In this document: piece by piece, positions 1-64,000 of the stretch | Layout of the letters: each line of letters starts with the position of its first letter | How positions within the stretch are numbered: the stretch's first letter is position 1 | Virus genome (UHGV): UHGV-1353844 | Direction: 5' to 3' (one strand) | DNA: 64,000 nt | Source of the DNA: a virus | Program-made: the position numbers and the translations under genes | The notes under the pieces: model-generated | What the model was told of the DNA's origin: nothing | The model's database searches: none | The model's input: the letters and a program-made list of their open reading frames with translations, nothing else

Positions 1-25
1 CTCCATTAGGAGAGAGGGGCACTGC

Positions 26-295
26 TTAAATCTTACGACTGCTACCGTAGCAGCCACGACCGGCTGTCGTTTTCGCAGCACTGACAGGTGCTAACGCAGC
101 CATCGTACCATCGGCCTTAACAATGTGTAAGTTACCTGCGCGAACCAGACCTTTAAAGGTAATCTTCACACCCTTGCGTAAACTCTTCACTTCATACCCG
201 TCGAGTTTGAGTGTTTTAACTTTTTCAGGTTTACCTTCTTCGTAATAGGAAAGAACATTACCCGCACGTTTCTCAACAATGTAAATCTTAGCCAT
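26..295 (-). CDS. hypothetical protein (89 aa, basic)
   Basis: ORF track; ATG at 293-295; GGAG ~11 nt upstream; last gene of a minus-strand operon. Confidence 0.5.
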   Translation of the reverse strand: MAKIYIVEKRAGNVLSYYEEGKPEKVKTLKLDGYEVKSLRKGVKITFKGLVRAGNLHIVKADGTMAALAPVSAAKTTAGRGCYGSSRKI

Positions 296-396
296 TTTAG
301 ATTACTCCATTTAGTTAAGTGAGAATTCTCACATAGATGAAATATATCTTAAATTTTTTAGACCATTAACAACACAATGCTGAAGTTATATCGAAA

Positions 397-729
397 TTAG
401 TGTGGTTCTGGTTCGACATAAATTTCCCCAAACACGTATGCGGTTCCGGCTTCATTCGTCGGTTTAGCAACACACCACATCCATTCTTTGGTTTCAGGTT
501 TTTGCCAGGACAACAAAAGAACACCGTCACAAATTTCAGAGGTATCCACTTCTGGATGATACAACATAAATTCGTTGTCGTTGCCATCCATTACAACAAA
601 CTGCCCTTCTTCGATTCTTTCGAATTTCGCGACGCCTACCGCGATCGGTGCGTCATCAACAGTAAACGACACGTCACGTTTTGGCAAATCACGGTGAATA
701 GCACTTAACCACATCAGATTGTTCCTCAA
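397..729 (-). CDS. hypothetical protein (110 aa)
   Basis: ORF track; GAGGA RBS 5 nt upstream of start at 729. Confidence 0.55.
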   Translation of the reverse strand: MRNNLMWLSAIHRDLPKRDVSFTVDDAPIAVGVAKFERIEEGQFVVMDGNDNEFMLYHPEVDTSEICDGVLLLSWQKPETKEWMWCVAKPTNEAGTAYVFGEIYVEPEPH

Positions 730-781
730 TTAATTTTGTTTACTTGTGCATAACTACGGCTATACGCGTAAAATAAATACA

Positions 782-805
782 CCCTCTCTCCAAACGGAGA
801 GAGGG
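782..805 (-). terminator. intrinsic terminator-like hairpin
   Basis: 10-bp stem CCCTCTCTCC/GGAGAGAGGG; A-rich on plus upstream gives U-tract on minus. Confidence 0.55.
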
Positions 806-810
806 GCAGC

Positions 811-1317
811 TTACAGCAGATTCTCTTCGCGATCATCTACCAAGATAGACGTAATGACATAACGCGCTAAGCGACTACGCGCTTCTTCAGTTTCTTCGTC
901 GGACGGTAATGGCTCACCTGCTGGCGCACACAACGTCAGTCCTGATTCACGAAGCTGTTCCGTGTACTCTTCTACGGCAGTTTCAAACGTACCACGAATA
1001 CCTGCGACAGTGTCCATAATCTCATCAGTTGGGATGATGGATTCTTTCAACACAGCATGGGCATCAGTAGGTTCGACGGAGTCTAAGTTCAGTTCGACCA
1101 GCAACGCTTTCTTCGCCAGACAGTCAGTGATAAAACACGACAGAGCTTTTTCAAACTCATCTAAACTGAATTCGGTGTCGTCAGAGGCACCGGTGATGAG
1201 CTGACCGTAACGGTTAAACAGCTCTTTACAACGTGTTTCATAATCAGCATCGATATCACGAACACCGAGGTCGAAATCGTGTTGTTCGAGCTGATTAAAA
1301 TCCAGAGTCTCACTCAT
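811..1317 (-). CDS. highly acidic hypothetical protein (168 aa; ~41 D/E vs ~14 K/R), candidate DNA-mimic
   Basis: ORF track; GGAG RBS; composition counted from translation; same operon as dam. Confidence 0.55.
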   Translation of the reverse strand: MSETLDFNQLEQHDFDLGVRDIDADYETRCKELFNRYGQLITGASDDTEFSLDEFEKALSCFITDCLAKKALLVELNLDSVEPTDAHAVLKESIIPTDEIMDTVAGIRGTFETAVEEYTEQLRESGLTLCAPAGEPLPSDEETEEARSRLARYVITSILVDDREENLL

Positions 1318-1356
1318 TATTAAAGTCTCCAGTTAAGAGGTCATATTACCTGCTGA

Positions 1357-1584
1357 CTAGAGGGCCAGCGTTAACCCCGTGTGGGTTTGTACTGAACCAA
1401 CACCGTCACGCGCTTTCGCTTTTGCGATAAGTTTGTCAATCACACGTTGGTGACTGCGCGTAATAACTTTACCCGGATAACCGATAATGAGCGCATTTTC
1501 GCTGTTGATTACCGCCGAGAATTCGTTATCACCTGCGACGTAAACAATCTGTTTGTTTTTGGTTACAATACGTTTGATTTCCAT
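1357..1584 (-). CDS. hypothetical protein (75 aa)
   Basis: ORF track; AAGGA RBS 5 nt upstream. Confidence 0.45.
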   Translation of the reverse strand: MEIKRIVTKNKQIVYVAGDNEFSAVINSENALIIGYPGKVITRSHQRVIDKLIAKAKARDGVGSVQTHTGLTLAL

Positions 1585-1593
1585 TCATCATCC

Positions 1594-2367
1594 TTAAAAG
1601 ATAAAGTGGCCGGTTAATGGTTCTACCTCAACTCCACCCATAGACGGTGGGGCTGTGTATGGAAACGTGAGGCGAACAGTTGCGCCTTTCAGATAAGCAA
1701 TACGGAAATACGTGGTTAGCAGTGCGTTTCCGTAAGTACAGTCGTTATAGAAAAAACCTTCGGTGGCAAACGTCTTTTCATTGATTTTCGAATAGACTAA
1801 GATACCTTCAACCTTACCGTCTTTACGACAACACAGCCCTTCTGCCGCACCTACGGCTAACAACCCTAAACAGTGCGTGTCGAGGCTGACATTAACAACC
1901 TTAGGAATCGTAAACGTCTCTTCTAACGTTAGGGATTCAACGTCGACCACGTCAGGTAAGTCAGTACGTACTTCTGGCTTCTCAGTAATCGTAAGGTCAT
2001 AATCGATAGACGTTGGTTGCATACCCAAAAACGTCATTAACTGATCACGACGTTTTAGGTCATTAGCAGGGTAGGTAACGTCAAACATCTTCACGTTTAA
2101 CAGACGTTTGAGTTGGGCGAAGTTGATGTTCTTCTTCGCAAACACAACGATTGCGGACATATAGAAAATCTTACCGTCTGCACGCCCTGAAAAGATGCCC
2201 TGTAATTGGTTAGTATTCGAAAGGATGATAAAGGTAGGGTCTTCAGATTCCCGAATGATTTCCTTTTCCATTAACCCTTTGCGTACACGGGTTAACGAAA
2301 CCATTTTACCTTCTACACCAATCGCTAAATGGTCATTACGATAATCGTGGATATCCACTATACGCAT
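1594..2367 (-). CDS. hypothetical protein (257 aa)
   Basis: ORF track; start overlaps dam stop at 2367 (translational coupling). Confidence 0.6.
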   Translation of the reverse strand: MRIVDIHDYRNDHLAIGVEGKMVSLTRVRKGLMEKEIIRESEDPTFIILSNTNQLQGIFSGRADGKIFYMSAIVVFAKKNINFAQLKRLLNVKMFDVTYPANDLKRRDQLMTFLGMQPTSIDYDLTITEKPEVRTDLPDVVDVESLTLEETFTIPKVVNVSLDTHCLGLLAVGAAEGLCCRKDGKVEGILVYSKINEKTFATEGFFYNDCTYGNALLTTYFRIAYLKGATVRLTFPYTAPPSMGGVEVEPLTGHFIF

Positions 2368-3182
2368 TAGAGCACTCCTAACAATTCCGTTACCGTTTTA
2401 CGAGCAGCACCTGACGCACCCATGTATCGCCCTACTTCTACAGAACGCCATTCGAACCCGTAATAAATCTCACGCGTTAGTAACGTATCTGCATTGGACA
2501 ACACAACGCTATTCCCCTTCTCAACCTGCTTAAACAGCGCTCTGGCGAGTTCTCGATGGTCAGCCTGGGAAAACTCCTTCCGATGGTATTGGGCGTGTTT
2601 AGCGGTCTCTGAGAGCGGTATATAAGGTGGGTCTGCGTAAATCACGCTGTCTTCCGGTGTACGCTCTAAAACTGTTCGGAAATCTTCACAAACAATTTCT
2701 AAGTATTCCGGTTCTTGACAACGTTTAGCCCAACCACGAATCTCTTCTAACGGGTAATACACACCGTTAGGATAGCGACCAAACGGAACGTTAAAACCAC
2801 CGCTGCCGTTGTAACGACACATCCCGTTAAAACCGTGACGCATTAAATACAGAAACATTGCAGCACGGTCTAACGGAGCCATATCCGTTTCGCGATTAAA
2901 CAGTTCTCGTCTCTCCATATACTTAATACAATCGTTACCGTCTTCGAATAGCGGTTTCGACTTTAAGATAAGTTCTTCAGGTTGGTCTTTCGCCACGTTC
3001 AGCAACTGAATTAAGTCAGGGTTAGAGTCAGCAAGAATGTAACGTTTATAACGTGTGTTCAAAAACACCGACCCTGCACCAACAAACGGTTCAACGAATG
3101 TTGTACGTTCAGGTAAGACTTGTAATAAGGTGTCGATAATCCGCGATTTGCCACCCATCCACTTTATAATTGGTTTATGCAT
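2367..3182 (-). CDS. dam: DNA adenine methyltransferase (Dam-like, orphan)
   Basis: Motif I FVEPFVGAGSV and catalytic DPPY (YADPPYIPL) in translation; no adjacent restriction endonuclease. Confidence 0.85.
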   Translation of the reverse strand: MHKPIIKWMGGKSRIIDTLLQVLPERTTFVEPFVGAGSVFLNTRYKRYILADSNPDLIQLLNVAKDQPEELILKSKPLFEDGNDCIKYMERRELFNRETDMAPLDRAAMFLYLMRHGFNGMCRYNGSGGFNVPFGRYPNGVYYPLEEIRGWAKRCQEPEYLEIVCEDFRTVLERTPEDSVIYADPPYIPLSETAKHAQYHRKEFSQADHRELARALFKQVEKGNSVVLSNADTLLTREIYYGFEWRSVEVGRYMGASGAARKTVTELLGVL

Positions 3183-4161
3183 TAATTCCGCCTTGTAACG
3201 ATGACATTTCGTCGCCTAACACTAACTCGACGCGGTTTTTCCGACGCTCCCAACTGACGACATCGTCGTCGCGCACTAAAACAAATTCGTACTCGTAGGG
3301 ACGGAATTTAAACAAATCTACAGCCAGGTGTCTAAATGCTGGGTTGTTATTGTAACACCCTATTTCTAATGGTGCTGCTGTTGTCGATGCAATCTGTAAA
3401 GCACGGTACAACAACGCACGCCCAATCCCACGGCCCCGGTGTGATTCACTTACCGCAATGGCTTTTAGTTCGCACTCGCTAAGATTGCGTGATTTAACTT
3501 GCACCACACCCACAATGTCGTTACCGTCCATCCAAACGTAAGTGTAGTGATTGACGTGACGCACTAACTCCACCAGCGTTTCAACTTGCGGCATTATTTG
3601 TCGAGAACGCGTCACAGGGTCAGCATTGATGTTTTCAACAACGCTAGTGCCAAACAACGTCATGAGCTGTTCACGTTGTGCTCTGGTTAAGTCTTTATAG
3701 AAGTCGCCGGAGACGTTCTTCACGTTCGTCGGTAAAGTGACATCCAGTAGCTTACGCGTACCTAAACGATATGCTGTGTGGGTATGTCTAAACCCTAAAT
3801 CGTTAAGCTCAGCAATTTCTTCCACACCTCTGGCAATTCGGTTAAGGTACGTAAACCCAGTATAGTCAAGTACCAATAGAAGGCTCAGTTTGTTCAAACA
3901 CCCAGGTACAATTTCATGCATATACAAGCAGTGTAACGTTGGGTCACCGTAAATGTGTTTTGTGATGATAAACCCTTGGATTGTTTTTCCTTTTTGTAAA
4001 GAGAACGTATTCAGCTCAGTATTGCACAGTGCTTCACGAATCGCCGCACCGTTAGGCCCCGTTAAACATGCCTGAAGCTGAGGATTGCGAATATCTCTAC
4101 GGGTTAAGCGTCCTACGGTTAAATCAGAAGAGGTTCTTTCTATCGTTTTACGATATACCAT
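3175..4161 (-). CDS. GNAT-family acetyltransferase domain protein (328 aa)
   Basis: C-terminal half has acetyl-CoA-binding-like motif AIAVSESHRGRGIGRALL; overlaps dam start by 8 nt; terminator downstream. Confidence 0.55.
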   Translation of the reverse strand: MVYRKTIERTSSDLTVGRLTRRDIRNPQLQACLTGPNGAAIREALCNTELNTFSLQKGKTIQGFIITKHIYGDPTLHCLYMHEIVPGCLNKLSLLLVLDYTGFTYLNRIARGVEEIAELNDLGFRHTHTAYRLGTRKLLDVTLPTNVKNVSGDFYKDLTRAQREQLMTLFGTSVVENINADPVTRSRQIMPQVETLVELVRHVNHYTYVWMDGNDIVGVVQVKSRNLSECELKAIAVSESHRGRGIGRALLYRALQIASTTAAPLEIGCYNNNPAFRHLAVDLFKFRPYEYEFVLVRDDDVVSWERRKNRVELVLGDEMSSLQGGINA

Positions 4162-4218
4162 TTTAATACTCCTTATCGGCTTTCCTCACAACAAAAGAAA
4201 AAGTTGTAAAAAGAAAAA

Positions 4219-4234
4219 GGGAGCCGAAGCTCCC
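4219..4234 (-). terminator. intrinsic terminator (UUCG loop on minus transcript)
   Basis: GGGAGC-cgaa-GCTCCC flanked by A-run; downstream of gene ending at 4248. Confidence 0.6.
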
Positions 4235-4247
4235 TGTTTGTTACAAA

Positions 4248-4931
4248 CTACCAAAGCTTAGAACTAGTGAATGCTGCACTAGAATCTGGAACTTTGCCTC
4301 TTAATTTATCACGCAGAAGTTCAAAGAACATGCGATGATAAGCGTAATATTTTTCCAACCGATTGTATTCAATCAGGTTTTCTAACGCCGGATGAAAGCG
4401 AAGATGTTTGTTAGGACTGGTAAGGGAAAACGGAACGACTTCTTCATTAAGCAAGATAGGATACTTAACACTATCGCCCATTTCAGCATACAACATTTTG
4501 GTGTCGAAAACGAAATAAGCCGTTGGGTGAAAGCCTAACCACGTTGAAGCCTCAACAAAGAAGTCAGTCAATTTACTAGCAATCTGGCTGATCATCTTAT
4601 CGTCTGATTTAAACATCAGGCGCAGGAAAATCTCGCTAATGACTGAACCCGTAAGCAGTTTTTCTTTGTGGATACCTGGCACGACTGCCAGTACCTCATC
4701 GTCGAGTCGACAGACAAGCGTGTACAGGTCGAATACCGGGTAATGGTAAATATCGATCGTTAAACTCGCACGCGGAGTGTAACTTAAGATTTTATCCCCG
4801 TGTATTTCTGTGGCGGGCGGCATAAGCGCAAGCTTCTTGCTAGGCCCACCCTGTTTAACTTCTGCTTCCTTAGTATCAATCGGTTTTTCTACAGTTTCTT
4901 TAACTTCAGTTTTCTTAGTTCTCGGTGCCAT
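4248..4931 (-). CDS. hypothetical protein (227 aa), downstream of early-promoter-like element
   Basis: ORF track; GAGGA RBS; conserved promoter element 4956-5020 upstream; terminator 4219-4234 downstream. Confidence 0.65.
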   Translation of the reverse strand: MAPRTKKTEVKETVEKPIDTKEAEVKQGGPSKKLALMPPATEIHGDKILSYTPRASLTIDIYHYPVFDLYTLVCRLDDEVLAVVPGIHKEKLLTGSVISEIFLRLMFKSDDKMISQIASKLTDFFVEASTWLGFHPTAYFVFDTKMLYAEMGDSVKYPILLNEEVVPFSLTSPNKHLRFHPALENLIEYNRLEKYYAYHRMFFELLRDKLRGKVPDSSAAFTSSKLW

Positions 4932-4955
4932 GATATTTAATCCTCATCTGTAGAA

Positions 4956-5020
4956 CAAGTCGTAAAGAGATTACGATGTAATCTCACTAAGGTAATATCT
5001 ATCTGAGAAAAAATTAAATA
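4956..5020 (-). promoter_or_regulatory. conserved early-promoter-like element, copy 1
   Basis: ~65-bp block near-identical to 40923-40990; minus-strand core AGATATTAC; palindrome GATTACGATGTAATC; ~27 bp upstream of start at 4931. Confidence 0.55.
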
Positions 5021-5022
5021 AC

Positions 5023-5042
5023 CCCCTACCCGAAGGTAGGGG
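5023..5042 (-). terminator. intrinsic terminator (UUCG loop)
   Basis: CCCCTACC-cgaa-GGTAGGGG; A-rich on plus upstream; downstream of tmk. Confidence 0.6.
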
Positions 5043-5049
5043 TATGTGA

Positions 5050-5673
5050 TTAATTCTCTAAAATACAAGCAACGATTTCAGCCGCTTTTAACCGGTAATC
5101 GTCGTCTTGCTTCACGGGTAATAAATGGTGCAGACAACCACCTTCAGTGAGGATGTGGTGGGCAAAGCGGTAGTGGTCACGTAACGCTTCCCAGCTTTGG
5201 TTATCTTTTAAATACTTAACGGTAAGGACTTCATCGTCCCAATTCTTACCTTGTTCTTCTACCCGTTTCTTAAAGCGTGCTACTGCGCCGTCGTAATCCA
5301 CATCTGTCCAAACGTACAAATCTGGTGCGTGGAAATGACGCGTTAGCTTACGTCGGAAAACTTCGTCTTTACCGTCGACGCCCTGGTAAACGACTGTAGA
5401 GGGACAGAACCTGTCGAAAATAACAACATCGTAATCGTCAACAACATGGTCTAACGTGTGAAGGAAATCGTCGCACATCGCTTCGGCAATTTTTGCTTTT
5501 GCTGCGGACTGAATGACTAAACTGCGTGCACGGATACCCGCCTCGGTCTCCGTCGTAGGGTGATTACGGATGCAGACCTTTAACCCCGCAGATTCCAGCA
5601 TACCTTTTACTATTTTGCACAACGTCGATTTCCCAGAAAAGTCAGGGCCATCAATAGACACTGTCTTAAGCAT
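5050..5673 (-). CDS. tmk: thymidylate kinase (dTMP kinase)
   Basis: P-loop DGPDFSGKST and lid motif FDRFCPSTVVYQ (DR-Y/F...YQ); start moved from track GTG (5694) to ATG at M8 with AAGG RBS. Confidence 0.75.
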   Translation of the reverse strand: MLKTVSIDGPDFSGKSTLCKIVKGMLESAGLKVCIRNHPTTETEAGIRARSLVIQSAAKAKIAEAMCDDFLHTLDHVVDDYDVVIFDRFCPSTVVYQGVDGKDEVFRRKLTRHFHAPDLYVWTDVDYDGAVARFKKRVEEQGKNWDDEVLTVKYLKDNQSWEALRDHYRFAHHILTEGGCLHHLLPVKQDDDYRLKAAEIVACILEN

Positions 5674-5784
5674 TATCGTTTTACCTTTACGCACAAAAAT
5701 TTAAACCGATACTTCTTTATTCCATACCGGCGTTCACATAATAGCTATTGGTTGTAATAAATTTTAGGATAAAAAAGAAACCCG

Positions 5785-5804
5785 CCCCTACCGATTGGTA
5801 GGGG
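5785..5804 (-). terminator. intrinsic terminator
   Basis: CCCCTACC-gatt-GGTAGGGG preceded by AAAAAAGAAA. Confidence 0.55.
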
Positions 5805-5811
5805 TAAGGTT

Positions 5812-6417
5812 TTATTGATGGTCAACAATCGGACCACTCCACACTTCTGACGTTTCCGGTGCGGTAAGATTAGCCGCCTGTGCTGACGGTACACACAGTA
5901 AAACTAACCCTTGCTTAGCAAGATAGTGCTGCATTCTTGCGGCCTGTACTGCGGTGTCCACAATAACGAGCTCAGCGCCACGTAGAAGCGCTAAAGCCGC
6001 TTGGCCTTCTTGCGGTGTGGTAAACGCGTCTGAGTCGTCCAGAATGCGTTTGAGGCGGTTATACGCAAGTCCTGTAACGTTACAGTGTTCGGTACGTAAA
6101 TCAACAACCATTTCGTTATAGACCCCCACAACCTGTTGCGTAGAGTTTGGATAAAAGCGAAACGAGGCACGACGACGCGCACGACGGACTTCAGAAATCG
6201 CACGTTGGAGTACCACTAATACGTACTTCGGTGCTGCGTCTGACGTCGGTCTACGCATCTTCGCTAACCGCGCTGCCAAATCGAGAACTTTCGTTAACGG
6301 GTAGCGGTGCTTAAACCCCTCCCGTTCAATCGTCACCCCACGCTTTGGTAGCTTACCGGTTTTGTTGATATACGCCACCGTAATCAGCAGTAATGAGTCG
6401 AGAATCATCTCTGACAT
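5812..6417 (-). CDS. hypothetical protein (~201 aa)
   Basis: ORF track; ATG at second codon with GAGGG RBS 7-8 nt upstream. Confidence 0.55.
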   Translation of the reverse strand: MSEMILDSLLLITVAYINKTGKLPKRGVTIEREGFKHRYPLTKVLDLAARLAKMRRPTSDAAPKYVLVVLQRAISEVRRARRRASFRFYPNSTQQVVGVYNEMVVDLRTEHCNVTGLAYNRLKRILDDSDAFTTPQEGQAALALLRGAELVIVDTAVQAARMQHYLAKQGLVLLCVPSAQAANLTAPETSEVWSGPIVDHQ

Positions 6418-6430
6418 CACAATACCCTCT

Positions 6431-6802
6431 TTAGAACCCCTCGAGAACAGCTTTCACAAATTCATAAACCGTGCGTCGGTGTTCTTCAAGTGGATAAACA
6501 AACTTAGAATAATCGTTGTTCCAGACAACCGGATAGAGGTCACCGTCACAACTTAAATAGCTCTTACGAACCATGTAATAATCTAAACCTACACGGAAGT
6601 TTAACGACAAACTGCCGTGTTTACTACAAACGTGTAGCTGGAGCGATTTCACACCGTCACGGGTTGGCGTTTCAATCGTTTCCGCATACAATACATCCGA
6701 ACACTGTTCTATAACGCTAACGACATCTCTGAGGTTGTTGTGAGCATCAATGGTCGCTTTTCGGAGAGCGTCGGTGTATTGCTGAAGTTCTCGATAGAAC
6801 AT
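6431..6802 (-). CDS. hypothetical protein (123 aa)
   Basis: ORF track; AGGAG RBS 9 nt upstream of ATG at 6802; overlaps 3' end of upstream gene by 94 nt. Confidence 0.5.
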   Translation of the reverse strand: MFYRELQQYTDALRKATIDAHNNLRDVVSVIEQCSDVLYAETIETPTRDGVKSLQLHVCSKHGSLSLNFRVGLDYYMVRKSYLSCDGDLYPVVWNNDYSKFVYPLEEHRRTVYEFVKAVLEGF

Positions 6803-7341
6803 CCTGCTAATCTCCTGTCTCTACCATAAGGCAGAGGAAATGCTTTGTGTTCGTATTCTGCAACGACGTAGGCAGGATAGAACAAAAGGTATTTATAGAA
6901 CGTGGCTAATGTAACGTCTTTCGGGGTAGCCAGAAAGTAATTAAGGTCAGGGTTATCTGGGAATGCAAAATGTATTCCGGTATACACCTGACCGTGATAT
7001 TCACCGTTAAAGGGCGTGACGGCACAACGGGGATGTGTTGGCTCAACGTGTAACCAACGACTCCCTACGTGATAAACACCACGTACCGTCGCGTTTCGTG
7101 TTTTACCCAAATAACGGCAACGAATATTCTTTTCCCACGCAGCACGTTGCGTGGGAGAACCCAGAGAAACAAACCGCGTTAAAGCTTCAGGTGTAAAGTA
7201 ATCAAAAATGCCGGTCGGTAAACACCAACACGCTTTATCGATTCGCACCACTCTCCAACCAGGACGAAAACCCACAGCGTAACGCTCTACACCAAAAGTA
7301 TATCTAGACCCGTCGTGAAACGGTACGAATCTTGCAGCCAT
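6709..7341 (-). CDS. hypothetical protein (210 aa)
   Basis: ORF track; abuts GNAT gene stop at 7343. Confidence 0.5.
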   Translation of the reverse strand: MAARFVPFHDGSRYTFGVERYAVGFRPGWRVVRIDKACWCLPTGIFDYFTPEALTRFVSLGSPTQRAAWEKNIRCRYLGKTRNATVRGVYHVGSRWLHVEPTHPRCAVTPFNGEYHGQVYTGIHFAFPDNPDLNYFLATPKDVTLATFYKYLLFYPAYVVAEYEHKAFPLPYGRDRRLAGCSIENFSNTPTLSEKRPLMLTTTSEMSLAL

Positions 7342-7342
7342 T

Positions 7343-7810
7343 TTAGATTTCCTTTATCATTTCCCTGCATTCGGTACGGAATCCCATTTTCTCATACAAG
7401 GAGATAGCTTTAACGTTGTTGTCTAACACATCCAGACTCATCCAACCACAACCTTTGGACTTTCCGTATTCACGGACTTTGTCCATAAGCGCACGCCCTA
7501 CCCCTTGAGAACGTGCTTCAGGAACCACATAGTAATTCCCGATGTAAACGAACGTGTCTTTTGAGCAAGAACCCAATGAGAACGTCATAAAGCCCAGAAG
7601 CTGTTCGTTATCATCCACCGCACACGCACAGAGATAATCTTGAGGCCAAATCTCTTCTAAACGTTCGATGGGGTTGAACGTGTCACGTCCAGTTAACTGA
7701 CTAATACGCACTTTCTCTTCTGCGAACAACATGTTGTGCAGTTTGAGTACCTGGTCGCCGTATAACTTTCCGTATTTACTGTCGGGTTTGAGAATAATAG
7801 TAATACGCAT
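7343..7810 (-). CDS. GNAT-family N-acetyltransferase (155 aa)
   Basis: Classic GNAT motif VVPEARSQGVGRALM ... AISLYEKMGF; start overlaps upstream stop at 7810. Confidence 0.75.
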   Translation of the reverse strand: MRITIILKPDSKYGKLYGDQVLKLHNMLFAEEKVRISQLTGRDTFNPIERLEEIWPQDYLCACAVDDNEQLLGFMTFSLGSCSKDTFVYIGNYYVVPEARSQGVGRALMDKVREYGKSKGCGWMSLDVLDNNVKAISLYEKMGFRTECREMIKEI

Positions 7811-8943
7811 TATTTAACCTCAATCAGCGACAACCTGCACCATTCCAGTAAGCCTTCCGCAACACGCACTAACGAGGTAGTAAACGCATCTTCTAAACGC
7901 AGTGCGTTCTTATACCGAACGGTAGCATCGCGTAACTCACGACCGTCTAACGACTTCAGCTCTTTTTTCATTCGCTGAACTTCATCGTAAATACCGGTAT
8001 AACCAACGCTACGTCGCTTCGTACCACGCTGACGTAAAGCTCGGATAATTTTTTCAACGGCTTCGAGAGCTGAACCGATTTCGTGTAAGTTCAGAGATTT
8101 GATTGTGTGGCCAAAATCACCATCACGGGCAATCGCCCACTCAATCTTACCGTTGTCGTGTTCAACGACCACCACGTTACCTGGCCACGGATACGCTTTC
8201 ACCGTTTTAAACGGATCGATAATACCGAACAACCCTGCACTACGTTTAATCGCCCAGTTCGTTGAGCGGCCTACTTTCTCCAAGCCACTCTCAGTAACTT
8301 TCTTGCTCTTACCGATAATGGTGCGCGTTTTAACGGTATACTCGTTGACCATCGCATCCATTGCGTTCAGGTTCTTACTGAACTCAATACACGCTTTTAC
8401 GTTAGGTTTGTCTTCTAAACAAACTTTGGTCGTCCAGCTTCCCGTGTCGCAGTCAACCGGTTTTAAGGTGTCTTTGTCACCGATTAAACTTAGACGAGCA
8501 TTTAACTTTTGCAGTTTGCGCTCTAAGGTCGTTGCTTTAGACGTCGCTTCTTTTAATTCCTTAATGACTTCTTTACCCGCAACTTCGGCAAAATCCACAA
8601 AACGTAAAGCAAGTTGTTTGGAATGTTTACCTGCGAAATTCGCTGATGCTTTTGCACCTGCACTGGCAGCACGCCCTGCTACCCGACTTACGCCACGAAC
8701 CGCACGTCCGGTGAGTCGTGCAGCCGCTTTGCCTATCCCTTTATCAGGTTCCGTGTCTGACAAAAACTGCGCACGGTGCATCATGGCCGCAGACTCTGAC
8801 GCAACAACCACATCATCCAAAAGCCAACGTTTACGGATAGCAACGATAGCCGGATAATTGTCTTTTACTCCAATGGATTCTAACGCTACGAGTCGGTCGT
8901 AATCGTCACAAAGCACTTCTAAGTCGCTATCTAACGTTGACAT
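7810..8943 (-). CDS. hypothetical protein, tandem paralog A (377 aa)
   Basis: ORF track; C-terminal ~150 aa alignable with the next gene (AYPWPGNVVVV / YTGIYDEV / RLEDAFTT). Confidence 0.6.
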   Translation of the reverse strand: MSTLDSDLEVLCDDYDRLVALESIGVKDNYPAIVAIRKRWLLDDVVVASESAAMMHRAQFLSDTEPDKGIGKAAARLTGRAVRGVSRVAGRAASAGAKASANFAGKHSKQLALRFVDFAEVAGKEVIKELKEATSKATTLERKLQKLNARLSLIGDKDTLKPVDCDTGSWTTKVCLEDKPNVKACIEFSKNLNAMDAMVNEYTVKTRTIIGKSKKVTESGLEKVGRSTNWAIKRSAGLFGIIDPFKTVKAYPWPGNVVVVEHDNGKIEWAIARDGDFGHTIKSLNLHEIGSALEAVEKIIRALRQRGTKRRSVGYTGIYDEVQRMKKELKSLDGRELRDATVRYKNALRLEDAFTTSLVRVAEGLLEWCRLSLIEVK

Positions 8944-8949
8944 GATAAT

Positions 8950-9834
8950 TTACTCGTTTGCTTTGATCGTCGCTTTCACCCAGGCTAACAACCCATCCGC
9001 TACTCGGTCGAGTGCAGTGGTCACCGCGTCTTCCAACTTAATAACGTTTTTGTAAGCGCGTTTAACCTCGGAGATTTCATCCCGATCGACTTTGTACATT
9101 TTATCTTTAATCTTTTCAGCTTCTTGGTAAATACCGCTGTAGCCAAAAAGTCCGTTTTTCGCGTTGCGGGATTCCATGATGTCTGCAATCTTACGCACCG
9201 CTTTTAATGCCTGGTGACATTCACGCTCGGTGAGTGCGGCAATAGTGTCTTTATACATCCCGCCGTTACCGATACCGAACGTAGTCTTACTTTTACCCAG
9301 TTCACCCTGCGTAACGACGTAGACGTTTCCTGCTAACGGATACGCAGTAACTTCCGTGCCCATCAAATTAGGGATATACCCCATCGCACGATGAATCGCT
9401 GAACTACTGGAGTAGCTCAATTCTTTTAACATCCCGTCTTCAACTTTACGGTGAACTTCTTTAGGACCGATAGCCATCGGGTTAGTCACAACCAGGAATT
9501 TCTTCGCAGCCGCCTCGAACCCGTTTACGGAATCGACTAACTTAAGACATTCTTTTAAATCAGGGACGTCTTCGTAACACACACGCGCACACCAGGTGCC
9601 CGCAGGAACCACTTTGGCAGAAAACGTTTTGACGTCTTTCAACCGATCTTCTAATCGGTCAGCGTCTTCTTTCATCGTTTTCATTTTGCCGGTGACGACA
9701 CGCTTAGCATCGTGTAATCGGTTGTTCACTAAACCGATAATTTCCAAATAGACCTGGTGGCCATACGAGGCAGAAGAGTCGGTGCGATCGCGAGACTCCT
9801 GTCCCACCTGTTGGCCAATCCAACTACGACGCAT
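8950..9834 (-). CDS. hypothetical protein, tandem paralog B (294 aa)
   Basis: ORF track; AAAGGA RBS; shares AYPLAGNVYVV / YSGIYQEA / KLEDAVTT and a Cys pattern with paralog A. Confidence 0.6.
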   Translation of the reverse strand: MRRSWIGQQVGQESRDRTDSSASYGHQVYLEIIGLVNNRLHDAKRVVTGKMKTMKEDADRLEDRLKDVKTFSAKVVPAGTWCARVCYEDVPDLKECLKLVDSVNGFEAAAKKFLVVTNPMAIGPKEVHRKVEDGMLKELSYSSSSAIHRAMGYIPNLMGTEVTAYPLAGNVYVVTQGELGKSKTTFGIGNGGMYKDTIAALTERECHQALKAVRKIADIMESRNAKNGLFGYSGIYQEAEKIKDKMYKVDRDEISEVKRAYKNVIKLEDAVTTALDRVADGLLAWVKATIKANE

Positions 9835-9870
9835 ATCAAGATTTCCTTTGTAAAACGGTTAAAGTCAAGT

Positions 9871-10425
9871 TCATAATAAACGAAGACTTTCCAACCACTT
9901 ATCCCGATCGGCGGTATGATAATAACAAGGAACATCGATTGACTTCGCGTATTTTACACCCATTGCGGTGCCACCTTTTGCGTTCCCGTGTTTGTCGTGG
10001 TCGCTAAAGTAATATACTGCGTCTACCGGTTCGTCTAAGCGGTCACCTGCGATGATGTTCAGATTACGACCGTGTAACGCCCAGGCAATCGGTGAGAGAT
10101 TATCTGGGTTTGGGTGGAGTGAAGCAACAACTGCTCGGTACTGCACGTCTTGTGGGATATAACGAAACTCTACCTTAGGGTGTATTTTCCCTAACCACAT
10201 TTTCTTTTCATCCGGCAGGTAACAAACGCTCTTAACGTCCTCGGTGCGTGCTAACATGAACTGAAGTTGGTCTGGGCCTTTATAACACCCTCCAGAACGG
10301 GTGGTAATCGTGTAGCCTTTCTTTCGTAAGATTCGAAACCCTTCCCGTAACGTGTCTAACATTTCCTGCATAACGTCTTCCGGTGTTTCTCGAGACCCGA
10401 TGATCGCGATTTTGTATTCTTTCAT
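9871..10425 (-). CDS. Rossmann-fold protein, DprA/SLOG-like (GSR motif)
   Basis: N-terminal IAIIGSR...TTRSGG and C-terminal GGTAMG motifs; start moved to M5 with strong GGAGGTGA RBS. Confidence 0.5.
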   Translation of the reverse strand: MKEYKIAIIGSRETPEDVMQEMLDTLREGFRILRKKGYTITTRSGGCYKGPDQLQFMLARTEDVKSVCYLPDEKKMWLGKIHPKVEFRYIPQDVQYRAVVASLHPNPDNLSPIAWALHGRNLNIIAGDRLDEPVDAVYYFSDHDKHGNAKGGTAMGVKYAKSIDVPCYYHTADRDKWLESLRLL

Positions 10426-10467
10426 GGTCACCTCCATAAAGACCGTCGATAATGAAAAAAAAGAAAA

Positions 10468-10495
10468 GTAGAGAGAGCCCGAAAGCTCTCTCTAC
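10468..10495 (-). terminator. intrinsic terminator
   Basis: GTAGAGAGAGC-ccgaaa-GCTCTCTCTAC preceded by A-run. Confidence 0.6.
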
Positions 10496-10507
10496 CCACC
10501 GTTACTA

Positions 10508-11170
10508 TTACATCTCCAGGCCGCTTAAGACGACTGTCTCAACCAACGCCTGGCCCATCCACACTTCTAACTCACCGTCCAAATCCGCCAATGGTTTCTT
10601 GTTCAGTTCGTTATTGTAATTAAGACCGTCTAATGTCGTGTCGTTAATCACCTGCCCTAAGTGTAGAGGTAAGATGAATCGGTTTCTCGCACTATAAATA
10701 AAAGAGTCGCACTCGTAAACAACCACATAGCGTTCGATAGACTCGTCAAACTCAACGTGACACTGTGAACCGGTGTCCCAAGCGCGCGACAACACCATAC
10801 CTCGGTCTTGGCACATTTTCTCTACGGCGACTTTAGCGGAAGCTGCCCACGTATCGTAGTTCTTAGGTTGACCGTTTTCGAAATCAAACCAATCCAGATA
10901 CTTGGCAGGAATCTCAAGGAAGTCGTTCAGTTGAAGCTTTGTGTAGGTAATCAGTACCGCATCGTTTATGTCGTTACGGTTCGTTAACTTTACCTTATAG
11001 CGCCCTTCAGGTGTTGGGGCACCGACAAGCGTAACGTCTACCTTTTCAGCCGAAAGCTTTTTCCGTACACTGTCGCTGTTACAATAACTAACGAGATTAA
11101 GTAAGTTCTGTCTGTGGCCAACGTCGAAATCAATTACAAAAGACATACGAACTCCGTGGGGGCTAATCAC
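10508..11170 (-). CDS. hypothetical protein (220 aa)
   Basis: ORF track; terminator hairpin 10468-10495 downstream. Confidence 0.55.
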   Translation of the reverse strand: MISPHGVRMSFVIDFDVGHRQNLLNLVSYCNSDSVRKKLSAEKVDVTLVGAPTPEGRYKVKLTNRNDINDAVLITYTKLQLNDFLEIPAKYLDWFDFENGQPKNYDTWAASAKVAVEKMCQDRGMVLSRAWDTGSQCHVEFDESIERYVVVYECDSFIYSARNRFILPLHLGQVINDTTLDGLNYNNELNKKPLADLDGELEVWMGQALVETVVLSGLEM

Positions 11171-11559
11171 TAATACCCGTATAACGGATAACGTGCTGTG
11201 ATTTCATCACCCGCATAAAAGGTTAAACGTTGTATATTAATGTTTTTATTCGTATAAGGTACGGTTTCTAACGTCACCTTAACCATTGCAGAGCAGCTAC
11301 CCGGATCAACAAACTGATAAGTTCGACGTTTGATGTTCACCAGATAAAATCCACCCGCAGGGCATAAGTCCGTTTTGCCGTAATTCACCACCGCAAACTC
11401 ATCGTTTTGAACCACAGTGACGGGTTGGTCATCTGCTTTAAACACAACCGGTTTATCGCCAGGGACAGCGGGTTCGTAACGACTGATATCGTAAGGTTTA
11501 AAATCCGCTAATACAGAAAACGAAAGTAACATTAGAAATGGGGTAATAAAACGTTTCAT
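11170..11559 (-). CDS. predicted secreted protein (129 aa, N-terminal signal peptide)
   Basis: N-terminus MKRFITPFLMLLSFSVLA|DF looks like a signal peptidase I signal; two Cys in mature part. Confidence 0.6.
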   Translation of the reverse strand: MKRFITPFLMLLSFSVLADFKPYDISRYEPAVPGDKPVVFKADDQPVTVVQNDEFAVVNYGKTDLCPAGGFYLVNIKRRTYQFVDPGSCSAMVKVTLETVPYTNKNINIQRLTFYAGDEITARYPLYGY

Positions 11560-12035
11560 CAGTTTACCTCATCGAGATAAACACGAAGCCAAGGCATTGA
11601 CTCTAAACGTGGCATCATATTCCGTGTGTTCGGAGACCAACGCAATGACTCGTGGTATTTCTTTTTGAAACGTTCCCAGTGATACGAGAACGGTTTGGGT
11701 TGAAAACCACGCTCTTTAAGCACTTCTTCCCAAACCAGGTCTTTAATGAAATCGTCAACTAACATTAACACCAGCACTTTCCATTTACTCCGGCGGTAGT
11801 GTCGTTGAAAACACTTACGGAGTTCTGAAAAGTCTTCTCGTTTACTGGAACGTACTACTGGGACAGCTTTCTCTTTATATTGCGAACAATGGCTGTGTTG
11901 TACGATCTTAACCGGAACGCCCCGAACCTTACCAGCATGAATATCCAGTTCGTGTTCGGGAACGATTTCAACACAACGTAATGCTTTTGCTCGATTGTCT
12001 TCTAAGCACCGCGTCTCATATTCGACACGTATCAT
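11559..12035 (-). CDS. hypothetical protein (158 aa)
   Basis: ORF track; stop overlaps next start (ATGA). Confidence 0.55.
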   Translation of the reverse strand: MIRVEYETRCLEDNRAKALRCVEIVPEHELDIHAGKVRGVPVKIVQHSHCSQYKEKAVPVVRSSKREDFSELRKCFQRHYRRSKWKVLVLMLVDDFIKDLVWEEVLKERGFQPKPFSYHWERFKKKYHESLRWSPNTRNMMPRLESMPWLRVYLDEVN

Positions 12036-12051
12036 TTTAGACTCTCAACGG

Positions 12052-12528
12052 TTAATAAATTTTATCCGCAACAGAGAGAAAGATGGGCGTGTTTTCGATA
12101 AAATCCACCAAATATCCTTCTTCCGGCGGGGCGTATGACGAAACAACGTTACCGTTCGTCATACGAAAATACCGACGAGAGTCGCTGGCGATATACCAAC
12201 GGTCAATCTGGTAGCCTTTTTTCGAAAAGAAACACAGGCCGTCAATGTTCGAAGGGTGGACACGACACGTCACCATTTGACGATCGGAATTCAGTTGAAC
12301 GTACTGCAATAAGAACGAACCCACACCGAAACGTCGAGAACCTTCTGCTACCACCAGATAGATAAGATTGCCCGGTTCCCAAATCGCGATACCGTGCGTA
12401 ATGTCGTCTTCTATCGCTAACGTAATACGAACAGGTGTTTCGCGTATCGAGTTTAAGTCCTTGATGTATTCGCGTAATTGTGGAAATTTAGCGGAGATTT
12501 TGTCTTCAGTAATATCTAACTGCTGCAT
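12052..12528 (-). CDS. GNAT-like acetyltransferase-fold protein (158 aa)
   Basis: Weak GNAT signature VVAEGSRRFGVGSFLLQYV; start overlaps upstream stop at 12528. Confidence 0.45.
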   Translation of the reverse strand: MQQLDITEDKISAKFPQLREYIKDLNSIRETPVRITLAIEDDITHGIAIWEPGNLIYLVVAEGSRRFGVGSFLLQYVQLNSDRQMVTCRVHPSNIDGLCFFSKKGYQIDRWYIASDSRRYFRMTNGNVVSSYAPPEEGYLVDFIENTPIFLSVADKIY

Positions 12529-13181
12529 TATTGTTCCCCAATTGACATAACGTTATTAACGAATTCAGCCCACGTAGTGTTCTCGCCGGAAGTAAATAAA
12601 CTGCTAAGCGGAACATTTCGGTGTTTTGGAATAACCGCATCGAGTTTATTTACTGGAACTTCGCTCCATAGCGCCCAGCCGTACAACCCCTCCACCGTTT
12701 TTCTCTCACCACGCAATACTGGTACCCACCAAGCAAACTGTACGAATCTTTTACCGCGACAAATTTTGAGGGTGGTGGTAAAACCGTGGTCTAACATCCG
12801 TACGTCATCAAATTTACAGTTAATTGAGAAAAGGCCGTAGCGGGTGAGTAATTTTCTTATCTGAAACGTCAGCTCAATCTGATAACTCTTCAGTTTATCG
12901 ACGTCCACATAAACCCGACCTTTCCCAACCCCGATTCCTTTCTGTTCTAAATACTCTGCGATTAACGCAGACGTACTCCCTTCTACACCAGGGCAATCTA
13001 ATCCGCCAGATAAAGGTACTGCATTATAATAACGATGCAGCGTCTCCTGGAAAGCCGTCAGCACAAATTCCTCGTCTTTAATAAAATCGATGACCTCCCC
13101 ATTAGAGGCGGACAACGGGGCAAGCTTCAATTCCCAGATAGGAATCAGTAGCGTTCTGGTCATTAAACGTAGTGGTTCCAT
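12528..13181 (-). CDS. hypothetical protein (217 aa)
   Basis: ORF track; GGAGA RBS. Confidence 0.55.
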   Translation of the reverse strand: MEPLRLMTRTLLIPIWELKLAPLSASNGEVIDFIKDEEFVLTAFQETLHRYYNAVPLSGGLDCPGVEGSTSALIAEYLEQKGIGVGKGRVYVDVDKLKSYQIELTFQIRKLLTRYGLFSINCKFDDVRMLDHGFTTTLKICRGKRFVQFAWWVPVLRGERKTVEGLYGWALWSEVPVNKLDAVIPKHRNVPLSSLFTSGENTTWAEFVNNVMSIGEQ

Positions 13182-13241
13182 GATAAGTCTCCATGTTCAA
13201 GTCTCACAGTATGATCAAAAATTGTAAAATAAAAAGAAGAA

Positions 13242-13265
13242 AACCTCTACCCGAAGGTAGAGGTT
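13242..13265 (-). terminator. intrinsic terminator (UUCG loop)
   Basis: AACCTCTACC-cgaa-GGTAGAGGTT flanked by A/T runs. Confidence 0.6.
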
Positions 13266-13269
13266 GGTT

Positions 13270-13848
13270 TTATTTCGTTGTCTTTGTTTCCGTCTTCGCG
13301 ACGACCTGACCTGATTTCTCAAGTTTCTTCTCGACAACTTTGGTAGCAATCTCCAACGACTTGTAAGCCAATGTTTTAATCGGCCACGTTGCGAATACTA
13401 CCAGTCCAAACAGCGGAAGTAAGGATACAAACAACACTTCCATGCTGTCTTTTGGAAAGTTCTGATGCGTGTCGTACGCTAAGAAGCCTGTCACGACCAC
13501 AGTGGCGAGTGCAAGCAGAACAATAATGAACTTCTGTGCACCGGCAAGTTTTGGCCACAGCGTCAACATCGTTTCTTTGCTTACTTCGTCACCTAAACTC
13601 TCTACAGCATTTGTGGCTTGCTGCTGAAAGTTTTCCGCCATCTTTCCAATGTTCTCAAGAAGCGTTGGACGTAGCTCCGACAGAATCTTTGTACCTGACC
13701 GCGTTACGTCTACAGAGACGTCGTCACCGAAGTTGTCTTTGAGAATCTTAGACAGTTCTTCGGACTGCTCTTTACTTAACTTTCTGTTTCCTGCTTGGAT
13801 AAGAATGTCAAGAATTGCGGCTGACACGTCTTGTGTTGGTTGCGACAT
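13270..13848 (-). CDS. membrane protein (2 predicted TM helices)
   Basis: Hydrophobic segments FIIVLLALATVVVTGFLAY and VLFVSLLPLFGLVVFATW; terminator 13242-13265 downstream. Confidence 0.6.
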   Translation of the reverse strand: MSQPTQDVSAAILDILIQAGNRKLSKEQSEELSKILKDNFGDDVSVDVTRSGTKILSELRPTLLENIGKMAENFQQQATNAVESLGDEVSKETMLTLWPKLAGAQKFIIVLLALATVVVTGFLAYDTHQNFPKDSMEVLFVSLLPLFGLVVFATWPIKTLAYKSLEIATKVVEKKLEKSGQVVAKTETKTTK

Positions 13849-13850
13849 CG

Positions 13851-14495
13851 CTATTTCCTCCGACGTCTTCTCCGCCGTTTTGCTGCCTTAGCAGACTTTT
13901 GTTTTGGCGGTAGGAGACTATTCAAGTTTAACAGGTTTACCCTGACAAAGATATTCCCCACCGCCACGGCATCGATACTGTGCTCATCCAACGTTGTAAT
14001 ATCAAACAACGCGTGGTCGCGATACAACTTCGTTACGGCACGAAACATATCTGTTTTGTCCGTTCCTTTCGCTTCCACACCGACGAATGATTTTACAATA
14101 ATCGGATTGAACCCGTGTAAGACTTTCTCTGGAAACACGTCCCATAACGCTCGTCTTAACATCAGCTGTAACTCTACGCCAGACTCATACGCGGAGAGTT
14201 TTGCTCGCCGCATAAACGGCGTTTCTGTTGCAACAAACGTCGGACGCGCAATCCGAAGAAACTCACGGTAGCACGCTTCGAGTTTTACTAAGCGATCGTC
14301 GCGTTTACCGACACACTCTGCAAACGCACTTGGATGTGTTGGGTCTAATACGTGCATGGTATCAGCCCACACCACTTCGGCTTGGTCGCTGCCATATTCC
14401 CAATCCAGCACCGCCATCCCGAGATGGCTCGTACCGGGGTCTATCGCCGCGATCCTGACCATTTTATCGGGAAGTCTCGGCTCAGGAATCAACAT
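13851..14495 (-). CDS. RuvC-like Holliday junction resolvase with poly-Arg C-terminal tail
   Basis: RuvC-like motifs IAAIDPGTSHLG, VATETPF, HSIDAVAVG; C-terminus KQKSAKAAKRRRRRRRK; start overlaps upstream stop (TAATG). Confidence 0.7.
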   Translation of the reverse strand: MLIPEPRLPDKMVRIAAIDPGTSHLGMAVLDWEYGSDQAEVVWADTMHVLDPTHPSAFAECVGKRDDRLVKLEACYREFLRIARPTFVATETPFMRRAKLSAYESGVELQLMLRRALWDVFPEKVLHGFNPIIVKSFVGVEAKGTDKTDMFRAVTKLYRDHALFDITTLDEHSIDAVAVGNIFVRVNLLNLNSLLPPKQKSAKAAKRRRRRRRK

Positions 14496-15382
14496 TAATT
14501 CGCTGTCCCTAAGAAGAACGGTGCAGGTTGACCGATACGGATTGTCAGTGACAGTTTATCGTTCGTCTGCGCCAGGTTAGTAAACATCGAAATGTAATAC
14601 AGGGCTTGTACACCGATAGCTTCAGTGTAGCTGAACTTCGAACCTGTGGCAGAGTCACCAGACGTTACCTGGTCTAAACCGGAGCACAGTGCCAGTTCAG
14701 AGATAATCGAACTACGAGGGCTACCGCGCATAATGCTGGTTACGTTCATGTACTCCTGAACGTCGAAGTCCGTCCACGGGATAACCAGGTCTGCACCTGA
14801 CTCCACATAACGGCCATCAGGGATTGCAACGGTACCGTCATCGTCGTAATCGTAATCCGGCAGCACTTTCGGTACCGGGTTCAGTTCAGTATCCGTATAA
14901 ACAAAGTCTTCTACAGTTTCAACACCGTTCTCACGCTTAATGTCGTAGTCGGTGGTTTTTACTGCACGCATGTCAATGCGTTTTAAGTAGTACGCCCAAT
15001 ACTCACGTTTGTTGATGGTTTCCAGAGTACGGAAAGCGTAGTTCTTACGCTGCTCATCAGACAAATCGTTGTCTTTAGTACGCAGGACAAACGGAACGCG
15101 TGAAAACATCCCGGACGCGATAGGTTCTTTAGCTACAGGAACAACATCAGCAACAACATCTGATGTGTCGACCATGTGGCCACGGTTACCAATCGCCATG
15201 TACTGCAAATGGGGACGTGCTTTACCATCCGGCACTGGGGTTTGCATGAGCTTATAAAACTCATTCAGTGTGGACTTCTGTGGGTATTGCACATCGGCAC
15301 CGGTAATTAATGCGGTAGCCAGACGCATCGCATTAAGTGTTACCGTCGAGAGTTTACCGTCGTAAACTTTGACATTAGACAT
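14495..15382 (-). CDS. hypothetical protein (295 aa)
   Basis: ORF track; operon with flanking genes (overlapping start/stop). Confidence 0.55.
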   Translation of the reverse strand: MSNVKVYDGKLSTVTLNAMRLATALITGADVQYPQKSTLNEFYKLMQTPVPDGKARPHLQYMAIGNRGHMVDTSDVVADVVPVAKEPIASGMFSRVPFVLRTKDNDLSDEQRKNYAFRTLETINKREYWAYYLKRIDMRAVKTTDYDIKRENGVETVEDFVYTDTELNPVPKVLPDYDYDDDGTVAIPDGRYVESGADLVIPWTDFDVQEYMNVTSIMRGSPRSSIISELALCSGLDQVTSGDSATGSKFSYTEAIGVQALYYISMFTNLAQTNDKLSLTIRIGQPAPFFLGTAN

Positions 15383-15929
15383 TGATTAATTCTCCAGGGC
15401 GGAACCCGTCCAACGCAAGTTTCGTCACAAGAGACGCCAACGTACGTGGTGTGGGGTCAGTAAATACGACCGGAATCGTTCCTTTAAAAGATAAGTGATT
15501 CGGGACTAAGCGAACATCATAAGAATCGAGTTCCTCACTGATAGGCTCGATCATAATGTCGTCTTGGGTCAAATCAATACCGGTCTGAGCAACGATATAG
15601 TCTGCCAGTTCTTGGCTGCTGGTTACTTCGCCTTTCGGTACTGTAACCGGTTCGTCAGCTAAGAACGTTGCCAGGTCAACACGGGTTAAGATGAATTCCT
15701 GGTTCCCTGTAACACCGTTTTTAAAGTCGGCCGCCACTTTCGATTCCAGTCCGTAACGACGGGCTTCGTCTTTCGTCAGTGGTTGCACACCTTTATCGTT
15801 AAAATCGATGTTGTCAGTGGTATAGGATACCCCGAAAACGTAGTTAATACGATCTACCAGAATTTGTTTCGGAGTTTTCGTTAAGTCGACGCGATATGCC
15901 ATGGTTTTCTCACTTAGGTAGCTGGTCAA
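15375..15929 (-). CDS. hypothetical protein (184 aa)
   Basis: ORF track; overlaps neighbours by 8 and 20 nt. Confidence 0.55.
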   Translation of the reverse strand: MTSYLSEKTMAYRVDLTKTPKQILVDRINYVFGVSYTTDNIDFNDKGVQPLTKDEARRYGLESKVAADFKNGVTGNQEFILTRVDLATFLADEPVTVPKGEVTSSQELADYIVAQTGIDLTQDDIMIEPISEELDSYDVRLVPNHLSFKGTIPVVFTDPTPRTLASLVTKLALDGFRPGELINV

Positions 15930-18093
15930 GCGTGAAGCCGTCCAGATCGTTAATTTTCACCTGTTCGTTTAACGTCCAATCGTCAAGCGAAGATTTCACT
16001 TTAACAACCCCGGTAGTCGGCTCGTTAATATCCACCACAACCTGCTGTGTTACTTTCACTCGGATACCCATGTAAATGTTCATCCTGAGTTTGATGTGCT
16101 GTGGCATCGACAGTTCTTTAATAACAGGCGCTGCCGGTAACACAGTGTCGGTGGACATATACTGGTGACGCGTAACTTGCTGTACGCCTAAGAGGGGTTC
16201 AATAATGGTAATCGACCCCTCCCCACTCATAGGGATATCCCCTAAGATAGGACAGAGCGGGTCCATAACGTCGTAAGAATCTGACCCCATTCGTGCAGCA
16301 AAATGTACGGTGTAGGATGACAACTTCGTCATCAGTCGTACCATTGCACGCTGAATCTCAGACTGTGAAATCGTTGCGCGGGTTTCCAGGTTAGTTGCGG
16401 TGTTAAATGCGTCAATAGCAATGTCTTGCCACGTCTCCGCCGAAACCAACGTATAGTCTAACCCAAACGTTTTAAAGAACTCATCGTAGTTACGATAGTT
16501 CAGTTTTAAATCGCAACGATAATCACGGTAATGGTAGTTAAACAGCATCATACCCGCTGCACGGTCAGGAATCTTCCGACGGTTTTGGCTATAACGCCAA
16601 CGACGTCGTTTCTGGGTAATGATTTCATTAACCGTGTCGTAAAGTTCATCAGCACTAAGAATCGTTCCGACGACTTCTGTGTGCGTATCGGTATAATAGT
16701 TAATCAACGCATCGAAACGGTTTTCCCAGCTCGGGATTAAATGTTGTTCCATTTCATCGAATGAAACCCAGCGTTTGATTAACACCCCGAACACGTTGAA
16801 CACAGGAATCTTTTCTAACGCAACGTCAGAATACCCTTTATACGCCGCGTACAAGAACAGCGCCAATAACTCTTTTGAGCTAAGCTTTAAGGTATCCCCG
16901 TTTGTTGGGTTAAGAATCTCGTGGTAAATGTTGTATTTCCCTTTCGCGACGAGATGTACCCATTCGTTAAAGAGGTTATGCAGATACTCGAAGCGCTCAA
17001 TCGCTTCTGGGTCGACTGCTGTAACTTCAATGAGTTTGGTTTTCAGGTTAGGGTATTGCGTTAAACTTAAACGGGTATCTAAGTCTTCCTGATACTCCGG
17101 TTCGTACGCCGGGTTATTGTACGCTAACGCGACTTCCTTCTGGATGATGTCCGTCGTTGTTACAATGTCAAGGTCTCGACCAGAGTCCTTTTCCGTATAG
17201 TTAAGCGATTGCTGATAACCGATCGGTAACGGCGTTAACGTGGAATCGTCATCATCCTTCGGTTCGTGTATTTGCTGCGCAACATTATACCCAACCGCAG
17301 GCATCCCCCAACCTGTCAGTAGCGCATCAATCTGCCAGTCGAAAATCTCCTCTTTCCCTGAGTTACGTTCCCAGTAACGAATATTCCGATAAAGAATGAA
17401 TTTCTGTTTCTGGGTCAAATACGGCATAAACTCGTGAAGTTCTTGGTGTGATGCTAAGAACTCTGTCACGTAAAACGAATGCGTTTCCGTGGTATGCTGT
17501 AAAGAAGAACGAATATACCCGATGATGCCGGGTAACTGCGGATACAGAATACAGTAGAATGCTAACACGAACGCATCGTTGTGAACTTTCCACCCTTCTG
17601 ACATATAGCGAACGTGAGCTGCCCTTATTCTGTCTTCCAATCTCGACATCAGTGACGTCTCTTGCGACTCCACTAATGAACTGTCGTAATAGAGGATAGA
17701 GCAGTCAGCCACACGGATGGCGTAGTTTATATCCACCGGATTAAACACACCCCGGATATAAATCGCGTAGTCAGGATACGTTCTGATCAGCTCCTCAATG
17801 TACCCGCCGTTCGAACGAAATACGTTTGAGGTCTTTTTATGACGGGACAGGTTGGCTGTCGTTAATTCTATCTGCTCTTGCGTGTCGAGCGACGTTATGT
17901 AAATGGGCTTATCCCATTCGTGACGTTGTCCTGCTAAATGCAGGTAGTATCGCCACGTACTTCGGTTATCGGAAACGAAACCGCCGTTCTCGGTTATTGC
18001 CAGATTCATCTGTTGTGCGATTGATTCTGATTTAATAATCAGTGATTTCGCCAACGCGATGTTCTGTTCACGAAATATGTTAAATCTCTGCAT
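15910..18093 (-). CDS. large hypothetical protein (~727 aa), possible virion protein
   Basis: ORF track; track start is TTG at 18105, first ATG is at 18093; head-to-head with plus gene at 18105. Confidence 0.6.
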   Translation of the reverse strand: MQRFNIFREQNIALAKSLIIKSESIAQQMNLAITENGGFVSDNRSTWRYYLHLAGQRHEWDKPIYITSLDTQEQIELTTANLSRHKKTSNVFRSNGGYIEELIRTYPDYAIYIRGVFNPVDINYAIRVADCSILYYDSSLVESQETSLMSRLEDRIRAAHVRYMSEGWKVHNDAFVLAFYCILYPQLPGIIGYIRSSLQHTTETHSFYVTEFLASHQELHEFMPYLTQKQKFILYRNIRYWERNSGKEEIFDWQIDALLTGWGMPAVGYNVAQQIHEPKDDDDSTLTPLPIGYQQSLNYTEKDSGRDLDIVTTTDIIQKEVALAYNNPAYEPEYQEDLDTRLSLTQYPNLKTKLIEVTAVDPEAIERFEYLHNLFNEWVHLVAKGKYNIYHEILNPTNGDTLKLSSKELLALFLYAAYKGYSDVALEKIPVFNVFGVLIKRWVSFDEMEQHLIPSWENRFDALINYYTDTHTEVVGTILSADELYDTVNEIITQKRRRWRYSQNRRKIPDRAAGMMLFNYHYRDYRCDLKLNYRNYDEFFKTFGLDYTLVSAETWQDIAIDAFNTATNLETRATISQSEIQRAMVRLMTKLSSYTVHFAARMGSDSYDVMDPLCPILGDIPMSGEGSITIIEPLLGVQQVTRHQYMSTDTVLPAAPVIKELSMPQHIKLRMNIYMGIRVKVTQQVVVDINEPTTGVVKVKSSLDDWTLNEQVKINDLDGFTLDQLPK

Positions 18094-18104
18094 CGGAGAC
18101 CCCA

Positions 18105-20822
18105 ATGGACGATATTAGTAAATTAACGGGCGACCCCGCCGTAGCTGCAATTCTTCGTAAAACTACGGGCCCAGCACCTCAGCAACAACGCGGTACGCGT
18201 AGCGAGGGTGGTTCTACGCCAACACGTCAAGAACTCACGGCAATTGCGAGTTCACGTATTCGTACTATCAAAAATGCGGAACGTATCTTTGATGCGTTAC
18301 CTGAACTCGAAACAATCGTTACTATTGCAACTTCGAGCCTGCTATCAACAAAAGACTTAATCAACACGACGTTGATTTACGACAACATCGCGGACATCCC
18401 CATTGATCTGCGTAACGCACTACTGACACCGACCCGTGATTATCACGATAACATTCGTCAGCTACCTAAGAAATTATATCAGTGGATTTACGATGCGTTA
18501 AAAACCAAAGGCGCAAGTCCAGTGATGATAATCTCGGATACCGGCTTCGACCAATTATTCGGTCTGAATACAAAGGTCGCTACTGAATCTGTTCGTCGTT
18601 CCCAAACGGCGTTCTTCGAACAACAGCTTGGTATTCTCGGGCCTATTAATGCGCCGAAAGAAGGGCAGCGAGTTGGTGTAGAATCAATTCTCAACCGTTT
18701 ACACGGAGCCGTTACTGGTCCTCAAACGTTGAAAATCGATTTCGGTAAACACGATTCGATGTTCTCGGATAAATTCCAGATGGAAATCACGATTACCGAT
18801 AACCCGCGCATTACCATGCTACCGGATTTGTATCGTCGTATTGCGCATGAGAACGCACGTACGGGATTGTACGGGCAATTAGAGCAAGCCGCATATGAAA
18901 AGCCGTCTACACCAAACGGTGGCAGTCCGTTCGACCCTAACCAATCTTTCGATGACCGTCAGCGTGACGCTGCTGAAAAAGGGTTCATTAACTTGGGTGA
19001 TTTAAACGAGGCGTATAAGTCAACACCGAAAACACAAACGTACGGTGATATTCCTATTATCTCAATGGATGAGAATAACAAAATCGAATACATCGAACGT
19101 TTACTGCCCGCAGAGTCAACGCTGCCACTGGTAATTGGCGATGACGTTCGTAACCCTATCGGTTATCTGACCATCGTAGATGACATGGGTAACTTCATCA
19201 ATGCTCGCTCCTCGCTGTACGGCGATGCGAACTTTATGAACTACCTGAATAACGACGGGATGACGGACAGCATCATTAACCGTTCTAATCTGGGCTTAGG
19301 GAACACTTCTCGTATTACCCCGGAAATCGCCAACCGTTTAAGTGCACGTTGTGGTGAAATCGCTGAAAACGAATTTGCCCGCGCATTAAGTCAGGCACTA
19401 GGTGGCGCAGAAATCAGCATGAATATTACCGAAACTTTCGGTCGTATTCTGTTAGCGCGTCATCTCGCAAAACGTCATACTCAGGTGGTTTACATTCCGG
19501 TTAATAACCTTTGCTATTTTGCAACCGACTTTAACGAAGATGGTATCGGGGTTTCTATTACTGAGCGCTCCTTTATTATCTCTACTGTCAGGATGGCGCT
19601 GCTGTTCGCAACGATGAACTCATCTGTACTGAACTCGGCACGTCACATGCAGTACGACATTGAGCTGTCACCAGATGATGCAAACGGTCAAAAAACCGTT
19701 GACCAAGTTAAATCAGATATCCTTAATTCCTACAATCGACGCCTGCCGATGTGGGGCGATATCAACGACGCCTGGTCAATGGGGGCTAACGCGGGGATTG
19801 CCTTTAACGTAACGGGTAACGATTACTACGCCAGCCACAAAGTGTCTGTGTCTGATACCACGCCGGAGTATAAAGTTCCTGATCAACAAATCGACGAGAA
19901 CCTGTTACGCCGTACATGTCACATCGCGTGTGTTGATCCTGACCTTGTACTTACCCCGGAGAACCTGGAGTTTGCTTCTCAGATTTATTCTAAATCGCTG
20001 TTGGTCACTCAACAGATTGTGAAGAAACAGGAAATCCTCTCAACCCCGCTTACGCGCTACGTTACAAACAGTCTGCAAGCTTCACCGAAACTGCAAGCAG
20101 AACTCATCCGTATTATCGTTGAGTATATCCGTGAGCAGAATCCGGATGTATCTAGCGAAGAGATGACAAAACAAACGTCAGAGTATATGGCGAAGTTTAT
20201 CAACGGTATGAAGGTCACCTTGCCACCGCCTGATACTTCTGCAACAGCATCTCAAGCTGATCTCTTCGATAAACGCTATGAATTTATCGAGAAACTTGCA
20301 GATCTGGTGGTCACGGATGACATTGCTAATATGCTTCAGAACGAAGGTATTGAAATGTCACCTGATGACCTCAAGACGATGGTTAAGACCTTCTACGCGC
20401 GCAACTGGCTACGTAATCAGGGCATCGAAACCGATCTGTTTGATTTGATCTACGATGAAGATAAACGTGGTGAAAACGTCAAGATGATTTCTGATGAGAT
20501 TGCAGCGGCATCGAAGACGCTGATTCAGTTAGCAAAACGTGCGACAGGTAAAGTTCAGACGTTAGCAAAAGCAGCCGATCTGAATCCTGAAGACGCCAAT
20601 AACTTCGGCGGTGGCGGCGACTTCGGTGGCGGCACTGAAGACGATGGTGGCTTAGGAGGCGATGAGGACTTAGGTGGTGACGATCTGGGCGGTGATGAAG
20701 ACTTGGACATGACCGATGATGAAACGACGGAAACCGATACGACGACGGAAGAAGACGTTTCAACTGAAGGCACGGACGAGACGGATACCGGCGCAGATGA
20801 CAACACCGATGAAACTCTCTAA
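18105..20822 (+). CDS. large hypothetical protein (905 aa) with acidic low-complexity C-terminal tail
   Basis: ORF track; GGAG RBS 6 nt upstream; C-terminus GGGGDFGGGTEDDGGLGGDEDLGGDDLGGDEDLD...; terminator 20851-20870. Confidence 0.65.
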   Translation: MDDISKLTGDPAVAAILRKTTGPAPQQQRGTRSEGGSTPTRQELTAIASSRIRTIKNAERIFDALPELETIVTIATSSLLSTKDLINTTLIYDNIADIPIDLRNALLTPTRDYHDNIRQLPKKLYQWIYDALKTKGASPVMIISDTGFDQLFGLNTKVATESVRRSQTAFFEQQLGILGPINAPKEGQRVGVESILNRLHGAVTGPQTLKIDFGKHDSMFSDKFQMEITITDNPRITMLPDLYRRIAHENARTGLYGQLEQAAYEKPSTPNGGSPFDPNQSFDDRQRDAAEKGFINLGDLNEAYKSTPKTQTYGDIPIISMDENNKIEYIERLLPAESTLPLVIGDDVRNPIGYLTIVDDMGNFINARSSLYGDANFMNYLNNDGMTDSIINRSNLGLGNTSRITPEIANRLSARCGEIAENEFARALSQALGGAEISMNITETFGRILLARHLAKRHTQVVYIPVNNLCYFATDFNEDGIGVSITERSFIISTVRMALLFATMNSSVLNSARHMQYDIELSPDDANGQKTVDQVKSDILNSYNRRLPMWGDINDAWSMGANAGIAFNVTGNDYYASHKVSVSDTTPEYKVPDQQIDENLLRRTCHIACVDPDLVLTPENLEFASQIYSKSLLVTQQIVKKQEILSTPLTRYVTNSLQASPKLQAELIRIIVEYIREQNPDVSSEEMTKQTSEYMAKFINGMKVTLPPPDTSATASQADLFDKRYEFIEKLADLVVTDDIANMLQNEGIEMSPDDLKTMVKTFYARNWLRNQGIETDLFDLIYDEDKRGENVKMISDEIAAASKTLIQLAKRATGKVQTLAKAADLNPEDANNFGGGGDFGGGTEDDGGLGGDEDLGGDDLGGDEDLDMTDDETTETDTTTEEDVSTEGTDETDTGADDNTDETL

Positions 20823-20850
20823 ATAGCAAAAAAAATAATTCGAGCTTACT

Positions 20851-20870
20851 CCGACCCTTCTGGGGTCGGG
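20851..20870. terminator. bidirectional terminator between convergent genes
   Basis: CCGACCCC-ttct-GGGGTCGG with A-run before and T-run after. Confidence 0.6.
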
Positions 20871-20884
20871 GTAGCTTTCTTTTT

Positions 20885-21184
20885 TCACCATGCTATTTCG
20901 TCTTTATTGATAGCAAGGTCTAACATAATTCCTATTGCTAAAGGATCGTTATCGTACGCCATCAGTTTCGCTAACAGTTCTGGCTGACCTGATTTCTTAA
21001 CGGCTTTCAGTAGTTCGTTACGGGCATTATAGTAGATAAGCCAGTATCTACCGTGATTGACTTTGGTGTTTGAGTGTTCTAATAAATAGCGATTAAACTC
21101 CATGGTTGCTTCGGTTTCAGGTAATTCGAAGCGAAAACGTGGACTACGTTCGTAGTTTACATTAATAACAACATATTTAATCAT
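20885..21184 (-). CDS. hypothetical protein (99 aa)
   Basis: ORF track; convergent with plus gene across shared terminator. Confidence 0.5.
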   Translation of the reverse strand: MIKYVVINVNYERSPRFRFELPETEATMEFNRYLLEHSNTKVNHGRYWLIYYNARNELLKAVKKSGQPELLAKLMAYDNDPLAIGIMLDLAINKDEIAW

Positions 21185-21240
21185 TTCCTCATTCCCTCAC
21201 TATAGTGGGCGGCTATAATAAATTGGGGAATAAAAAAGAA

Positions 21241-21264
21241 GGAGGAGAGCCGAAGCTCTCCTTG
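21241..21264 (-). terminator. intrinsic terminator (UUCG loop)
   Basis: GGAGAGC-cgaa-GCTCTCC preceded by AAAAAAGAAGGA. Confidence 0.55.
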
Positions 21265-21272
21265 TGTGGTGA

Positions 21273-21527
21273 TTAACCAATAGCAGCGATACGTTCTTCG
21301 AGTAACAGTTTCTCTGCGGTCATAACTTCTAACTCCGCAGTGATAAGTTTTACCTGCTTCTCGTCGATAAATAATGGACGTTTCTCAATAAGTTGTTCAC
21401 GCTCGTGAATACGGACGCGAAGTTGATATAACTCCAAAGAAAGTTGTTGCTTTAAACGCTCCACGGTATCAATTACGTTTAGCTCTATCTTGGCTTTACT
21501 GTAATCAACATAAGCGGCCATACGCAC
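21273..21527 (-). CDS. small coiled-coil protein (84 aa)
   Basis: ORF track; helical, heptad-like sequence; terminator 21241-21264 downstream. Confidence 0.5.
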   Translation of the reverse strand: MRMAAYVDYSKAKIELNVIDTVERLKQQLSLELYQLRVRIHEREQLIEKRPLFIDEKQVKLITAELEVMTAEKLLLEERIAAIG

Positions 21528-21565
21528 TCCTTAAAAATGGGGATGTTTCCACCCCCAATCCAAAC

Positions 21566-23176
21566 TTAATAACGAACTGGTGCAGTCACGTCACCTGTGC
21601 TCAGCAGCGAATAAACATGAGACGGGGTCTTAAGTTTAATGAACGCTTCTGGTGCTTTCTGGTTAATGACTTCGTAGATTGAAACAATCGGTTCGAAGCT
21701 GTTACCAAACGATGAGATTTCCACGATATGGCGATCGTTAGCGGATTGATAATCTGCTTGCAGAGAAATCGTGTACGTTACCTGAGACAGTTCAATAGCT
21801 TTATTATCGCAGGTCAGACGAATGTGCAGCTTACGCAGAGAACGCGCGATCAGCAGGAACATTTCACGAAAATAATCCGCAGACTTGCTCACACCATTTT
21901 CACCGATGGTACGACCATACACTGTCTCTTTAAAGTAGGTCATGTCATCCAGGCAGCATTCCAACTGTACGAATTTCGTACCCGGAACGTCTTTACCGTA
22001 AGCAGATGCCACGGAGATGGCGTTGTGAACCAGCACGGTTAATGTTGCAATGAAACGACGAGTAAACGCTGAACATTCGCTACGATACGTTTCATTCTCA
22101 TCAGATTTGGTGAGGAAGTACATTAACAAACGTTGTGCAAGGTCACGCAGTCTGAAGACGTCATTAGAAACACGCTCCATCAGCTTTTCAATATCGTCAA
22201 TATCACGTACGGTATCGAGATCGTCGATAATCTGGCGAACCGAACTATAAAACTCCTGGAGATACACCGCAGAAGTTTCAGTCTGTGCCATCGGATACAG
22301 ACGGTATTCGCTTTCGACTTTCACCATGATACCCGCATCGTCATACGAGCAATATTGTTTGTCGTTATCTTCAACCAGTTCACTAACCTTATCACCCCAG
22401 TCACGATGTTCTGCATACACAGAATTCTTGACGCGTGTGTTAGCTTCTTTCGGCGAAACAACGTTTTGCTGAATCTTTTCTTTCAGCTCGTGATCTAAAT
22501 AGTCTTCCACAATTTCTACCCGCAAAATGTCATGGTGAGGACGGTTAGCACGTTGAATGATATCATCCATCGTTTCCTTATTCATATCCACAGGCTTGCT
22601 TTTGTTCATCACTTCCTGCGGAACAGTCGGCTGAATAATAGCAGGCTGTGTTTGCGTTTGCGGTTGAGTTTGCGGAGTACCACCGAATACCGGAGCGGAT
22701 TGTACAGGTTGCACTGTTACACCGGCCGGAGTATAGCTGGCCATCGGTACAGAAGAACCCTGAATCGGTGCAGTTGGTTGCGCATTCTGCGAATTCTGAA
22801 TACCGAAGTTAACCGGTTCAGTACGCACACCGAATCCACCCTGCCCAGCACGACGTGCTTCTTCTGCAAGCTGATTCGCCAGCACAAACGCTTTCTCTAA
22901 CGCGCTATGAATGTCCGGCTGCAACGGAGTCAGACCTAAACCTAACAGACGGCTATAGAGCGTTGCCTTAAAGGTTTCGATAACCGCAACGTTAGTTTGG
23001 TCACTAGGGCGACGGTTTTGCAGATACCAGTTACCCACAATACACGCTGCATTAACAAACGGATCTTCTTTTATCCCCTTCGCGTTCATCGCGTCGACGA
23101 GATAGTTCAAAAGCTGATCCTGTTTAGCCATAAAAACTTTCAAGATAAATTCACGAGTTTCGCTGTAGCTTGCCAT
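21566..23176 (-). CDS. hypothetical protein (536 aa) with P/Q/T-rich linker
   Basis: ORF track; low-complexity segment TPQTQPQTQTQPAIIQPTVPQ. Confidence 0.6.
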   Translation of the reverse strand: MASYSETREFILKVFMAKQDQLLNYLVDAMNAKGIKEDPFVNAACIVGNWYLQNRRPSDQTNVAVIETFKATLYSRLLGLGLTPLQPDIHSALEKAFVLANQLAEEARRAGQGGFGVRTEPVNFGIQNSQNAQPTAPIQGSSVPMASYTPAGVTVQPVQSAPVFGGTPQTQPQTQTQPAIIQPTVPQEVMNKSKPVDMNKETMDDIIQRANRPHHDILRVEIVEDYLDHELKEKIQQNVVSPKEANTRVKNSVYAEHRDWGDKVSELVEDNDKQYCSYDDAGIMVKVESEYRLYPMAQTETSAVYLQEFYSSVRQIIDDLDTVRDIDDIEKLMERVSNDVFRLRDLAQRLLMYFLTKSDENETYRSECSAFTRRFIATLTVLVHNAISVASAYGKDVPGTKFVQLECCLDDMTYFKETVYGRTIGENGVSKSADYFREMFLLIARSLRKLHIRLTCDNKAIELSQVTYTISLQADYQSANDRHIVEISSFGNSFEPIVSIYEVINQKAPEAFIKLKTPSHVYSLLSTGDVTAPVRY

Positions 23177-23215
23177 TCTTAATTCTCCTAATAGGTCTTA
23201 ATACGTCTTTCGTGG

Positions 23216-24991
23216 TTAACGGCCAATCTTCGCAATATCTTCTTCGGTTGCTTGGATTAACTCGTCAAGTTTTGGATTACGAACCATCACTAACTGACGG
23301 CTAGTTTTCATGTACGGGTTAAGGATACCCCATTTGAACGGGGACGATTTCGGAATGTAATAAACGTTACCGCACTCCAGATGCGATGCAGAAGCGTGTT
23401 TCGTACGGTCATTAAGGTTAACCGTTTTACCGCCTTTGCTGTTACGTTTAGATTCCGTTTCAGTTTGACTAATCGCGTGTGTGGATACTCCTAGTACCAT
23501 GGACTCTGTTGATGCGTTGAAATAACTTACACCGCCGTTACCAGTGATATTACGCAACACCAGACTCGTGACAATTTCTTTATTGAGTGCGCTACGAATC
23601 ATATTCGCGCAGGATTCTGGCGAACGATTCTCCGTTTGTCCCAGATGGAAACGAATAGCCGCTACCGTTGGTGTAAACCCACGGTCACCTAACAGTAAGT
23701 AGTCAGTTACGGTTAAACGTTTTCCGTACATCGACGGAATGTCACCCTGTTTAGTCAAACGGGTACGTACCATCAGTTTCGTTGCATACCAGAAGAAATC
23801 AAACATATCCATGTCGTCTGGAATGTCAGGATCGGTCATCTTCAGTTCTGCACGGAACGTTGAGTTAACGTAGCGATCGCATTCAGTATAGTGTTTCGCC
23901 ATACTGTGCGCTAACTCAATATCGGAAGGTTTCAGTCCTACGATACTTCTTCCCAGAATCTCACGCCAAATCGGAGCAGAGTTCAGGTTAGCAATATCGT
24001 CTTCCATCGCTAACTCGTTAATTGCGGTAAACAGCGGCGGGAGCGGCGTGACGTTACCGTTCTTAATGGATTGTTTACTGCAATAGTAGTGAGCGGCTTT
24101 GAAGAACGCAGCAATTGCGGCCAGCAACAAATGCTCGTTTTGATCCCAACCAACTTTATCCACGTTCGGCAATGCTTCTGCGGGTACGACAACCGCGTAC
24201 ATTATCGAACGGTTATATTTCGATTCACCGGAACTGATTACAACTTTCTCGTTGAGATCGAGTTCTGGGATCTTAAACGATGGATAAATTTCTACGTCAA
24301 CACCAGTATAGCGTTTAATCGCTTCTTTAAATCCGTAACGTCCGAACAACCAATACATTAACGGTTTCTCGTCAGTATCAGGATGTGTTGCGTTCTTCGC
24401 TTTGAACAGGTTTTTGGTTCCTGGTAAGAATAGCTCCTCTTTTTTACCGTTGACTAACACACGGACAGGTTGCTTACAGAATTTCAACGAGGCTTTACGT
24501 TTAAAGTCAAAGTTAACAAATACCCCACCGTGTTCGCGACAGATACCTGGCTGGTGAATAACCGGTGCAACGTGATACGTCGTACCGTAATAGTTCATTA
24601 AACCACCACGACGGATAAAGGGTAAGTTAATCGGTCTTGAGATCGGTCGAGAATCTCCTGGAATACGGAATGTTGACATGACCATATACGCATCAGTATT
24701 CGCAATGGACATCACACCACGACGTCTATCCATTCTGCTGCTCTCAGAACGAGACAGCTTATAGATGAACGTTTCAAACGGTGACATTAACCGTACACCT
24801 AATACAGCCAGCCCTTCAGGAACACGCGGATTATCAACAGGATGATAATCCAGCTCACGTTTCAAGATAATCTGAACACGCTCGTGTATACCGTCTTTGG
24901 CCTGTGTATAACCGACACCTTCCGCAATCGCTCGGTTAAAGGGTACTATTTTGCCATCCTCTTTAAGCTTTCTGATTGCATCTTTAAACAC
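23216..24991 (-). CDS. hypothetical protein (591 aa)
   Basis: ORF track; operon context. Confidence 0.6.
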   Translation of the reverse strand: MFKDAIRKLKEDGKIVPFNRAIAEGVGYTQAKDGIHERVQIILKRELDYHPVDNPRVPEGLAVLGVRLMSPFETFIYKLSRSESSRMDRRRGVMSIANTDAYMVMSTFRIPGDSRPISRPINLPFIRRGGLMNYYGTTYHVAPVIHQPGICREHGGVFVNFDFKRKASLKFCKQPVRVLVNGKKEELFLPGTKNLFKAKNATHPDTDEKPLMYWLFGRYGFKEAIKRYTGVDVEIYPSFKIPELDLNEKVVISSGESKYNRSIMYAVVVPAEALPNVDKVGWDQNEHLLLAAIAAFFKAAHYYCSKQSIKNGNVTPLPPLFTAINELAMEDDIANLNSAPIWREILGRSIVGLKPSDIELAHSMAKHYTECDRYVNSTFRAELKMTDPDIPDDMDMFDFFWYATKLMVRTRLTKQGDIPSMYGKRLTVTDYLLLGDRGFTPTVAAIRFHLGQTENRSPESCANMIRSALNKEIVTSLVLRNITGNGGVSYFNASTESMVLGVSTHAISQTETESKRNSKGGKTVNLNDRTKHASASHLECGNVYYIPKSSPFKWGILNPYMKTSRQLVMVRNPKLDELIQATEEDIAKIGR

Positions 24992-25001
24992 GCCACGCTC
25001 C

Positions 25002-26012
25002 TTATTTTAGCATCCCTATAAATGCGACACCCGCCGCCAGATACGCAGGGACTGATTTAAATAGGTCTGACCCATCTTTACGAATGTAAGAACGAGTCTC
25101 GTAGAATTCTTTTCGTGCCTCTGCCCGAGACTTTGCTTCTAGTTCTTGTTGTTTATACGCTAGAGTCAAACGCTCCTTTTCCAAAGCCAAATTCTGTAGT
25201 TGTTTTTTGTGTTCTAATTCCAGTTTGTCTTTTGCCGAATCCAAACTTTCTAATTTTTCTCTGTATTGACTTTCCAGCTTTTCCTTTATCTCGTGAATAT
25301 CCGGTAACGTTTCTTGCCATCGAAACGCGGTGGCTGTTTCTTTATCTTTAAAAACACGGAACGGTGACAATAAGTCATCGAACTCGAAGTGAATCATCCT
25401 GCTCCCTTCTACTTTGTCTCCACCTCCGATTACCATATACACACCCGGTTCGTAATACCGTGATAGTATCGGTTGTACTTCCATGCGCGTTCCGTAGAAT
25501 CTAATCCAACGATATAGTTCGGGATCGTCGTAACGCTGCACAACAATAACACCTAATGTAAATTCAGTTCTCTCACCTCCTGGTCTTACGCTCGGTGGCG
25601 TACTTTCTAATCGAACTGGTGTAATTGAAAAAGCGAATCCTAGCTGCTTCAATACAACCAAGTCCCCACGTAATAAAGCACCGATATCGTCAACCACGTA
25701 TCGGAGTGTGACCTCTCCTTTCTCCTTTAAATCTGCACAAAATTTAGTGAATTGTTTTTCTGGTAAGACTTCTGCAAAGCCGTTCAGGTTAGCCAGATTT
25801 CCGAACGATTGATACGTTACATAAACAACAACCCCATGCTCATCAGCCGGGCTTTTGGACGGAGTTAAAATAAAGCTACCGCCACTGGTTTCAGTGACGT
25901 AAATTGGCACACCAGTATTATTCTCAAAAGTGATGAGTTTTTGTAGTCCTGACCTTTGATACAACGAACGGTCAGTAATACTGGGTACCACATCAATATC
26001 AAGACGGTTCAT
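25002..26012 (-). CDS. hypothetical protein (336 aa): coiled-coil region plus hydrophobic C-terminus
   Basis: ORF track; coiled-coil KEKLESQYREKLESLD...; C-terminus SVPAYLAAGVAFIGMLK; early-promoter-like element upstream. Confidence 0.6.
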   Translation of the reverse strand: MNRLDIDVVPSITDRSLYQRSGLQKLITFENNTGVPIYVTETSGGSFILTPSKSPADEHGVVVYVTYQSFGNLANLNGFAEVLPEKQFTKFCADLKEKGEVTLRYVVDDIGALLRGDLVVLKQLGFAFSITPVRLESTPPSVRPGGERTEFTLGVIVVQRYDDPELYRWIRFYGTRMEVQPILSRYYEPGVYMVIGGGDKVEGSRMIHFEFDDLLSPFRVFKDKETATAFRWQETLPDIHEIKEKLESQYREKLESLDSAKDKLELEHKKQLQNLALEKERLTLAYKQQELEAKSRAEARKEFYETRSYIRKDGSDLFKSVPAYLAAGVAFIGMLK

Positions 26013-26094
26013 GTAAGGGCCAGATTAAGTTTTAATAATGGTACATATCTTTAGTCTTAAATGTATTTTTTCCATAAAGTCTCCTTTAAACCAA

Positions 26095-26135
26095 CTGACA
26101 GTCTCCCATTGATAATATCTATCCAAAAAATAATA
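26095..26135 (-). promoter_or_regulatory. early-promoter-like element, copy 4 (more divergent)
   Basis: Plus-strand TTGATAATATCTATCCAAAAAATAATAG resembles copies 1-3; upstream of gene 25002..26012. Confidence 0.4.
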
Positions 26136-26156
26136 GAAAGAAAAAAAAATAAAAGG

Positions 26157-26178
26157 TCTAAGCCCCGAAGGGCTTAGA
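26157..26178 (-). terminator. intrinsic terminator after capsid-like gene
   Basis: TCTAAGCCC-cgaa-GGGCTTAGA; A-run upstream on plus. Confidence 0.6.
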
Positions 26179-26194
26179 CACTTTTTATTCGGTA

Positions 26195-28480
26195 TTATTT
26201 ACCAGCTTTGTCTTTACCGTCGCCAGCAACATTACCTGCTACACCACCTTCGGTTTGTTTCTGACCGTTCTGTTCTACAGAAACGTTGTAAGCCAGTTTT
26301 TCTTCAACCAGTTTGGTGATGCCTTTAACCCAAATCAGACCAGTGATCGGGCAGTGGCAGATATGCGCGTTACGCGGCTGTACAGCCAGTTCTTTAGAAG
26401 TAGAACCGTTACGCTGGATGTTGATGTTGGTAACCATGATCGGAGACCAGAAGTGGTTACCCCAGTTCAGTACGCAGTAGGAACCATCGTCCGCAGTCGG
26501 AACTTTCAGGAACCATTGCAGACGACGAGTCCAGGAATCGTCAGCTGCGTTGTAGATACGCCAGCGGTCATCGTTGGTGGTAACGACTTCGTATTCATAA
26601 CGGTCGCCCAGCAGACGTTGGTCGCCCTGAACCAGCAGCAGCATAGATGCAGTCGGTTCGTCAGTTGCGATAATAACTTTCGGCAGAATGTCCGGATCAG
26701 CGGTCAGCAGGCGCAGTGCAGGAATGAAACGAGAATCCTGGATAGCCTGAGTTACCTGGCTACCGATACGCTGCAACAGACCCTGACGAGCGTTGATCAG
26801 CGCTTCTTTGGTATCCAGAGACTGAACAACTTCATCGACTTTGTAGTCAGACTCTTTGAACCACGGAGCAACCCAGTGACGGCCCAGACCACGGATGGCC
26901 GGTTTGTCCCACGGAGTGATCATCGCAGCGGCTGCGTTACGTACTGCTTCGGTGTAAGACAGCGTCTGAGTAATCGCCAGCTGTTCGTTACGGATGTTCA
27001 CCGCAGAGATCAGGTCGTCCAGACGTTCAGTGTCGTCGTATTCAACACCAACTGGAGACTTGGTCAGAATCGGAGAACCGTATTGCAGTTTGTAGTTTTC
27101 CTGTTCCCAAATTGGGTCAAGCAGCAGACCCTGGGTACGACGGTTTTCGTTGGTACGAGTACCATCGAAGCGCCAGCCCATCAGTTCGAGCTTCAGGCCG
27201 TCCAGGATAACTTTACCGGTGCCAGACTTGGTATCAACTTTGTTACCAGTTGCATCGTACAGACCTTCGATTTCCAGTTTGTGGCCGGAAATGTCTACTT
27301 TACCACCGAACTGGCCGCTGGTGAACAGGGACATGGTGATGGTGATAACGTAGCGCAGGGTGTAGGAGTTCTGACCCAGTGCTTGCAGAGCCGGAATAGC
27401 TGCACCAGTCCAGTCGGTGGTTTTCGCATTCAGAGAGAACGCGGTACGACGGAATTGCAGAACCAGTTCACGGCCGTCACCTTCAGCAGGACGCTGGAAG
27501 GTTGCGAACTGCATGTCACGAACGTGCAGTTTGATGAATTTACCCGCTCTCGCTTCTTCGGTCGGTTTACGTACAGAAATCAGCAGGCTGCCCAGAGCAC
27601 AACCCGGTGCGATTTCATCAGTTTCATCGTAACCTTCCTGAACGATACCCGGATGCGCAGACAGCTGGAACAGGTTCAGCGTGTCGTTTGCAAAGCTCAG
27701 GTAGTTAGTCGGATACGGAGGTACACGACCCAGGCGAACGGTTTCGTTCGGAACCAGTTCTTCGCTTACGAAGTATTCCTGGTTTTCACCGGTTTCCATT
27801 ACGTAAGGAACGATGTTGATCGCTTCGTCCTGGAGAACGGTGTGGTCAGTCAGTGCGTTGTGCAGCGGACGACGATGGTCTTCAACCACGTCTTTGCTCA
27901 GCAGCGCGTTCATGATACCGCGAGAAACGGTAGTCACTTTAGTACGTACGGTAATACCAACATCGTTGGTGTCAACGGTAATGGTCGGGAACAGTGTTTC
28001 AGCAAACTTGGACTGAGTTTCCAGAGCACGTACGTTCAGGGTCCAGGTCAGGCCCAGGTTTTTGTCGTAGTCTTTGTTGCTATAGTATTCCTGAGCAACA
28101 ACCATGCGCTCACGACCCCAGTCACCACCTTGCGCACCAGGGATACCAATATCCAGGTTATACTTGCTGTGGAATTCCGGCTTAGCGTATTCCTGGGCAA
28201 CACGTTCTTGCAGGTCTTTACCGTGGTTAGCTGCGCCCAGAATCATTGCGGAGGCGACAGTCGCAGCATGAGACATTTTCTTGCCGCCAAAAGCGTTGGC
28301 ATAGTGCTGTGATGCTTCGTCACGCAGAGCGCCAAATACTTTTGCGTTGCTACGTACGGACTCGCCTGCAACAATCGTATTCCACATTTCGCTGGCGGTG
28401 TTGTTGCCGATGACGTTTTGGGCCAGACTAGTACCGGCTTCTACGAGTTTCTCTAAATTAGAGATTCGGGTATCTTTCAT
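26195..28480 (-). CDS. putative major capsid protein (761 aa, phiKZ-like size class)
   Basis: Strong host-optimal codon bias (CTG, CGT, GGT, ACC, GAA); size typical of jumbo-phage capsid proteins; N-terminal AGE|S and AQE|Y motifs; terminator 26157-26178. Product is inferred, not searched. Confidence 0.5.
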   Translation of the reverse strand: MKDTRISNLEKLVEAGTSLAQNVIGNNTASEMWNTIVAGESVRSNAKVFGALRDEASQHYANAFGGKKMSHAATVASAMILGAANHGKDLQERVAQEYAKPEFHSKYNLDIGIPGAQGGDWGRERMVVAQEYYSNKDYDKNLGLTWTLNVRALETQSKFAETLFPTITVDTNDVGITVRTKVTTVSRGIMNALLSKDVVEDHRRPLHNALTDHTVLQDEAINIVPYVMETGENQEYFVSEELVPNETVRLGRVPPYPTNYLSFANDTLNLFQLSAHPGIVQEGYDETDEIAPGCALGSLLISVRKPTEEARAGKFIKLHVRDMQFATFQRPAEGDGRELVLQFRRTAFSLNAKTTDWTGAAIPALQALGQNSYTLRYVITITMSLFTSGQFGGKVDISGHKLEIEGLYDATGNKVDTKSGTGKVILDGLKLELMGWRFDGTRTNENRRTQGLLLDPIWEQENYKLQYGSPILTKSPVGVEYDDTERLDDLISAVNIRNEQLAITQTLSYTEAVRNAAAAMITPWDKPAIRGLGRHWVAPWFKESDYKVDEVVQSLDTKEALINARQGLLQRIGSQVTQAIQDSRFIPALRLLTADPDILPKVIIATDEPTASMLLLVQGDQRLLGDRYEYEVVTTNDDRWRIYNAADDSWTRRLQWFLKVPTADDGSYCVLNWGNHFWSPIMVTNINIQRNGSTSKELAVQPRNAHICHCPITGLIWVKGITKLVEEKLAYNVSVEQNGQKQTEGGVAGNVAGDGKDKAGK

Positions 28481-28492
28481 TTGTTTAATACC

Positions 28493-29017
28493 TTAATGAG
28501 ATAAATGACATGCGTATAATTGCGTCAGCACTTCGTTAGCGGCAAACTGCGTTGAGGTACTGAAGCAGTCATCCACGACGCGAGTCTTGGTACGCATATA
28601 TTTAAAAAGTTCTGCGCAGAACATCTTTTTCGCAGCGTGGTCTTCACCCGAAGAAAAACCCGAACCGGACTTCGCTTCTGCAAATGACGCCACAATCGTA
28701 TCACCACGTTGGGTAAAGACCCAGCGTAAGCGACAAGGAATTGTTTCCCCATATAAATCGTCAAGGGAAACCTTTTCGCCTGATTCGACCAGACGTAACA
28801 CCTGATCATAATATTTACCTGGAAGTACAGGCGGAGCCATTAACGCTTTATAAATAGCAGAACGACTTACTTCAGGTATAATGATAGAACTGAAACCATT
28901 CGGACAGTCATATAACCAGTTAAAGAACCCTGCCTGGAGCAATTCTACACTTTTAACGGCAGCGCCTTTATCTATGTTAGGCTGAACTTCCCACGGTGGA
29001 CTAAAACGAATTTGCAT
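28493..29017 (-). CDS. hypothetical protein (174 aa)
   Basis: ORF track; start 13 nt from divergent plus gene. Confidence 0.55.
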   Translation of the reverse strand: MQIRFSPPWEVQPNIDKGAAVKSVELLQAGFFNWLYDCPNGFSSIIIPEVSRSAIYKALMAPPVLPGKYYDQVLRLVESGEKVSLDDLYGETIPCRLRWVFTQRGDTIVASFAEAKSGSGFSSGEDHAAKKMFCAELFKYMRTKTRVVDDCFSTSTQFAANEVLTQLYACHLSH

Positions 29018-29030
29018 TTAAGGATGCTCC

Positions 29031-30593
29031 ATGAATAACAAAATGATGTTGATAACCGCATTAGCCACACTATACACTGAAAGTCTGCTGACCGACCCTG
29101 AGAAGGATCACGAGGTCATAAGAAAAGTGCTGTTAGAGGCTAAGCTTCCTGATTACGTAGAGGAAGGTGACGAACGTGCCGCCCTCGTCGAAATCAAGGA
29201 TATCATCACATCCATCATAGACGGCGGTATGCCTTACGACCACACAAACGTCATGAAACGTTTGAAGTTGGCCACTACGCAAATACGTCCTCTATACGAT
29301 ACGATTACCAAATTCCTGGAAGATGATATTCCAGAAGAACCAGAAGCACGCATCGAGCATCTTAACCGTCAAGTAGCACAATACTACTTCCAATTACGTC
29401 AAGCTATTCAAGGCGTACAACTGAAACAAAAATTAGGTCGTACGTTAGGCGCACTGAACGGAACAGAAACGCGCGTTGATTTACAAACGGCGCTCAACGA
29501 CCTCAGAGATAGTCTCTCTACGTTCAGTGAACGCTCTCATAATAAGATTCCCTCACTAGTTGGTGAGCTTATTACGGATAACCGTGCACCGTTCGTACAT
29601 GTGTTCGACTCAATCAGTAAGAAAGCAGCGGGTAACGGTTTACGTACCGGATGGAAAGCCATTAACCAGATGCTGGGTTGTAACAAAGGGATTACCGAAG
29701 AACTTTGGCTGATGCCTGCACTGCCTTTTAACTGTAAATCACTTTTTAGTCTGTTGTTGTCTATCAGTATTCCGGTATTCAATACACCTGAAAAAGTAAT
29801 GGAAAACGTTAAAGGGGATTTGCAGCCGGTTATTCTCGATTTAAGTTTAGAGAACGAACTGGACGTTAACTTGGCGTATGCGTACCAAGCGCTCTACGGT
29901 CATTTTGAAGGTGAAGCGCCGGTTATGGTTGCTTCTGAAAACGCTACCGACGAAGAGAAAGCTTTGCACAACACAAAAATGTCGGACTACCTCTGTAGTA
30001 AAATGCGGGCTAACGGTTGGGAGTACATCTTTCAGAAACACACAAACTCAGATTTTAAAATACACTACTTAAACGACTTAATACTGGACTTAAAGCGTCG
30101 AGGTTATCATGTAGCTGGGATTCGCGGAGACTATTTCGGGACTATCAGTAAAGCAGGTCACGGTAACGGGATTGCCGGTAGCGACATTAAAGAAATTTAT
30201 CGTATCGCTCGAAACATCCAGGTAGTACGTAACCGTGGTTTCTTGTTAGCACCACACCAAATCTCACCAGAAGGCAAAAAATTAAAAGCGTTAGACCCAG
30301 CAAGTTTCTGTAAGAACTTGCCAGGTCGCGGTCTTTACGATAACTGCTCCAGCTTGGATAACGAAGCTGACGGTGAGATGTATTTTAACAAACGTGTTGT
30401 CAATGGGCATAGTTACTTAGAAGTACAACGTGGTAAACACCGTACAATTATCGATACTAAAGAAGCTTACCATTATACAGTAATACCTTTCCGTGAAGTT
30501 GGCATTCTGCCATGGGATTGCGATAAAGAAGAAACAGTAACTGCATCGTCGATAAACGTCTTTACAGGCGGTATGGGTGACGAACTCTTTTGA
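29031..30593 (+). CDS. hypothetical protein (520 aa)
   Basis: ORF track; AAGGA RBS; followed by UUCG hairpin and U-tract terminator. Confidence 0.6.
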   Translation: MNNKMMLITALATLYTESLLTDPEKDHEVIRKVLLEAKLPDYVEEGDERAALVEIKDIITSIIDGGMPYDHTNVMKRLKLATTQIRPLYDTITKFLEDDIPEEPEARIEHLNRQVAQYYFQLRQAIQGVQLKQKLGRTLGALNGTETRVDLQTALNDLRDSLSTFSERSHNKIPSLVGELITDNRAPFVHVFDSISKKAAGNGLRTGWKAINQMLGCNKGITEELWLMPALPFNCKSLFSLLLSISIPVFNTPEKVMENVKGDLQPVILDLSLENELDVNLAYAYQALYGHFEGEAPVMVASENATDEEKALHNTKMSDYLCSKMRANGWEYIFQKHTNSDFKIHYLNDLILDLKRRGYHVAGIRGDYFGTISKAGHGNGIAGSDIKEIYRIARNIQVVRNRGFLLAPHQISPEGKKLKALDPASFCKNLPGRGLYDNCSSLDNEADGEMYFNKRVVNGHSYLEVQRGKHRTIIDTKEAYHYTVIPFREVGILPWDCDKEETVTASSINVFTGGMGDELF

Positions 30594-30597
30594 GTCT

Positions 30598-30615
30598 GGG
30601 GAGCTTCGGCTCCCC
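30598..30615 (+). other. UUCG stem-loop immediately after stop of plus gene (no U-tract)
   Basis: GGGGAGC-ttcg-GCTCCCC starting 5 nt after stop; likely 3' stability element. Confidence 0.4.
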
Positions 30616-30699
30616 CTACGACCCCTTATGCGTCCCGAAAAGCAAAAAAAAACAAGACATCTAATATTTATGAACGAAAGTCAACTACTGAACTAAGTA

Positions 30700-30725
30700 G
30701 GGGGTGGTAGCACACCCCCTTTTAT
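30700..30725 (+). terminator. intrinsic terminator (GGGGTG...CACCCC family)
   Basis: Hairpin followed by TTTTATT; same stem as hairpins at 31031 and 31367. Confidence 0.55.
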
Positions 30726-30728
30726 TAG

Positions 30729-30902
30729 TTAGTAGCGTTCACTCCTTTTTTCAGTGATTATCTGTGTGAAACGGTTGGTTGATGGTTTTAATCGTTTATT
30801 CGCACCGAGTTGACTATACTCGTAGATACGTTGCTGTAAATTGGTTTTTGCTGCATATTGTTCTGCAAGCATTTTGTCAGTAAAGTAGTAACCATTGTTC
30901 AT
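30729..30902 (-). CDS. small hypothetical protein (57 aa)
   Basis: Track ORF shortened to M14, where AAAGAGGG lies ~10 nt upstream; sits between structured RNA modules. Confidence 0.4.
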   Translation of the reverse strand: MNNGYYFTDKMLAEQYAAKTNLQQRIYEYSQLGANKRLKPSTNRFTQIITEKRSERY

Positions 30903-30937
30903 GGTATAAGCCCTCTTTGTAGGGTGATTAAAGAAAT

Positions 30938-31055
30938 CCATTACGTTTCCGTAATGGTGCTGTAAAAGGTACGCTGCACCAACAGCGTACCTTGCTTTAA
31001 CTTCTCTTTGGAAAAGTTAAAGCGTAAAAAGGGGTGTGACAGCACCCCTTTTTAT
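30938..31055. other. four-hairpin structured intergenic module 1
   Basis: Consecutive hairpins at 30938-30957, 30968-30991, 30995-31022 and 31031-31048 followed by T-run; homologous to module 2. Confidence 0.55.
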
Positions 31056-31060
31056 TACAC

Positions 31061-31246
31061 CTACGACCACCAACTCGGCAGGTTACTGTACGAAGCTTTA
31101 CGCTTCACAGTCCCACAGCTGGGCTGTGGTCCAGGGGCAGTAATCAGACCACGCATGGCGTAGTCGTTCATGTGTGCCTTGAACCTACTTTCCCTAAACT
31201 GTGTTAATTTCGTTTGTTTTAAAACTTCCTTACGTAAATCAGGCAT
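31061..31246 (-). CDS. small hypothetical protein (61 aa)
   Basis: ORF track; GAGGT 8 nt upstream; flanked by four-hairpin modules. Confidence 0.35.
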   Translation of the reverse strand: MPDLRKEVLKQTKLTQFRESRFKAHMNDYAMRGLITAPGPQPSCGTVKRKASYSNLPSWWS

Positions 31247-31276
31247 TTTGATACCTCACTTAGTGTCTTAATGTTA

Positions 31277-31395
31277 GGCTAACAGTTCGTTAGCCGCCTA
31301 AGTAGGGACTGCCTATACAGTCCCTACTGCTTTATCTTCTCTTTCGAAAAGATAAAGCTATGATAAGGGGTGTGTCACCACCCCTTGTTTTTTTA
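31277..31395. other. four-hairpin structured intergenic module 2
   Basis: Hairpins at 31277-31295, 31302-31327, 31330-31357 and 31367-31384 followed by T-run; hairpin 3 differs from module 1 by compensatory changes (aac/gtt vs atc/gat). Confidence 0.55.
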
Positions 31396-31554
31396 TCAGT
31401 TACTTCTCCTTTCAACTATCAACTGGGTGTTTCTTGGATAAGCAACTTTGGGCTGAGTTAACGTTGGTTGCGCTATTTCACTAACCCTACGTTGAAATTC
31501 GAGCTGTTTTACGGACAACTCGTTTAACCTTTGAAACAACTGTTCATGTTTCAT
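31396..31554 (-). CDS. small hypothetical protein (52 aa), not in ORF track
   Basis: Hand-translated MKHEQLFQRLNELSVKQLEFQRRVSEIAQPTLTQPKVAYPRNTQLIVERRSN; GGAG ~9 nt upstream. Confidence 0.3.
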   Translation of the reverse strand: MKHEQLFQRLNELSVKQLEFQRRVSEIAQPTLTQPKVAYPRNTQLIVERRSN

Positions 31555-31598
31555 GAACTTTTCTCCTATGTTGAAGTTGCGAAAATAAATAAAGTGTA

Positions 31599-31624
31599 CC
31601 CCTAATCCCGAAAAGGATTAGGGG
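31599..31624 (-). terminator. intrinsic terminator
   Basis: CCCCTAATCC-cgaaaa-GGATTAGGGG; A-rich upstream on plus. Confidence 0.6.
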
Positions 31625-31630
31625 TTGCTT

Positions 31631-32446
31631 TTATTTAATCGCTACGTATTGAACATGACCACATTCCTTACATTGCACGTTGGCTTGCGGGAATGTTAGG
31701 CCGGTTAAAGGAACACGGATTCGATACTGTGCACCACATTCTTCACAAACAAAATCGTGTTCTGGATAAACACGACCTTTCAATTTCTCATCCTTCCTTA
31801 ACGTTTCAGCCAGGAAATGCATGGCTCCTAACGCTTCATTAATCTGCTGTTCCCATTCACCGTCTAACGGATATGCGAACGCTCGAATCAACGTTTCCAC
31901 CATCTCCGGTTTATTGCTCACGTAGACGTGTTTCAATTCAAACTCTACGCGTTGTAGACCGAACAGCACACGTGCAGTTACCGTTACATTATCTAACGTT
32001 TGTGCAAACGCAACGGGATTATCATCACCGTACATTGCGAATAACCCAGCACGTTCGTATTCGATATCGCTCCACTCGATTAGTTCTACAGATTTAATCG
32101 CTTCCGCAATCTCAGCTTTACCGAACGTTTCATGTTCCAATAATCCGACGATAACTTCATTCAACGATTTCAATTGCTGTAAACGAATCACAGGATCGGT
32201 ATTCACGATAAGCAAACGATGCATTCTGGATTTCAACCAGTTAATCGTTCCTTCTACACCACCCCCAAACGAGCAGATGCTTATCACTTCAGGTTCACGA
32301 AGGATAAGAGTGGATTTTCCTGCTGCCGTACTCAAGTAGAGTTTAAAAGACTTATCGCTGGACTCTGCAACGATGGCAATGTCTTCAGTTGGAACGAAGT
32401 TTTCATTGCTCAGCCCACGCGGAAAATAATCTTTAATAGTAATCAT
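31631..32446 (-). CDS. hypothetical protein with C-terminal zinc-ribbon (CxxC...CxxC)
   Basis: ORF track; C-terminus FVCEECGAQYRIRV...QCKECGHVQY; GGAG RBS; terminator 31599-31624. Confidence 0.6.
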   Translation of the reverse strand: MITIKDYFPRGLSNENFVPTEDIAIVAESSDKSFKLYLSTAAGKSTLILREPEVISICSFGGGVEGTINWLKSRMHRLLIVNTDPVIRLQQLKSLNEVIVGLLEHETFGKAEIAEAIKSVELIEWSDIEYERAGLFAMYGDDNPVAFAQTLDNVTVTARVLFGLQRVEFELKHVYVSNKPEMVETLIRAFAYPLDGEWEQQINEALGAMHFLAETLRKDEKLKGRVYPEHDFVCEECGAQYRIRVPLTGLTFPQANVQCKECGHVQYVAIK

Positions 32447-32477
32447 CTTTTATGCTCCAATTAATAAAAAAATTAAG

Positions 32478-32493
32478 GGCACCCGAAGGTGCC
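32478..32493 (-). terminator. intrinsic terminator (UUCG loop) after lipoprotein gene
   Basis: GGCACC-cgaa-GGTGCC preceded by AAAAAAATTAA. Confidence 0.55.
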
Positions 32494-32500
32494 TTATACA

Positions 32501-32644
32501 TTAACCACGACCAGTGCACTGCGCAACGGAATTACCGTTGTCGATGCAAGTGTCGTAGCCTTTATCGATGTCCAGGTACAGGCAACCCAGAACAACAGCG
32601 ATAACAACAGCGAAGATAGCTTTTTTGTGTTTTACAGAAATCAT
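32501..32644 (-). CDS. small lipoprotein (47 aa precursor, lipobox VLG|C), not in ORF track
   Basis: Hand-translated MISVKHKKAIFAVVIAVVLGCLYLDIDKGYDTCIDNGNSVAQCTGRG; AGGAG 7 nt upstream; early-promoter-like element upstream; UUCG terminator 32478-32493. Confidence 0.55.
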   Translation of the reverse strand: MISVKHKKAIFAVVIAVVLGCLYLDIDKGYDTCIDNGNSVAQCTGRG

Positions 32645-32671
32645 GATATAGCTCCTAATTAGGTATTCGAT

Positions 32672-32735
32672 AAATGAGTATTACGTAATTCTCTCACCTA
32701 AGTAATATATATCTGAAAATATTTTAATTAAAACA
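32672..32735 (-). promoter_or_regulatory. conserved early-promoter-like element, copy 3
   Basis: Divergent copy (ATTACGTAAT palindrome, core TATATATTAC) upstream of lipoprotein gene. Confidence 0.5.
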
Positions 32736-32849
32736 CCCTCTAAAACGCGCTGTATCGCATTCTGACAGCCTTTTATTTTTTTAAACACCATTAATCGTCT
32801 TAAGGTGTAAAACAGCGTCTAAGACGCATTCACGAGTAAATAAAAGGAC

Positions 32850-32877
32850 ATCCCGTTACCCACAAAGGTAACGGGAT
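32850..32877 (-). terminator. intrinsic terminator
   Basis: ATCCCGTTACC-cacaaa-GGTAACGGGAT preceded by A-rich tract. Confidence 0.55.
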
Positions 32878-32881
32878 AATT

Positions 32882-33688
32882 TTACATCACTTGCATTTTG
32901 TTCACGACCGCAAGTTCTTCATCAGCAATACCGCTTTTCGATGAGATCGTAAAACGTTTATCGTTGATGACTTCTACGGCGTCACGAATATGCAGACCTT
33001 TCTCTTCAGTAATCGGGAGGATAGAATCGTTATCCTGCGGGCCGATTAACTGACAAGTAAACGGTACGTACGCGTTAAACGTGATATACGGACCTAGTTG
33101 CATAACCGGGAACACTTCGTTGAAGTTGCTTGCCATTCCGCTGTCAGACGAAATTACTGCGTAACGAACAACAGCACGTAACGCAATGGTGTTTTCAGGA
33201 TCGCGTGCTTCGCCAATCATCGTGAAACGGAAAGCGTTGAACTCATAATCGTCAGATTCAGCAAAGTGCGTCGGAAGCAAACGTTCGATATACTTCGGAT
33301 ACGTTTCTGGTTCTCCTGGAACTACCGCATTCGCCAACTTCTGTGCGTAGAAATAACAATACGCGAAACCGTACTGCGCTTCCAGTGCTCCCGTCACTAC
33401 CGCAGTCGTGATTGCGTGCAAGAACAACAAATTACCCAAAGAACCTTTTTCTTCAATCGGTAATAAGCGATGGCCCTGTACTCCGTCAACCGTGTAGATA
33501 ACAGAGACCGTTTTGTCAGCAGAAGACGCCATGACGAAATCTAGCTGACAATGCTCGCCGCCTGGAATAACCTTTAAGCAACGTTCTAACAGTTTGGACG
33601 GTTTAGCGAAATGTTCTTTTTCGTACTCGTCAATCTGCATTAACGTTTGACCAGACATGCGGAAAGTAAGTAAATTGCTCATTAACAA
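32882..33688 (-). CDS. hypothetical protein (268 aa)
   Basis: ORF track; terminator 32850-32877 downstream. Confidence 0.6.
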   Translation of the reverse strand: MLMSNLLTFRMSGQTLMQIDEYEKEHFAKPSKLLERCLKVIPGGEHCQLDFVMASSADKTVSVIYTVDGVQGHRLLPIEEKGSLGNLLFLHAITTAVVTGALEAQYGFAYCYFYAQKLANAVVPGEPETYPKYIERLLPTHFAESDDYEFNAFRFTMIGEARDPENTIALRAVVRYAVISSDSGMASNFNEVFPVMQLGPYITFNAYVPFTCQLIGPQDNDSILPITEEKGLHIRDAVEVINDKRFTISSKSGIADEELAVVNKMQVM

Positions 33689-33714
33689 ATCCTTTAGGTT
33701 GCTGTCGACATAAC

Positions 33715-35034
33715 TTACGTTGTGGATGTAAAATTTTCATTAGTCAGCCACAACGTCAACTGACTAATGGTATTAAACCGTGGTGAAGCCGCTGAACCAC
33801 CATCAATTGCACCTTGGAAAACTTCTGCAACTAATGTTCCGTAACGCGTGTATACACCATAGTTATTCGCATAAATGTATTTTACTGCCATCCCAGGACG
33901 GAGTAAGCCGTACGTTGATGCGTTCCAGGTTGTTGCTGTTAGCGTCCCTTTCGCCGCCGCCAACTTAGACCGTTGCGGTTTATCTGTGTCCGAGAAGTGT
34001 TGGTTCGGGTCTATTGGTGCGTTAACCACCCCACCTGGATATTGCGTCGGATCAGCCGCTGACACGAACGAATCAGACGTTGTAGCAGAAACATCACCTG
34101 ACGAGAACGAGGACGCACGACCATCCAAAGCACGGATAGACCCCACACGATAACCGGTACCTTGGTTTAGTGCTAAGGAGTCTTTATCTTCGAAGGTGTG
34201 GACATCACCCCCACATATCAGGTAAATCACGTCACCGTCAATGTGGCAGGTCTTATTCAGATACGCTGCTTTCTCTTTCGGTAGGTTTATAATCACCAGC
34301 TTATTCTTCGCTGATGAAAACTTCTTAGAGTCCCAAGGTTGGAAAATATACCAACGGTGTTTGTAGAGGAACACCCCCAGCCCTTGGCTATAAACCCCGT
34401 AACGATTCTGAAGGTAATCGAACACAGACAGGAAACTTTCCGAGTCAGGAATCAAAATATCCCGATACGGTTGTTGCTCCTCTTCCTCGTATTCCACGCC
34501 CACCAACTGACCTTCTGGCGCATCACCAGTAGGTAACGTATCTGCCAGCAGCGCACGAACAACACTAAGACCATCTGTCTCGTGATAAATCCCACCGACT
34601 TGACGGCAACGTAAGAACCACATTGACTCGTCCATCAGTTCCAGGGTGACGACCGCTAACGCTTTCTGGTCAGACTCACCTAAGAACATCGTGGGCGATT
34701 CCATATCAGGATCGTGGTTGTTTACGACGATACCCCGATAGTCGAGTTTCGCAACGGTTTTCTTGTTCATTGTCCGCATTAGAATTTTCACGGACAAATC
34801 CCCGTCTGCGGAAGACGTTAACACACGCTGTTGGCTTAACGGTATCATCACGGTAAGATGGGTGATAGTCGTTAAGTCCTGTGCGAAGTTACTGGCATGG
34901 ATTATCGACAACGTTTTAAATACGCTGATAACTGTGCCACGTACCGTAATGATAGGTACGTATTCGATGGCCGGTAATCCCGCCGCTTGTGCGATATGCA
35001 CGTTTGCTATGTTCTGTAACCGACCAAACGACAT
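33715..35034 (-). CDS. hypothetical protein (439 aa)
   Basis: ORF track; operon with downstream genes. Confidence 0.6.
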   Translation of the reverse strand: MSFGRLQNIANVHIAQAAGLPAIEYVPIITVRGTVISVFKTLSIIHASNFAQDLTTITHLTVMIPLSQQRVLTSSADGDLSVKILMRTMNKKTVAKLDYRGIVVNNHDPDMESPTMFLGESDQKALAVVTLELMDESMWFLRCRQVGGIYHETDGLSVVRALLADTLPTGDAPEGQLVGVEYEEEEQQPYRDILIPDSESFLSVFDYLQNRYGVYSQGLGVFLYKHRWYIFQPWDSKKFSSAKNKLVIINLPKEKAAYLNKTCHIDGDVIYLICGGDVHTFEDKDSLALNQGTGYRVGSIRALDGRASSFSSGDVSATTSDSFVSAADPTQYPGGVVNAPIDPNQHFSDTDKPQRSKLAAAKGTLTATTWNASTYGLLRPGMAVKYIYANNYGVYTRYGTLVAEVFQGAIDGGSAASPRFNTISQLTLWLTNENFTSTT

Positions 35035-35573
35035 TACAGTATACCTCCCCTTTTACGATAAATCGTTTCTATACGTCGCATTATCGTATCGTTAAAACGG
35101 TGTTGCTGCGTTTCTAAACGCACCTCTCCAAATAACGCTTGTACCGACGTCGCCATCGTCACTTCCGGTTTCTTAAAGTAACCGTATCGGTTAGCAACGG
35201 GAAAAAGTTTACATGCTAAGGCGTTGAACTGGCGGAGTCCTTCTATCGGTACTTTACGCGTCGTCAGATGAGGTTCTTGCATGTAATGTAACCAATCTGC
35301 CAGGTGTTCCATGATATACCCGTAAACGATAATACCGTCATTCGGATCGTGGACATCTAACGCAGCACCGGTTTCTGCGTACACCGCCACTTCAAATGGC
35401 CGCATATACACCGTTTTCTTGTTCAACAAAATCGCTCGTGCTTTCTTTTCGTCATCCGGCAAGAACAATCCGTGTTCTTGCGACATATACTGGGTAATGG
35501 TTGTCCATTCAGGAACCCGCCATGCTACCCACTTATGGAACAGCATAAACGCTGCACTACGTTTCACTGACAC
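35034..35573 (-). CDS. hypothetical protein (179 aa)
   Basis: ORF track; start/stop overlaps with neighbours. Confidence 0.55.
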   Translation of the reverse strand: MSVKRSAAFMLFHKWVAWRVPEWTTITQYMSQEHGLFLPDDEKKARAILLNKKTVYMRPFEVAVYAETGAALDVHDPNDGIIVYGYIMEHLADWLHYMQEPHLTTRKVPIEGLRQFNALACKLFPVANRYGYFKKPEVTMATSVQALFGEVRLETQQHRFNDTIMRRIETIYRKRGGIL

Positions 35574-35574
35574 A

Positions 35575-36945
35575 TTAATCCCTCGAATATCTTAAAAGCA
35601 GATACACCATCGGAATGTAATAGAACTGTGCGTCTTTCGGGAGCTTATAAACTTCCTCAAACAGTTTTAACGCAATTACCGACGGTAGCGGACGTTTATG
35701 CAGGTACAAGTACAAGCCGTATTCCAACAACGAACTGTAAGAACCGTCGTAGAACGTCTCGCTCAGCAAATACGGTTTAAAGGACAGCGGTAGGAAGGCC
35801 GGAATAGACTCCCCTTCGTTCCCACGATAGTTTTCAACTTCAACCGGTTCAAACGGTTTCCATTCTGGCCACTGACCGGGAAAACGTTGCGCCATCCCGT
35901 AACCTGGCTTTAACTCTTCCGTAAAGAACCGGGTATCAGAGATCAATGACCACGTTACCGAGTTACGATGTTGCATCGTACGGAAAGTTTTCGTTTGCCA
36001 CACCGTGCTGTCACGTTTGTAATCTGCTAAGAACGTTGGCGACTGTTGCAGCAGCGCTGTCCACACCGTTTCAATGTCTTCCACGTTCATCGGTGGATGC
36101 GGATAAATCTGAATATCCTTACCTACGGTACGTAACCCCAGCGCGCGCACAAACAGCGCTAAGAACACGTCGTAGTAAGCACGGCTACGCAAACCGTCGC
36201 TGTGACGATCGTGTGGGAACAACAACGTGGCCGTTTCACCGTCGTAGAAACGTTTCACATACGTCTGTTCAATGTCTTCAATCGCGTCAACGACTTCCAG
36301 GAACGCACGGTACTCTTTCGGTGTGAGAAGTGTATCACCACCTGTCCAGGCACGCTCTGCAACGTAGTAGTATTCACGTACGGTACAACGACGAATCGTT
36401 TCTGCGGTTTCTGGGTCAACTTCGAAAAGTAACGTGTATTCGATGTTGTACGTCGCGACTTTGTTATTCGACATACGCACAACGTTGGTAACGTTAAACA
36501 ACGCAAAACGACCGTCACCGATAGGGGCGATGAAAAAGCAACCCTCGTTAGGGATAATCGAGTTTGCAATTGTTGCAGCGCCTGACATGCTGAACGTTTT
36601 GTTCGTGGTGTCTTGGCTGCGATCGAGTGGTGTCGTTACACGCAGTTCCAACCCGATGATTTTCTCTACCTGTTGGTCAGGTGTAAGCACTTTCGAATCG
36701 AAAAACTTCTTGGCGTCGTTTCTTCCTTTCAGGAAGTTAAAGAAGTCCACCGTCCACGCTGACCCTTCCAGATACTTCATTAGGTATTGCTTTGGAATAC
36801 GGTCTAAATCAGTAACGGTAGTGCGTGTAGGTTGCGTAACGATGTTGGTGGTTTCTTTTACGCCGTCCTGGGGTTTATTTAATTCGGGGATAGGCCGGTC
36901 TACAGGTTCAAATGTTGACGGCTTATCACGCTTCGCTTTGAGCAT
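35575..36945 (-). CDS. hypothetical protein (456 aa)
   Basis: ORF track. Confidence 0.6.
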   Translation of the reverse strand: MLKAKRDKPSTFEPVDRPIPELNKPQDGVKETTNIVTQPTRTTVTDLDRIPKQYLMKYLEGSAWTVDFFNFLKGRNDAKKFFDSKVLTPDQQVEKIIGLELRVTTPLDRSQDTTNKTFSMSGAATIANSIIPNEGCFFIAPIGDGRFALFNVTNVVRMSNNKVATYNIEYTLLFEVDPETAETIRRCTVREYYYVAERAWTGGDTLLTPKEYRAFLEVVDAIEDIEQTYVKRFYDGETATLLFPHDRHSDGLRSRAYYDVFLALFVRALGLRTVGKDIQIYPHPPMNVEDIETVWTALLQQSPTFLADYKRDSTVWQTKTFRTMQHRNSVTWSLISDTRFFTEELKPGYGMAQRFPGQWPEWKPFEPVEVENYRGNEGESIPAFLPLSFKPYLLSETFYDGSYSSLLEYGLYLYLHKRPLPSVIALKLFEEVYKLPKDAQFYYIPMVYLLLRYSRD

Positions 36946-38434
36946 TCTCTGTCCCTCGCATGGTAATCACGGTCGAGTTCAGCACCGTCAGCAAGACACG
37001 GGCTTCTACGTTAGGAATCAGTTTATTAATGTCGTCGACAACACTAGGCGGTAATACGGGTTTATCCCACCACCAGTCCGGTACATCCCATTTCGGGAAT
37101 AACCATTCTATCAACACCTTCGCAGCTTTAGGATAGAGCTGGAGTGGCCACAGGTTCATCCCTCGCCAGTCGAACATCACCGATTCGGTTAGGTAGTAAC
37201 TCTTGTTAACTTTTAAATCACGTCCTTTCAAAAAGAAGGTATTGTCTTCCCAATGATAGAAACGCGGTTCGATGATTTGTCCTTCTTCGAACAGCTCCAC
37301 ACGGAAGACACCTGTCTGTCCGGTAGGGTCTATTGCACGACAGTGTTCGATATACGGCAACAAATCTGGATTCCACTCGTACGGTAAATCCTCCACAGAT
37401 AACACTTTCGGTGAGCTCATGTTGTCTTCATCGAATACAACGTCTGTGCCGAAAACGTGTAAGAGTTTATCTTTTAACGGGGAATGTGTACGGTGGAACT
37501 GTTCTGTCGGTGACAGTAGATACGGTAAACGAATATACTGACGAGTTTCGTTAATCCACCACGTTGAATCGAGATTCTTTTGTTGCGGATGACGATACAC
37601 CAGTTCTTCGTTAGACACCCACGGTGGATCTATCTCTGGCCAGTATTCATCAGGGAGCGGTGTCTGGTTGATGATATACGGATACGAAACCACAATCTCT
37701 TCAGGACGTTGATAAGAGAAACGCACGACGAATGTAGCTTCCCAGTGGTTCTCGTCTTTATCCCAGGCAGGTGTCTGAACGTCGTATACAGTCTCTAAGC
37801 GAGTAGGTGCATAGCGAACCGCAATAGATTCCTGTCCACCGGCAACGTTAGCAGCGCGAAACACGTCTGGTGTAAAGTACGCCTTGAGATAGGCTTTAAA
37901 ATCGTCAAACGTCGGTACACGTGTCCCTGCGGCGACATAACAGGCATTCAACAGTTTCAGTGCTGGCTTCGGAATATAATAAAACGCTTCTGACTCGGTC
38001 ATGGTCGAATAACGACCCATGTCCACTAACGAGTCCAAACGGTTTGTCCAGCGCAATAACTCATCGCGTGAGGCACTGGTACGTCGTAACGTTACCGTTA
38101 CGTTATACATCGTTCTAACGGGCCAGGCGCGTACCTGATCGACGGAGTTTTCAAAGAAGTACGGTTCGGCTTGCTGACCAACCTGACGATTGATTCTGGC
38201 CCACTCATCGCGTTCTTCTTCTACTTCAACATACACCTTTTCAGGCGAGCTGTACTCAACTTCTGTACCGTCGCCTAACGTGGAATCGGGTTGATGTGCG
38301 CTATTGAATTCATCAAGGAAAACAACCGCTGCTTTATCAATACCTGATTCATTAAGTACACGTTGTATAACGCCATCGATTATCGGTTTGCGAATGGTCG
38401 CGTCTAACGACGGAATTTCAAAATACTGTTGCAT
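36926..38434 (-). CDS. hypothetical protein (502 aa)
   Basis: ORF track; overlaps downstream gene start by 20 nt. Confidence 0.6.
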   Translation of the reverse strand: MQQYFEIPSLDATIRKPIIDGVIQRVLNESGIDKAAVVFLDEFNSAHQPDSTLGDGTEVEYSSPEKVYVEVEEERDEWARINRQVGQQAEPYFFENSVDQVRAWPVRTMYNVTVTLRRTSASRDELLRWTNRLDSLVDMGRYSTMTESEAFYYIPKPALKLLNACYVAAGTRVPTFDDFKAYLKAYFTPDVFRAANVAGGQESIAVRYAPTRLETVYDVQTPAWDKDENHWEATFVVRFSYQRPEEIVVSYPYIINQTPLPDEYWPEIDPPWVSNEELVYRHPQQKNLDSTWWINETRQYIRLPYLLSPTEQFHRTHSPLKDKLLHVFGTDVVFDEDNMSSPKVLSVEDLPYEWNPDLLPYIEHCRAIDPTGQTGVFRVELFEEGQIIEPRFYHWEDNTFFLKGRDLKVNKSYYLTESVMFDWRGMNLWPLQLYPKAAKVLIEWLFPKWDVPDWWWDKPVLPPSVVDDINKLIPNVEARVLLTVLNSTVITMRGTENAQSEA

Positions 38435-38525
38435 TGGCTTGTTCCTTCGTTATAGTCATATCACAGGCGCGAAATGAAAAAAAAAAATAAAAGGGAACCG
38501 AAGTCCCCTTTTATGTTTATCTGTG

Positions 38526-38822
38526 CTATAACAGATAAGGTATACCCTCAAAGATAACCTCATCGTTAGCAAAGCCAACAGATGCTTCCTCGCCACCAGA
38601 TGTGGTCGCCCAGATTTCCGCCGCAAAACGATGATTATTAATCAACAATCCGCGTTTATTTTCGAACAACACGACCAAGACCAGCTTGATGCTTTTCTCG
38701 TAGTGTAAACGACGTAGAAACGCGTATTTTACGGGAGTACGGTTCCAAGTGAAACTGGCTATCTTCCCTTTCGCGACGCTGCCTAAAAAGAGTTTTTCTA
38801 AGGTTACAAACTCAGTTTCCAT
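38526..38822 (-). CDS. hypothetical protein (~98 aa)
   Basis: Track ORF (GTG at 38861) shortened to first ATG (M14); overlaps DHFR 3' end by ~11 nt. Confidence 0.45.
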   Translation of the reverse strand: METEFVTLEKLFLGSVAKGKIASFTWNRTPVKYAFLRRLHYEKSIKLVLVVLFENKRGLLINNHRFAAEIWATTSGGEEASVGFANDEVIFEGIPYLL

Positions 38823-39348
38823 CTCTTTTCCAAATCTGATAATGCCAACGCGGAATATCACTTTCTGGTTTCGAGCAGTGTGTTAAGTTATAAGTCAATT
38901 TAAACACGTCACGATCGATTTCAGGGAAGAACGCATCCGCGTCCTCTACCTTAACCTCAACACGAGACAAGTAAATCTTATCCGCATAAGGCATCGCCTG
39001 TTGGTAAATCTCTGCGCCGCCAATAATAAAGATTTCTTTCGGGTAATCTTTCTCCACGACTTCTTTCTTGAGAAACTCAATAACAGACCCCATGTCACCT
39101 TTAAGGTTCAACACACCGTCGATGTCAGGAACACCGCCTTGTTTTCGTGTTAAGATAACGTGGTGACGGTTCGGTAAGGGTTTATACCCCAACGACTCCC
39201 ACGTCTTACGTCCCATCACGATAACCTTACCTGACGTAAGAGCTTTGAAGTTCTTCAAGTCATCGGGAATATGCCAAGGGAGTTTATTGTCTTTCCCTAT
39301 TTCATTATTAAGTCCCGCTGCTGCAATCAAAGATACAGTAACTGTCAT
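38812..39348 (-). CDS. folA: dihydrofolate reductase
   Basis: DHFR motifs LIAAAGLNNEIGKDNKLPW, VIVMGRKTWESLG, LPNRHHVILTR, IFIIGGAEIY; start overlaps upstream stop (ATGA). Confidence 0.85.
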   Translation of the reverse strand: MTVTVSLIAAAGLNNEIGKDNKLPWHIPDDLKNFKALTSGKVIVMGRKTWESLGYKPLPNRHHVILTRKQGGVPDIDGVLNLKGDMGSVIEFLKKEVVEKDYPKEIFIIGGAEIYQQAMPYADKIYLSRVEVKVEDADAFFPEIDRDVFKLTYNLTHCSKPESDIPRWHYQIWKRDGN

Positions 39349-39650
39349 TTCACAACTCCCATCGACTTTCTTAATTTCCGAATAAATGCTTTACGTGTAA
39401 GCTGACTGGTTTTGTAACCGTCAGCAAGATGCCAAACGGTTACTTTTCGACCGGCCGCCTCTAAATGGAGATAATTAATCTCACCTGCCCCCGATTTAAT
39501 TGGTTCGGCGAGCGGTACCATCAGCTCACCGCTCCACTCAGGTTCGTTTAGCTTAGGGATAACTAAACGTAATTCGATACGTTTAACCTGGTACTCGGTT
39601 TCACACTCTTCAAAATGTATTACGTCTACTCGGTCGGCTCTCGGTTTCAT
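39345..39650 (-). CDS. hypothetical protein (101 aa)
   Basis: ORF track; translationally coupled to DHFR gene. Confidence 0.5.
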   Translation of the reverse strand: MKPRADRVDVIHFEECETEYQVKRIELRLVIPKLNEPEWSGELMVPLAEPIKSGAGEINYLHLEAAGRKVTVWHLADGYKTSQLTRKAFIRKLRKSMGVVK

Positions 39651-39651
39651 C

Positions 39652-40203
39652 TTAACCTTCCATGTATTGTCTTATTCCGTACTCTGGTTCAATGTTCGAG
39701 ATAGTTGAAGAAGGCACCACGGACAACTGGTTATAGATTTTCAGTAAGTCGTCACGCAGCAGTTTCTGCTCAATATCCAGTTTGTAGGAAGCCAATTCTT
39801 TCGTTAACGGCGCAGTTAACACAACTCGGGTCTGGTATCCGTCGAACGGTTGCGGAACACGGAGACCACGAGCACGATAGAAAGATTCTAACTTCGAGTA
39901 GTCACGAATATACGTTTTGGTTAGAATCGAGTAGCCCGCATCAAGCATGAACTTATAGAACGGTTTAAGTTCAATAAAACGATTATACTCGAGATGCTCT
40001 GGAATATAGAACTGATAGTTACCGTACTCAAGAACTGACAACGCCGAACCGTTGCAATGACTGTTGTTAACGAATATCGCTAAGCCAATCATAACTGGGC
40101 GTGGAATATTCAGAACTTTCTCACCGAACTGAACACGAAAGATTTCTTGCTGAATAGAAGACTCGGATACGATTTTAGCGTCTAAGATATTAAATTTGTT
40201 CAT
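39652..40203 (-). CDS. hypothetical protein (183 aa)
   Basis: ORF track; terminator 40232-40253 upstream of its start region. Confidence 0.55.
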   Translation of the reverse strand: MNKFNILDAKIVSESSIQQEIFRVQFGEKVLNIPRPVMIGLAIFVNNSHCNGSALSVLEYGNYQFYIPEHLEYNRFIELKPFYKFMLDAGYSILTKTYIRDYSKLESFYRARGLRVPQPFDGYQTRVVLTAPLTKELASYKLDIEQKLLRDDLLKIYNQLSVVPSSTISNIEPEYGIRQYMEG

Positions 40204-40231
40204 TTCTATTCTCCTAAAGGTCGAAAAAATA

Positions 40232-40253
40232 AAAGCCCTCCGTAGAGGGCTTT
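40232..40253 (-). terminator. intrinsic terminator (UACG loop)
   Basis: AAAGCCCTC-cgta-GAGGGCTTT; A-run upstream. Confidence 0.55.
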
Positions 40254-40257
40254 GTAT

Positions 40258-40899
40258 TTAAATGGATGCAGCGAATTGTTTTACAGACGCAGCCATCGAA
40301 CCATTAAACAGGACGAATGTACACTCCTCTTCATGGTCCTTACTATAAATCAATGGTAGGATTTTAAAGCTATCCATAGGTCCTTCACTTATTTCTAACA
40401 CACGTGGAATAGAGCGCATCTCTTCGAAAAGTTCAACAATCGTTTCCATAACCGCTTCTGCCGAATCCTTCGCGATTTCAAACAGTAAATCTTTCTGTTT
40501 CGGCGCGATTAAATGGAAGAAACATACGGCGACGAATCTTCCGTTATCTTTCTCACACAACGCAACATGGGCATCAGTAAACGCATGATATTTTTCACCA
40601 CTGAATTCGCGCATACCGACATCACCGTCTGTACGTGGATTAGCCATCTGTTTTGAGAAAGCTTCTAATTTTTCGCTGTCGATTTCTTTAAAGACGAACT
40701 CACGAGAGTTAACGGTTAGAGATTCTTTCTCTAACCCTTCAAATTTCTTGTCGTAAGACAAACGTAGCCAAGTAGAAATAGCAACCACTTCTACAGGATT
40801 TAAATCCAGCTCTTTGGCATTTGGAGCAACTAAGGTCGCGCCTTTGCTTTCTAAAGTTACAACACTATCAACAAAATCAGTTAAATTAATGCGGCTCAT
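40258..40899 (-). CDS. hypothetical protein (~213 aa), downstream of early-promoter-like element
   Basis: Track ORF shortened to M20 (MSRINLTDF...) with AGGAG RBS; conserved element 40923-40990 upstream. Confidence 0.6.
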   Translation of the reverse strand: MSRINLTDFVDSVVTLESKGATLVAPNAKELDLNPVEVVAISTWLRLSYDKKFEGLEKESLTVNSREFVFKEIDSEKLEAFSKQMANPRTDGDVGMREFSGEKYHAFTDAHVALCEKDNGRFVAVCFFHLIAPKQKDLLFEIAKDSAEAVMETIVELFEEMRSIPRVLEISEGPMDSFKILPLIYSKDHEEECTFVLFNGSMAASVKQFAASI

Positions 40900-40922
40900 G
40901 TTATTTCTCCTAAACGTAATAA

Positions 40923-40990
40923 ACAAGTCGTAAAAAAGATTACGATGTAATCTCACTAAGGTAATATATATCTGAAATTATTTTTAATCG
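40923..40990 (-). promoter_or_regulatory. conserved early-promoter-like element, copy 2
   Basis: Near-identical to copy 1; minus-strand core TATATATTAC; same palindrome; upstream of gene starting at 40899. Confidence 0.55.
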
Positions 40991-41009
40991 AAAAAAAAAG
41001 AAAAAGAAA

Positions 41010-41030
41010 TCACCCCGCGATGCGGGGTGA
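41010..41030 (-). terminator. intrinsic terminator after head-protein paralog 1
   Basis: TCACCCCGC-gat-GCGGGGTGA preceded by long A-run. Confidence 0.55.
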
Positions 41031-41052
41031 TTCTACGCTAAATAATCAACGA

Positions 41053-42315
41053 TTATTTAGACTTTTCGTACGCTGCGATACCGGCGCTGATATAACCGTT
41101 AACACCGCTAACCAGGTTTTTCTGAGTAGAAGCAACAACCTTCTCGCACAGGGATACTGCGCCGCGAATGCTGTTAACATAGCGACGTGCAACACGTACG
41201 CCTTCAGTCAGTTCTGGTTTTTCATCGATCTTAACGTTATCGATTTCTTTCAGCAGTTTCTCGATAGACTGAGCGAACTTCTCACGAGCCTGCTCGGTCT
41301 TACGGTATTCGAGAACGTTCTTCTCAATCTGTTTGCCCAGATCGGTGAAGAAGCTGTTCAGTTTAGCCAGTTCGCTTACAGACGGAGTTTTCACGCTGGT
41401 TTCAACAGAGTTTTCTGCTTCAACGTGAGTGAAGCTAAAGCCACCATCTTCATCGAAGTGGGTCTGCATAACCATGTTGCCCAGACGGAATTCTTTGTCG
41501 CCGTCTTCTTTAGAAAGCGCAGCAAATTCAGCACGCAGTTGCTCAGCCTGAACACCATTAGCTTTGGATACGCCTGCAACCAGAGCGGTACCAGAAGCCA
41601 GCAGTGTCGGAACGTGTTTGCTGTAGAAAGAAGAAACACGGCTCATCGCGTCTTTCAGGCGCGGTACATCGTTACCAACGAATTTACCGTCAACTGACAG
41701 GCACTTGATGAAACCACCAGAGATTTCATCTTTCTTCTGTTTGCCCAGCTTACGAATAGCTTCGTCGTATTTCTTCGCACGACCCTGGATAGATTTACCC
41801 TGGTTGTGGAATTTCAGCCAACGATCTTTCAGTTTGCGGCCTTGCTCTTTCAGCCATTCCCAGAAACGTTTCAGGAAGGCTTTAATGTCATCCCACAGGG
41901 ATTCACGAGCAACCTGACGACGGTTACGAGCGCCGTAGGATTCGTGAGCGACGGAGGAACGGTGTTCGAAGTTCCAGCGAGAACGGATAGATTCCTGAGC
42001 AACATCCAGCGCTTTAGCAGCGTCGTCCGGCATGTCTTCTTCAGCATCCATCGGGTCTTCGCCATCTTCAGCACCTTCGCCGTCAGCGGAAGCCTGAGCT
42101 TCGTCCAGAACGTCCAGCTGCGCATCGGTTTCGTCGCCGTCTTCCGCCAGCAGCTCTGCGTCAGCGTCCAGCGCTTCGATCGGTTTAGTGTCGTGCTCGA
42201 TATCAGCCAGAGTACCTTCGATAGACTCTGCTGGCAGCTCAATACCATCTGGAACGACAGTAGAGTTCGCTTCCATTGACTCACGAGCAATTTTGTTTTT
42301 GTAGAAATTCGCCAT
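41053..42315 (-). CDS. abundant virion (head) protein candidate, paralog 1 (420 aa)
   Basis: Strong optimal-codon bias; acidic N-terminal region with repeated A-x-E|S motifs (ARES, AQES, AHES); conserved termini MANFxK... / ...AGIAAYEKSK shared with paralog 2. Confidence 0.6.
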   Translation of the reverse strand: MANFYKNKIARESMEANSTVVPDGIELPAESIEGTLADIEHDTKPIEALDADAELLAEDGDETDAQLDVLDEAQASADGEGAEDGEDPMDAEEDMPDDAAKALDVAQESIRSRWNFEHRSSVAHESYGARNRRQVARESLWDDIKAFLKRFWEWLKEQGRKLKDRWLKFHNQGKSIQGRAKKYDEAIRKLGKQKKDEISGGFIKCLSVDGKFVGNDVPRLKDAMSRVSSFYSKHVPTLLASGTALVAGVSKANGVQAEQLRAEFAALSKEDGDKEFRLGNMVMQTHFDEDGGFSFTHVEAENSVETSVKTPSVSELAKLNSFFTDLGKQIEKNVLEYRKTEQAREKFAQSIEKLLKEIDNVKIDEKPELTEGVRVARRYVNSIRGAVSLCEKVVASTQKNLVSGVNGYISAGIAAYEKSK

Positions 42316-42331
42316 TTTAAGCTTTCCTCTA

Positions 42332-42352
42332 AGGGGAGCGTTTCGCTCCCCT
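42332..42352 (-). other. stem-loop between the two head-protein paralogs
   Basis: AGGGGAGCG-ttt-CGCTCCCCT; no clear U-tract, possibly a processing or attenuation site. Confidence 0.4.
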
Positions 42353-42395
42353 GATGATTTATTTCAAGAACTGTTCGGAACCGTAAACCTAAGTA

Positions 42396-43667
42396 TTACT
42401 TAGATTTTTCGTAAGCACCGATACCAGCACCCAGGTAACCGTTCAAACCGCTAATTACGGTGTTAGCAACATAACTAACGGCACGGTTCAGGGTCTGGTA
42501 GTTCTTAACAGACTGGTCAGCAGCTTGGCGTGCATTACGCAGACCATCCCACTTGCTTTCGTCTTTTTCGCTGTTCAGCGCGTTAGCAGCTTTCTCAGCG
42601 GCCTGTTGCAGTTTTGCAATCTCTGCATCGTAAGCACGGAAGTCTTTCAGTACAGCTTCGAAGCCTTTACCGATAGATTCCAGAGAAGAAGCAGCGCCAG
42701 CCATTTCAGAAACAGACGGAGTTTTCACGTCTTTATCGTCAGAGGCATCGCCAGTGCTCATGAATGCAACAGCGGTAAATTTGTGACCGCCAGCCAGTTC
42801 TTTAGTACCGGACTGAACGTATGCGTTACCCGGCAGAGCCAGAAGTTTGGACGCATCGCCGTTTTCAAAGTTCGGCAGGTTATGCAGTTTAGAAGCTGCT
42901 TTACCGAACAGTTCTACCGGCTGATCGCCACGCATTGCTTTGAATGCTTCGTCATCGCCTTTGGTTACAGCAGTAACAGCTTCACCAGCTTGTTTTTCCA
43001 GTGCGCTGATAGCACCTTTAGCTTTACCAGAGGTTACTTCTTTCGCGATAGCGATAGAGCCAGCTGCATCGAATTTACCTTCAATGGACAGCTTAGTAAT
43101 GAAACCACCGGAGATGGTATCATTTTTCTGTTTGCCCAGCTTGCGCAGCATTTCCTGATATTTCTTCGCACGTTTCTGTGCGGTCTTACCGACGTTGAAA
43201 TATTTCAGTTTCAGGTCTTTGATCTTCGCAATCACTTCTTTACAGAACTGAATGAAACGCTCGTAAAGACCTTTCAGGGTTTCTTTCCAGCCTTCCTGCG
43301 CAGCAGCAGTCATGCCACGGCCACGGCGATAGGATTCGCGAGCCAGTTTGGTGCGTTCCAGGTTCCAACGACGTGCGATGGATTCCTGAGCCACTTCTTG
43401 CAGGGCAACCGCTTCTTCCGGCATTTCTTCACCGTTAGCAACGGCTTCTTCCGCCTGATCGATAGCGTCTTCAGTACGCTCAGTATCGGCGGCCAGAGTT
43501 TCACCGTCGGTTTCCAGCTGTTCGAGCTGACCGTCGATAGAGGCTACGTCTGCAAGCTGGACGTCCAGGTTCTCTTCTGCCGGTTCAACGTTGCTGATAC
43601 CGTCGATTACTTCATCGGCCGCTTCCATTGATTCACGAGCGGCGCGAGTTTTTGCGAAATTTGCCAT
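42396..43667 (-). CDS. abundant virion (head) protein candidate, paralog 2 (423 aa)
   Basis: Same architecture and termini as paralog 1; AAGGAAA RBS; palindrome GGTTATATAACC upstream. Confidence 0.6.
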   Translation of the reverse strand: MANFAKTRAARESMEAADEVIDGISNVEPAEENLDVQLADVASIDGQLEQLETDGETLAADTERTEDAIDQAEEAVANGEEMPEEAVALQEVAQESIARRWNLERTKLARESYRRGRGMTAAAQEGWKETLKGLYERFIQFCKEVIAKIKDLKLKYFNVGKTAQKRAKKYQEMLRKLGKQKNDTISGGFITKLSIEGKFDAAGSIAIAKEVTSGKAKGAISALEKQAGEAVTAVTKGDDEAFKAMRGDQPVELFGKAASKLHNLPNFENGDASKLLALPGNAYVQSGTKELAGGHKFTAVAFMSTGDASDDKDVKTPSVSEMAGAASSLESIGKGFEAVLKDFRAYDAEIAKLQQAAEKAANALNSEKDESKWDGLRNARQAADQSVKNYQTLNRAVSYVANTVISGLNGYLGAGIGAYEKSK

Positions 43668-43726
43668 TTCGTTTATTTCCTTTGGTTATATAACCCAATT
43701 ACACGCCCCTAGAATGAGGGGCCCCC

Positions 43727-44287
43727 TTAGGGACGTGCGATTTTCAAAAACACTGCTAACGACGAGATCATGTCGGACAACCCGTTCGGGCGTGTCATCC
43801 AGCGTGCCAGCAGTTCATGGTCTGCATAAGATAAAAGACGTTTGCTACACTCAACAGACTGGTGAGCGGAACCCATATTACGTACAGTACCCCGGCGACC
43901 AAACGCAGCAGCAAGAAGACGCGCACCCAATGAGCCCGTCTGTTCAACGTTCTTCGTATTGCGAACATCATTCATGTACGACGACAGCAATACGGACCAC
44001 TGTCCTAACGTCACGGTGCGTCGTTTACCATCAAGCAGGAAGGCTACGCTTTCGTTATAAAACGTATTAAAGGTAAATCCGACCTGCGGATATTCGTCAT
44101 ATAATACCTGCTGCACAGAGTCAGCAGCGAACAGACGAAAATACGGTAATACAACCGCACACGCTTCCAGCGTTTTGTGAATAAGCTCGTCATCGTGTGT
44201 GTCGATTGGGTTTTTTGATAAAATCGACATATAGGTTTTAATGCGCTCTACGGCCACATTAAAATCGGGACTATCGTGCTCAAACAT
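43727..44287 (-). CDS. hypothetical protein (186 aa)
   Basis: ORF track. Confidence 0.55.
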   Translation of the reverse strand: MFEHDSPDFNVAVERIKTYMSILSKNPIDTHDDELIHKTLEACAVVLPYFRLFAADSVQQVLYDEYPQVGFTFNTFYNESVAFLLDGKRRTVTLGQWSVLLSSYMNDVRNTKNVEQTGSLGARLLAAAFGRRGTVRNMGSAHQSVECSKRLLSYADHELLARWMTRPNGLSDMISSLAVFLKIARP

Positions 44288-44304
44288 GAGGCTCTCCTAA
44301 CGGT

Positions 44305-45240
44305 TTACACTAAACCGTATTTCTTCTCAAGACGCTCACGCTTATGCTTGAGTTCCAACAGATGCTTTTCACTTAGCTCGATGAGTTTTTCGATATGCGC
44401 ATCTCCCTTACCTTCCGCTAATTGCTTTTTGTAAAGCAGGATACGCAACTCCGCAGCTTTCGCTGCTTCTACGCACTCGTCGTATTTATCCATCTGCCTT
44501 TCAGCAATATTCAAACGAACGCGAAGTACCAGTGAGATCGGGAACGGTACACTGCTCATTCCCAGCGGGTCAGTCGAGCCCGAACCGAACTGCTGAACCA
44601 ACTCACCGTAAGTTTCGTCGTTGAAAATCGCTTCTGGGATTTCAGCATAATCCGCTTTCAGTTTATTTACCGGCGTTGCCAAAACACGGATGGCGATGCA
44701 GTAAGAGACCGAACGAGTATTGAGGTATTGAAGGTCATTCGGACCGATGCCCTTCACTTCAATATTCGAGCCTTCAACAGCGGCAATCTCTTCTGCGGTA
44801 ACGTAGTTAAGTAACGTAGCACTGTAACCTGTGAAGAAATCAATCAGGTCAAGCAGTCTGAGCACCGTTAATTTATTAAACGTCATTGAAGACGTGACTA
44901 ACGATTTACCAATGTCACGCGCAATACATTGGTCTAAGAAAGAACGCAACTGCAACACGTTTTCCATCGAGGAAACGATGTACTCTAACATCGATGGATT
45001 GCGGAGACCTTTGGCTTCCAGACCGGAAGTCCGCAGGTAGTTAACCACTTCATCGGATATTTCTTGTACCGTTTTCGATTTAAACGGTTTGCCTTCTTTC
45101 GACGCTACCAGTTCTTGTAAAGACTGGAAACGTGGTAAAAGTTGTTCGCCAATTGCATCGCAGTTGGACGAAAGCTGATTTTTCAAGTTTGTTGCTTCAA
45201 AGCTCGGCAACAACATAGCGAGCATATTCGGGAATGCCAT
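44305..45240 (-). CDS. hypothetical protein (311 aa)
   Basis: ORF track. Confidence 0.55.
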   Translation of the reverse strand: MAFPNMLAMLLPSFEATNLKNQLSSNCDAIGEQLLPRFQSLQELVASKEGKPFKSKTVQEISDEVVNYLRTSGLEAKGLRNPSMLEYIVSSMENVLQLRSFLDQCIARDIGKSLVTSSMTFNKLTVLRLLDLIDFFTGYSATLLNYVTAEEIAAVEGSNIEVKGIGPNDLQYLNTRSVSYCIAIRVLATPVNKLKADYAEIPEAIFNDETYGELVQQFGSGSTDPLGMSSVPFPISLVLRVRLNIAERQMDKYDECVEAAKAAELRILLYKKQLAEGKGDAHIEKLIELSEKHLLELKHKRERLEKKYGLV

Positions 45241-45250
45241 GCCTTACCCC

Positions 45251-46357
45251 TTAAAGAACTGGCTGTGCGCCAGAGCGATACGCTTCAATGATTTTGTTCA
45301 CATCGGCGCTACCGGACTTCGCTTTGCTGAAATCGGATTTATCAAGTTCCTGAGAACCGTTCTGACCACGAGTATAAATAGTAACGCGGTTCCACGCGGT
45401 GTCCACTACCACGTAATAGACGGTTAAGGTGTCTTTGAAGACACGTTGACGAATATTGAAATCGTCAAACTCACCGCCTAGCTGGGCAGTCAGGCCGTCG
45501 ATAGTGTCTTGAGAAACCACCATAACAGAAGAAGCGTTATTAATAGACGGTGCCAGCGTCAGCAAGCCAGACAGCCAGTTGCCGTTTTTCTTCTCCATCA
45601 TCTTACGATAGTAACCTGACTTATCGCGATAACGGTTCTTACGGTATTCTTCTACCAGGTCGTTACAGAACGCAATGTCTTTAACATAGCTCAGTGCACC
45701 TACACGCGCACGCAGCCAACGTTCCCAGAACGTTTTCGTCTGGTCGCTGAATGCAATCAGGGTTTCAATCTGCTCAGTCGGAAGAGACTTAACGTCCAAA
45801 CGTAAACGCATTGGAAGTTCGACTTTATTACCGTCACGTTCAAACGTTACAGAGAACATTTTCCCGTTAGACAGCCCTTCCTGATCGAACAGTTGTTTAA
45901 TCGGGTCTGCTTTACCACCGGTAACGGAACCTTTGGATTCCTGTGCGACACGGCGGGTGGATTCACCCACAGCAATGCCGATTTTATCGTATGATGGTAA
46001 TCCGAGGCGGGAAGATTCGCCGACTGCCAGTGCTGCTAAGCGTGAGCCGCTACGCACTGCGTTATCGAGTGCGCTACGACGGGTACTTACTTGATCTAGC
46101 GTACCGATAATATCAACGTCAGGCACACCCGTTAACAGCGAGATTGCAGTAAGTTGGTTTCCTGCCAGCAAAACTTGGATTTTCTCCAGAATTCCCGGAA
46201 GGTAATCTAAACCCAGCAGGCTTTGTTCGACTAAGGTAATGTGCTCGTTATAGAGCACTGAGTTAAATTCCTCCGTCGACTCCGCACGCGAACGAAACAG
46301 CATGGGAAGTCTGGAGAGGAAAGAGACAACGCTTGTCTCAAACGTTTTTTCTAACAT
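45251..46357 (-). CDS. hypothetical protein (368 aa)
   Basis: ORF track; divergent from plus gene at 46384. Confidence 0.6.
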   Translation of the reverse strand: MLEKTFETSVVSFLSRLPMLFRSRAESTEEFNSVLYNEHITLVEQSLLGLDYLPGILEKIQVLLAGNQLTAISLLTGVPDVDIIGTLDQVSTRRSALDNAVRSGSRLAALAVGESSRLGLPSYDKIGIAVGESTRRVAQESKGSVTGGKADPIKQLFDQEGLSNGKMFSVTFERDGNKVELPMRLRLDVKSLPTEQIETLIAFSDQTKTFWERWLRARVGALSYVKDIAFCNDLVEEYRKNRYRDKSGYYRKMMEKKNGNWLSGLLTLAPSINNASSVMVVSQDTIDGLTAQLGGEFDDFNIRQRVFKDTLTVYYVVVDTAWNRVTIYTRGQNGSQELDKSDFSKAKSGSADVNKIIEAYRSGAQPVL

Positions 46358-46383
46358 TTTCCTAATGAACTCCGGAGTTAAAG

Positions 46384-47688
46384 ATGAGTGACGAGACAGA
46401 TAAGAACGATCCGGGGTATGACCCGAATACTGATTACGACGATTCTCTCCACAATCCGAATAACGCAGATGCGGTGCCTTCTGTTGCCGGGTATTTTAAT
46501 AACCGACTCAGCAACAACAATCCGGCGACACCTTACGATGCAAACACCGAACTTACGGCATGGAACGATCGTATTCGCCTTACTGTAGGTTTGGGTCTTG
46601 CTGCGCAGCGTTTGACCAACCCCTACATGGGGTTCAACCATATGATGGCGTCTAACCCCACGCCAATCAACCGAGAATACGGTGGTCTAACATTTATTAC
46701 CCGGCCCGATTTCAACCTGTGCTACGACAACATTGCCAAGTCGCGTAAAATGTCAAACATGGCATTGCAGCCGAAGGACTCTTTAGATTATTCGATACTT
46801 GCTGCTCTCGACCCTGATTTCGAATTAGGGTTTTCGGACTCACCTGTTGAGAGCAAAACGGGGATACGAAGAAACCGCTTAGGTACTCCGTTTATGCCGC
46901 AGGTAAGATTCGATAATCTACAAGCGTTCATACCAATACTCAGTACACAGCTGATCAGTTTAAGCGGAACACCCGATCAGTCCGTCGATAACTGGATGGC
47001 CAGTGAAGGTTTGATGCGTGAACAATGGGGTATGGTTGATTCTACGCACGAAATCAACAACGCGTTCTCTGTGTCAATGTCCCTAAACAACCCCTACGGT
47101 GACCCATTAATGAGAATGATGGGCGTGTGGTTGGAGTATATGGCGGGTGTTAAGATGGGTAAGTTCCGTCCGAAGATGCGCAACTCCATCCAACGACGCA
47201 TTGATTACCAGTCACGTATCTACGGTCTACGTTACGATGCGTTAGGGAACATTACCCGTTTCTGGACAATTTGTGTGGCCTGGCCGATGAACGATAATGC
47301 GGGACAAATGGCGAACGTCGATAACTCAAAACCGCAGTTAAACGACGACGTGACGATTAACATCAACTGGCAAGCAATCGGGGCACGGTTTAACGATCCG
47401 CTTTACATGGAGATGTTCAACAAAACCGTTGGGATGTTTAACCCAGATATGCTCCCACAACCCGGCTCAGTCGCTTCGGGGAATTTTATCCCGATGGCCA
47501 GCAGCCAACTTGTTCCTATCGCGCCACAGTTATTGCCTTTATTTAACTATTACGGTTATCCACATATCGATTCCGTACGGCGCAAGCTTACCTGGTATGT
47601 CTACCAAGCAGACTATCAATATATTCTCAAGAAAGCAGGATTACTTGACAGTGTCAATGGTCTTGTTACAGAGGCAGGTACTAACTGA
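46384..47688 (+). CDS. hypothetical protein (434 aa, N/Q/P-rich), possible virion protein
   Basis: ORF track; GGAG RBS; stop overlaps next start (ATGA). Confidence 0.6.
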   Translation: MSDETDKNDPGYDPNTDYDDSLHNPNNADAVPSVAGYFNNRLSNNNPATPYDANTELTAWNDRIRLTVGLGLAAQRLTNPYMGFNHMMASNPTPINREYGGLTFITRPDFNLCYDNIAKSRKMSNMALQPKDSLDYSILAALDPDFELGFSDSPVESKTGIRRNRLGTPFMPQVRFDNLQAFIPILSTQLISLSGTPDQSVDNWMASEGLMREQWGMVDSTHEINNAFSVSMSLNNPYGDPLMRMMGVWLEYMAGVKMGKFRPKMRNSIQRRIDYQSRIYGLRYDALGNITRFWTICVAWPMNDNAGQMANVDNSKPQLNDDVTININWQAIGARFNDPLYMEMFNKTVGMFNPDMLPQPGSVASGNFIPMASSQLVPIAPQLLPLFNYYGYPHIDSVRRKLTWYVYQADYQYILKKAGLLDSVNGLVTEAGTN

Positions 47689-50642
47689 TGAGTTCAACAA
47701 CTTACGATACTTTGGCAAAGAAACTTCTGCTGTTCGCACACAACCCTGCGGCGATGCAGACAATGCTGCTAAACCAGCTTCAAGATGTTGAAGATGCCGA
47801 TGGTCAGATTTATCTCCGCGACCCTACCGACCCTGTCGTTTATTTGGCAGAAATGGGAACAATGATGGGACACGCTACATTGATGGGACTCCAGGAATCT
47901 ATTCCTAAAACGTTCCCGTCAATGGCGCAGACGTACGATGACCTGTTCCGACACATGTCAGACGTGGATTACGTTGACGTCTTTGCACAACCTGCTACTA
48001 CAGAGCTGTTACTGTTAATTGACGTTGACAGCTTAATCTCAAAAGCGTACCCGTTGCAAATCGCAGGGGTTCGTAAAGTCGTTATCCCACGTGACACGGT
48101 CTTTACGGTTTCTGGTTACACGTTTGCTATTCAATATCCAATTGAAATCCGTGTGCTTCCATACGGAACGAACGAGAACCCGGCTTTCCAGGTACTGTGG
48201 ATTACTGAAACACAATCGCCGATTTCACCGGTTTCCACAAACGCACTGGAATGGGAACTAACGTCCACTAACACAACGTCCTCACAACTGCTGGCTATCC
48301 ATATCCCGGTGATGCAGTATGCAGTGAAAGAAGAAAGTAACACCGTCGAAGGTAACAACACTTTCGTCATGACCCGTGCTTACACTAACAAGTTCTTCTA
48401 CGTTCGTGTTTGGATGAAGGCAACGGGCAGCAACAAGTGGGTAGAGATTCAGCACACCCACAGTCGCGATGTTTACGACCCGAACACACCAACGGCATTG
48501 ATTCAGGTGGGTAACGGTAATATCCGTTGTACGATTCCGTCTATTTACATGGCGAAGAATCTCGTCAGTGGGACTATCAGGATGGACGTCTATACGACCT
48601 TAGGGCCGTTGGAGCTGGACATCTCTGCATACCCGTCTGATGAGTATAGTTTCAGTCTACGTGACCTAAACGAAGAGTACGACGCGAACTATATCAACCC
48701 GATTAAGGCGTTCTCTATTAAACAGCTTGCAGCAAAAGCTGGGAAGATGCTATCGGGTGGTCGAAGTCAGCTTTCGTTCAGTGATTTACGTACTCGTGTT
48801 GTTAACAACGCCGTGGGTGCACGTAAACTGCCCGTGACAGAAAAGCAGCTTGAGGCTACGGTTTCTGATTACGGTCTCACGTTGTCTAAACCTAACGACT
48901 ACGTGACCAGTCGTACGTACTTCATGACCGCACCGATGTTGGAATCGACGATTGCTAACGTCAGTTCACCGATAGGGACGATTACTGCCCCGTTCTATTT
49001 CTCCTGGAACGAGCTGGTTAATCTCCCGACAGTGAAAGTTAACGGTAATCGCCTGACCATTCTTCCTGACACGCTGTATCGTTTTACGGATACCAGCCTG
49101 ACTGTAGATGCCGAAATGACGGTGTTAGCGAAGACCATGCGTAAGGAAGACCTGATTAACGCAGCAAACACCAACCGGTATTTGTTTACACCGTTCCATT
49201 ACGTTGTCGACATTAACAACAAAGCGATTGACGTGCGTATTTACCAGTTGGATAAACCGCTATTAAACTCCAAACGCTTTATTGCGACCAACGTCTCGAC
49301 GGAGCTCAGCGTCGTTACCGCTGACTACACTATCGAGAAAACGGAAGCAGGTTATGTGTTGCGTACGGTCACAAAGTCAGAAGCACCTTACCAAGCACTG
49401 ACTGATGATCAAGTTTTTGCGCAGCTGTCTTTCCGTCCTCGTAATTCCGATAACACCTTGGCGTACATTAACGGTACGTTAGTCGGTAAGCAAGGCAGTG
49501 AACGTGTTTGGGAGTTCTTGCTAGAAACTAACCTGGACGTTGACCGTAACGACGAACTGGTACTGACCAACACCCGTATTAACGGAAGTAACCCAACGGA
49601 AACCCCTGTCGCACTGCTGACAGATTTTAACCTGTTCTACGGTTGTACAGGTTATTACCCTGGGAACTACGAACGTGTAGAGATGGATTCGTTAATCACA
49701 GCGCCTTCTCGCGACGCTATCGGTATTACTCACGAGATATTCAAAATCGAACTGGGTAAAGCAATGACGTACTATTGGCGTAAAGCTCGTGCTGTTACTG
49801 ACAGCATCAACTACGAGTATTACGACAAAGACGTGTTAGCGACGTGGGAAATTGACGTGGTGAAACGTGATGAGAATGGGGTTCCGGTTTACACGTACGA
49901 CGCAGGCCGTACACCACCGCTACAAATCACTTACGAACACCGTAAAGGCGATCCTAAGCTTGACGAAACCGGCCAACAGATTATCCTCCACCACGAAGGG
50001 GACTTAGTAAAAGACGAGTACGGTAATCCTAAGATTGCGAAATCTCGTTCTATTAAGTTCCGTAGTGAAATGGCGGTCTTCGACGCGCGGTATAAATTCG
50101 CTACCACAGCGTCCGCGAAATCCTATCTGAACGCAGTTATTGAGAATATCGTTAACTACGTGACCGTGGTTCTACCGACGTTAAAACCGATGTTGTTAGA
50201 GCGTACGGAAGGGTATTTCGTTCCTATCACCACGATGGGTTATATCGATGCACGTACCGAAGACGGGGTGGTTACGCCGATACCGGCTGAAAACCAGTTT
50301 ACCGTTCGTTATTACCTGACTGCGGCTAACCGTAGCAACAGCGATCTGTTAACGCAGATTCGTAAGAAAACGTCTCAAGTTATCAACGACTACTTGGGTT
50401 CACATCTTACTATCTCGGCAACAGAGATTGGTAATAAGCTCAGCGAAACGCTTGACACGTCGATTATCGGCGTTGAGTTGGATGCGATGGGGCCAGACAA
50501 AGACATGCGTCTGTTTACTGTGGTATCCGAAGCTGCACGCGCAACGATTGGTAAGAAACTGGATATTGAAGCCAGTGGAGACATCGGTCTGAAAGACGAT
50601 GTTGTTATCGTTTACAACCGTCACGACACCACCGCAGACTAA
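47688..50642 (+). CDS. large hypothetical protein (984 aa), possible structural protein
   Basis: ORF track; coupled to upstream gene; bidirectional terminator 50657-50684. Confidence 0.65.
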   Translation: MSSTTYDTLAKKLLLFAHNPAAMQTMLLNQLQDVEDADGQIYLRDPTDPVVYLAEMGTMMGHATLMGLQESIPKTFPSMAQTYDDLFRHMSDVDYVDVFAQPATTELLLLIDVDSLISKAYPLQIAGVRKVVIPRDTVFTVSGYTFAIQYPIEIRVLPYGTNENPAFQVLWITETQSPISPVSTNALEWELTSTNTTSSQLLAIHIPVMQYAVKEESNTVEGNNTFVMTRAYTNKFFYVRVWMKATGSNKWVEIQHTHSRDVYDPNTPTALIQVGNGNIRCTIPSIYMAKNLVSGTIRMDVYTTLGPLELDISAYPSDEYSFSLRDLNEEYDANYINPIKAFSIKQLAAKAGKMLSGGRSQLSFSDLRTRVVNNAVGARKLPVTEKQLEATVSDYGLTLSKPNDYVTSRTYFMTAPMLESTIANVSSPIGTITAPFYFSWNELVNLPTVKVNGNRLTILPDTLYRFTDTSLTVDAEMTVLAKTMRKEDLINAANTNRYLFTPFHYVVDINNKAIDVRIYQLDKPLLNSKRFIATNVSTELSVVTADYTIEKTEAGYVLRTVTKSEAPYQALTDDQVFAQLSFRPRNSDNTLAYINGTLVGKQGSERVWEFLLETNLDVDRNDELVLTNTRINGSNPTETPVALLTDFNLFYGCTGYYPGNYERVEMDSLITAPSRDAIGITHEIFKIELGKAMTYYWRKARAVTDSINYEYYDKDVLATWEIDVVKRDENGVPVYTYDAGRTPPLQITYEHRKGDPKLDETGQQIILHHEGDLVKDEYGNPKIAKSRSIKFRSEMAVFDARYKFATTASAKSYLNAVIENIVNYVTVVLPTLKPMLLERTEGYFVPITTMGYIDARTEDGVVTPIPAENQFTVRYYLTAANRSNSDLLTQIRKKTSQVINDYLGSHLTISATEIGNKLSETLDTSIIGVELDAMGPDKDMRLFTVVSEAARATIGKKLDIEASGDIGLKDDVVIVYNRHDTTAD

Positions 50643-50656
50643 AAAAATAAAAAGCT

Positions 50657-50684
50657 ACCCTACTCCCGAAAAGGAGTAGGGTAC
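50657..50684. terminator. bidirectional terminator (twin of 56016-56042)
   Basis: TACCCTACTCC-cgaaaa-GGAGTAGGGTA flanked by A-run and T-run; between convergent genes. Confidence 0.6.
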
Positions 50685-50693
50685 TTCTTTTTT

Positions 50694-52367
50694 TTAGTCG
50701 ACGAGTTTATTAAACTTCCCACCTTTTACCAGTGGGTTGTTCTTAGCCCGTTTCAGAATCGTCGCCAGCGCACCGGCGGCAGTTGTCCAGGACTTAATCA
50801 GTTCCGTCGTAAACGCAACAGAATCCCACACGTTTCGGTCTGGGTCCATCACGGTCATCGTCGTCAATTCACGACCAAAGCCCAATTCGTACAGATCTGA
50901 ACGTTGTGCTTCATCACGGAACGCTTGTTCCATCATCTGCCAAGCTTTGCTGTTCATACCAGAACGCGATTGGCGAGACATGTCTTTCAACTGGCTAACC
51001 ACTTTCTCGATCTGTTTCTCCACCACTTTGAAGCGGTCGAGAGACGTATCGGCCGGTCCTTTAGTAATCCCGCTACGGACTAACGTAATCAGACACGCTA
51101 ACAGTTCACGAGAATCACCGCTGGTAAAGCTCAGCTCCTGGCGCATAATTTCCATGTTAGCCGCAGAACCGAAATACGAGTTAACCCCCGCAGAAGCGAT
51201 GATGAATCCATTACCGAACTCGCGAGACGAATAGCCGATTAAGTCACGATCGGATTTCACCATAATCGTTGGTAGCGGTGCACCACGACACGATGCAAAA
51301 TCGGTTAACGCTATTTCAATTTCACCGTTAAGCAACGCCAGTGCTTGAACGATGCCCGTTGCACTAATGCGGTTTTCTTGATCCGTACCCAGCGTGCGGT
51401 CACCCGAGAAGTAATACGTCTTGAGGTCTTTTAACGACTGTTCTAGACGTTTTAACCCTGCGGAGAAGTTCTCCAGGTTTCTTCCCATCTGGCGGTAGAA
51501 CGCTTCGTTAGGAATGTTGACACCTGCTTTACGAACGTCCGCCGGTAAACCTTTGTACACTTCGTCACAAACCTGCTGACTGAATACCGCACAACCGATA
51601 TTAGTACGCAGCAACGTATCGAGGATATCGTGGATAACCTGCTGTTCATTCTGACGACGTTTCGTGTAGTCTTTAAACATCCCTACGAACGGAGAACGTC
51701 CCAGAGCTGCGCTAAGCTTATTCAACAGGTCTTCTGCGTTCATGTTCGTCAGGACTTCATCGGCCATCAGAATAGCCAATTCCAGGTTATTCAGTTCGCC
51801 GTCCTTCAGTCCCTTCGACGCGTCCATATACGCTTCTTTCAGCGCGGTAATTTTCAGACGTTCAATGAAAGGAACCGCATCGATCTTCTCTAAGAGCTTG
51901 TCACGATACTCGTCCCCATCCACGTCAGCAGCCCCTGCAAACGGTACAGCGTTACTGATAATCCAGTTCAGGATTTTCATAATCCCCATCATTACCATCA
52001 CGATAAGACTGATCTTACCGAAGTTTGCGTAAGACTCTAACGCGATGACGGTTTCTTTCTGATGGGTACGGCTGTAATTCGACGTCAGGATGCTTTGCAC
52101 TGCTTTTGGAATAGTACCCGGACGCAAAGATTCCGTCGCTACGGCAACGTCACGGTTTAGACCCGCTTTACGAACTTCACGAAGAATCGCTTCAATCTGC
52201 GCGATAATACGTGAACCGTAAATCAAATCGGCTTCGTTACGCTGCATGTAGAGGTTGAGCTGGCTGACAGAATCGATACGTTCTTCCATTCGCTGTTCGA
52301 TAATGGTTGGAAGTTCGTCGAGTTTCCATTGCGGCTGTGCAATGTTTGCTGTCATTTCCATGCTCAT
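50694..52367 (-). CDS. hypothetical protein (557 aa)
   Basis: ORF track; convergent with plus gene across terminator. Confidence 0.6.
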   Translation of the reverse strand: MSMEMTANIAQPQWKLDELPTIIEQRMEERIDSVSQLNLYMQRNEADLIYGSRIIAQIEAILREVRKAGLNRDVAVATESLRPGTIPKAVQSILTSNYSRTHQKETVIALESYANFGKISLIVMVMMGIMKILNWIISNAVPFAGAADVDGDEYRDKLLEKIDAVPFIERLKITALKEAYMDASKGLKDGELNNLELAILMADEVLTNMNAEDLLNKLSAALGRSPFVGMFKDYTKRRQNEQQVIHDILDTLLRTNIGCAVFSQQVCDEVYKGLPADVRKAGVNIPNEAFYRQMGRNLENFSAGLKRLEQSLKDLKTYYFSGDRTLGTDQENRISATGIVQALALLNGEIEIALTDFASCRGAPLPTIMVKSDRDLIGYSSREFGNGFIIASAGVNSYFGSAANMEIMRQELSFTSGDSRELLACLITLVRSGITKGPADTSLDRFKVVEKQIEKVVSQLKDMSRQSRSGMNSKAWQMMEQAFRDEAQRSDLYELGFGRELTTMTVMDPDRNVWDSVAFTTELIKSWTTAAGALATILKRAKNNPLVKGGKFNKLVD

Positions 52368-52807
52368 GATAATTTGCCTCGCGTTTCATCCATGTAGAAT
52401 TTCACTGCGTCGACAAAACGTTCCAGCCACAGGTTGACGGTGTTCCAAACGTCATCACCTAAGGCTTCGTTGAAAATCTCACGTACGGAGAAATTTTCAA
52501 TTGCACGACGTCCGCCCCAGGCGCTGTCGTAACGGTTACAGAACAACGCAACGGTCAGGTCTTCAATAGTACCTAAGTCAACGCAGTAAAGTTCGTTAAC
52601 GTCGGATACCACGTTTTTCATCAGTGGTCGAAGTTTGATTTGTGAAACTTCGTTAGAACCATACGGTCCGTTGTCCGGCATATCAGCATTATACGCCAGC
52701 GAGAATGCAACCAGGCCAGTCAGGGCACGCTGCGCCTGAACACCTTTACCTTCGTTAGCACGTTTAAAATCCAGAACTAACGAATTCAGAGAAACTTTAT
52801 GCGTCAT
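52364..52807 (-). CDS. hypothetical protein (147 aa)
   Basis: ORF track; stop overlaps next start. Confidence 0.5.
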   Translation of the reverse strand: MTHKVSLNSLVLDFKRANEGKGVQAQRALTGLVAFSLAYNADMPDNGPYGSNEVSQIKLRPLMKNVVSDVNELYCVDLGTIEDLTVALFCNRYDSAWGGRRAIENFSVREIFNEALGDDVWNTVNLWLERFVDAVKFYMDETRGKLS

Positions 52808-52821
52808 GGTTTTACCTTTAC

Positions 52822-54189
52822 TTAATCGACGTTAAACATGGCAGATGCGATACGGAGGTCATTCGACATATACTTCCCGATAGCGCGCTGATAATCCACC
52901 GCAGCGCGGTCACGACGCCCTTTCGGTGTCAGCGTCTTCCAGATAAACTGATACAGGTTATCTTTGTCTTTAACCGTAAGGAGAATTCGATCAATTACCG
53001 CGATACCATCCAGAATACGTTTACGTTGCTCGTTAGCCGCTTTCGTGTTTTTGTCTTTGATGGTATTCAGTTCTTCTACCAGCGTACGGCGCATCGCTTC
53101 AAAACGTTCCTGCGGCGGATCGTAGATGGTGTTATCTGGGTCGTTCAGAATCATGCCAAACGTAACAGAGATAACCGGAAGAATCGGAATGGCGGCTTGG
53201 GCAATCAGCGCAGTCACACGGAACAACTCAATCGTCAAATGGACACCCATGTTCATATACGACGAGTTACGCAGTAGATAGAACGGGCTGGTTTCCATTT
53301 TGTACAGCGCGGAAGCTAAGTACGGGGCCGCACCGAAGCGGGCAGCGAAGTCGTCAGCAGCACGTTCCCAGGTACGGTTTGCAAAGCCTTGACTACCGGT
53401 AATGAACGGACGGTCTAGCAGCAAATCTGTTACCAGATGCATGTAGACGTTTTCTTTCTTGTACTCAGTGCAGATGGTCTCAGGCTGATTCACTTTCGTG
53501 TTCAGCATTCGTTCAACGTCTTTAACCACACGTAAACGAACAGCTGGGTCTTCGCTTTCCATGATGCGGTTAGCCGCAGCGTCTGCCAGTAAATCCGTTA
53601 CCACGGTACGCATTAGCGTACGGAAGTAATAATAAACGTGCCCGACTTCGTGAAGGATTACCGAAGCAACTTCCAAATCGGTGAGCTCCAGTTTCTCCAA
53701 CAGCACCGGAGTCAGGTAAAGCGGGGAACTGACTTTGCTCAAGTCGCCGCTGATTTTCGCACTGGAATCGTCAATGCTGCTGTTCAGTTCGTTTTCTTTA
53801 ATAAACTTACTGTACATGTCCAGGTCTTTATTGCCTGCGTACAGTGCACGCGCCATTGACGCAATGACCGGACTGTTCGCGTCCAGCTTAGGCGGTTCTA
53901 TGCCTGCGAAGGCAACGTCGAATAATCCGAGTTCGCTACCGTTCTTAAAGTTAATGCTAATGCCGTTGGTTTTAAATACCCAATCAGAAACGCCAGAGCT
54001 CTCGTAACCGGCCGGACTGAAGTCTCCGGCTGCACGAAATTTAGCAATAATGTCTGCCAGTTCTGCGAGTTTCTTTTTATCTTGGAATTTAATTGATTCT
54101 GCGGCTACAACCTTTGCATCCGCAACTGATGCAATGTGATTTTGCCAGTATCCCATTTGTGTTTCCTTTTGAGAAATTACATTACCCAC
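52822..54189 (-). CDS. HExxH zinc-metallopeptidase-like protein with hydrophobic segment
   Basis: Motif VASVILHEVGHVYYYF; downstream acidic WERAADDF; hydrophobic stretch LTIELFRVTALIAQAAIPILPVISVTFGMIL. Confidence 0.55.
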   Translation of the reverse strand: MGNVISQKETQMGYWQNHIASVADAKVVAAESIKFQDKKKLAELADIIAKFRAAGDFSPAGYESSGVSDWVFKTNGISINFKNGSELGLFDVAFAGIEPPKLDANSPVIASMARALYAGNKDLDMYSKFIKENELNSSIDDSSAKISGDLSKVSSPLYLTPVLLEKLELTDLEVASVILHEVGHVYYYFRTLMRTVVTDLLADAAANRIMESEDPAVRLRVVKDVERMLNTKVNQPETICTEYKKENVYMHLVTDLLLDRPFITGSQGFANRTWERAADDFAARFGAAPYLASALYKMETSPFYLLRNSSYMNMGVHLTIELFRVTALIAQAAIPILPVISVTFGMILNDPDNTIYDPPQERFEAMRRTLVEELNTIKDKNTKAANEQRKRILDGIAVIDRILLTVKDKDNLYQFIWKTLTPKGRRDRAAVDYQRAIGKYMSNDLRIASAMFNVD

Positions 54190-54227
54190 AAATCAGTATA
54201 GCAGCCGCTAGATTTGAGAGTGAAAAC

Positions 54228-56009
54228 ATGAATAACTATTACGCACCGGAAGACGTTATTGCCAAAGAGTGCAAATTTGTTTCGTACGCAACCGATCAGC
54301 AGAAAGAAAACGACTTCGTGCTCATAAAGGAGGTCGTCCATACTAAAGATGGCAGATTCATCCCGCGTATCGTCATGCGTGAAAATCTGAAACGGCCTAT
54401 CTACATTACTTTACCACAACACCGTAACCATCAAGAAAAGAAAGAATACGAAGAACGTAGCAAGTGTCAGGAATACATGACCACGGATGTGATGATGTCG
54501 CAAACTATCCAGATGGGTCTAGGGGCAAGATTTCCTGACAAAAAACGTTCATTACGTCAAGTCTGTACCTCTCCGTACGTTTACTGGGCTGACTTACCTA
54601 TCACCAGCTGGATTAAAGAAAGGTATGTAAAGAAATGGCCTAACGCTGTTTCACCTAACCGTATTTGTGTATACGACGTGGAAACTCGAGAAGAAGACAA
54701 ATCTCGAGACCCTTGGATTATGAGTTTTGTTTTGGATGACGAAATTCATTTCTTCGCAACGAAAGACTACGTTGCGCGTTGTGGTCGTGAGAACTTCGAA
54801 ACGCGACTAATTAAACGTGCTCAGGAGTTACTTTCTAAAATTGCTTTTCGTGGCAAAGACAAAGAAGGCAATTCTAAGACCGAAATCAAGGACGTTATCG
54901 CTGGATATAAAATCTTCGTTTACGAATGCTTAAACTCTGGCTGCTGTATTCAACGCATGTTTGAAGAGATTCACCCTCGTCTACCTGACTTATTAGTTGC
55001 ATGGAACCACGAGTTCGATATTTCACGCATGTTAGAAGCACTAGAAGCCGCAGGGATTCCACCGGAAGACGTCTTTTGTCATCCTGATGTACCGAAACAA
55101 TACCGTCGTGTTTACTTCAAGAAAGACGAAGCATCGAAGAAAACGGAATCGAAATCACTGACCAAAGCGCCTTCACAACAGTGGCACGTACTTTATTGTA
55201 CCGCATCGTTCTACTGTGTGGATGCAATGTGTCTGTTCCGTTCACTGAGGGTTCACGAAGGTCAACGTCCTTCTTACAAACTTAACGCTATTCTGGAAAC
55301 CGAACTGGGCTTAAACAAGTTAGACTTGCCAGAGCTGCCTTACGAGGAGAAACTGGAATGGCACTTAAAAGCACAGAAAGAGTTCCCGCTCGAATACTGC
55401 GTTTATAACATCTTCGATAACCTAATGATTGTGTTGTTGGATAAAAAGACGAACGACTTGTCTTCGGCAATTTCCGTACTGGCAGGTTATTCGATGTACG
55501 ATATCTTCCCTTCGTTACCGAAACGTATTTGTATTGCTTACACCTATTACCTTTATGAACAAGGATTAGTTATCGGTTGTGTAGGTAGTGCAATGCGTAA
55601 TGATTTCGATGAAGAGGTTATCGGTACGGACGGTTGGATTGTTACGTTAACTGCGTGTATGAACGCAGAAAACGGGCTAAGAGGAATCATTAAAGAGTTT
55701 GATGATTTCTACACTGCTTTCCGTGGGCAAACCGCAGATGCGGACTTAACTCAGGCGTATCCTTCTGCAACGAACATGATGAACCAGTCTCGTGAAACAA
55801 CGTTAATCGAGTTGCTGAGTATTCATGGTGTTCCTGAAGAAGTACGACGTCGCGTAGGGATTAACCTTACCGCAGGACGAGTTAATGCAATGGAAATCGC
55901 AACAGACTTCTTCTTACTGCCAGATAAGAACGTTGTGCTAGAAGCGTTCTTACGTCGTCAGGGAGAAACCATTACCGATCCGTTTGAATACATCAAAACC
56001 ACTCACTAA
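54228..56009 (+). CDS. hypothetical protein (~593 aa) with DxE and YNxFD exonuclease-like motifs
   Basis: Track ORF shortened to M46 (MNNYYAPEDV) to clear the divergent minus gene; motifs VYDVETREED and YNIFDNLMIV; function speculative. Confidence 0.55.
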   Translation: MNNYYAPEDVIAKECKFVSYATDQQKENDFVLIKEVVHTKDGRFIPRIVMRENLKRPIYITLPQHRNHQEKKEYEERSKCQEYMTTDVMMSQTIQMGLGARFPDKKRSLRQVCTSPYVYWADLPITSWIKERYVKKWPNAVSPNRICVYDVETREEDKSRDPWIMSFVLDDEIHFFATKDYVARCGRENFETRLIKRAQELLSKIAFRGKDKEGNSKTEIKDVIAGYKIFVYECLNSGCCIQRMFEEIHPRLPDLLVAWNHEFDISRMLEALEAAGIPPEDVFCHPDVPKQYRRVYFKKDEASKKTESKSLTKAPSQQWHVLYCTASFYCVDAMCLFRSLRVHEGQRPSYKLNAILETELGLNKLDLPELPYEEKLEWHLKAQKEFPLEYCVYNIFDNLMIVLLDKKTNDLSSAISVLAGYSMYDIFPSLPKRICIAYTYYLYEQGLVIGCVGSAMRNDFDEEVIGTDGWIVTLTACMNAENGLRGIIKEFDDFYTAFRGQTADADLTQAYPSATNMMNQSRETTLIELLSIHGVPEEVRRRVGINLTAGRVNAMEIATDFFLLPDKNVVLEAFLRRQGETITDPFEYIKTTH

Positions 56010-56015
56010 GAAAAA

Positions 56016-56042
56016 ATAAAAGCTACCCTACTCCTTTCGGGA
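56016..56042. terminator. bidirectional terminator (twin of 50657-50684, loop inverted)
   Basis: Same 24-nt upstream flank and stem, loop tttcg instead of cgaaaa. Confidence 0.6.
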
Positions 56043-56057
56043 GTAGGGTAATGCTTA

Positions 56058-56567
56058 TTAAGCCGCGTTGAAGCAGTACGCCAGCAGCTGTTGCAGTTCT
56101 GGGTCAGTTACACGTTGCAGCAGACGGTTAACGTTGTCACGCTGTGCGAAGTTTGCTTTATCTTGAGAGTTAGCAAAACGTACCAGCATGTTGATAAACA
56201 CCACGTAAGTTTCACGTTCAGCAGAATCGTGGAACCAATCCAGGTGGTAGTTCACATTCGGGTAATAGAAGATGCTACGCTTGTGTTTAATCGCAGCAGC
56301 AACGAAAACGTTAAAAGCATCGATAAATGCCTGACCACGCAGTTCAAACAGGCTACGGAAAGACTGGTGCAATTTACGGAAAGCGTCGTCTGCTTCCGAC
56401 GTATTTTTCGGTTTGTTGGTACCGATGGTATTCCCTGCTTCGTCTAACTGCGCAGCAATAAGGTTTACCTGATAAGAGTCATCTTGGCTATAAGCTACTG
56501 CCGCTTCTGCGGAGCGCTTAACAGCAGCGGGACGAGCATCTTGGGTAGAAATGTCTTTGGTTGCCAT
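56058..56567 (-). CDS. hypothetical protein (169 aa)
   Basis: ORF track; bidirectional terminator 56016-56042 downstream. Confidence 0.55.
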   Translation of the reverse strand: MATKDISTQDARPAAVKRSAEAAVAYSQDDSYQVNLIAAQLDEAGNTIGTNKPKNTSEADDAFRKLHQSFRSLFELRGQAFIDAFNVFVAAAIKHKRSIFYYPNVNYHLDWFHDSAERETYVVFINMLVRFANSQDKANFAQRDNVNRLLQRVTDPELQQLLAYCFNAA

Positions 56568-56579
56568 TACTAATAATCC

Positions 56580-57881
56580 TTAGGTGATATGGATCAACGG
56601 ATCGTATTCTTGAACGACGGTTTCTTTACCGTGCATTGCGGCCATTGCCACGGACATAACGTTAGAGAACGCTGACGAAATATCCGCCGCGATAGCGCGA
56701 GGTTCTTCACCTTTCGCTTCGGAGGAGCACGCAGTGCAGCAGTCGATGTGGCCGTATTGACATAAGATGGGTCGGCGTAGACGCACAACTTTCCCTAGCT
56801 GACTATTCAAAAACTCTTCCGTCAGGGAGGTTAACTTCCCATTAACCATCGCGTTCATGCCAACGTAACGTTTTACGTTGTCTTTTGTGATAACCACAGG
56901 GTGCGTGAGTTTCGTCCCACAGTCACCTGCAACGATTCGGTGGTTCTGGAAAATCATCTGGATGATACGTACCTGTTCCCCACCTTTCGCGGTTTCTGCA
57001 CCACGCGAGAACGAACCTTCACGAATAGAGTTAAACTTCGCGACCAGATTATCCATTCCCGCTTTATCGACTTCCACCAATGCGTTAGGAATTAACGTAT
57101 AGTTACCCCCTTCCTGGAAAGACGATTCAATCCCGTACATCAGCATCAACTTACGACGACGCATTCGCGATTTCGGTGAGTTATAGAACTCGATAGATTG
57201 GTCACCCGACAACCACTGTTTATCCAGTTCGTCCAGTGCTTTTTCTATCTTAACAATCACTGCTGGGTCGTCTAACTCGTCCTTATGCTTTAACAGCAAC
57301 GCATCACGTATTTTATACGCATCAGGATGCACTGTAAGGCTTCTAAGTGTACCTGTTGGTGCAATACCAGCGGTTAGTGGTGCAAGCTCGTGTAAGCCGC
57401 TTACAAAGCGTTCTATCATGCTCGGACGAATAGCACCTTCGTTCTCAGGTTCATCGGTCTCGTGATCCAAACAACGGCGGTGCATCTCTTTTCGATACTC
57501 TAACGGGTTTTGTGAAATACCCATATACGGCAAGCGTGTACCAAACGCATACCAGATAACAACCCAGTTAAAGATATAACGTCCTACGGTAGTAGGAATC
57601 GGTCCTTCTAATCCTGGGTAGTCATCGACTTTCAACTCAAACTGTTCTTCAGGAATAAACAGTTCTTGGTCTTTTACACCATCAGTAATGGGCTGCCAAA
57701 CGCCTTTCCCATCTTCTACCGCGTAGTAGTGCGGCATTCCGTCAATATACGTAATATCGAACGCTTCGGGTTCTTCACGATTCGACGGGAACACTGACAT
57801 GTTGAATATTGCAATACGCCACACTAAACGACGCCAGGCTTCGGCTTTACACGCCGCCACCAGAAACTCAAATCTCGTCAT
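56580..57881 (-). CDS. hypothetical protein (433 aa)
   Basis: ORF track. Confidence 0.6.
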   Translation of the reverse strand: MTRFEFLVAACKAEAWRRLVWRIAIFNMSVFPSNREEPEAFDITYIDGMPHYYAVEDGKGVWQPITDGVKDQELFIPEEQFELKVDDYPGLEGPIPTTVGRYIFNWVVIWYAFGTRLPYMGISQNPLEYRKEMHRRCLDHETDEPENEGAIRPSMIERFVSGLHELAPLTAGIAPTGTLRSLTVHPDAYKIRDALLLKHKDELDDPAVIVKIEKALDELDKQWLSGDQSIEFYNSPKSRMRRRKLMLMYGIESSFQEGGNYTLIPNALVEVDKAGMDNLVAKFNSIREGSFSRGAETAKGGEQVRIIQMIFQNHRIVAGDCGTKLTHPVVITKDNVKRYVGMNAMVNGKLTSLTEEFLNSQLGKVVRLRRPILCQYGHIDCCTACSSEAKGEEPRAIAADISSAFSNVMSVAMAAMHGKETVVQEYDPLIHIT

Positions 57882-58719
57882 TGTCTTCCTCCGCTACCTT
57901 ATAAATCTCCTTCAAGCTTTCCAGAGCAGGTTGCAAGATAGGAATAGGTTTTAACCCTTCGTTGTTGAGCTTCTCCAGGTTCTCTGATAACGCACCATAC
58001 GCATCTTCGTAATCCTCGTTATCGATAATCGATAAACCCACTGCATACATTTCCAACAGCTCGGCTTCCGTGTAGTCTTCAACATCGAAGACCAGCGACT
58101 GCTGAACTACGGTCAAATCAGGCAGGTCTGGTAAGTTAAGGAATACGAACGCTGATGGGTTTTGAGGATATAGACGAAGGTAATCAGCGATACGTGACAA
58201 ACGTCTGTCGTTACCTGCCGCTAATTGTTCGTCTACGGTCACAGAAGACAGGTAGTTTCTCATCACGGTCATTACGCGAGGAGACACCCGAACAACCAAA
58301 TCTTCGAAATGGATATTCTCATCACCGTAAACATAACGACAGATACTTTCCAGAATGTATTCTGGCGTCTCGCCAGACATCACAATACCGTAAAGCGTAT
58401 CGGTGTCTTCAAACTCTTCAAACTTGGAAGTAATACCGTCCAGAATACGTACGGTCTCTTTGGGTTTATGGTAAACTTCCTGGGGATTTAACGCTATCCC
58501 TAAACGGTTACCTAACGCTACCGCACACTTAACGATAATGCCTTCTAATCGAACCGTTTCGTCTGCCGGGTCAGAAGACGGTTGCCAGTACACATCACTT
58601 AACGCAACGTCGTATCCGTAGTCCATGCAAAGCGTGACTAAATCCAGAAACGGTGCAGCACGTTCCTCCGAACGATTGACGGTAAGAACGGCGGCGTAAT
58701 CTGTATAAATGTCAATCAT
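57868..58719 (-). CDS. hypothetical protein (~283 aa)
   Basis: Track ORF (start 58803) shortened to M29, because the track N-terminus would run through terminator hairpin 58772-58795. Confidence 0.5.
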   Translation of the reverse strand: MIDIYTDYAAVLTVNRSEERAAPFLDLVTLCMDYGYDVALSDVYWQPSSDPADETVRLEGIIVKCAVALGNRLGIALNPQEVYHKPKETVRILDGITSKFEEFEDTDTLYGIVMSGETPEYILESICRYVYGDENIHFEDLVVRVSPRVMTVMRNYLSSVTVDEQLAAGNDRRLSRIADYLRLYPQNPSAFVFLNLPDLPDLTVVQQSLVFDVEDYTEAELLEMYAVGLSIIDNEDYEDAYGALSENLEKLNNEGLKPIPILQPALESLKEIYKVAEEDNDEI

Positions 58720-58771
58720 AGCCTTTTCCAATACAAGGGGTTCATACCAAAGCAAAAAAAAAGAAAAAGCT

Positions 58772-58795
58772 AAGGGAGTCTTAATAGACTCCCTT
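58772..58795 (-). terminator. intrinsic terminator
   Basis: AAGGGAGTC-ttaata-GACTCCCTT preceded by AAAAAAAAAGAAAAAG. Confidence 0.55.
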
Positions 58796-58799
58796 AAAT

Positions 58800-59108
58800 T
58801 CAACCTTTCAACTTAAGCTCTTTCTCAAGATTTTGCAGTTCTGGATCACTGCCAGCAACATCGTTCATGATTTTCTTAATCGACGCTTTACGACGATTAA
58901 GCACACGGAGCATCATCATAATCTCCCAACGAGGACGATTAAGCCACTCGTCAAACGAGAGTCGATAATGTTCATTTATCTGCTCACGCAAATAAACTTC
59001 CATCCAGATTTCGTGTAAGCTCCCGTATTCCGGGTTTTCGAAATCTGACAAACCGACGTGCTTTGAACCGGTGTCCAACCCTATCGACAAATCGTAGGCA
59101 CCTAACAA
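58800..59108 (-). CDS. hypothetical protein (102 aa)
   Basis: ORF track; terminator hairpin immediately downstream. Confidence 0.5.
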   Translation of the reverse strand: MLGAYDLSIGLDTGSKHVGLSDFENPEYGSLHEIWMEVYLREQINEHYRLSFDEWLNRPRWEIMMMLRVLNRRKASIKKIMNDVAGSDPELQNLEKELKLKG

Positions 59109-59221
59109 TTCGTCATGCGCTTCTTGATAAGTGATAGGGCGGGTACTGCGTTGCTTGAATAAAGAGGTGGTGTCTAACTTAAGCGTGTTAATGACGTGGT
59201 CTGAAGGAATCTCTCTCGGGT

Positions 59222-61180
59222 CTAGCCAGTAACGCCGAATTGATCCCTCATAAACCGCTGAATCTCGAACACCACTCGAGATAGCTCGAAAAAAACGCGG
59301 TCCGGGGAAATCGTTACGATACCACGATACACACCTTCTTTCTCGCCTTCATCGGCTTTACCACATGCTGGGCAACGTTGACCCATATACCCGAACACCG
59401 CCAGACGGCTGCGGTCGTTGTACGTCGCAATAGCACCTTCGAAGTTAGCCACGTATTTACGATCGGACGACAGTTCTTCCAGCATCTGGACGATCTTATC
59501 GTAATCTTTCTCTACGATAGGTTCTTCGTGGGATTCTTCACCGTCGTAGATTTCTTCCATAACGGTGATAGATTCAACCATGTGCGCATAACGGGTTAGA
59601 CGACGTGCCTCAGCGGTTAAGCGTAAATGGTCTTCACGCTCACGTTCTGTCCCCTTCTCTGCCAACGCAGAGGTCGTGGCCGCGTTGGTTTCTTCAATCC
59701 AACGTTCAGTGTTGTCGAAGAATTTACCTAATGTAGAACGACCGAACTTAACGATAATACCGTCTTGTTCGAAAATCGCTGATGGGTCTTTGATGTGTTC
59801 TTCAACGAACTTACGCTGGTCAGCACGGGTGATCGTCGCGTCGTCTTTACCGCGTTGAAGTGCCCACAGATTACGCTGAATGTCCGTATACAAAGAAGTC
59901 CCCATACGGATACAACGTGCCAGGTTCAGACGAACGTCTTCCTGATGACCACAACCTTCGTGACCACAAATCAGCGTCCACGGTAAACCGCCCGGGAACT
60001 TCGCCTGCATAACACCGATTAACAGTAACCAGTAGTCTGCAATGTCGATGGTATCCATCAGTACGGTCTTCATGTCGTTACCTTCGCAGTCTAAGCTACA
60101 ATCGGTAACAAACCGTAAAGCAAATTCGATCATGTGGCTTAGGTACACACCAGAAGATGCAGAGAGCATCAGACCGTAAGTCTGCATCCCAATCTTCGCG
60201 GTTTCTAACGCCAGTTCAATATCGAAGTCACAAATCTCGCGTTCCAGCGGTGCACGGAAGCCGACGAAGATACCCGTAGCAGGTAACCATACCCAGTTAG
60301 GAATACCAGATTTACGACGACGGCGCAGGGCTGCAATTGCACCTGTCTGCTGGTTGAGACGGGTACTAATCAGACCTACCGGTTTATTCATCCCCGGCAA
60401 CTGTACTCGCTGTTCCCATGCTGTGTCGTCACGCGACAGGGCCACATCGAACGCTTGCAGGTTATTCTGCAAACGCGGTGGCGTCATGTTCAGAGCACGC
60501 CGCAGACGCTCGTACAAATCTCGCTGTTCTTCGGACTTGAACAACAGACGTCCGTCTTTGCTCGTTGGGATACTTGAGAAGAATTTCTTCAGATCGTTTC
60601 CAACCAGGTTCGGGTCCTGGCAAAGACCGATAAGCGTACGGAAGCTGGCCATAATCGCCGCTTCTGAATCCTCTTCCATTTCCGAGAACTCTTCGTGAAC
60701 GGGCTGATCGCCGAAGTTGATACGATCGGTAGAAGCTTTCTCTTTTACTGCGGGAGTCGCTTCTGGTTCGTGATCCGCCGCAGGTGCATGAGGCTCAGGA
60801 GACGGTGGAACATATTCTTCCCGCGTTTTCTCCGCTACCAGGACAGGTTCCGGTTTACGTTCTTCAACGACCACTTCTTTACGCTCTACAACTTCAGCAA
60901 TGACAGGATGCCCAGTCAGTTCGGTCTGTAGAGATTCAGGAAGGGGTTCTTCTTCGAACGTAGGCGGTTGAAGAATAGGTTCTTCTTTCACCACGTTCAG
61001 TCCTTTGTACGCTTCTTCAGCTTCTGCAAAGGACAGTTGTGGGTTGGCACGTTTAATGGCCATAATCCCATCGTCCGCTGACATAGTGCTGTAGTCGAGC
61101 TCAGGGATGTGAACCTGTACAGGTTCCGTCTGTAGACGACGGCGTCCATTACCAGGACGTTGGTCTAATGAATCAGACAT
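59222..61180 (-). CDS. large hypothetical protein (652 aa)
   Basis: ORF track; acidic N-terminal half; Cys clusters CGHEGCGH and CPACGK. Confidence 0.6.
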   Translation of the reverse strand: MSDSLDQRPGNGRRRLQTEPVQVHIPELDYSTMSADDGIMAIKRANPQLSFAEAEEAYKGLNVVKEEPILQPPTFEEEPLPESLQTELTGHPVIAEVVERKEVVVEERKPEPVLVAEKTREEYVPPSPEPHAPAADHEPEATPAVKEKASTDRINFGDQPVHEEFSEMEEDSEAAIMASFRTLIGLCQDPNLVGNDLKKFFSSIPTSKDGRLLFKSEEQRDLYERLRRALNMTPPRLQNNLQAFDVALSRDDTAWEQRVQLPGMNKPVGLISTRLNQQTGAIAALRRRRKSGIPNWVWLPATGIFVGFRAPLEREICDFDIELALETAKIGMQTYGLMLSASSGVYLSHMIEFALRFVTDCSLDCEGNDMKTVLMDTIDIADYWLLLIGVMQAKFPGGLPWTLICGHEGCGHQEDVRLNLARCIRMGTSLYTDIQRNLWALQRGKDDATITRADQRKFVEEHIKDPSAIFEQDGIIVKFGRSTLGKFFDNTERWIEETNAATTSALAEKGTEREREDHLRLTAEARRLTRYAHMVESITVMEEIYDGEESHEEPIVEKDYDKIVQMLEELSSDRKYVANFEGAIATYNDRSRLAVFGYMGQRCPACGKADEGEKEGVYRGIVTISPDRVFFELSRVVFEIQRFMRDQFGVTG

Positions 61181-61182
61181 CT

Positions 61183-61755
61183 TTATACCTCGGTAACGAC
61201 TTCAGTGTCGGGTTGTTTTACTGCGGCTTCAGCTTGTTGAAGCAGTTCGTAGGCTTCTGCGAAGGTGTGACCCTGGTGCATAGCACGTTTTACAAAATCA
61301 GCGCGGCCGTTATACAGCGACAGGATTTCAATGGCAGCGCCCTGGATATCTTTGCCCAGCCACACAGCTTCGGTCTCTAACGTGGTCACGTTCATGCTTT
61401 CCACGCTAAACTCGTCTTTCACAGACGCCCAGCTGTTGTTTTCCAGCATGGTTTTTGCATTGGTTGCAACCTTATCGATCTCAATAAGTTTTGCACCCAG
61501 TTTTTCTTTCCCTTCTGCCATCAGGCCAACAAACGCAGCTTTGGCTTCGTCCAACGCTTTAATAGCAAAGGCTTTGTATTCTGGCTCCTCCAGAGCTTCC
61601 AGGACTTCGCGTTCTTTGTCGATACGCTCCGCCAGAATCTTCATCTGTTCTTCAAAGATAACCAGTAGTTTATACACTGATTTCACGCTATCGCGAAGTT
61701 CTTTTTTCGCCAGAGCACGTGGGTTATAAGCGGGTTTCTTCTTACGACGAGACAT
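61183..61755 (-). CDS. hypothetical helical protein (190 aa)
   Basis: ORF track; terminator 61784-61804 upstream of start. Confidence 0.55.
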   Translation of the reverse strand: MSRRKKKPAYNPRALAKKELRDSVKSVYKLLVIFEEQMKILAERIDKEREVLEALEEPEYKAFAIKALDEAKAAFVGLMAEGKEKLGAKLIEIDKVATNAKTMLENNSWASVKDEFSVESMNVTTLETEAVWLGKDIQGAAIEILSLYNGRADFVKRAMHQGHTFAEAYELLQQAEAAVKQPDTEVVTEV

Positions 61756-61783
61756 TTTAATATTCCTTTAACAAAAAAAGAAA

Positions 61784-61804
61784 GGGTGTACACAATATAC
61801 ACCC
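61784..61804 (-). terminator. intrinsic terminator
   Basis: GGGTGTA-cacaata-TACACCC preceded by AAAAAAAGAAA. Confidence 0.5.
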
Positions 61805-61816
61805 GTTCTGTACTTT

Positions 61817-62200
61817 TTAATTGCTATCGTGAGGAACGGCTACCCAACTGTGCCATTTCTCAGAGTATAGTCGATAAGCCACCTTCGGGTTTTCATCGAT
61901 ATTGCCCGCAGGGTTTTCAGACCACAGCACCCAGCTGTAAAGCTCGTAGGACGAGGTATTGCGGATACTGGAGTTACGCGTAATGTAATAACATTTACCA
62001 CGTTGGAAAATCTGCATACCGGCGAAGTGTTCCGTTACCATATAGTAGTGGAACGCCACGGACATCGTTGGGTCGGTACACAGTTTATCGACGACGTTTT
62101 CGACGTCTGGGTATGCCTTTAAAACCTTTTCGAGAAAACTTGCTAAGTTCAGCCCGGCATACGGTGCTGTTGGCTCGGTCGGCTGCGGCGGTAGTAACAT
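61817..62200 (-). CDS. hypothetical protein (127 aa)
   Basis: ORF track; AAGGA RBS 5-6 nt upstream of ATG at 62200; overlaps helicase 3' end by 116 nt. Confidence 0.5.
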   Translation of the reverse strand: MLLPPQPTEPTAPYAGLNLASFLEKVLKAYPDVENVVDKLCTDPTMSVAFHYYMVTEHFAGMQIFQRGKCYYITRNSSIRNTSSYELYSWVLWSENPAGNIDENPKVAYRLYSEKWHSWVAVPHDSN

Positions 62201-63794
62201 TGGTTTTCCTTACAACATACGGTGAAGAGGCTATCTTAAACGACAACACAGAATCACTCAGCGACTTTTGACGCGCATTCAAGTAATTACAGTGTTTCCC
62301 TATCGAGAGTGAATGGAATAACCACACAACGGGATCGAGTTCACCCCAATCGTTGTGAAGTATCTTACGCGGTCGACCGGCCATCTGACGGTTTAACTGT
62401 TGGTCTTCCACAGGCGTTGTGATGTACATGTGGACCAACCCCGGTTTGTCAACCGCAGTGCCTGCTTTCCCTGGTGTTGAAATCGAGAAATCCGCTTGAA
62501 TAAAGTCGTCATACGAATCCCCCGCGTTGTATTTCGCAACCATCAGCGCGTGGAACTTATCAGACTGTGCCAGTTTCTCTCGCACGTACTCTGTAAAGAA
62601 CTCACACATCGCAACGGTTGCAAACAACACCAACACTTTCTGACCAGGTTGGTAACTCGCCAGATACGTTCGCTCGATGACGTCCCACACCATATCCGCG
62701 TAAGATAAGTGCATGTTCTCACTTATTAACTTACCTTCGAATAGCTTGTGGTTATACGGCGTCATCTTATTCGCCCACCACGCAAACCGTTTATTCTCAA
62801 TGCTGTAGTACAACGCTTTAACGTGTACAGCAGGAATAATCGGAATGAATATACGTGACTCTTGTGGGAAACGCTCTCGATACCGTTCGGCTAAAAACGC
62901 TTTTGATTCACCCGGCTGTAACGTCGCAGACATCTCAACAGACGGTGGTGGGTTGAGCATTATTCCTGCCATGTACACCAGATGGAAATGCTCATGCACC
63001 TCATCCATTGACAAAAACCCAACGCCTAAGGTGTTGTAGAAATCATCAATGTTCACTGGGTTAGTTGCGGCAGTGTTAATGTACTCTTTAAGGAATCGTT
63101 GCAACGTTACCGTCGAGATAATGATAACCTTAATCCCACGTTTGTCTAATTCGCCTGATTCCCCCATCTCTAACGCTTCGTAGATAGCCTGAACGCCTTG
63201 GATAACCAAAACATCATCTTTCGACTCACGTAAGCCCGTTGGGTCTTCAGTTAAATCAAACAACCATTTTGAGATGTACGTCGGACGGTGAATCAGTAGC
63301 GTCCTGACACCCTTACGTACCATTACTTTCATGTTCGTTTTCGACTTACCCATCCCTGTACCAATTTCAAAGATGGTTTGAAAACGATTTGGTTCGCAAG
63401 CCGTTTCAACCACAGCATTCTGGTAAAAGAAACGTGATTTCTCATCGTCCTCCACCATCTTAAAGCCGTAGTTTTCAAACTTACACCGATAAGGTGTTCC
63501 CTGCGTTAAGTAATGCTCGTAAAGCTTATACTCAATGCCAAATTCGGTGGCCGTACGATTAATAATAATGCGTAAACGCTCAGAAAAGTTCCTGTGGAAG
63601 ATAAACGAGCGGAGAGAAGGTATATGCGCGTAATACGGATCGCCACGTTCAGTGAATATACGACCGTAATGCTTGCCCATCTTAGGAGCGTGCATATGTT
63701 CTTCTGCCCACTTAAGTATCGCCGACTCTATCTGTCGGCACGGGACTTCAACCCTCACCCCCATGCTGGTAAAGGTCATGTGGAATTCGTACAT
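62085..63794 (-). CDS. SF2 DExH-box helicase with poly-basic C-terminal tail
   Basis: Walker A GTGMGKSKT, motif II MDEVHE, motif III SAT, motif VI RQMAGRPRK; C-terminus GIPRRRKRRR; strong AGAGGGGAG RBS. Confidence 0.7.
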   Translation of the reverse strand: MYEFHMTFTSMGVRVEVPCRQIESAILKWAEEHMHAPKMGKHYGRIFTERGDPYYAHIPSLRSFIFHRNFSERLRIIINRTATEFGIEYKLYEHYLTQGTPYRCKFENYGFKMVEDDEKSRFFYQNAVVETACEPNRFQTIFEIGTGMGKSKTNMKVMVRKGVRTLLIHRPTYISKWLFDLTEDPTGLRESKDDVLVIQGVQAIYEALEMGESGELDKRGIKVIIISTVTLQRFLKEYINTAATNPVNIDDFYNTLGVGFLSMDEVHEHFHLVYMAGIMLNPPPSVEMSATLQPGESKAFLAERYRERFPQESRIFIPIIPAVHVKALYYSIENKRFAWWANKMTPYNHKLFEGKLISENMHLSYADMVWDVIERTYLASYQPGQKVLVLFATVAMCEFFTEYVREKLAQSDKFHALMVAKYNAGDSYDDFIQADFSISTPGKAGTAVDKPGLVHMYITTPVEDQQLNRQMAGRPRKILHNDWGELDPVVWLFHSLSIGKHCNYLNARQKSLSDSVLSFKIASSPYVVRKTNVTTAAADRANSTVCRAELSKFSRKGFKGIPRRRKRRR

Positions 63795-63814
63795 GCTCCC
63801 CTCTTACAAAAAAA

Positions 63815-63832
63815 GAGGGGCGCAGGCCCCTC
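63815..63832 (-). terminator. intrinsic terminator
   Basis: GAGGGGC-gcag-GCCCCTC preceded by AAAAAAA; overlaps RBS of helicase gene. Confidence 0.55.
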
Positions 63833-63836
63833 TCGT

Positions 63837-64000
63837 TTACTCAATAATCGTTGCCGCGACAGAATTGTCGTACAACGAAGCAGGACGTTTACGTGACGTA
63901 TAGAAACGTACGTTGTCCAAGTTCTTCTGTTGTCCCTCAAACAGCAACATCGGAATCGCAGAACGCATCGCAATCAGCGTATTGTGATCTTCGAAGCGTT
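63837..64000 (-). CDS. partial CDS (C-terminal ~53 aa; gene continues beyond window)
   Basis: Hand-translated open frame ending ...SVAATIIE* with stop at 63837-63839; terminator 63815-63832 downstream. Confidence 0.4.
   Translation of the reverse strand, partial: RFEDHNTLIAMRSAIPMLLFEGQQKNLDNVRFYTSRKRPASLYDNSVAATIIE

Follow-up and report, generated by a model that had tools for sequence, protein, structure and literature searches.

The window analyzed here is a 64,000-nt stretch of the virus genome UHGV-1353844. It belongs to a jumbo phage in the phiKZ family that resembles SPN3US and phiEaH2, being syntenic with phiEaH2, Asesino and SPN3US and ∼74% identical to them at the nucleotide level. 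Throughout the window, four short plus-strand islands interrupt a long minus-strand gene array; they carry the portal gene, the DnaB helicase gene, two virion protein genes, and the DNA polymerase gene. Only four divergent junctions are present, termed J1 to J4 (Table 1). The portal (gp129), gp128, major capsid and gp119-like genes are core genes of the phiKZ-related jumbo phages, which form a nucleus and have two RNAPs, and are all orthologous and syntenic with those of SPN3US and phiKZ; orthologs of gp128, gp129 and gp123 are all encoded in the window. The portal assignment follows the naming of SPN3US gp81 (PMC5105663). The gp128-like gene is the first of a long minus-strand operon, and the gp119-like gene directly precedes the major capsid gene (26195-28480).

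Table 1. Genes, spacers, terminators and candidate promoter elements at the four divergent junctions, and polymerase-related genes (leaders and +1 positions are predictions).
Feature	Position	Strand	Evidence or conservation	Predicted +1 and leader
gp128-like virion protein gene	15910..18093	-	29% identity to PHIKZ128, E 4e-85, collinear; phrog_3222
Candidate portal promoter, TTTTTATG(AC), antisense in gp128-like CDS	17838..17841	+	invariant, 9/9 relatives	G17841; 264 nt
J1 spacer, CGGAGACCCCA	18094..18104		11 nt; SDs back to back
Portal gene (phiKZ gp129/SPN3US gp81 ortholog), single-gene island	18105..20822	+	starts at ATG 18105
Candidate promoter of 18093 operon, TTCATATG, inside portal CDS	18892..18895	-	invariant, 10/10 relatives	18892; 799 nt
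Strong terminator hairpin, convergent end of portal island	20846..20874	+	13-bp stem and T-run
phiKZ gp123 homolog, beta-like nvRNAP subunit	23216..24991	-	phmmer E 1.8e-17 to PDB 7OGP chain E
phiKZ gp119-like head gene	28493..29017	-	synteny with SPN3US and phiKZ; phrog_8266
Candidate middle-type helicase promoter, CTTTTAAC-N15-TATG, in gp119-like CDS	28950..28976	+	TATG in 11/11 relatives	G28976; 55 nt
J2 spacer, TTAAGGATGCTCC	29018..29030		13 nt; two SDs
DnaB-like replicative helicase gene, single-gene island	29031..30593	+	phrog_3213, E 7e-199
Candidate promoter of gp119-like/major capsid operon, CTTTTCTTATGA, in helicase CDS	29117..29120	-	invariant, 13/13 relatives	100 nt
Second invariant block in helicase CDS, GGAATCTTATTATGA	29538..29541	-	15-nt invariant run, 13/13 relatives; 521 nt upstream of 29017
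Virion structural gene (ortholog of SPN3US 'virion structural protein 4')	45251..46357	-
Candidate promoter of gene 46384, TTATCGTATGA, antisense in 45251-46357 CDS	45990..45993	+	invariant, 9/9 relatives	391 nt
J3 spacer, with perfect palindrome AACTCCGGAGTT at 46368-46379	46358..46383		26 nt
Two-gene island, virion structural genes 46384-47688 and 47688-50642	46384..50642	+
Candidate promoter of gene 46357, TATGGTT, in gene 46384	46639..46642	-	invariant, 9/9 relatives	282 nt
Second invariant site in gene 46384, TGGTATGAA	46929..46932	-	9/9 relatives; 572 nt upstream of 46357
Bidirectional terminator, convergent end of J3 island	50656..50683		both strands, T-runs
Virion structural gene (ortholog of SPN3US 'virion structural protein 1')	52822..54156	-
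J4 spacer	54157..54227		71 nt
phiKZ-middle-type element, AAATTAC-N16-TATAG, in J4 spacer	54174..54201	+	AAAWTTAC and TATAG in 9/9 relatives	near G54201; 27 nt before ATG
DNA polymerase gene, single-gene island	54228..56009	+	phrog_3011, E 2e-252
Candidate promoter of gene 54156, TTAGTATGGA, in DNA polymerase CDS	54339..54342	-	invariant, 9/9 relatives	183 nt
Bidirectional terminator, convergent end of DNA polymerase island	56023..56051
Gene matching phrog_2962 'RNA polymerase beta subunit'	56580-57881

In the initial annotation, the J1 starts were placed at 18093 (or at a TTG at 18105) on the minus strand and at 18105 on the plus strand, overlapping and with no intergenic DNA. Both ATG positions were confirmed: the minus gene starts at 18093, from where the N-terminus MQRFNIF aligns in every relative, and the portal gene starts at 18105. 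The TTG at 18105 is a mechanical ORF extension; it is not kept in relatives whose spacer measures 12-15 nt. The two starts are 11 nt apart and do not overlap, and intergenic DNA is found at every junction (11, 13, 26, and 71 nt for J1 to J4). Two further tight junctions, 29017/29031 and 46357/46384, were correctly described and are conserved in relatives. The fourth, given as 54189/54228, is really 54156/54228; the GTG at 54189 is another ORF extension and not a conserved start, and the conserved ATG at 54156 (MGYWQ...) is preceded by AAGGAAA 7 nt upstream.

Scanning IMG/VR with the portal protein yielded few loci; relatives were therefore gathered with the helicase, a virion protein and the gp128-like protein as well as from GenBank records, and redundant ones were dropped. 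In all non-redundant relatives found, the spacing was 11-15 nt at J1, 11-14 nt at J2, 21-26 nt at J3 and 68-87 nt at J4. The short spacings have been kept over at least five genera, and the GenBank annotation independently agrees. The window shares its J1 spacer sequence with SPN3US, phiEaH2 and Asesino, and the gp128-like/portal pair is head-to-head in distant kin too (35 nt in phiKZ, 32 nt in Deimos-Minion, 27 nt in Goslar); the Agricanvirus pair is arranged likewise (27-35 nt for phiKZ, Goslar and Agricanvirus). The early-region divergent junctions of SPN3US, unlike the short junctions here, measure 163-280 nt. Because the spacings are conserved over relatives, the tight head-to-head arrangement is, on this comparative evidence, real and selected for and not a product of chance.

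We examined what the spacers contain. At J1, a Shine-Dalgarno site (SD), GGAG, on the plus strand serves the portal gene and GGGG(T) the minus gene; at J2, AAGGA serves the helicase gene and GGAGC on the other strand the minus gene. The J3 palindrome gives GGAG on both strands; it is kept in all relatives and is unique in the window. The initial annotation had suggested a short motif shared by all four junctions, and in the spacers this was not borne out, since only the SDs are shared; no TATG and nothing else in common was found in the J1-J3 spacers. These three spacers consist of two SDs only, and therefore every 5' leader has to extend into the partner gene.

One alternative would be initiation at or beside the junction itself, with very short leaders or leaderless mRNAs. 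A site of this kind is the plus-strand TATG at 18076-18079: the window, phiEaH2 and Asesino share a TATGTTA 26 nt ahead of the ATG of the portal gene, and the ∼25 nt to the left and right of J1 are highly conserved. This TATG, however, is kept in only 0.44 of the relatives (SPN3US has AATG there, Machinavirus GATA, and both Wellington and Earl TATA), and we therefore do not propose it as the portal promoter. In each pair, good SDs precede both genes, which argues against leaderless translation. Together with the lack of TATG in the J1-J3 spacers, this makes starts at the junctions improbable.

Conservation was found further inside the partner genes. For an unbiased 4-mer test we used 39.5 kb of codon alignments covering 33 genes, with 5-13 non-redundant relatives each. 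Antisense TATG was invariant at 9 of 39 sites against a background of 2.3% (p = 2e-7), and all nine were among the 19 sites in the eight junction-flanking genes vs. none of the 20 sites elsewhere (Fisher p = 4e-4). In the junction-flanking genes antisense TATG exceeded all other 4-mers (256 in total) in conservation (p = 5e-10), in counts from relatives that share phylogeny and hence are non-independent. The nine invariant TATGs are all oriented toward the junction, 55-799 nt from the start codon that they would serve, and seven junction genes have at least one pointing at them, the DNA polymerase gene being the sole exception. The invariant T-rich-TATG blocks are 8-15 nt long and span several third-codon positions. 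TATG is also rarer than in synonymous-codon shuffles on both strands (sense z = -9.5, antisense z = -5.7). This depletion, to which codon-pair effects may contribute, is suggestive of the motif being selected against wherever it has no use, and avoidance where unwanted is what would be expected of a signal.

Part of the nucleotide invariance is at the protein level, since the peptides encoded at the motifs are conserved (HKK, AYE, NID, VIRK, SHNKIP, PSYDK, NHMM, FIP, and HTKDG). The conserved T-rich-TATG could thus reflect another constraint, i.e., peptide plus codon preference, an antisense regulatory RNA, an RNA structure or a protein site; Lys AAA codons make the T-run, and a terminator scan found weak hairpins preceding four of the sites. 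Such a constraint would have to account for invariant CATA in the junction-flanking genes only, although overall conservation is similar in the two gene sets (2.7% vs. 2.1%). The amino-acid-constrained 4-mer TGGG was equally conserved in both sets, whereas antisense TATG was not. The uniform orientation of the sites into the divergent gene, and the identity of the motif with the core recognized by the phiKZ non-virion RNA polymerase (nvRNAP), likewise make this alternative a poor candidate.

The primary phiKZ promoter paper, by Ceyssens in 2014, reportedly describes late promoters as 5'-TATG-3' with G as +1. The same sequence, with the start at G, is given in later work (Yakunina 2015, PMC4666361; de Martin Garrido 2026, PMC12809450), where TATG is the experimentally defined 4-bp core necessary for initiation by the phiKZ nvRNAP. 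In phiKZ, TATG is necessary and not sufficient for a promoter. The phiKZ subunit that binds TATG is gp123 (PMC12809450), and its homolog was detected in the window. Split beta/beta'-like nvRNAP subunits are a mark of the phiKZ-related phages, and the window has this homolog as well as the phrog_2962 match at 56580-57881. Of seven pocket residues (phiKZ F151, K158, H185, K190, H331, Y399, and Y406), F151 and H331 do not vary and F/W takes the place of Y406, so that only 3/7 are clearly kept or conservatively replaced in an alignment of 22% identity; no similar residue aligns with H185, Y399, K158, or K190. A PDB search with the 56583-57881 product gave no match, and Pfam gave no matches for five candidate polymerase proteins, as expected for such divergent proteins.

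The candidates resemble the phiKZ nvRNAP late promoters in having a TATG core after a T/A-rich stretch and in their portal, head and virion targets. They differ in that the motif here is deduced from conservation, whereas that of phiKZ was derived from transcript ends; in addition, the host here is enterobacterial, the proteins are 22-29% identical to those of phiKZ, and the gp123 pocket is only partly conserved. The closest parallel is J1. In phiKZ, the portal TSS (P070), mapped by ONT-cappable-seq, is located ∼70 nt inside gp128, at ...TTTTATGA, and starts the monocistronic unit TU100, which runs to a convergent terminator (bioRxiv 10.1101/2023.10.13.562163, Table S3/S5). The orthologous pair here has the same head-to-head orientation, gp128-like (-)/portal (+), with a terminator at the convergent end of the portal island, and the portal candidate likewise lies inside the partner CDS; the 9-mer TTTTATGAC is common to the 17838-17841 site and P070. 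The spacer is 35 nt in phiKZ vs. 11 nt here, the distance to the ATG is 106 nt for the phiKZ TSS vs. 264 nt for the candidate, and the motif positions are non-orthologous between phiKZ and this clade. Example leaders in phiKZ are 46-106 nt, and some of those predicted here are far longer (391 and 799 nt). The comparison thus supports a promoter placement that matches what phiKZ already shows. In phiKZ, the model late promoter P119L precedes gene 119 and the major capsid gene, and the candidate at 29117 (-) would serve the orthologous gp119-like/major capsid operon. P119L is intergenic, in a gp118/gp119 junction of 211 nt, whereas the phages of this clade have a junction of 11-14 nt and the candidate is inside the helicase gene.

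Middle promoters of phiKZ have AAanTTACc centered near -24 and a TSS often at (T)ATG. Elements of this type precede both replication genes here, i.e., AAATTAC-N16-TATAG at J4 and CTTTTAAC-N15-TATG at J2, with an AC-to-+1 spacing of 18-20 nt as in phiKZ; the CTTTT(T)WAC part of the helicase candidate is conserved among relatives. They are unlike the phiKZ elements in that J4 has TATAG and not TATG, and in that the J2 copy sits in coding sequence. The bipartite pattern TTWAC-N14-17-TAT(A)G, which misses the J4 copy, was not enriched window-wide (16 vs. 10.6 ± 3.5), so that the 'middle' class is defined by the conservation at J2 and J4 only. The phiKZ nvRNAP does not use middle promoters in vitro.

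Transcription by read-through only, from distant upstream starts and running antisense through the islands and the minus array, is quite improbable. Long polycistronic units are common in such phages, the terminator of the portal island has a clean T-run on the plus strand only, and no TSS for phiKZ gp128 was detected in the ONT data. Against this, the J3 and J4 islands are closed by bidirectional terminators, minus-strand terminators at 26179, 21557, and 21262 precede the portal island, and no plus-strand gene is present upstream of the portal gene across 18 kb. The phiKZ portal gene has its own TSS, and the neighboring gp130 unit stops at the convergent terminator (bioRxiv 10.1101/2023.10.13.562163, Table S3/S5). 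Read-through would also leave the junction-specific conservation of antisense TATG unexplained. Transcription of the junction genes by the host sigma-70 RNAP or a T7-like single-subunit polymerase (17-23-bp promoter) is very hard to credit: apart from one weak sigma-70 site (9/12 matches, minus strand, J4 spacer), such sites are fewer than in shuffles (18 vs. 25; 12 vs. 18), phages of the phiKZ family do not depend on host RNAP (PMC7598289), and just one long motif recurs in the window, a phiKZ-type early promoter (AGATATATATTAC) that is missing from all four junctions. This early motif, the counterpart of the AT-rich phiKZ early consensus ...GATCTATATTAC, has intergenic copies at 32702, 40961, and 4992 and an intergenic variant at 26102.

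We concluded that the junction genes are probably fired from tiny TATG promoters inside the coding sequence of the neighbor by the phage's own multisubunit nvRNAP. This polymerase would transcribe the middle and late genes from promoters in which TATG comes after a T-rich stretch and transcription begins at the G, and the signal would be written in synonymous positions of the neighbor's codons. The three gaps of 11-26 nt may have shrunk so far because the promoter of this polymerase is so small. Each junction gene would be served by one or two antisense promoters 55-799 nt from its start codon. The replication genes would use the phiKZ-middle-type variant, AAAWTTAC or CTTTTWAC ∼16 nt upstream of TAT(A)G, placed inside the partner gene for the helicase and in the 71-nt spacer for the DNA polymerase. 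That the motifs are active as transcription starts, and the form of the polymerase that uses them, we infer from comparative genomics.

The initial annotation had held that both J1 promoters must lie inside the partner coding sequence and that the tight junctions point to very short promoters of the kind used by phage-encoded RNA polymerases. The first idea is favored by the geometry, the comparative genomics and the phiKZ data, except that the DNA polymerase element is intergenic. The second agrees with the conserved TATG, the phiKZ nvRNAP core, the enzyme being multisubunit and not T7-type. The predicted promoters are not at the junctions themselves and lie 55-799 nt inside the partner gene. 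Other compact phage promoters include the T4 late promoter TATAAATA (gp55), T7-type promoters of 17-23 bp and the U-containing promoters that the AR9 nvRNAP recognizes in the template strand. These are likewise short and phage-specific and permit dense gene packing; they differ in sequence, polymerase and recognition mode, and none is repeated at the junctions here.

With promoters located in partner genes, the 5' ends of the transcripts would overlap by ∼140 nt at J2 and J4, ∼650 nt at J3 and ∼1050 nt at J1. The face-to-face promoters could be functional per se, with collision or an RNA duplex of the complementary leaders acting as a switch, an excludon-like device conserved in a jumbo phage lineage; we regard this as unlikely. 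Under such a device, a middle (replication) gene would be shut down as the late (structural) operon fires, and structural pairs would be balanced.

No published transcription-start map was found in the literature for the SPN3US/Erskinevirus group, and the present analysis provides eight to ten precise start-site predictions. Since the proposed promoters are inside genes and antisense, annotation should search there. If the predictions are true, synonymous recoding or deletions near the junctions would silence the neighboring gene, which matters for engineering. The current picture of jumbo-phage transcription is left unchanged; using no more than sequence comparison, the analysis would carry the four-base promoter code of phiKZ over to the enterobacterial SPN3US/Erskinevirus group, and it offers an explanation of how head-to-head intergenic DNA may be reduced to two ribosome-binding sites.

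Four plus-strand islands break the long minus-strand array of the window (ORF table and gap list), and every island begins at a divergent junction (J1-J4) and ends at a convergent one. We set the start codons at the four head-to-head pairs by N-terminal alignment against five annotated relatives. The initial annotation had described overlapping starts; none overlap, and each pair is separated by a spacer between the aligned start codons. Its minus-gene ATG at J1 and its plus-gene start at J4 stood, but TTG 18105 and GTG 54189, which it had also offered as starts, are mere maximal ORF extensions, the conserved minus start at J4 being ATG 54156. Likewise, J1-J3 are very tight as described, but J4 is ordinary. 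Across all non-redundant relatives collected, the spacers ranged from 11-15 nt (J1), 11-14 nt (J2), 21-26 nt (J3) and 68-87 nt (J4), and independent GenBank annotations concur with these conserved spacings. The gp128-like/portal pair is also head-to-head elsewhere, at 35 nt in phiKZ, 32 nt in Agricanvirus and 27 nt in Goslar; the Xoo-sp14 annotation shows an overlap. Divergent junctions in the SPN3US early region measure 163-280 nt. We concluded that the tight head-to-head arrangement is real, old and selected.

The J1-J3 spacers hold a back-to-back pair of ribosome-binding sites and nothing more, so an mRNA can have a normal leader only by starting within the partner coding sequence. This geometric argument bears out the earlier placement of the promoters inside the partner gene. 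The J3 palindrome is kept in all relatives and occurs once in the window. We read it as a two-way Shine-Dalgarno site common to both genes; alternatively, it could be a protein-binding site.

Junctions, genes and predicted transcription start sites (+1) in the window
Feature	Position	Strand	Details
J1 start codons	ATG 18093 / ATG 18105		spacer 11 nt, CGGAGACCCCA; plus strand, GGAG 5 nt ahead of portal ATG; other strand, GGGGT 5 nt ahead of minus-gene ATG
J2 start codons	29017/29031		spacer 13 nt, TTAAGGATGCTCC; AAGGA on one strand, GGAGC on the opposite strand
J3 start codons	46357/46384		spacer 26 nt
J3 palindrome	46368-46379		perfect, 12 nt, AACTCCGGAGTT; GGAG in both directions
J4 start codons	ATG 54156 / ATG 54228		spacer 71 nt
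Island 1, portal (phiKZ gp129, SPN3US gp81)	18105-20822	+	
Island 2, DnaB-like helicase	29031-30593	+	
Island 3, two virion genes	46384-50642	+	
Island 4, DNA polymerase	54228-56009	+	
gp128 ortholog	15910-18093	-	E 4e-85
PHIKZ123 match (phiKZ non-virion RNA polymerase subunit)	23216-24991	-	PDB 7OGP chain E, E 1.8e-17
'RNA polymerase beta subunit' PHROG match	56580-57881	-	
Predicted +1, portal (ATG 18105)	G17841	+	leader 264 nt
Predicted +1, 18093 operon	18892	-	leader 799 nt
Predicted +1, helicase (ATG 29031)	28976	+	leader 55 nt
Predicted +1, gp119-like/major-capsid operon (29017)	29117	-	leader 100 nt
Predicted +1, same operon (29017)	29538	-	leader 521 nt
Predicted +1, gene 46384	45993	+	leader 391 nt
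Predicted +1, gene 46357	46639	-	leader 282 nt
Predicted +1, gene 46357	46929	-	leader 572 nt
Predicted +1, gene 54156	54339	-	leader 183 nt

For the two parts of the window queried by megablast, matches were only ~74% identical; they came from Erwinia phages (phiEaH2, Asesino, Stratton) and from Salmonella phage SPN3US with its relatives, and gene order was conserved. The SPN3US counterpart lies at ~36-101 kb in reverse orientation. This identity and gene order make the window an undescribed relative, at the species-to-genus level, of the SPN3US/Erskinevirus group within the phiKZ-related jumbo phages. The paralogous neighbours 41053-42315 and 42396-43667 (direct repeats of 142 nt and 46 nt, ~71-74% identity) are the counterpart of the tandem 'internal head protein' genes in SPN3US and Asesino. 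Unusually long gaps of 182-435 nt (26013-26194, 31247-31630, 32447-32881), read on the minus strand, contain several hairpins along with short ORFs that were not listed but have good Shine-Dalgarno sites, among them a 16-codon ORF MEKIHLRLKICTIIKT and a ~47-codon ORF starting MISVKHKKAIFAVVIAVVLG, membrane-like in look.

We examined the conservation of all 256 4-mers in codon alignments of the window genes having at least four non-redundant (<93% identical) orthologs (33 genes, 39.5 kb), scoring the share of window occurrences invariant across all relatives. Orthologs came from SPN3US, Erskine-, Machina-, Wellington- and Derbicus-viruses and IMG/VR contigs. A third codon position falls within every 4-mer; just 2.3% of positions were invariant. 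Of the 39 occurrences of coding-strand CATA (antisense TATG), nine were invariant (p = 2e-7 over 33 genes, the relatives being non-independent samples). All nine fell among the 19 occurrences in the eight junction-flanking genes, vs. 0/20 in the other 25 (Fisher p = 4e-4), and within the flanking genes CATA ranked first among the 256 4-mers (p = 5e-10). Overall invariance was alike in the two sets (2.7 and 2.1%), as was conservation of the amino-acid-constrained control TGGG. All nine are oriented toward the junction, and every junction gene has at least one, the sole exception being the DNA polymerase gene. They sit in invariant blocks of 8-15 nt, T-rich at about -9 to -4, then TATG, usually followed by A or G. 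Sense-strand TATG was invariant at only 5/100 sites; of these, the gp119-like gene that precedes the major capsid gene contains two, and another two lie upstream of an internal-head-protein gene. Compared with synonymous-codon shuffles of all 67 CDS, TATG was rarer in the sense (171 vs. 276, z = -9.5) and antisense orientation (54 vs. 97, z = -5.7), and TATC was commoner (z = +7.6). The depletion is consistent with avoidance of spurious starts by the phage non-virion RNA polymerase; codon-pair bias is another possible source. The conserved blocks may instead serve a purpose other than as promoters: the peptides they encode are conserved, and their T-runs come from Lys codons. That reading explains neither the orientation of the sites nor their restriction to junction genes.

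A promoter function would agree with what is known of phiKZ. The late promoter of its non-virion RNA polymerase is just T(-3)ATG(+1); in vitro all four bases are required and adjoining bases dispensable, with an undefined downstream contribution (PMC4666361; PMC7598289). TATG alone is insufficient as a promoter in phiKZ. The gp123 pocket binds TATG as single-stranded non-template DNA (PMC12809450); in the alignment with the window's PHIKZ123 match, at 22% identity, this pocket is only partly conserved: F151 and H331 are kept, Y406 is replaced by F/W, and the other residues face unlike ones. The phiKZ ONT-cappable-seq supplement lists P070, classed as a 'late promoter' (...AAATTTTATGA), whose start site is 130258(+) (bioRxiv 10.1101/2023.10.13.562163). 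On the phiKZ sequence this site lies ~70 nt within the gp128 CDS and 106 nt ahead of the gp129 ATG, so the type phage offers experimental documentation, at the orthologous junction, of a promoter inside the partner gene. In the same tables, the P070 unit TU100 comprises gp129 alone and stops at a convergent terminator, where the opposite-strand gp130 unit also stops; gp128 is listed there without a mapped start site (bioRxiv 10.1101/2023.10.13.562163). P070 and the window's portal candidate have the 9-mer TTTTATGAC in common, in a different codon. In phiKZ, 211 nt separate gp118 from gp119 and P119L is intergenic, whereas the equivalent junction of the SPN3US-like clade has shrunk to 11-14 nt, with the candidate promoter of the gp119-like/major-capsid operon inside the helicase gene. 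The conserved antisense TATG and the P070 precedent thus support in substance the very short phage-polymerase promoters first proposed.

Pure read-through from distant upstream promoters, named at the outset as the opposing case, is disfavoured by bidirectional terminators at 50656-50683 and 56023-56051, a strong plus-strand terminator at 20846-20874, several minus-strand terminators upstream of the portal island and the 18 kb ahead of portal that lack any plus-strand gene. The phiKZ unit map also speaks against it, and it leaves the junction-specific TATG conservation unexplained. The bidirectional terminators of the J3 and J4 islands (50655-50684, 56023-56051) carry the same 12-bp stem CTACCCTACTCC...GGAGTAGGGTA, whose arms give 4 matches vs. 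0.14 expected, and 31583-31623 holds a related hairpin. Initiation directly at the junction, for example from TATG 18076-18079, is disfavoured because that TATG is not conserved. Host sigma-70 or T7-type promoters are not supported, the sole repeated long motif being a phiKZ-like early promoter, AGATATATATTAC, located elsewhere. The early-type motif (T)TTCAGATATATATTAC occurs on the minus strand at 4992-5004, 32702-32714 and 40961-40973 (variant, 26102-26134) within intergenic repeated blocks of 33-56 nt, typically with GTGAGA 7-8 nt after; such placement would imply early (virion-RNAP) transcription units scattered across this largely structural region.

The start sites offered for the partner-internal promoters are all predictions, and two of the leaders, at 391 and 799 nt, are long. 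The DNA polymerase gene has AAATTAC-N16-TATAG within the J4 spacer in 9/9 relatives, and 15 nt ahead of the helicase TATG there is a conserved CTTTT(T)WAC. Both elements precede replication genes, place ...AC 18-20 nt from +1 and match in geometry the phiKZ middle promoters (AAanTTACc near -24), a putative 'middle' class resting on two loci; a loose scan of the window for this pattern gave no enrichment. A simple scan calls four conserved T-rich-TATG sites terminators because weak hairpins directly precede them, at 17810-17830(+), 18919-18903(-), 44127-44108(-) and 54366-54352(-); the hairpin/T-run/TATG layout is similar to phiKZ intergenic terminator-promoter units. Within the gp119-like gene, ~120 nt ahead of where the major capsid gene starts (28480), the 23-nt GTTCTGCGCAGAACTTTTTAAAT (28600-28622, minus strand) is invariant in 11/11 relatives and consists of a 14-nt perfect palindrome and a T-run, with ATATG directly after in the window. 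It could be an attenuator, a terminator or part of the capsid-gene promoter (cf. phiKZ P067 inside gene 119).

As a trait conserved in the family, the tight junctions are in line with the promoter code known from phiKZ, and the orthologous junction of that phage supplies a direct experimental precedent. We believe that three points are unreported: comparative evidence, from sequence, that the TATG code would operate in the SPN3US-like clade; specific start-site predictions for the junction genes; and the pairs of promoters facing each other that these predictions imply, whose 5' leaders would be complementary over 140-1050 nt.

Follow-up and report, generated by a model that had tools for sequence, protein, structure and literature searches.

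Tandem hairpin modules between tiny genes of an SPN3US/Machina-like jumbo phage as probable two-way transcription stop signals

The DNA analyzed here, a 64-kb stretch (64,000 nucleotides, the window) from an SPN3US/Machina-like jumbo phage, contains between positions 30,594 and 31,630 a region in which stable hairpins alternate with very small open reading frames. The locus raises the question of what these hairpins do: a preliminary description proposed a structured small-RNA or leader locus of an unrecognised type. The region is hairpin-dense, as 8 of the 24 intergenic GC hairpins of the window fall in 30598-31625, and it is best explained as the variable terminal part of a gene block on the minus strand. 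From their sequence, the hairpin modules most likely stop transcription in both directions and form hairpins at RNA ends between the tiny genes. The specific model that we favor, a back-to-back two-way terminator duplicated with each tiny-gene cassette, is given a probability of roughly 0.55.

The tiny genes and their neighborhood

The minus strand is the dominant gene strand of the window and carries the tiny-gene array, which is convergent with a plus-strand gene for a DnaB-like replicative helicase (29031..30593; Pfam divDNAB, E = 4.9e-126) whose product shares 84% amino acid identity with gp73 of SPN3US and with the phiEaH2 helicase. Four nucleotides past the helicase stop codon lies a plus-strand GGGGAGC-UUCG-GCUCCCC hairpin (30598..30615), unchanged in all close relatives and present also in SPN3US, phiEaH2, and Machinavirus. 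It is followed in the helicase 3' region by a TTATGCGTCC motif and an A9 run (30626..30652, plus strand) that are conserved in three genera. A scan of viral contigs for GGGGAGCTTMGGCTCCCC was set aside, as it retrieved a generic UUCG terminator hairpin at at least 120 loci, mostly unrelated. Upstream of the array is a minus-strand 271-aa gene (31631..32446), a homolog of SPN3US gp70, with weak zinc-ribbon matches at its C-terminus. Against known phages, megablast gave a match at the helicase end only, and blastn with the 1-kb region gave none.

The minus-strand ORFs of 57, 61, and 52 aa noted in the preliminary description are present, but they are not incidental. Gene A (31396..31554, 52 aa, MKHEQLF...) has the Shine-Dalgarno (SD) motif AGGAG and aligns with the SPN3US gp71/gp72 family; gene B (31061..31246, 61 aa, MPDLRKEVL..., SD GAGGT) is a divergent member of the same family; and gene C (30729..30902, 57 aa, MNNGYYF...) has the SD AGAGGG 8 nt 5' of its ATG, its 57-aa form being the one common to relatives. 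The pN/pS ratios are 0.05 for gene A, 0.29 for gene B, and 0.16 for gene C, with an overall span of 0.05-0.42. SD motifs, low pN/pS, paralogy, and location on the dominant strand identify the three as real genes, tandem paralogs of the ~50-aa gp71/gp72 family under purifying selection, and the hairpins are therefore intercistronic parts of a gene array. SPN3US gp72 matches phrog_18219, a family of unknown function, and searches of PHROGs and Pfam gave the tiny ORFs of the window neither a significant match nor a functional annotation. The tiny proteins are Q/R/K/E-rich, hydrophilic, and basic, unlike the small hydrophobic toxin of a type I toxin-antitoxin locus.

The array is rearranged among relatives, with the gene orders A-B-C, A-X, A-Y-X, B-X, C-X, A'-Z-X, A'-Z-C, A''-Y-C, A-C, and at least A-B-Y-C, and cultured Seoulvirus isolates carry either two tiny genes or a single chimeric gp71/72 gene. 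The gp71/gp72-like family is small and fast-shuffling at a fixed genome position, and families of this kind are candidates for host-interaction functions.

Hairpin modules, stem conservation, and loop inversion

Two modules of ~115 nt with four hairpins each (h1 to h4) lie where they were first reported: module 1 (30938-31055) with hairpins at 30938-30957, 30966-30993, 30994-31023, and 31025-31054, and module 2 (31277-31395) with hairpins at 31277-31295, 31301-31328, 31329-31358, and 31365-31386. On either strand they fold to minimum free energies between -59 and -66 kcal/mol, whereas shuffles reach about -27 (z = -9.3 to -11.5), and none of 200 shuffles folds as well. The first three hairpins are read on the minus strand. 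In module 1, h1 is gene-specific, has 8 bp, and lies in the gene C leader, its loop being GAAA, UUUC, GUAA, or CUUC in relatives with the stem retained; the h1 of module 2 has 7 bp and lies in the gene B leader. In both modules h2 is an 11-bp GC hairpin with a 6-nt loop, and the module 1 copy is followed on the plus strand by GCUUUAACUU. The A/U-rich h3 of module 1 has 13 bp with one U.G on the minus strand. The 30-nt h3 motif occurs exactly twice in the 64 kb (expected, 0), and these two copies show the paired A/T swap already noted, with module 2 in the T..A state. The fourth hairpin begins 7 nt past the gene B stop in module 1, as TAAAAAGGGGTG-N6-CACCCCTTTTTA, and 10 nt past the gene A stop in module 2, as GGGGTG-N6-CACCCC. 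Exactly three occurrences of the latter motif (30701, 31031, and 31367; expected, 0.04) are found in the window, the extra copy near 30700 included. This third copy (30699..30720), at the convergent junction, has the plus-strand tail UUUUAUUAG and is likely the helicase terminator as well as the hairpin at the 3' end of the final tiny gene. Its loop is hypervariable and flips in relatives (GTAGCA, TCGCCG, GTAGTG, and TTGTCAC/GTGACAA). After the 271-aa gene stands a further 11-bp hairpin (31598..31625) with TTTAT tails on both strands and a loop that is CGAAAA or TTTTCG, each in about half of the relatives. The stems of this hairpin and of the h4 and h2 copies are all 8-12 bp long with 5-6 G-C pairs.

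The hairpins are conserved in related phages. Among 22 module copies from ~12 related genomes, 98.8% of the cells in the module stems are paired and 11 of the 32 pairs have changed on both sides, which none of 500 shuffles reached, and RNAalifold independently predicts the same module structure. For h2, 7 of the 11 pairs covary with 100% of cells paired (21 copies). Intermediates are present, namely A.A and G.U at the swapped h3 pair and G.U in h2. The 65-nt block spanning h4 and h3 is far better conserved than the tiny genes, and it is found at the cassette junctions where the gene content or order of relatives differs.

The loops behave differently from the stems. Seven exact loop flips (reverse complements) were found among the module copies, and flips also separate cultured isolates. 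At the A>B junction the loops differ at 0.267 compared to 0.011 for non-loop positions (~24-fold), and at the B>C junction at 0.250 compared to 0.060. The h2 loop of module 2 reads TATAGG, CGGTAA, or TTACCG at orthologous junctions with flanks ~99% identical. Even after allowing for flips, loop variability is 0.28-0.50, more than inversion alone explains. Inversion is confined to loops of 4-7 nt other than UUCG/CGAA tetraloops; the 4-nt loop of h1 does flip, but the h3 loop is flipped in 0 of 21 copies. As for strand, the signals are weak: G.U and A.C events stand at ~7:3, and by minimum free energy h3, whose U.G was fixed by the search pattern used, favors the sense strand, h4 the antisense strand, and h2 plus h1 neither.

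Template switching is known to yield compensatory changes and loop inversions jointly (PMC8794818, PMC8604942), and in the present sequences the loops are both flipped and hypervariable, as is characteristic of template switching within inverted repeats. That mechanism predicts instantaneous-looking compensatory changes, arm homogenisation, and inverted loops, all of which are found here, although the published cases concern rRNA, miRNA, and yeast genes, and the inversion rate between the near-identical phage genomes is strikingly high. The original argument that covariation attests selection on RNA structure is therefore not cleanly supported: pairing does persist through double changes, but because the loops flip repeatedly, compensatory changes alone do not prove such selection. 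The locus offers an unusually clean natural data set in which loop inversion and stem co-change can be followed in nearly identical genomes, with the practical warning that compensatory substitutions in perfect palindromes are not proof of a functional RNA.

Terminator composites and competing explanations

A model of the module matches a composite of GC hairpin, AU palindrome, and GC hairpin that lies just before the first tiny gene, on its upstream side, in SPN3US, pEa_SNUABM_29, and three Machinavirus phages; the alignment takes in the h4-h3-h2 core and places h3 on the AU palindrome of SPN3US and Machinavirus. This homology speaks against the unrecognised small-RNA or leader type first proposed. 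The composite is laid out as a GC hairpin with a U-rich tail facing an A-rich tail with a GC hairpin. Its first hairpin is also found by itself at another Machina site, with TTTTATTTTTTTT behind it, and the same (C)TTTTATTT tail lies behind intergenic hairpins of other minus-strand genes in the window, while an A-rich stretch ending in ATAAAAG plus hairpin is the mirror image of the (C)TTTTATTT hairpin tail. The U-rich and A-rich tails are complementary and so pair to form what appears as the third hairpin. At 31577..31594 (minus strand) a U-rich terminator tail, CTTTATTTATTTTCGCAA, corresponds to the ancestral AU palindrome in its 5' half; the 3' half and the second hairpin are missing at this site.

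The claim that the U-tracts favor plus-strand termination holds insofar as a U-rich tract lies directly 3' of the stem on the plus strand of all three GGGGTG hairpins, and behind h2, but the asymmetry is weaker than was thought. The minus-strand tract is present at 31025-31054 (UUUUUAC), weak at 31365-31386, and absent at 30699-30720. The first of these is a symmetric palindrome with A5/T5 flanks and looks like a symmetric two-way terminator. The 31365-31386 hairpin has UUGUUUUUUUAU on the plus strand and, on the minus strand, UUAUCAUA-GCUUUAUCUUUUC, which resembles the hairpin plus TTAT tail of phiKZ; this sense tail, UUAUCAUA and then a U-rich arm, is interrupted by an 8-nt linker and is weaker than the tails of other terminators in the window. 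TTAT follows h4 on the sense strand in the module starting at 31277 and on the plus strand, and TTTAT tails are general in the window. A literature search found no published SPN3US transcript maps.

In the model favored here, each tiny gene would carry a copy of one ancestral intergenic composite, so that the minus-strand mRNA would read stop codon, h4 with its U-rich tail, A-rich stretch with h2, h1, then SD and ATG. The fourth hairpin and its tail would stop or attenuate sense transcription and cap the upstream tiny mRNA at its 3' end, whereas h2 with its tail and h4 with its plus-strand U-tract would block antisense transcription arriving from the convergent helicase gene. Hairpins remaining at RNA ends may shield them from exonucleases. 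Since the 65-nt h4-h3 block is far better conserved than the genes, it could also be a homology patch for cassette duplication, deletion, and swapping. Selection against broken hairpins would keep the stems paired, and so would template switching or gene conversion, in which changes are copied from one arm to the other, a process that would also invert the loops. If termination at h4 were efficient, downstream tiny genes would need promoters, and none was identified. The absence of flips in the h3 loop hints at an orientation-specific role of h3, which its reading as a by-product of pairing tails leaves unexplained.

Such a role would be accounted for if the module were a cassette like the T4-type PeSLs, in which h4 is the terminator, the A/T-rich h3 a promoter for a phage RNA polymerase, and h2 plus h1 are 5' leader hairpins stabilising the tiny mRNAs. 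The early promoters of phiKZ are AT-rich with a T-rich element upstream (PMC8244752), terminators directly adjoining promoters are reported in 201phi2-1 (PMC11512511), and T4-type PeSLs follow the exact same logic between small ORFs of hyperplastic regions (PMC2839356). Besides the non-flipping loop, it is the sequence of the AU palindrome and not its pairing alone that is conserved over three genera. However, this palindrome has no further copy in the 64 kb, unlike a promoter class, and each of its halves matches the terminator tail beside solitary hairpins. A conserved sigma-70 promoter is also missing: promoter-like sites were not enriched in a sigma-70 scan (20 compared to 24 expected), and the sole 9/12 match within a module (31378-31349, minus strand) was discarded, its -35 box being the hypervariable h4 loop. 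The AU palindrome as a recurrent promoter motif was likewise rejected, since its partial matches in the window are A-rich tracts before other hairpins. We found no published promoter consensus for SPN3US-like phages in the literature. On balance this proposal seems to us rather unlikely.

A stand-alone structured RNA, in the form of a plus-strand cis-antisense transcript that ends at the h4 U-tract or of a processed multi-hairpin species, with loops that determine specificity in tiny-gene or host-target control, would fit the very stable fold on both strands, the plus-strand U-tracts behind h2 and every GGGGTG hairpin, and the retention of stems with loops varying at 0.28-0.50 against a pS of 0.06-0.22. 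Conserved stems with hypervariable loops are a pattern known from the specificity loops of antisense RNAs. Free flipping, however, speaks against a role of the loop sequence on any one fixed strand, the module is homologous to terminator composites, the hydrophilic, basic tiny proteins are unlike type I toxins, and the sigma-70 scan found no plus-strand promoter. The Rfam/Infernal scan suggested earlier gave no family match in the window at gathering score (at E <= 10, the best was 24 bits against a cutoff of 80), and ARAGORN found no tRNA or tmRNA there. One h2, GUAUAGGCAG, resembles the type I-F CRISPR repeat over 10 nt; a CRISPR-repeat mimic (RNA anti-CRISPR) was nevertheless rejected, as the similar bases lie mostly in the loop, which varies and inverts in relatives, and Rfam CRISPR-DR models had no match in the window. 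We regard an independent RNA of this kind as improbable. More speculative still, and in our view very improbable, is a kissing-loop or RNA-protein circuit, in which the plus-strand antisense or processed four-hairpin RNA, with its loops as specificity determinants, would set expression of the fast-evolving tiny proteins or tell apart related jumbo phages in a co-infection; selection would in that case favor diverse and inverted loops, not just tolerate them. The hairpins might instead act as DNA, as cruciform or single-strand recombination hot spots, protein-binding sites, or replication signals near the helicase, with RNA irrelevant. Loop inversion and arm homogenisation are DNA-level events, the conserved block coincides with cassette junctions, and neither strand is clearly favored for h2, h1, or h4. 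Against this, non-homologous GC hairpins (GGGGTG, GGGGAGTG, and GGAGGGGCTG) interchange at the same position after stop codons, which suits a generic need for a terminator better than one particular DNA site; the tails match those of terminators elsewhere; and the h3 U.G and non-flipping h3 loop are unexpected for a symmetric DNA element. A role confined to DNA seems improbable as well.

Comparison with known systems

The REP/BIME elements of enterobacteria are intercistronic palindrome clusters that can attenuate transcription and make the upstream mRNA more stable. REPs occur as hundreds of dispersed copies, whereas the h3 motif has two copies in the window and in relatives of 150-225 kb is confined to this locus.

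Closer parallels are found among jumbo phages. The intrinsic terminators of phiKZ consist of a conserved GC hairpin with TTAT behind it (PMC10914365), and 132 termination sites, 15 of them bidirectional, have been mapped in 201phi2-1 (PMC11512511). The hairpins described here share with these the GC hairpin, a conserved stem reused at several sites, a U-rich tail containing TTAT, and, by prediction, bidirectional sites between convergent genes. The stem sequences differ: the CCYCCCC/GGGRRGG stem of the conserved phiKZ motif (BCCYCCCCHWWDGGGRRGGBYTTATKYYGT) is absent, the stems here being GGGGTG/CACCCC and others, so that the motif is analogous and not the same. What sets the present locus apart from phiKZ and 201phi2-1 is that two opposed putative terminators abut with pairing tails and that this composite is tandemly repeated in a co-directional array.

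The PeSLs of T4-type phages (Arbiol et al. 2010, PMC2839356) are likewise short conserved intergenic cassettes with a GC stem-loop terminator, lying between small non-essential ORFs of a hyperplastic region, and recombination between their copies explains insertions, deletions, and replacements in close relatives. Here too, stem-loops lie between small ORFs, and copies mark the points at which genes were gained, lost, or replaced. The present modules differ in having four hairpins rather than one, in occupying a single locus rather than dispersed sites, in flanking paralogs of one family, and in lacking a sigma-70-like promoter, phage-own RNA polymerases being expected. If the two-way terminator model is correct, the modules provide a concrete composite, two facing terminators with pairing tails, as a candidate two-way insulator, and would extend the idea of a mobile regulatory cassette from T4-type phages, which rely on the RNA polymerase of the host, to the phiKZ-related SPN3US group of jumbo phages, which are expected to use their own.

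Genomic setting and the tiny genes

The plus-strand gene ending at 30593 (29031..30593) codes for a DnaB-like helicase of divergent type (Pfam E = 4.9e-126), which shares 84% identity with its counterparts in SPN3US, phiEaH2 and Asesino and 79% with the Machinavirus helicases. These identities show that the window comes from a jumbo phage that is related to phiKZ and belongs to the SPN3US group. The minus strand carries the majority of the window genes, and the locus lies at the end of a minus-strand block convergent with the helicase gene. Three tiny minus-strand ORFs, A (31396..31554, 52 aa), B (31061..31246, 61 aa) and C (30729..30902, 57 aa), are genuine genes. All three are preceded, at the correct spacing from the ATG, by good Shine-Dalgarno sequences (AGGAG, GAGGT and AGAGGG), and their orthologs in relatives differ mainly by synonymous changes (pN/pS 0.05-0.42). 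The products can be aligned with each other, with the tiny SPN3US proteins gp71 and gp72 and with a 47-aa Machinavirus protein, sharing the pattern ...Q.(Q/R)F(N/Q)(Q/E)R...E... and a basic C-terminus; gp72 matches phrog_18219 (function unknown). The ~335-bp periodicity seen across the region therefore reflects paralogous gene cassettes arranged in tandem.

Upstream of the array, a 271-aa minus-strand protein (31631-32446) matches phrog_10180, of unknown function, and has weak C-terminal zinc-ribbon matches (CxxC...CxxC, Pfam E ~0.002, below cutoff). Hairpins are likewise frequent in the next intergenic stretch upstream, 32447-32881 (at 32475-32493, 32815-32827 and 32850-32877), where small ORFs lie on the minus strand, one of them (32501-32644) encoding a hydrophobic 47-aa product. 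Between the hairpin at the helicase stop codon and the convergent terminator, a TTATGCGTCC motif with a run of ~9 A (30626-30652) has counterparts in SPN3US (L002 ~5598-5629), phiEaH2 (L003 ~5602-5629) and L001 (~4328-4358). Motif and run are both kept in Seoulvirus, Erskinevirus and the window lineage and recur as near-variants (TTATGTGTCC, A8) in Machinavirus; they have no evident function.

Hairpin modules in the window and its relatives

The two four-hairpin modules of the preliminary description are present: module 1 at 30938-31055 (hairpins 30938-30957, 30966-30993, 30994-31023 and 31025-31054) and module 2 at 31277-31395 (31277-31295, 31301-31328, 31329-31358 and 31365-31386), listed from h1 to h4 and read h4 to h1 on the mRNA strand. 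The recurring GGGGTG-N6-CACCCC hairpin also held up, with three copies in the window against 0.04 expected, and the 64 kb contain two copies of the 30-nt h3 motif, where none are expected. This single kilobase contains 8 of the 24 intergenic GC hairpins of the window. Folded as RNA, each 131-nt module stretch reaches -59 to -66 kcal/mol versus ~-27 for dinucleotide shuffles (z-scores -9.3 to -11.5), and none of 200 shuffles was as stable on either strand. The two window copies share 85-90% identity in the noncoding h4-h3 block, whereas their coding parts can hardly be aligned. Rfam and tRNA scans returned no family and no tRNA.

A search for exact occurrences of the h3 pattern retrieved three IMG/VR contigs and nine metagenome-contig stretches from ~7 assemblies, and a protein-based scan added one genome. 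Conservation of the hairpins in related phages, proposed earlier as a check, is thus found in 22 copies from ~12 genomes, at this locus in every case. In a 21-copy alignment (A3), standard pairs fill 98.8% of cells and both sides have changed in 11 of 32 pairs, figures to be read knowing that the h2 covariation mostly reflects a single division into two sequence types with the same geometry and that the h3 stem was largely preset by the search pattern. None of 500 shuffles reached the alignment's own values for pairing or covariation, pairing in slid controls dropped to 44-59%, and RNAalifold independently returned the same three helices. Counted by eye, there are at least six separate double changes, namely the previously described A-U/U-A swap in h3, GGG/CCC to GAG/CUC, U-A to C-G and G-C to A-U in h2, and A-U to G-C and A-U to U-A in h2b; A.A and G.U intermediates occur among the copies.

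Loop inversion and proposed facing terminators

Seven exact reverse-complement loop pairs were found among the module copies, in h2 (TATAGG/CCTATA, CGCCAA/TTGGCG, CGGTAA/TTACCG, CACCAA/TTGGTG, CTACAA/TTGTAG) and in h4 (CTGTCA/TGACAG, CTGACA/TGTCAG). The hairpin at 31598-31625 carries CGAAAA or TTTTCG, each in about half of the relatives, and orthologous A>B junctions differ at 0.267 in loop columns versus 0.011 elsewhere. Assembly artefacts were ruled out as the source because cultured Seoulvirus isolates also differ by flips (TTCGAG/CTCGAA, CTGGAA/TTCCAG, CTAA/TTAG). Among SPN3US-like cultured isolates 96-99% identical, terminator loops of 6-7 nt have been inverted or exchanged for others (L002 5931-5948 vs L144-L146; ~5657-5682 vs L144-L149). 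Hairpins with UUCG/CGAA tetraloops are invariant in relatives and cultured isolates.

Template switching at inverted repeats homogenises arms, yields seemingly simultaneous compensatory changes and inverts spacers (PMC8794818, PMC8604942), so compensatory change would be expected here even without step-wise selection on RNA. The earlier argument from covariation to RNA selection is therefore weakened, the loop flips and template switching offering another explanation of the paired changes. A hairpin is nevertheless present at every position even where its sequence has been replaced (3' of stop codons by GGGGTG, GGGGAGTG or GGAGGGGCTG types; h1 in four unrelated types), which argues for function. 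Loop variability also exceeds what inversion alone would give. The h3 loop shows no flips and h3 retains a U.G on the mRNA strand, hinting at an orientation-specific role that reading h3 as a by-product does not explain.

A covariance model of h4-h3-h2 finds matches (E ~0.002-0.04) in the intergenic sequence on either side of SPN3US gp71 and in the corresponding stretch of pEa_SNUABM_29. Alignment with three Machinavirus phages gives a shared plan: two GC hairpins enclose, in this order, TTTTATATTTATTTTC, a short loop and GAAAATAAAAGG, and the first tiny gene follows with its Shine-Dalgarno sequence and ATG. The central AU palindrome aligns to the h3 of the window. On its own, the first GC hairpin also occurs at another Machina site, where TTTTATTTTTTTT comes after it; elsewhere in the window, hairpins 3' of minus-strand genes bear the same (C)TTTTATTT tail, of which A-rich...ATAAAAG plus hairpin is the mirror image. 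The intrinsic terminators mapped in phiKZ consist of a conserved GC hairpin and a TTAT that follows it (PMC10914365), and bidirectional termination sites are common in 201phi2-1 (PMC11512511). Taken together, these likenesses tip the balance slightly towards a module core made of two back-to-back terminators, one per strand, where we infer both termination and its direction; the complementary tails of the facing terminators would pair to give h3. On the plus strand, h2 and h4 with their tails are both terminator-like, in partial agreement with the earlier remark on plus-strand U-tracts, and would stop transcription entering from the helicase gene; the 31025-31054 hairpin is symmetric, however, and the sense strand also has hairpins with TTAT/U-rich tails. 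Tests for the strand of action, by G.U against A.C events (~7:3) and by fold energy, gave weak signals. Fixed-stem terminator hairpins are re-used across sites and genera: two convergent gene junctions of the window (50656-50683 and 56024-56050; loops CGAAAA and TTTCG) share the 11-bp stem TACCCTACTCC/GGAGTAGGGTA, which is also found 3' of the phiEaH2 helicase gene (L003 ~5644-5668).

No promoter was found for the downstream tiny genes. Their expression would call for leaky terminators that act as attenuators, or for a second role of the AU-rich element as a promoter for a phage RNAP; the latter seems unlikely. At low probability, the module might also give a stable or antisense RNA. The earlier interpretation is borne out in part, but the module is not a new RNA class: the unrecognised type suggested earlier gives way to a probable terminator composite whose core is shared with SPN3US, pEa_SNUABM_29 and Machinavirus. 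We favour, at a probability of roughly 0.55, an intercistronic composite of two-way terminator and hairpins, amplified with the tiny-gene family and acting as a junction for cassette exchange.

Cassette exchange and known systems

Gene order in the array varies among relatives. It is A-B-C in the window, L131 and L133, A-X in L004, A-Y-(C fragment)-X in L005, (A deleted)-B-X in L006, (A fragment)-C-(B fragment)-X in L007, A'-Z-X in L132, A'-Z-C in L136, A''-Y-C in L137, A-C in L135 and at least A-B-Y-C in the contig of L138/L139. The downstream gene travels with h1 and largely h2 and the upstream gene with h4, h3 being common to all. Machinavirus has one tiny gene and Erskinevirus none, while Seoulvirus isolates have two or one chimeric gp71/gp72 gene. 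Compared with L002 5697-6102, SPFM4, EC001 and SEGD1 (L147, L148, L149) hold a single gene joining the gp71 5' part to the gp72 3' part, which would fit unequal crossover in the common ...GLGG... coding stretch. At L005 7600-7800, h4 and h3 are missing, h2 lies directly 3' of the stop codon and a truncated gene-C start is joined to the leader of gene X; this junction is a remnant of cassette rearrangement.

In module 2, the h2 minus strand at 31310-31319 reads GUAUAGGCAG, a 10-nt match to the type I-F CRISPR repeat. The resemblance is probably due to chance because these bases lie mainly in the loop that varies and flips in relatives. The array matches the shuffling behaviour of the PeSL cassettes of T4-type phages; the sigma-70 promoter that helps define PeSLs is absent here. 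The interest of the locus rests mainly on this jumbo-phage analogue of PeSL-type shuffling, the architecture of facing terminators and the very frequent loop inversions.

What the first reader, a model, noticed from the sequence alone, without database searches (positions are those of the whole stretch)
32478..32735. Stand-alone 47-aa lipoprotein gene behind an early-promoter-like element
A short ORF absent from the track encodes a signal peptide with a lipobox (AVVLG|C) and a ~27-residue mature peptide with three further Cys. It has its own AGGAG RBS, promoter-like element and UUCG terminator, and no lysis genes nearby. Small early phage lipoproteins are known to block receptors or exclude superinfection (phage T5 Llp is the classic case). 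This looks like an analogous candidate.
Basis: partly seen in the sequence, partly recalled or inferred. Interest (0 to 1): 0.65.

Follow-up and report, generated by a model that had tools for sequence, protein, structure and literature searches.

The report
Early jumbo-phage envelope-anchored mini-peptide gene
This is a real 47-codon gene of a giant phage related to Salmonella phage SPN3US, probably expressed early, that tethers a tiny disulfide-stapled peptide in the host periplasm; it belongs to a catalogued family of unknown function, and the lipoprotein signal seen here occurs in only about half of its relatives.

Summary
The ORF (32501-32644, minus strand), its AGGAG ribosome-binding site, a promoter-like block and a GGCACC-UUCG-GGUGCC terminator are all present. 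One detail is wrong: there are two further Cys after the lipobox Cys, not three.

The window comes from a phiKZ-like jumbo phage about 65% identical in DNA to SPN3US, phiEaH2, Machina and Wellington. The peptide matches PHROG family 8574 (unknown function) over its full length. It is syntenic with SPN3US gp66 and its homologues.

Across 41 family sequences the invariant part is the C-terminal C-x3-GNS-x3-C-TGRG. AlphaFold2 models it as a helix-turn-helix with the two Cys on either side of the turn. It is under purifying selection (pN/pS 0.23).

The lipobox Cys is found in only 19 of 41 members, with at least three independent switches. The rest have a plain membrane-spanning anchor. The lipoprotein reading is therefore plausible for this copy but does not define the family.

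The promoter block recurs in 82 jumbo-phage records, almost always in unannotated DNA. In this window it precedes only non-structural operons, which fits an early promoter read by the virion RNA polymerase.

There is no homology to T5 Llp or to MgrB, and no lysis genes lie within about 10 kb. Function is untested. My leading guess, at about 0.3, is an early envelope-protection or superinfection-exclusion factor.

The parts
32690..32731 (-). Conserved promoter block AAAATATTTTCAGATATATATTACTTAGGTGAGAGA. Putative early promoter read by the virion RNA polymerase, with the transcription start inferred a few nt downstream of TATATTAC.
   Evidence: The block is 93-95% identical to non-syntenic sites in SPN3US-like genomes. 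A single same-strand copy lies upstream of the homologous operon in 14 of 15 related loci. The 42-nt consensus matches 322 places in 82 jumbo-phage records. There are 3 copies in the window, all on the minus strand. The early class is inferred from PMC7598289 and PMC11512511.
32652..32656 (-). Shine-Dalgarno AGGAG, 7 nt upstream of the ATG.
   Evidence: Read directly from the sequence.
32501..32644 (-). Coding sequence of 47 aa, a member of phrog_8574 (the SPN3US gp66 family).
32573..32620 (-). Hydrophobic segment, residues 9-24 (AIFAVVIAVVLGCLYL). It is preceded by the basic N-terminus KHKK. It is either the h-region of a signal peptide or a membrane anchor.
   Evidence: One search gives an uncharged span of 16 aa. 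In the AF2 model it lies within helix 4-35.
32582..32584 (-). Cys21 codon (TGC) of the putative lipobox V-L-G|C.
   Evidence: This copy passes the PROSITE-type rule but fails the strict lipobox. Cys occurs at this column in 19 of 41 relatives. At least 3 independent switches are needed on the tree.
32504..32560 (-). Conserved periplasmic C-terminal module, residues 29-47 (G-Y-D-T-C-I-D-N-G-N-S-V-A-Q-C-T-G-R-G). It is a CX9C helix-turn-helix with an invariant C-terminal CTGR (final residue Gly in 38 of 41).
   Evidence: Invariant columns are listed. pN/pS is 0.23 at pS 0.60. AF2 gives a turn at 36-39 and a helix at 40-44.
32466..32493 (-). Intrinsic terminator GGCACC-UUCG-GGUGCC followed by CUUAAUUUUUUU.
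32849..32878 (-). Strong 13-bp hairpin terminator that ends the upstream structural-gene transcript. It isolates the small gene as its own unit.
   Evidence: the 156-nt intergenic stretch 32735-32890 that contains it folds with z -5.7.

Best explanation
**What it is (shown).** This is a genuine, conserved gene of a phiKZ-like jumbo phage of the SPN3US, Erskinevirus, Machinavirus and Wellingtonvirus group. It is orthologous to SPN3US gp66 and belongs to phrog_8574.

**How it most likely works (inferred, step by step).**
1. The gene is transcribed right after DNA injection by the virion RNA polymerase, from the conserved TTTCAGATATATATTAC promoter. It is translated from a strong Shine-Dalgarno site.
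2. Its basic N-terminus stays in the cytoplasm. The hydrophobic segment inserts into the inner membrane, so the last 20 or so residues face the periplasm.
3. In this phage Cys21 (V-L-G|C, Leu at +2) is plausibly lipid-modified. The signal peptide would then be cut and the 27-residue lipopeptide passed to the outer membrane (probability about 0.5).
4. In the 22 of 41 relatives that lack this Cys, the same segment serves as an uncleaved membrane anchor.
5. C33 and C43 are probably joined by a disulfide. AF2 places them on either side of the NGNS turn of a helix-turn-helix hairpin that ends in TGRG. This hairpin is the functional, strongly selected part.
6. The same hairpin is displayed from either kind of anchor. 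Its target is therefore most likely something in the periplasm that both can reach.

**Leading guess at function (about 0.3).** It is an early envelope-protection or superinfection-exclusion factor that binds a periplasm-crossing part of an incoming phage, or a conserved envelope component. In principle this resembles T5 Llp or T4 Spackle, but it is not a member of those families.
For: - **Real gene.** Full-length match to phrog_8574 at E 3.4e-23, and all 33 aligned members hit that family. Homologues are syntenic between the gp65-like gene and the DnaB-like helicase in 15 phages and in metagenomic contigs. C-terminal pN/pS is 0.23 at pS 0.60, against 0.64 for the anchor.
- **Early expression.** The promoter block lies upstream on the same strand in 14 of 15 loci. 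It occurs 322 times in 82 jumbo-phage records, almost all in unannotated DNA. The other two copies in the window precede operons encoding DHFR and a methyltransferase plus an acetyltransferase-like protein, not structural genes. The literature places an AT-rich, highly conserved motif near -10 in the early promoters of these phages.
- **Topology and fold.** The N-terminus is basic and the uncharged span is 16-20 aa. AF2 gives mean pLDDT 85.7, with helix 4-35, a turn at NGNS and helix 40-44.
- **Lipid anchor in this copy.** The PROSITE-type rule is met. Cys recurs at one column only, with A, G or S at -1 in 18 of 19 cases. At least 3 independent switches are needed on the tree. This copy has the shortest and least membrane-helix-like hydrophobic span in the family.
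- **Context.** No lysis genes lie nearby.
Against: - No experiment or transcriptome for this clade could be consulted. The SPN3US infection proteomics paper is not held, and no paper mentions SPN3US gp66.
- The strict lipobox is not met by any member.
- The residues after the Cys stay hydrophobic in the other Cys-bearing members. The N-terminal H-K-[KR]-A-I motif is conserved in both classes. AF2 models one continuous helix through Cys21. All three points fit an uncleaved anchor.
- MgrB shows that a 47-aa membrane peptide with V-L-A-C in its helix can carry an N-terminal tag and still interact with its target. Its C16A mutant is fully active.
- A lipid anchor with no Asp at +2 would move the invariant hairpin to the outer membrane. 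That is awkward if the target is at the inner membrane.
- The exclusion function rests only on timing, location and analogy.
Confidence: 0.4

Rival explanations
1. It is an uncleaved bitopic inner-membrane small protein. Cys21 is only a helix residue. The protein binds and modulates a host inner-membrane sensor kinase, transporter or cell-wall enzyme through its helix and periplasmic CX9C tail, in the manner of MgrB acting on PhoQ.
For: It has the same size (47 aa) and topology as MgrB, and two conserved periplasmic Cys. MgrB also has V-L-A-C in its helix, and its C16A mutant is functional. 22 of 41 relatives have no Cys at that column. The N-terminal H-K-[KR]-A-I motif is conserved, and AF2 models a continuous helix 4-35. 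Early phage genes often take over host functions (general knowledge).
Against: There is no MgrB Pfam hit at E <= 1. hhalign aligns only the hydrophobic helix, at probability 22.7%. The helix is the fastest-evolving part (pN/pS 0.64), whereas specific helix-helix recognition would be expected to constrain it. The recurrence of Cys at one column after a small residue is not explained.
Confidence: 0.2
2. It is a lysis-related factor: an o-spanin-like small lipoprotein, a small holin or antiholin, or a regulator of lysis timing.
For: Its size is close to that of small o-spanins, and it has Cys residues. 9 of 33 members give weak hits to the Rz-like spanin family phrog_4297 (best E 0.02), and one member hits a holin PHROG.
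Against: The spanin hits cover only the N-terminal hydrophobic segment (residues 4-37 against profile positions 9-42) and are not significant. No endolysin, holin or i-spanin gene was found among the larger ORFs (>=90 aa) scanned between 21.5 and 46.4 kb. The gene sits behind an early-type promoter, whereas lysis genes are usually late. Half the family lacks the lipobox Cys that an o-spanin requires. The periplasmic tail of about 20 aa is far too short for an i-spanin.
Confidence: 0.06
3. It is a secreted periplasmic peptide. The hydrophobic segment is a cleavable signal peptide in all members, cut by signal peptidase II where Cys is present and by signal peptidase I at A-x-A-like or x-x-G sites elsewhere. 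This would release or tether a 26-27-residue peptide.
For: 13 of 22 non-Cys members also have A, G or S at -1 relative to column 21, for example A-F-A|V in SPN3US.
Against: There is no polar c-region. Hydrophobic residues continue for 5-6 positions beyond the putative site, giving an uncharged span of 18-20 aa typical of a membrane anchor. AF2 models one uninterrupted helix. The phiEaH2 and Asesino group has L-V-T at -3 to -1, which is not a signal peptidase I site.
Confidence: 0.07
4. It is a spurious ORF or a non-coding element. The conservation would reflect an RNA or DNA signal rather than a protein.
For: The ORF is short and overlaps antisense ORFs of similar length.
Against: The invariant amino acids are encoded by varying synonymous codons (C-terminal pS 0.60, pN 0.14). 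Length and frame are conserved in 41 distinct sequences. A Shine-Dalgarno site is present at the correct spacing.
Confidence: 0.02

Closest known systems
PHROG family phrog_8574 (SPN3US gp66, AEP83899.1; ChrisDB gp82; phiEaH2 AFQ96798.1; Kwan gp81, which UniRef auto-names 'Lipoprotein')
   Same: Full-length profile match at E 3.4e-23. Members are 45-51 aa long. The gene position is the same, between the gp65-like gene and the DnaB-like helicase. The C-terminal C-x3-GNS-x3-C-TGRG is invariant, and the same promoter motif lies upstream.
   Different: This copy is only 43-60% identical to all members other than its own strain variants. It has Cys at column 21, unlike its nearest cultured relatives phiEaH2 and Asesino. 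It has an unusually acidic stretch after the Cys (LYLDIDKG) and a terminator directly after the gene instead of the translationally coupled gp67 and gp68 genes. The family has no assigned function.
Phage T5 Llp (T5.158), an early lipoprotein that inactivates the receptor FhuA
   Same: Both are small phage-encoded peptides with an N-terminal basic and hydrophobic signal ending in a small residue plus Cys. Both have further Cys in the mature part and their own promoter, and both act in the envelope (annotation).
   Different: There is no homology: hhalign probability is 1.8%, and only the signal peptides align. Llp is 77 aa with a 61-aa mature part. In T5 llp is divergently paired with the receptor-binding protein gene oad, and no such pairing is seen here. 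The Llp lipobox (L-S-A-C) is canonical and its processing is documented, whereas here the Cys is absent from half the family.
E. coli MgrB, a 47-aa membrane peptide that inhibits the PhoQ kinase
   Same: Identical length. N-in, C-out single-pass topology. A Cys inside the helix after V-L-A (V-L-G here). A periplasmic tail of about 20 residues with two conserved Cys about 10 apart, both required for MgrB activity.
   Different: No Pfam MgrB hit. hhalign aligns only the hydrophobic helix, at probability 22.7%. The periplasmic sequences are unrelated. MgrB is a host gene of the PhoP regulon, not a phage early gene.
Phage T4 Spackle (Sp) and Imm, early envelope-located superinfection-exclusion proteins (from general knowledge)
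   Same: Early expression, and envelope or periplasmic location. The principle would be the same: interfering with an incoming phage's envelope-crossing machinery. That principle could be served from either membrane.
   Different: No PHROG other than 8574 is hit significantly by this copy, and none consistently across the family. Both T4 proteins are about twice as long. No functional data exist for this family, so this is an analogy only.
Early promoters of phiKZ-like phages, read by the virion RNA polymerase
   Same: An AT-rich, highly conserved block sits upstream of operons of small or non-structural genes. It is conserved across related jumbo phages.
   Different: The exact motif here (TTTCAGATATATATTAC-YTAGGTGAGAG) was derived here. 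I found no publication that maps transcription starts for the SPN3US-like clade.

Membership tests
phrog_8574 / SPN3US gp66 family | Full-length profile match | tested here: met
   E 3.4e-23, residues 1-47 against profile positions 1-47 of 47. All 33 aligned members hit it.
phrog_8574 / SPN3US gp66 family | Conserved C-terminal motif (D)Y-x2-C-x3-G-N-S-x3-C-T-G-R-G | tested here: met
   C33, G37, S39, C43, T44, G45 and R46 are invariant in 33 sequences. Y30, N36 and G47 are at least 90% conserved. This copy has G in place of D at position 29.
phrog_8574 / SPN3US gp66 family | Synteny: downstream of the gp64/gp65-like genes and upstream of the gp70-like gene and the divergent DnaB-like helicase | tested here: met
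Bacterial lipoprotein (Lgt/LspA substrate) | Positively charged n-region followed by an uncharged h-region of 7-22 residues | tested here: met
   K5, K7 and K8, followed by 12 uncharged residues before Cys21.
Bacterial lipoprotein (Lgt/LspA substrate) | Lipobox before the Cys | tested here: inconclusive
   V-L-G-C passes the permissive PROSITE-type rule as I implemented it. It fails the strict pattern [LVI][ASTVI][GAS]C because Leu is at -2. No family member passes the strict pattern. LipoP and SignalP were not available.
Bacterial lipoprotein (Lgt/LspA substrate) | Lipobox Cys conserved among orthologues | tested here: not met
   Cys is present at that column in 19 of 41 members and is V, S, A, T, I, W or L in the other 22. 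At least 3 switches are needed on the neighbour-gene tree.
Bacterial lipoprotein (Lgt/LspA substrate) | Diacylglyceryl modification and globomycin-sensitive cleavage | not testable with these tools
   This needs labelling and processing experiments.
T5 Llp / Cor-type receptor-blocking lipoproteins | Sequence or profile homology to Llp | tested here: not met
   hhalign probability 1.8%, with only 14 signal-peptide columns aligned. This copy's only significant PHROG hit at E <= 5 is phrog_8574.
T5 Llp / Cor-type receptor-blocking lipoproteins | Blocks the phage's own outer-membrane receptor | not testable with these tools
   Neither the receptor nor the host of this phage is known. Adsorption assays are required.
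MgrB family (Pfam PF13998; accession from my own knowledge) | Profile match including the periplasmic region | tested here: not met
   No MgrB hit in Pfam at E <= 1. hhalign aligns the hydrophobic helix only, at probability 22.7%.
Spanins (o-spanin or i-spanin) | Paired i-spanin and o-spanin genes in a late lysis cassette, with a conserved lipobox (o-spanin) or a long periplasmic coiled coil (i-spanin) | tested here: not met
   There is no partner or lysis gene nearby. The Cys is not conserved. The periplasmic tail is only about 20 aa. The weak phrog_4297 hits cover the hydrophobic segment only.
phiKZ-like early promoter (virion RNA polymerase) | A highly conserved AT-rich motif that recurs upstream of non-structural operons and is shared by related phages | tested here: met
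   with the literature description.
phiKZ-like early promoter (virion RNA polymerase) | Transcription start about 10 nt downstream of the motif, active in the first minutes and independent of host RNA polymerase | not testable with these tools
   No transcriptome for this clade was available.

The most novel reading that the evidence does not exclude
SPN3US-like jumbo phages deploy, within minutes of infection, a 20-residue disulfide-stapled helical hairpin (CX9C-TGRG) in the periplasm. Evolution has repeatedly switched its tether between a membrane-spanning helix (inner membrane) and a lipid anchor (outer membrane). The hairpin would be a new type of minimal exclusion or envelope-takeover effector that binds a periplasm-spanning target, for example the tail-tip or ejection apparatus of a competing phage, or a conserved enterobacterial envelope complex.
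Probability: 0.25. Interest if true: 0.55.

Novelty: new member of a known kind. Interest (0 to 1): 0.35.

Why it matters
Early genes of nucleus-forming jumbo phages are mostly small proteins of unknown function. Very few are known to act outside the cytoplasm.

This family offers a compact and tractable case: 47 aa, with one invariant 15-residue motif. It comes with natural 'experiments', namely variants with and without the lipobox Cys. It could show how giant phages secure the envelope of a freshly infected cell.

If it excludes related phages, that would matter for designing phage cocktails against Salmonella, Erwinia and E. coli.

The promoter motif defined here can also be used to predict early operons across this clade.

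As it stands, the finding is a well-supported annotation of an uncharacterised family rather than a new mechanism.

Tried and rejected
**Database searches for a known family**
- Pfam and NCBIfam scans of the peptide gave nothing meaningful.
- A PDB sequence-profile search gave only chance hits at E >= 0.097.
- A Foldseek search of the AF2 model against the PDB gave all E >= 4. It returned only generic helices and a few disulfide-stapled helical-hairpin toxins, which I treat as a shape resemblance only.

**Searches for more distant relatives**
- A single-sequence word-indexed search found only a 98% identical twin. The profile search was needed to reach 32 members.
- phmmer against 1.84 billion representatives found no host or non-phage relatives. 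The one exception was P0033, a 381-aa protein with a repeat, on a 1.9-kb contig with no informative context.

**Direct comparisons**
- Comparison with T5 Llp and with MgrB showed no homology beyond the hydrophobic segment.

**Ideas rejected**
- Spanin or holin: rejected on context, timing and architecture.
- A bacterial ('Salmonella enterica') homologue, P0010: this turned out to lie on a phage contig.
- Apparent loss of the gene in several SPFM Salmonella phage records: in the one record examined (SPFM7) this is a sequence-file artefact, with 60-nt blocks in reversed order.

**Literature**
- No paper discusses SPN3US gp66.
- The SPN3US infection proteomics paper is not held.
- A text search for the motif string was uninformative.
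Full report
**1. What is in the sequence**

On the minus strand, 32501-32644 is an ATG-initiated ORF of 47 codons: MISVKHKKAIFAVVIAVVLGCLYLDIDKGYDTCIDNGNSVAQCTGRG.

- AGGAG lies 7 nt upstream of the ATG.
- Directly after the stop codon there is a GGCACC-UUCG-GGUGCC hairpin followed by CUUAAUUUUUUU.
- Upstream, a 13-bp hairpin terminator at 32849-32878 ends the preceding 268-aa gene.
- Between that terminator and the ribosome-binding site lies the block AAAATATTTTCAGATATATATTACTTAGGTGAGAGA (32690-32731).

One detail is wrong. The protein has three Cys in all (21, 33, 43), so two further Cys follow the lipobox Cys, not three.

**2. Where the window comes from**

- DNA searches place the window in a jumbo phage about 65% identical to Salmonella phage SPN3US and to Erwinia phages phiEaH2, Asesino, Machina and Wellington.
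- Neighbouring genes are a DnaB-like helicase, a phiKZ-type major head protein, virion and internal head proteins, a polymerase and DHFR.
- Copies of the peptide with 100% identity occur in four uncultivated viral genomes of 150-225 kb.
- No lysis-category family was hit among the larger ORFs (>=90 aa, plus a few small ones) scanned between 21.5 and 46.4 kb.

**3. The ORF is a real, conserved gene**

- It matches PHROG family 8574 (unknown function) end to end at E 3.4e-23.
- tblastn finds it in 60 phage records.
- In 15 loci that I fetched, the homologue (for example SPN3US gp66 and ChrisDB gp82) is annotated as a hypothetical protein. It sits in the same place, downstream of the gp64/gp65-like genes and upstream of a gp70-like zinc-ribbon protein and the divergent helicase.
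- A profile search added metagenomic members, giving 41 distinct sequences of 45-51 aa.
- A search of 1.84 billion representative proteins found nothing outside this family. The single exception was a marginal 381-aa protein that repeats a similar CX9C motif.
- A hit labelled Salmonella enterica lies on a phage contig. The most divergent members are syntenic too.
- Codon analysis of 16 genomes gives pN/pS 0.23 for the C-terminal 19 codons, with synonymous sites near saturation (pS 0.60). The hydrophobic segment gives 0.64. Selection therefore acts on the protein, and mainly on its C-terminus.

**4. Anatomy of the family**

The alignment is essentially gap-free. It has three parts:
- a basic N-terminus, often H-K-[KR]-A-I;
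- a variable uncharged segment;
- a C-terminal module, (D)Y-x2-C-x3-G-N-S-x3-C-T-G-R-G, in which C33, G37, S39, C43, T44, G45 and R46 are invariant.

AlphaFold2 run on the family alignment gives mean pLDDT 85.7. It predicts one helix from residue 4 to 35, a turn at N-G-N-S, and a short return helix at 40-44. This is a helix-turn-helix with the two invariant Cys on either side of the turn, where they could staple it. By the positive-inside rule the N-terminus is cytoplasmic and this hairpin is periplasmic (inference).

**5. Is it a lipoprotein?**

Points in favour for this copy:
- K5, K7 and K8, then 12 uncharged residues, then V-L-G|C satisfy a PROSITE-type lipoprotein rule.
- Its uncharged span (16 aa) is the shortest class in the family, and acidic residues follow soon after the Cys (LYLDIDK). 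It is the most signal-peptide-like member.
- Cys occurs at exactly this column in 19 of 41 members, with Ala, Gly or Ser at -1 in 18 of the 19. Cys occurs essentially nowhere else in the N-terminal half.
- On a tree of the neighbouring gp65-like protein, at least three independent Cys/non-Cys switches are needed. The window's closest cultured relatives (phiEaH2 and Asesino) lack the Cys.
- Such column-specific recurrence is hard to explain if the Cys were neutral.

Points against:
- 22 of 41 members, including SPN3US gp66, have V, S, A, T, I, W or L at this column, with an 18-20-residue uncharged span typical of a membrane anchor.
- No member meets the strict lipobox.
- In the other Cys-bearing members the residues after the Cys remain hydrophobic.
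- The N-terminal motif is conserved in both classes.
- AF2 models an uninterrupted helix.
- E. coli MgrB is also 47 aa with V-L-A-C in its helix. It carries an N-terminal fusion and still interacts with PhoQ, and its C16A mutant is fully active. It is a cautionary precedent.

I put lipidation of this copy at about 0.5. The lipobox is not what defines the family.

**6. The promoter-like element**

- The exact 26-mer has zero expected occurrences in shuffles.
- The core TTTCAGATATATATTAC, allowing up to 3 mismatches, occurs three times in the window, all on the minus strand.
- The other two copies precede an operon that includes DHFR and an operon that includes a DNA methyltransferase and an acetyltransferase-like protein. 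Neither precedes structural genes.
- In 14 of 15 related loci a single copy lies on the coding strand in the gap after the gp65-like gene. It heads the operon that contains the small gene.
- The 42-nt consensus finds 322 places in 82 phage records. All are phiKZ-like jumbo phages, including Goslar, CR5, PCH45 and pVa-21, and almost all hits lie in unannotated DNA.
- Reviews and transcriptome studies describe exactly such AT-rich, highly conserved motifs about 10 nt upstream of the start sites as the early promoters read by the virion RNA polymerase in these phages.
- Early expression is therefore well supported by inference, but it has not been measured for this clade.

**7. Comparison with known systems**

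- **T5 Llp.** I retrieved the sequence from the T5 record. It is 77 aa with a canonical L-S-A-C lipobox, and its gene is divergently paired with the receptor-binding protein gene. Profile comparison gives probability 1.8%, with only signal-peptide columns aligned. This is not a member of that family.
- **MgrB.** It shares length, topology and two periplasmic Cys. The alignment covers only the hydrophobic helix (probability 22.7%), and Pfam shows no MgrB hit. This is not a member either.
- **Spanins and holins.** Weak PHROG hits to an Rz-like spanin and a holin cover only the hydrophobic segment. Context, timing and architecture rule out a spanin or holin role.
- **Solved structures.** No PDB sequence or fold match is significant.

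**8. Most likely mechanism**

- *Shown:* a conserved gene with a hydrophobic segment of membrane-anchor length and a strongly constrained C-terminal CX9C hairpin, behind a clade-wide promoter motif.
- *Inferred:* early transcription by the virion polymerase; N-in/C-out insertion; a disulfide between C33 and C43; lipid anchoring in this copy, against a helix anchor in about half the relatives.
- The same invariant hairpin is displayed from either kind of anchor, and no member has Asp at +2 to retain a lipoprotein in the inner membrane. The target is therefore most simply something in the periplasm that both membranes can reach.
- Given the early timing, I favour an envelope-protection or superinfection-exclusion role (about 0.3). 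In principle this is analogous to T5 Llp or T4 Spackle.
- An MgrB-like modulator of a host inner-membrane protein is the main rival (about 0.2).
- Lysis-related, freely secreted and spurious readings are unlikely.

**9. Verdict**

The lipoprotein and Llp-like interpretation is only partly supported. The gene is a new, divergent member of an already catalogued but uncharacterised phage family. Interest is moderate. Its value lies in being a compact, experimentally tractable early envelope factor of nucleus-forming jumbo phages, with a natural series of lipobox-plus and lipobox-minus variants.

Noticed in passing
window ~40945-40985 (-) and ~4985-5010 (-): There are two more copies of the promoter block (TTTCAGATATATATTACCTTAGTGAGATTACATCGTAATC...). 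They share about 40 further nt of downstream leader with each other, including a small GATTAC-ATC-GTAATC inverted repeat. One heads an operon ending in DHFR. The other heads an operon with an acetyltransferase-like protein and a DNA methyltransferase.
   Followed up: partly
locus L022 (GenBank LR535904.1, Salmonella phage SPFM7) 2080-2920: This record carries the gp66 locus as consecutive 60-nt blocks in reversed order relative to SPN3US, each block 95-100% identical. It looks like a sequence-file handling artefact. It explains the missing annotation and the partial tblastn hits in this record, and plausibly in the several other SPFM records that behave the same way (only SPFM7 was examined).
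   Followed up: yes
protein P0033 (Logan SRR21621036, locus L028 448-1593): This 381-aa protein has N-terminal hydrophobic segments and four tandem repeats, aY(N/D)xCIGNG(N/A)SxxQC, that resemble the family's CX9C motif (E 9e-4 against 1.84 billion proteins). It gives a weak thionin Pfam hit. The contig is only 1.9 kb, so there is no context.
   Followed up: partly
window 31631-32446 (-): The downstream 271-aa gene is the counterpart of SPN3US gp70. It ends in a CxxC...CxxC zinc ribbon (sub-threshold Pfam and NCBIfam zinc-ribbon hits). Its function is unknown, and it has its own strong terminator at 31598-31625.
   Followed up: partly
window 31396-31554 (-) and SPN3US gp71/gp72 (L001 5905-6310): SPN3US has two paralogous 48-aa proteins (...Q-x-R-[LV]-Q-[EQ]-[VL]-T...IKGLGG[DE]I...) in the same operon. 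A 52-aa ORF in the corresponding position of the window looks weakly similar at its N-terminus. I did not test this.
   Followed up: no
loci L001, L011, L021, L024 (SPN3US-type phages): In the SPN3US-type loci, and in several of the Erwinia-phage loci (e.g. Caitlin, SNUABM4/9/11), the gp66 stop overlaps or directly abuts the start of the next small gene (gp67, then gp68 in SPN3US), which suggests translational coupling. In the window these genes are missing and a terminator follows the small gene instead.
   Followed up: partly
locus L024 (GCA_052023715.1 contig DBJTMZ010000025.1): A 21.8-kb contig in an assembly labelled Salmonella enterica is jumbo-phage DNA: it carries a PhiKZ-type major capsid protein, a divergent DnaB and the gp66 homologue. 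The phage was therefore present in that culture or sample.
   Followed up: partly
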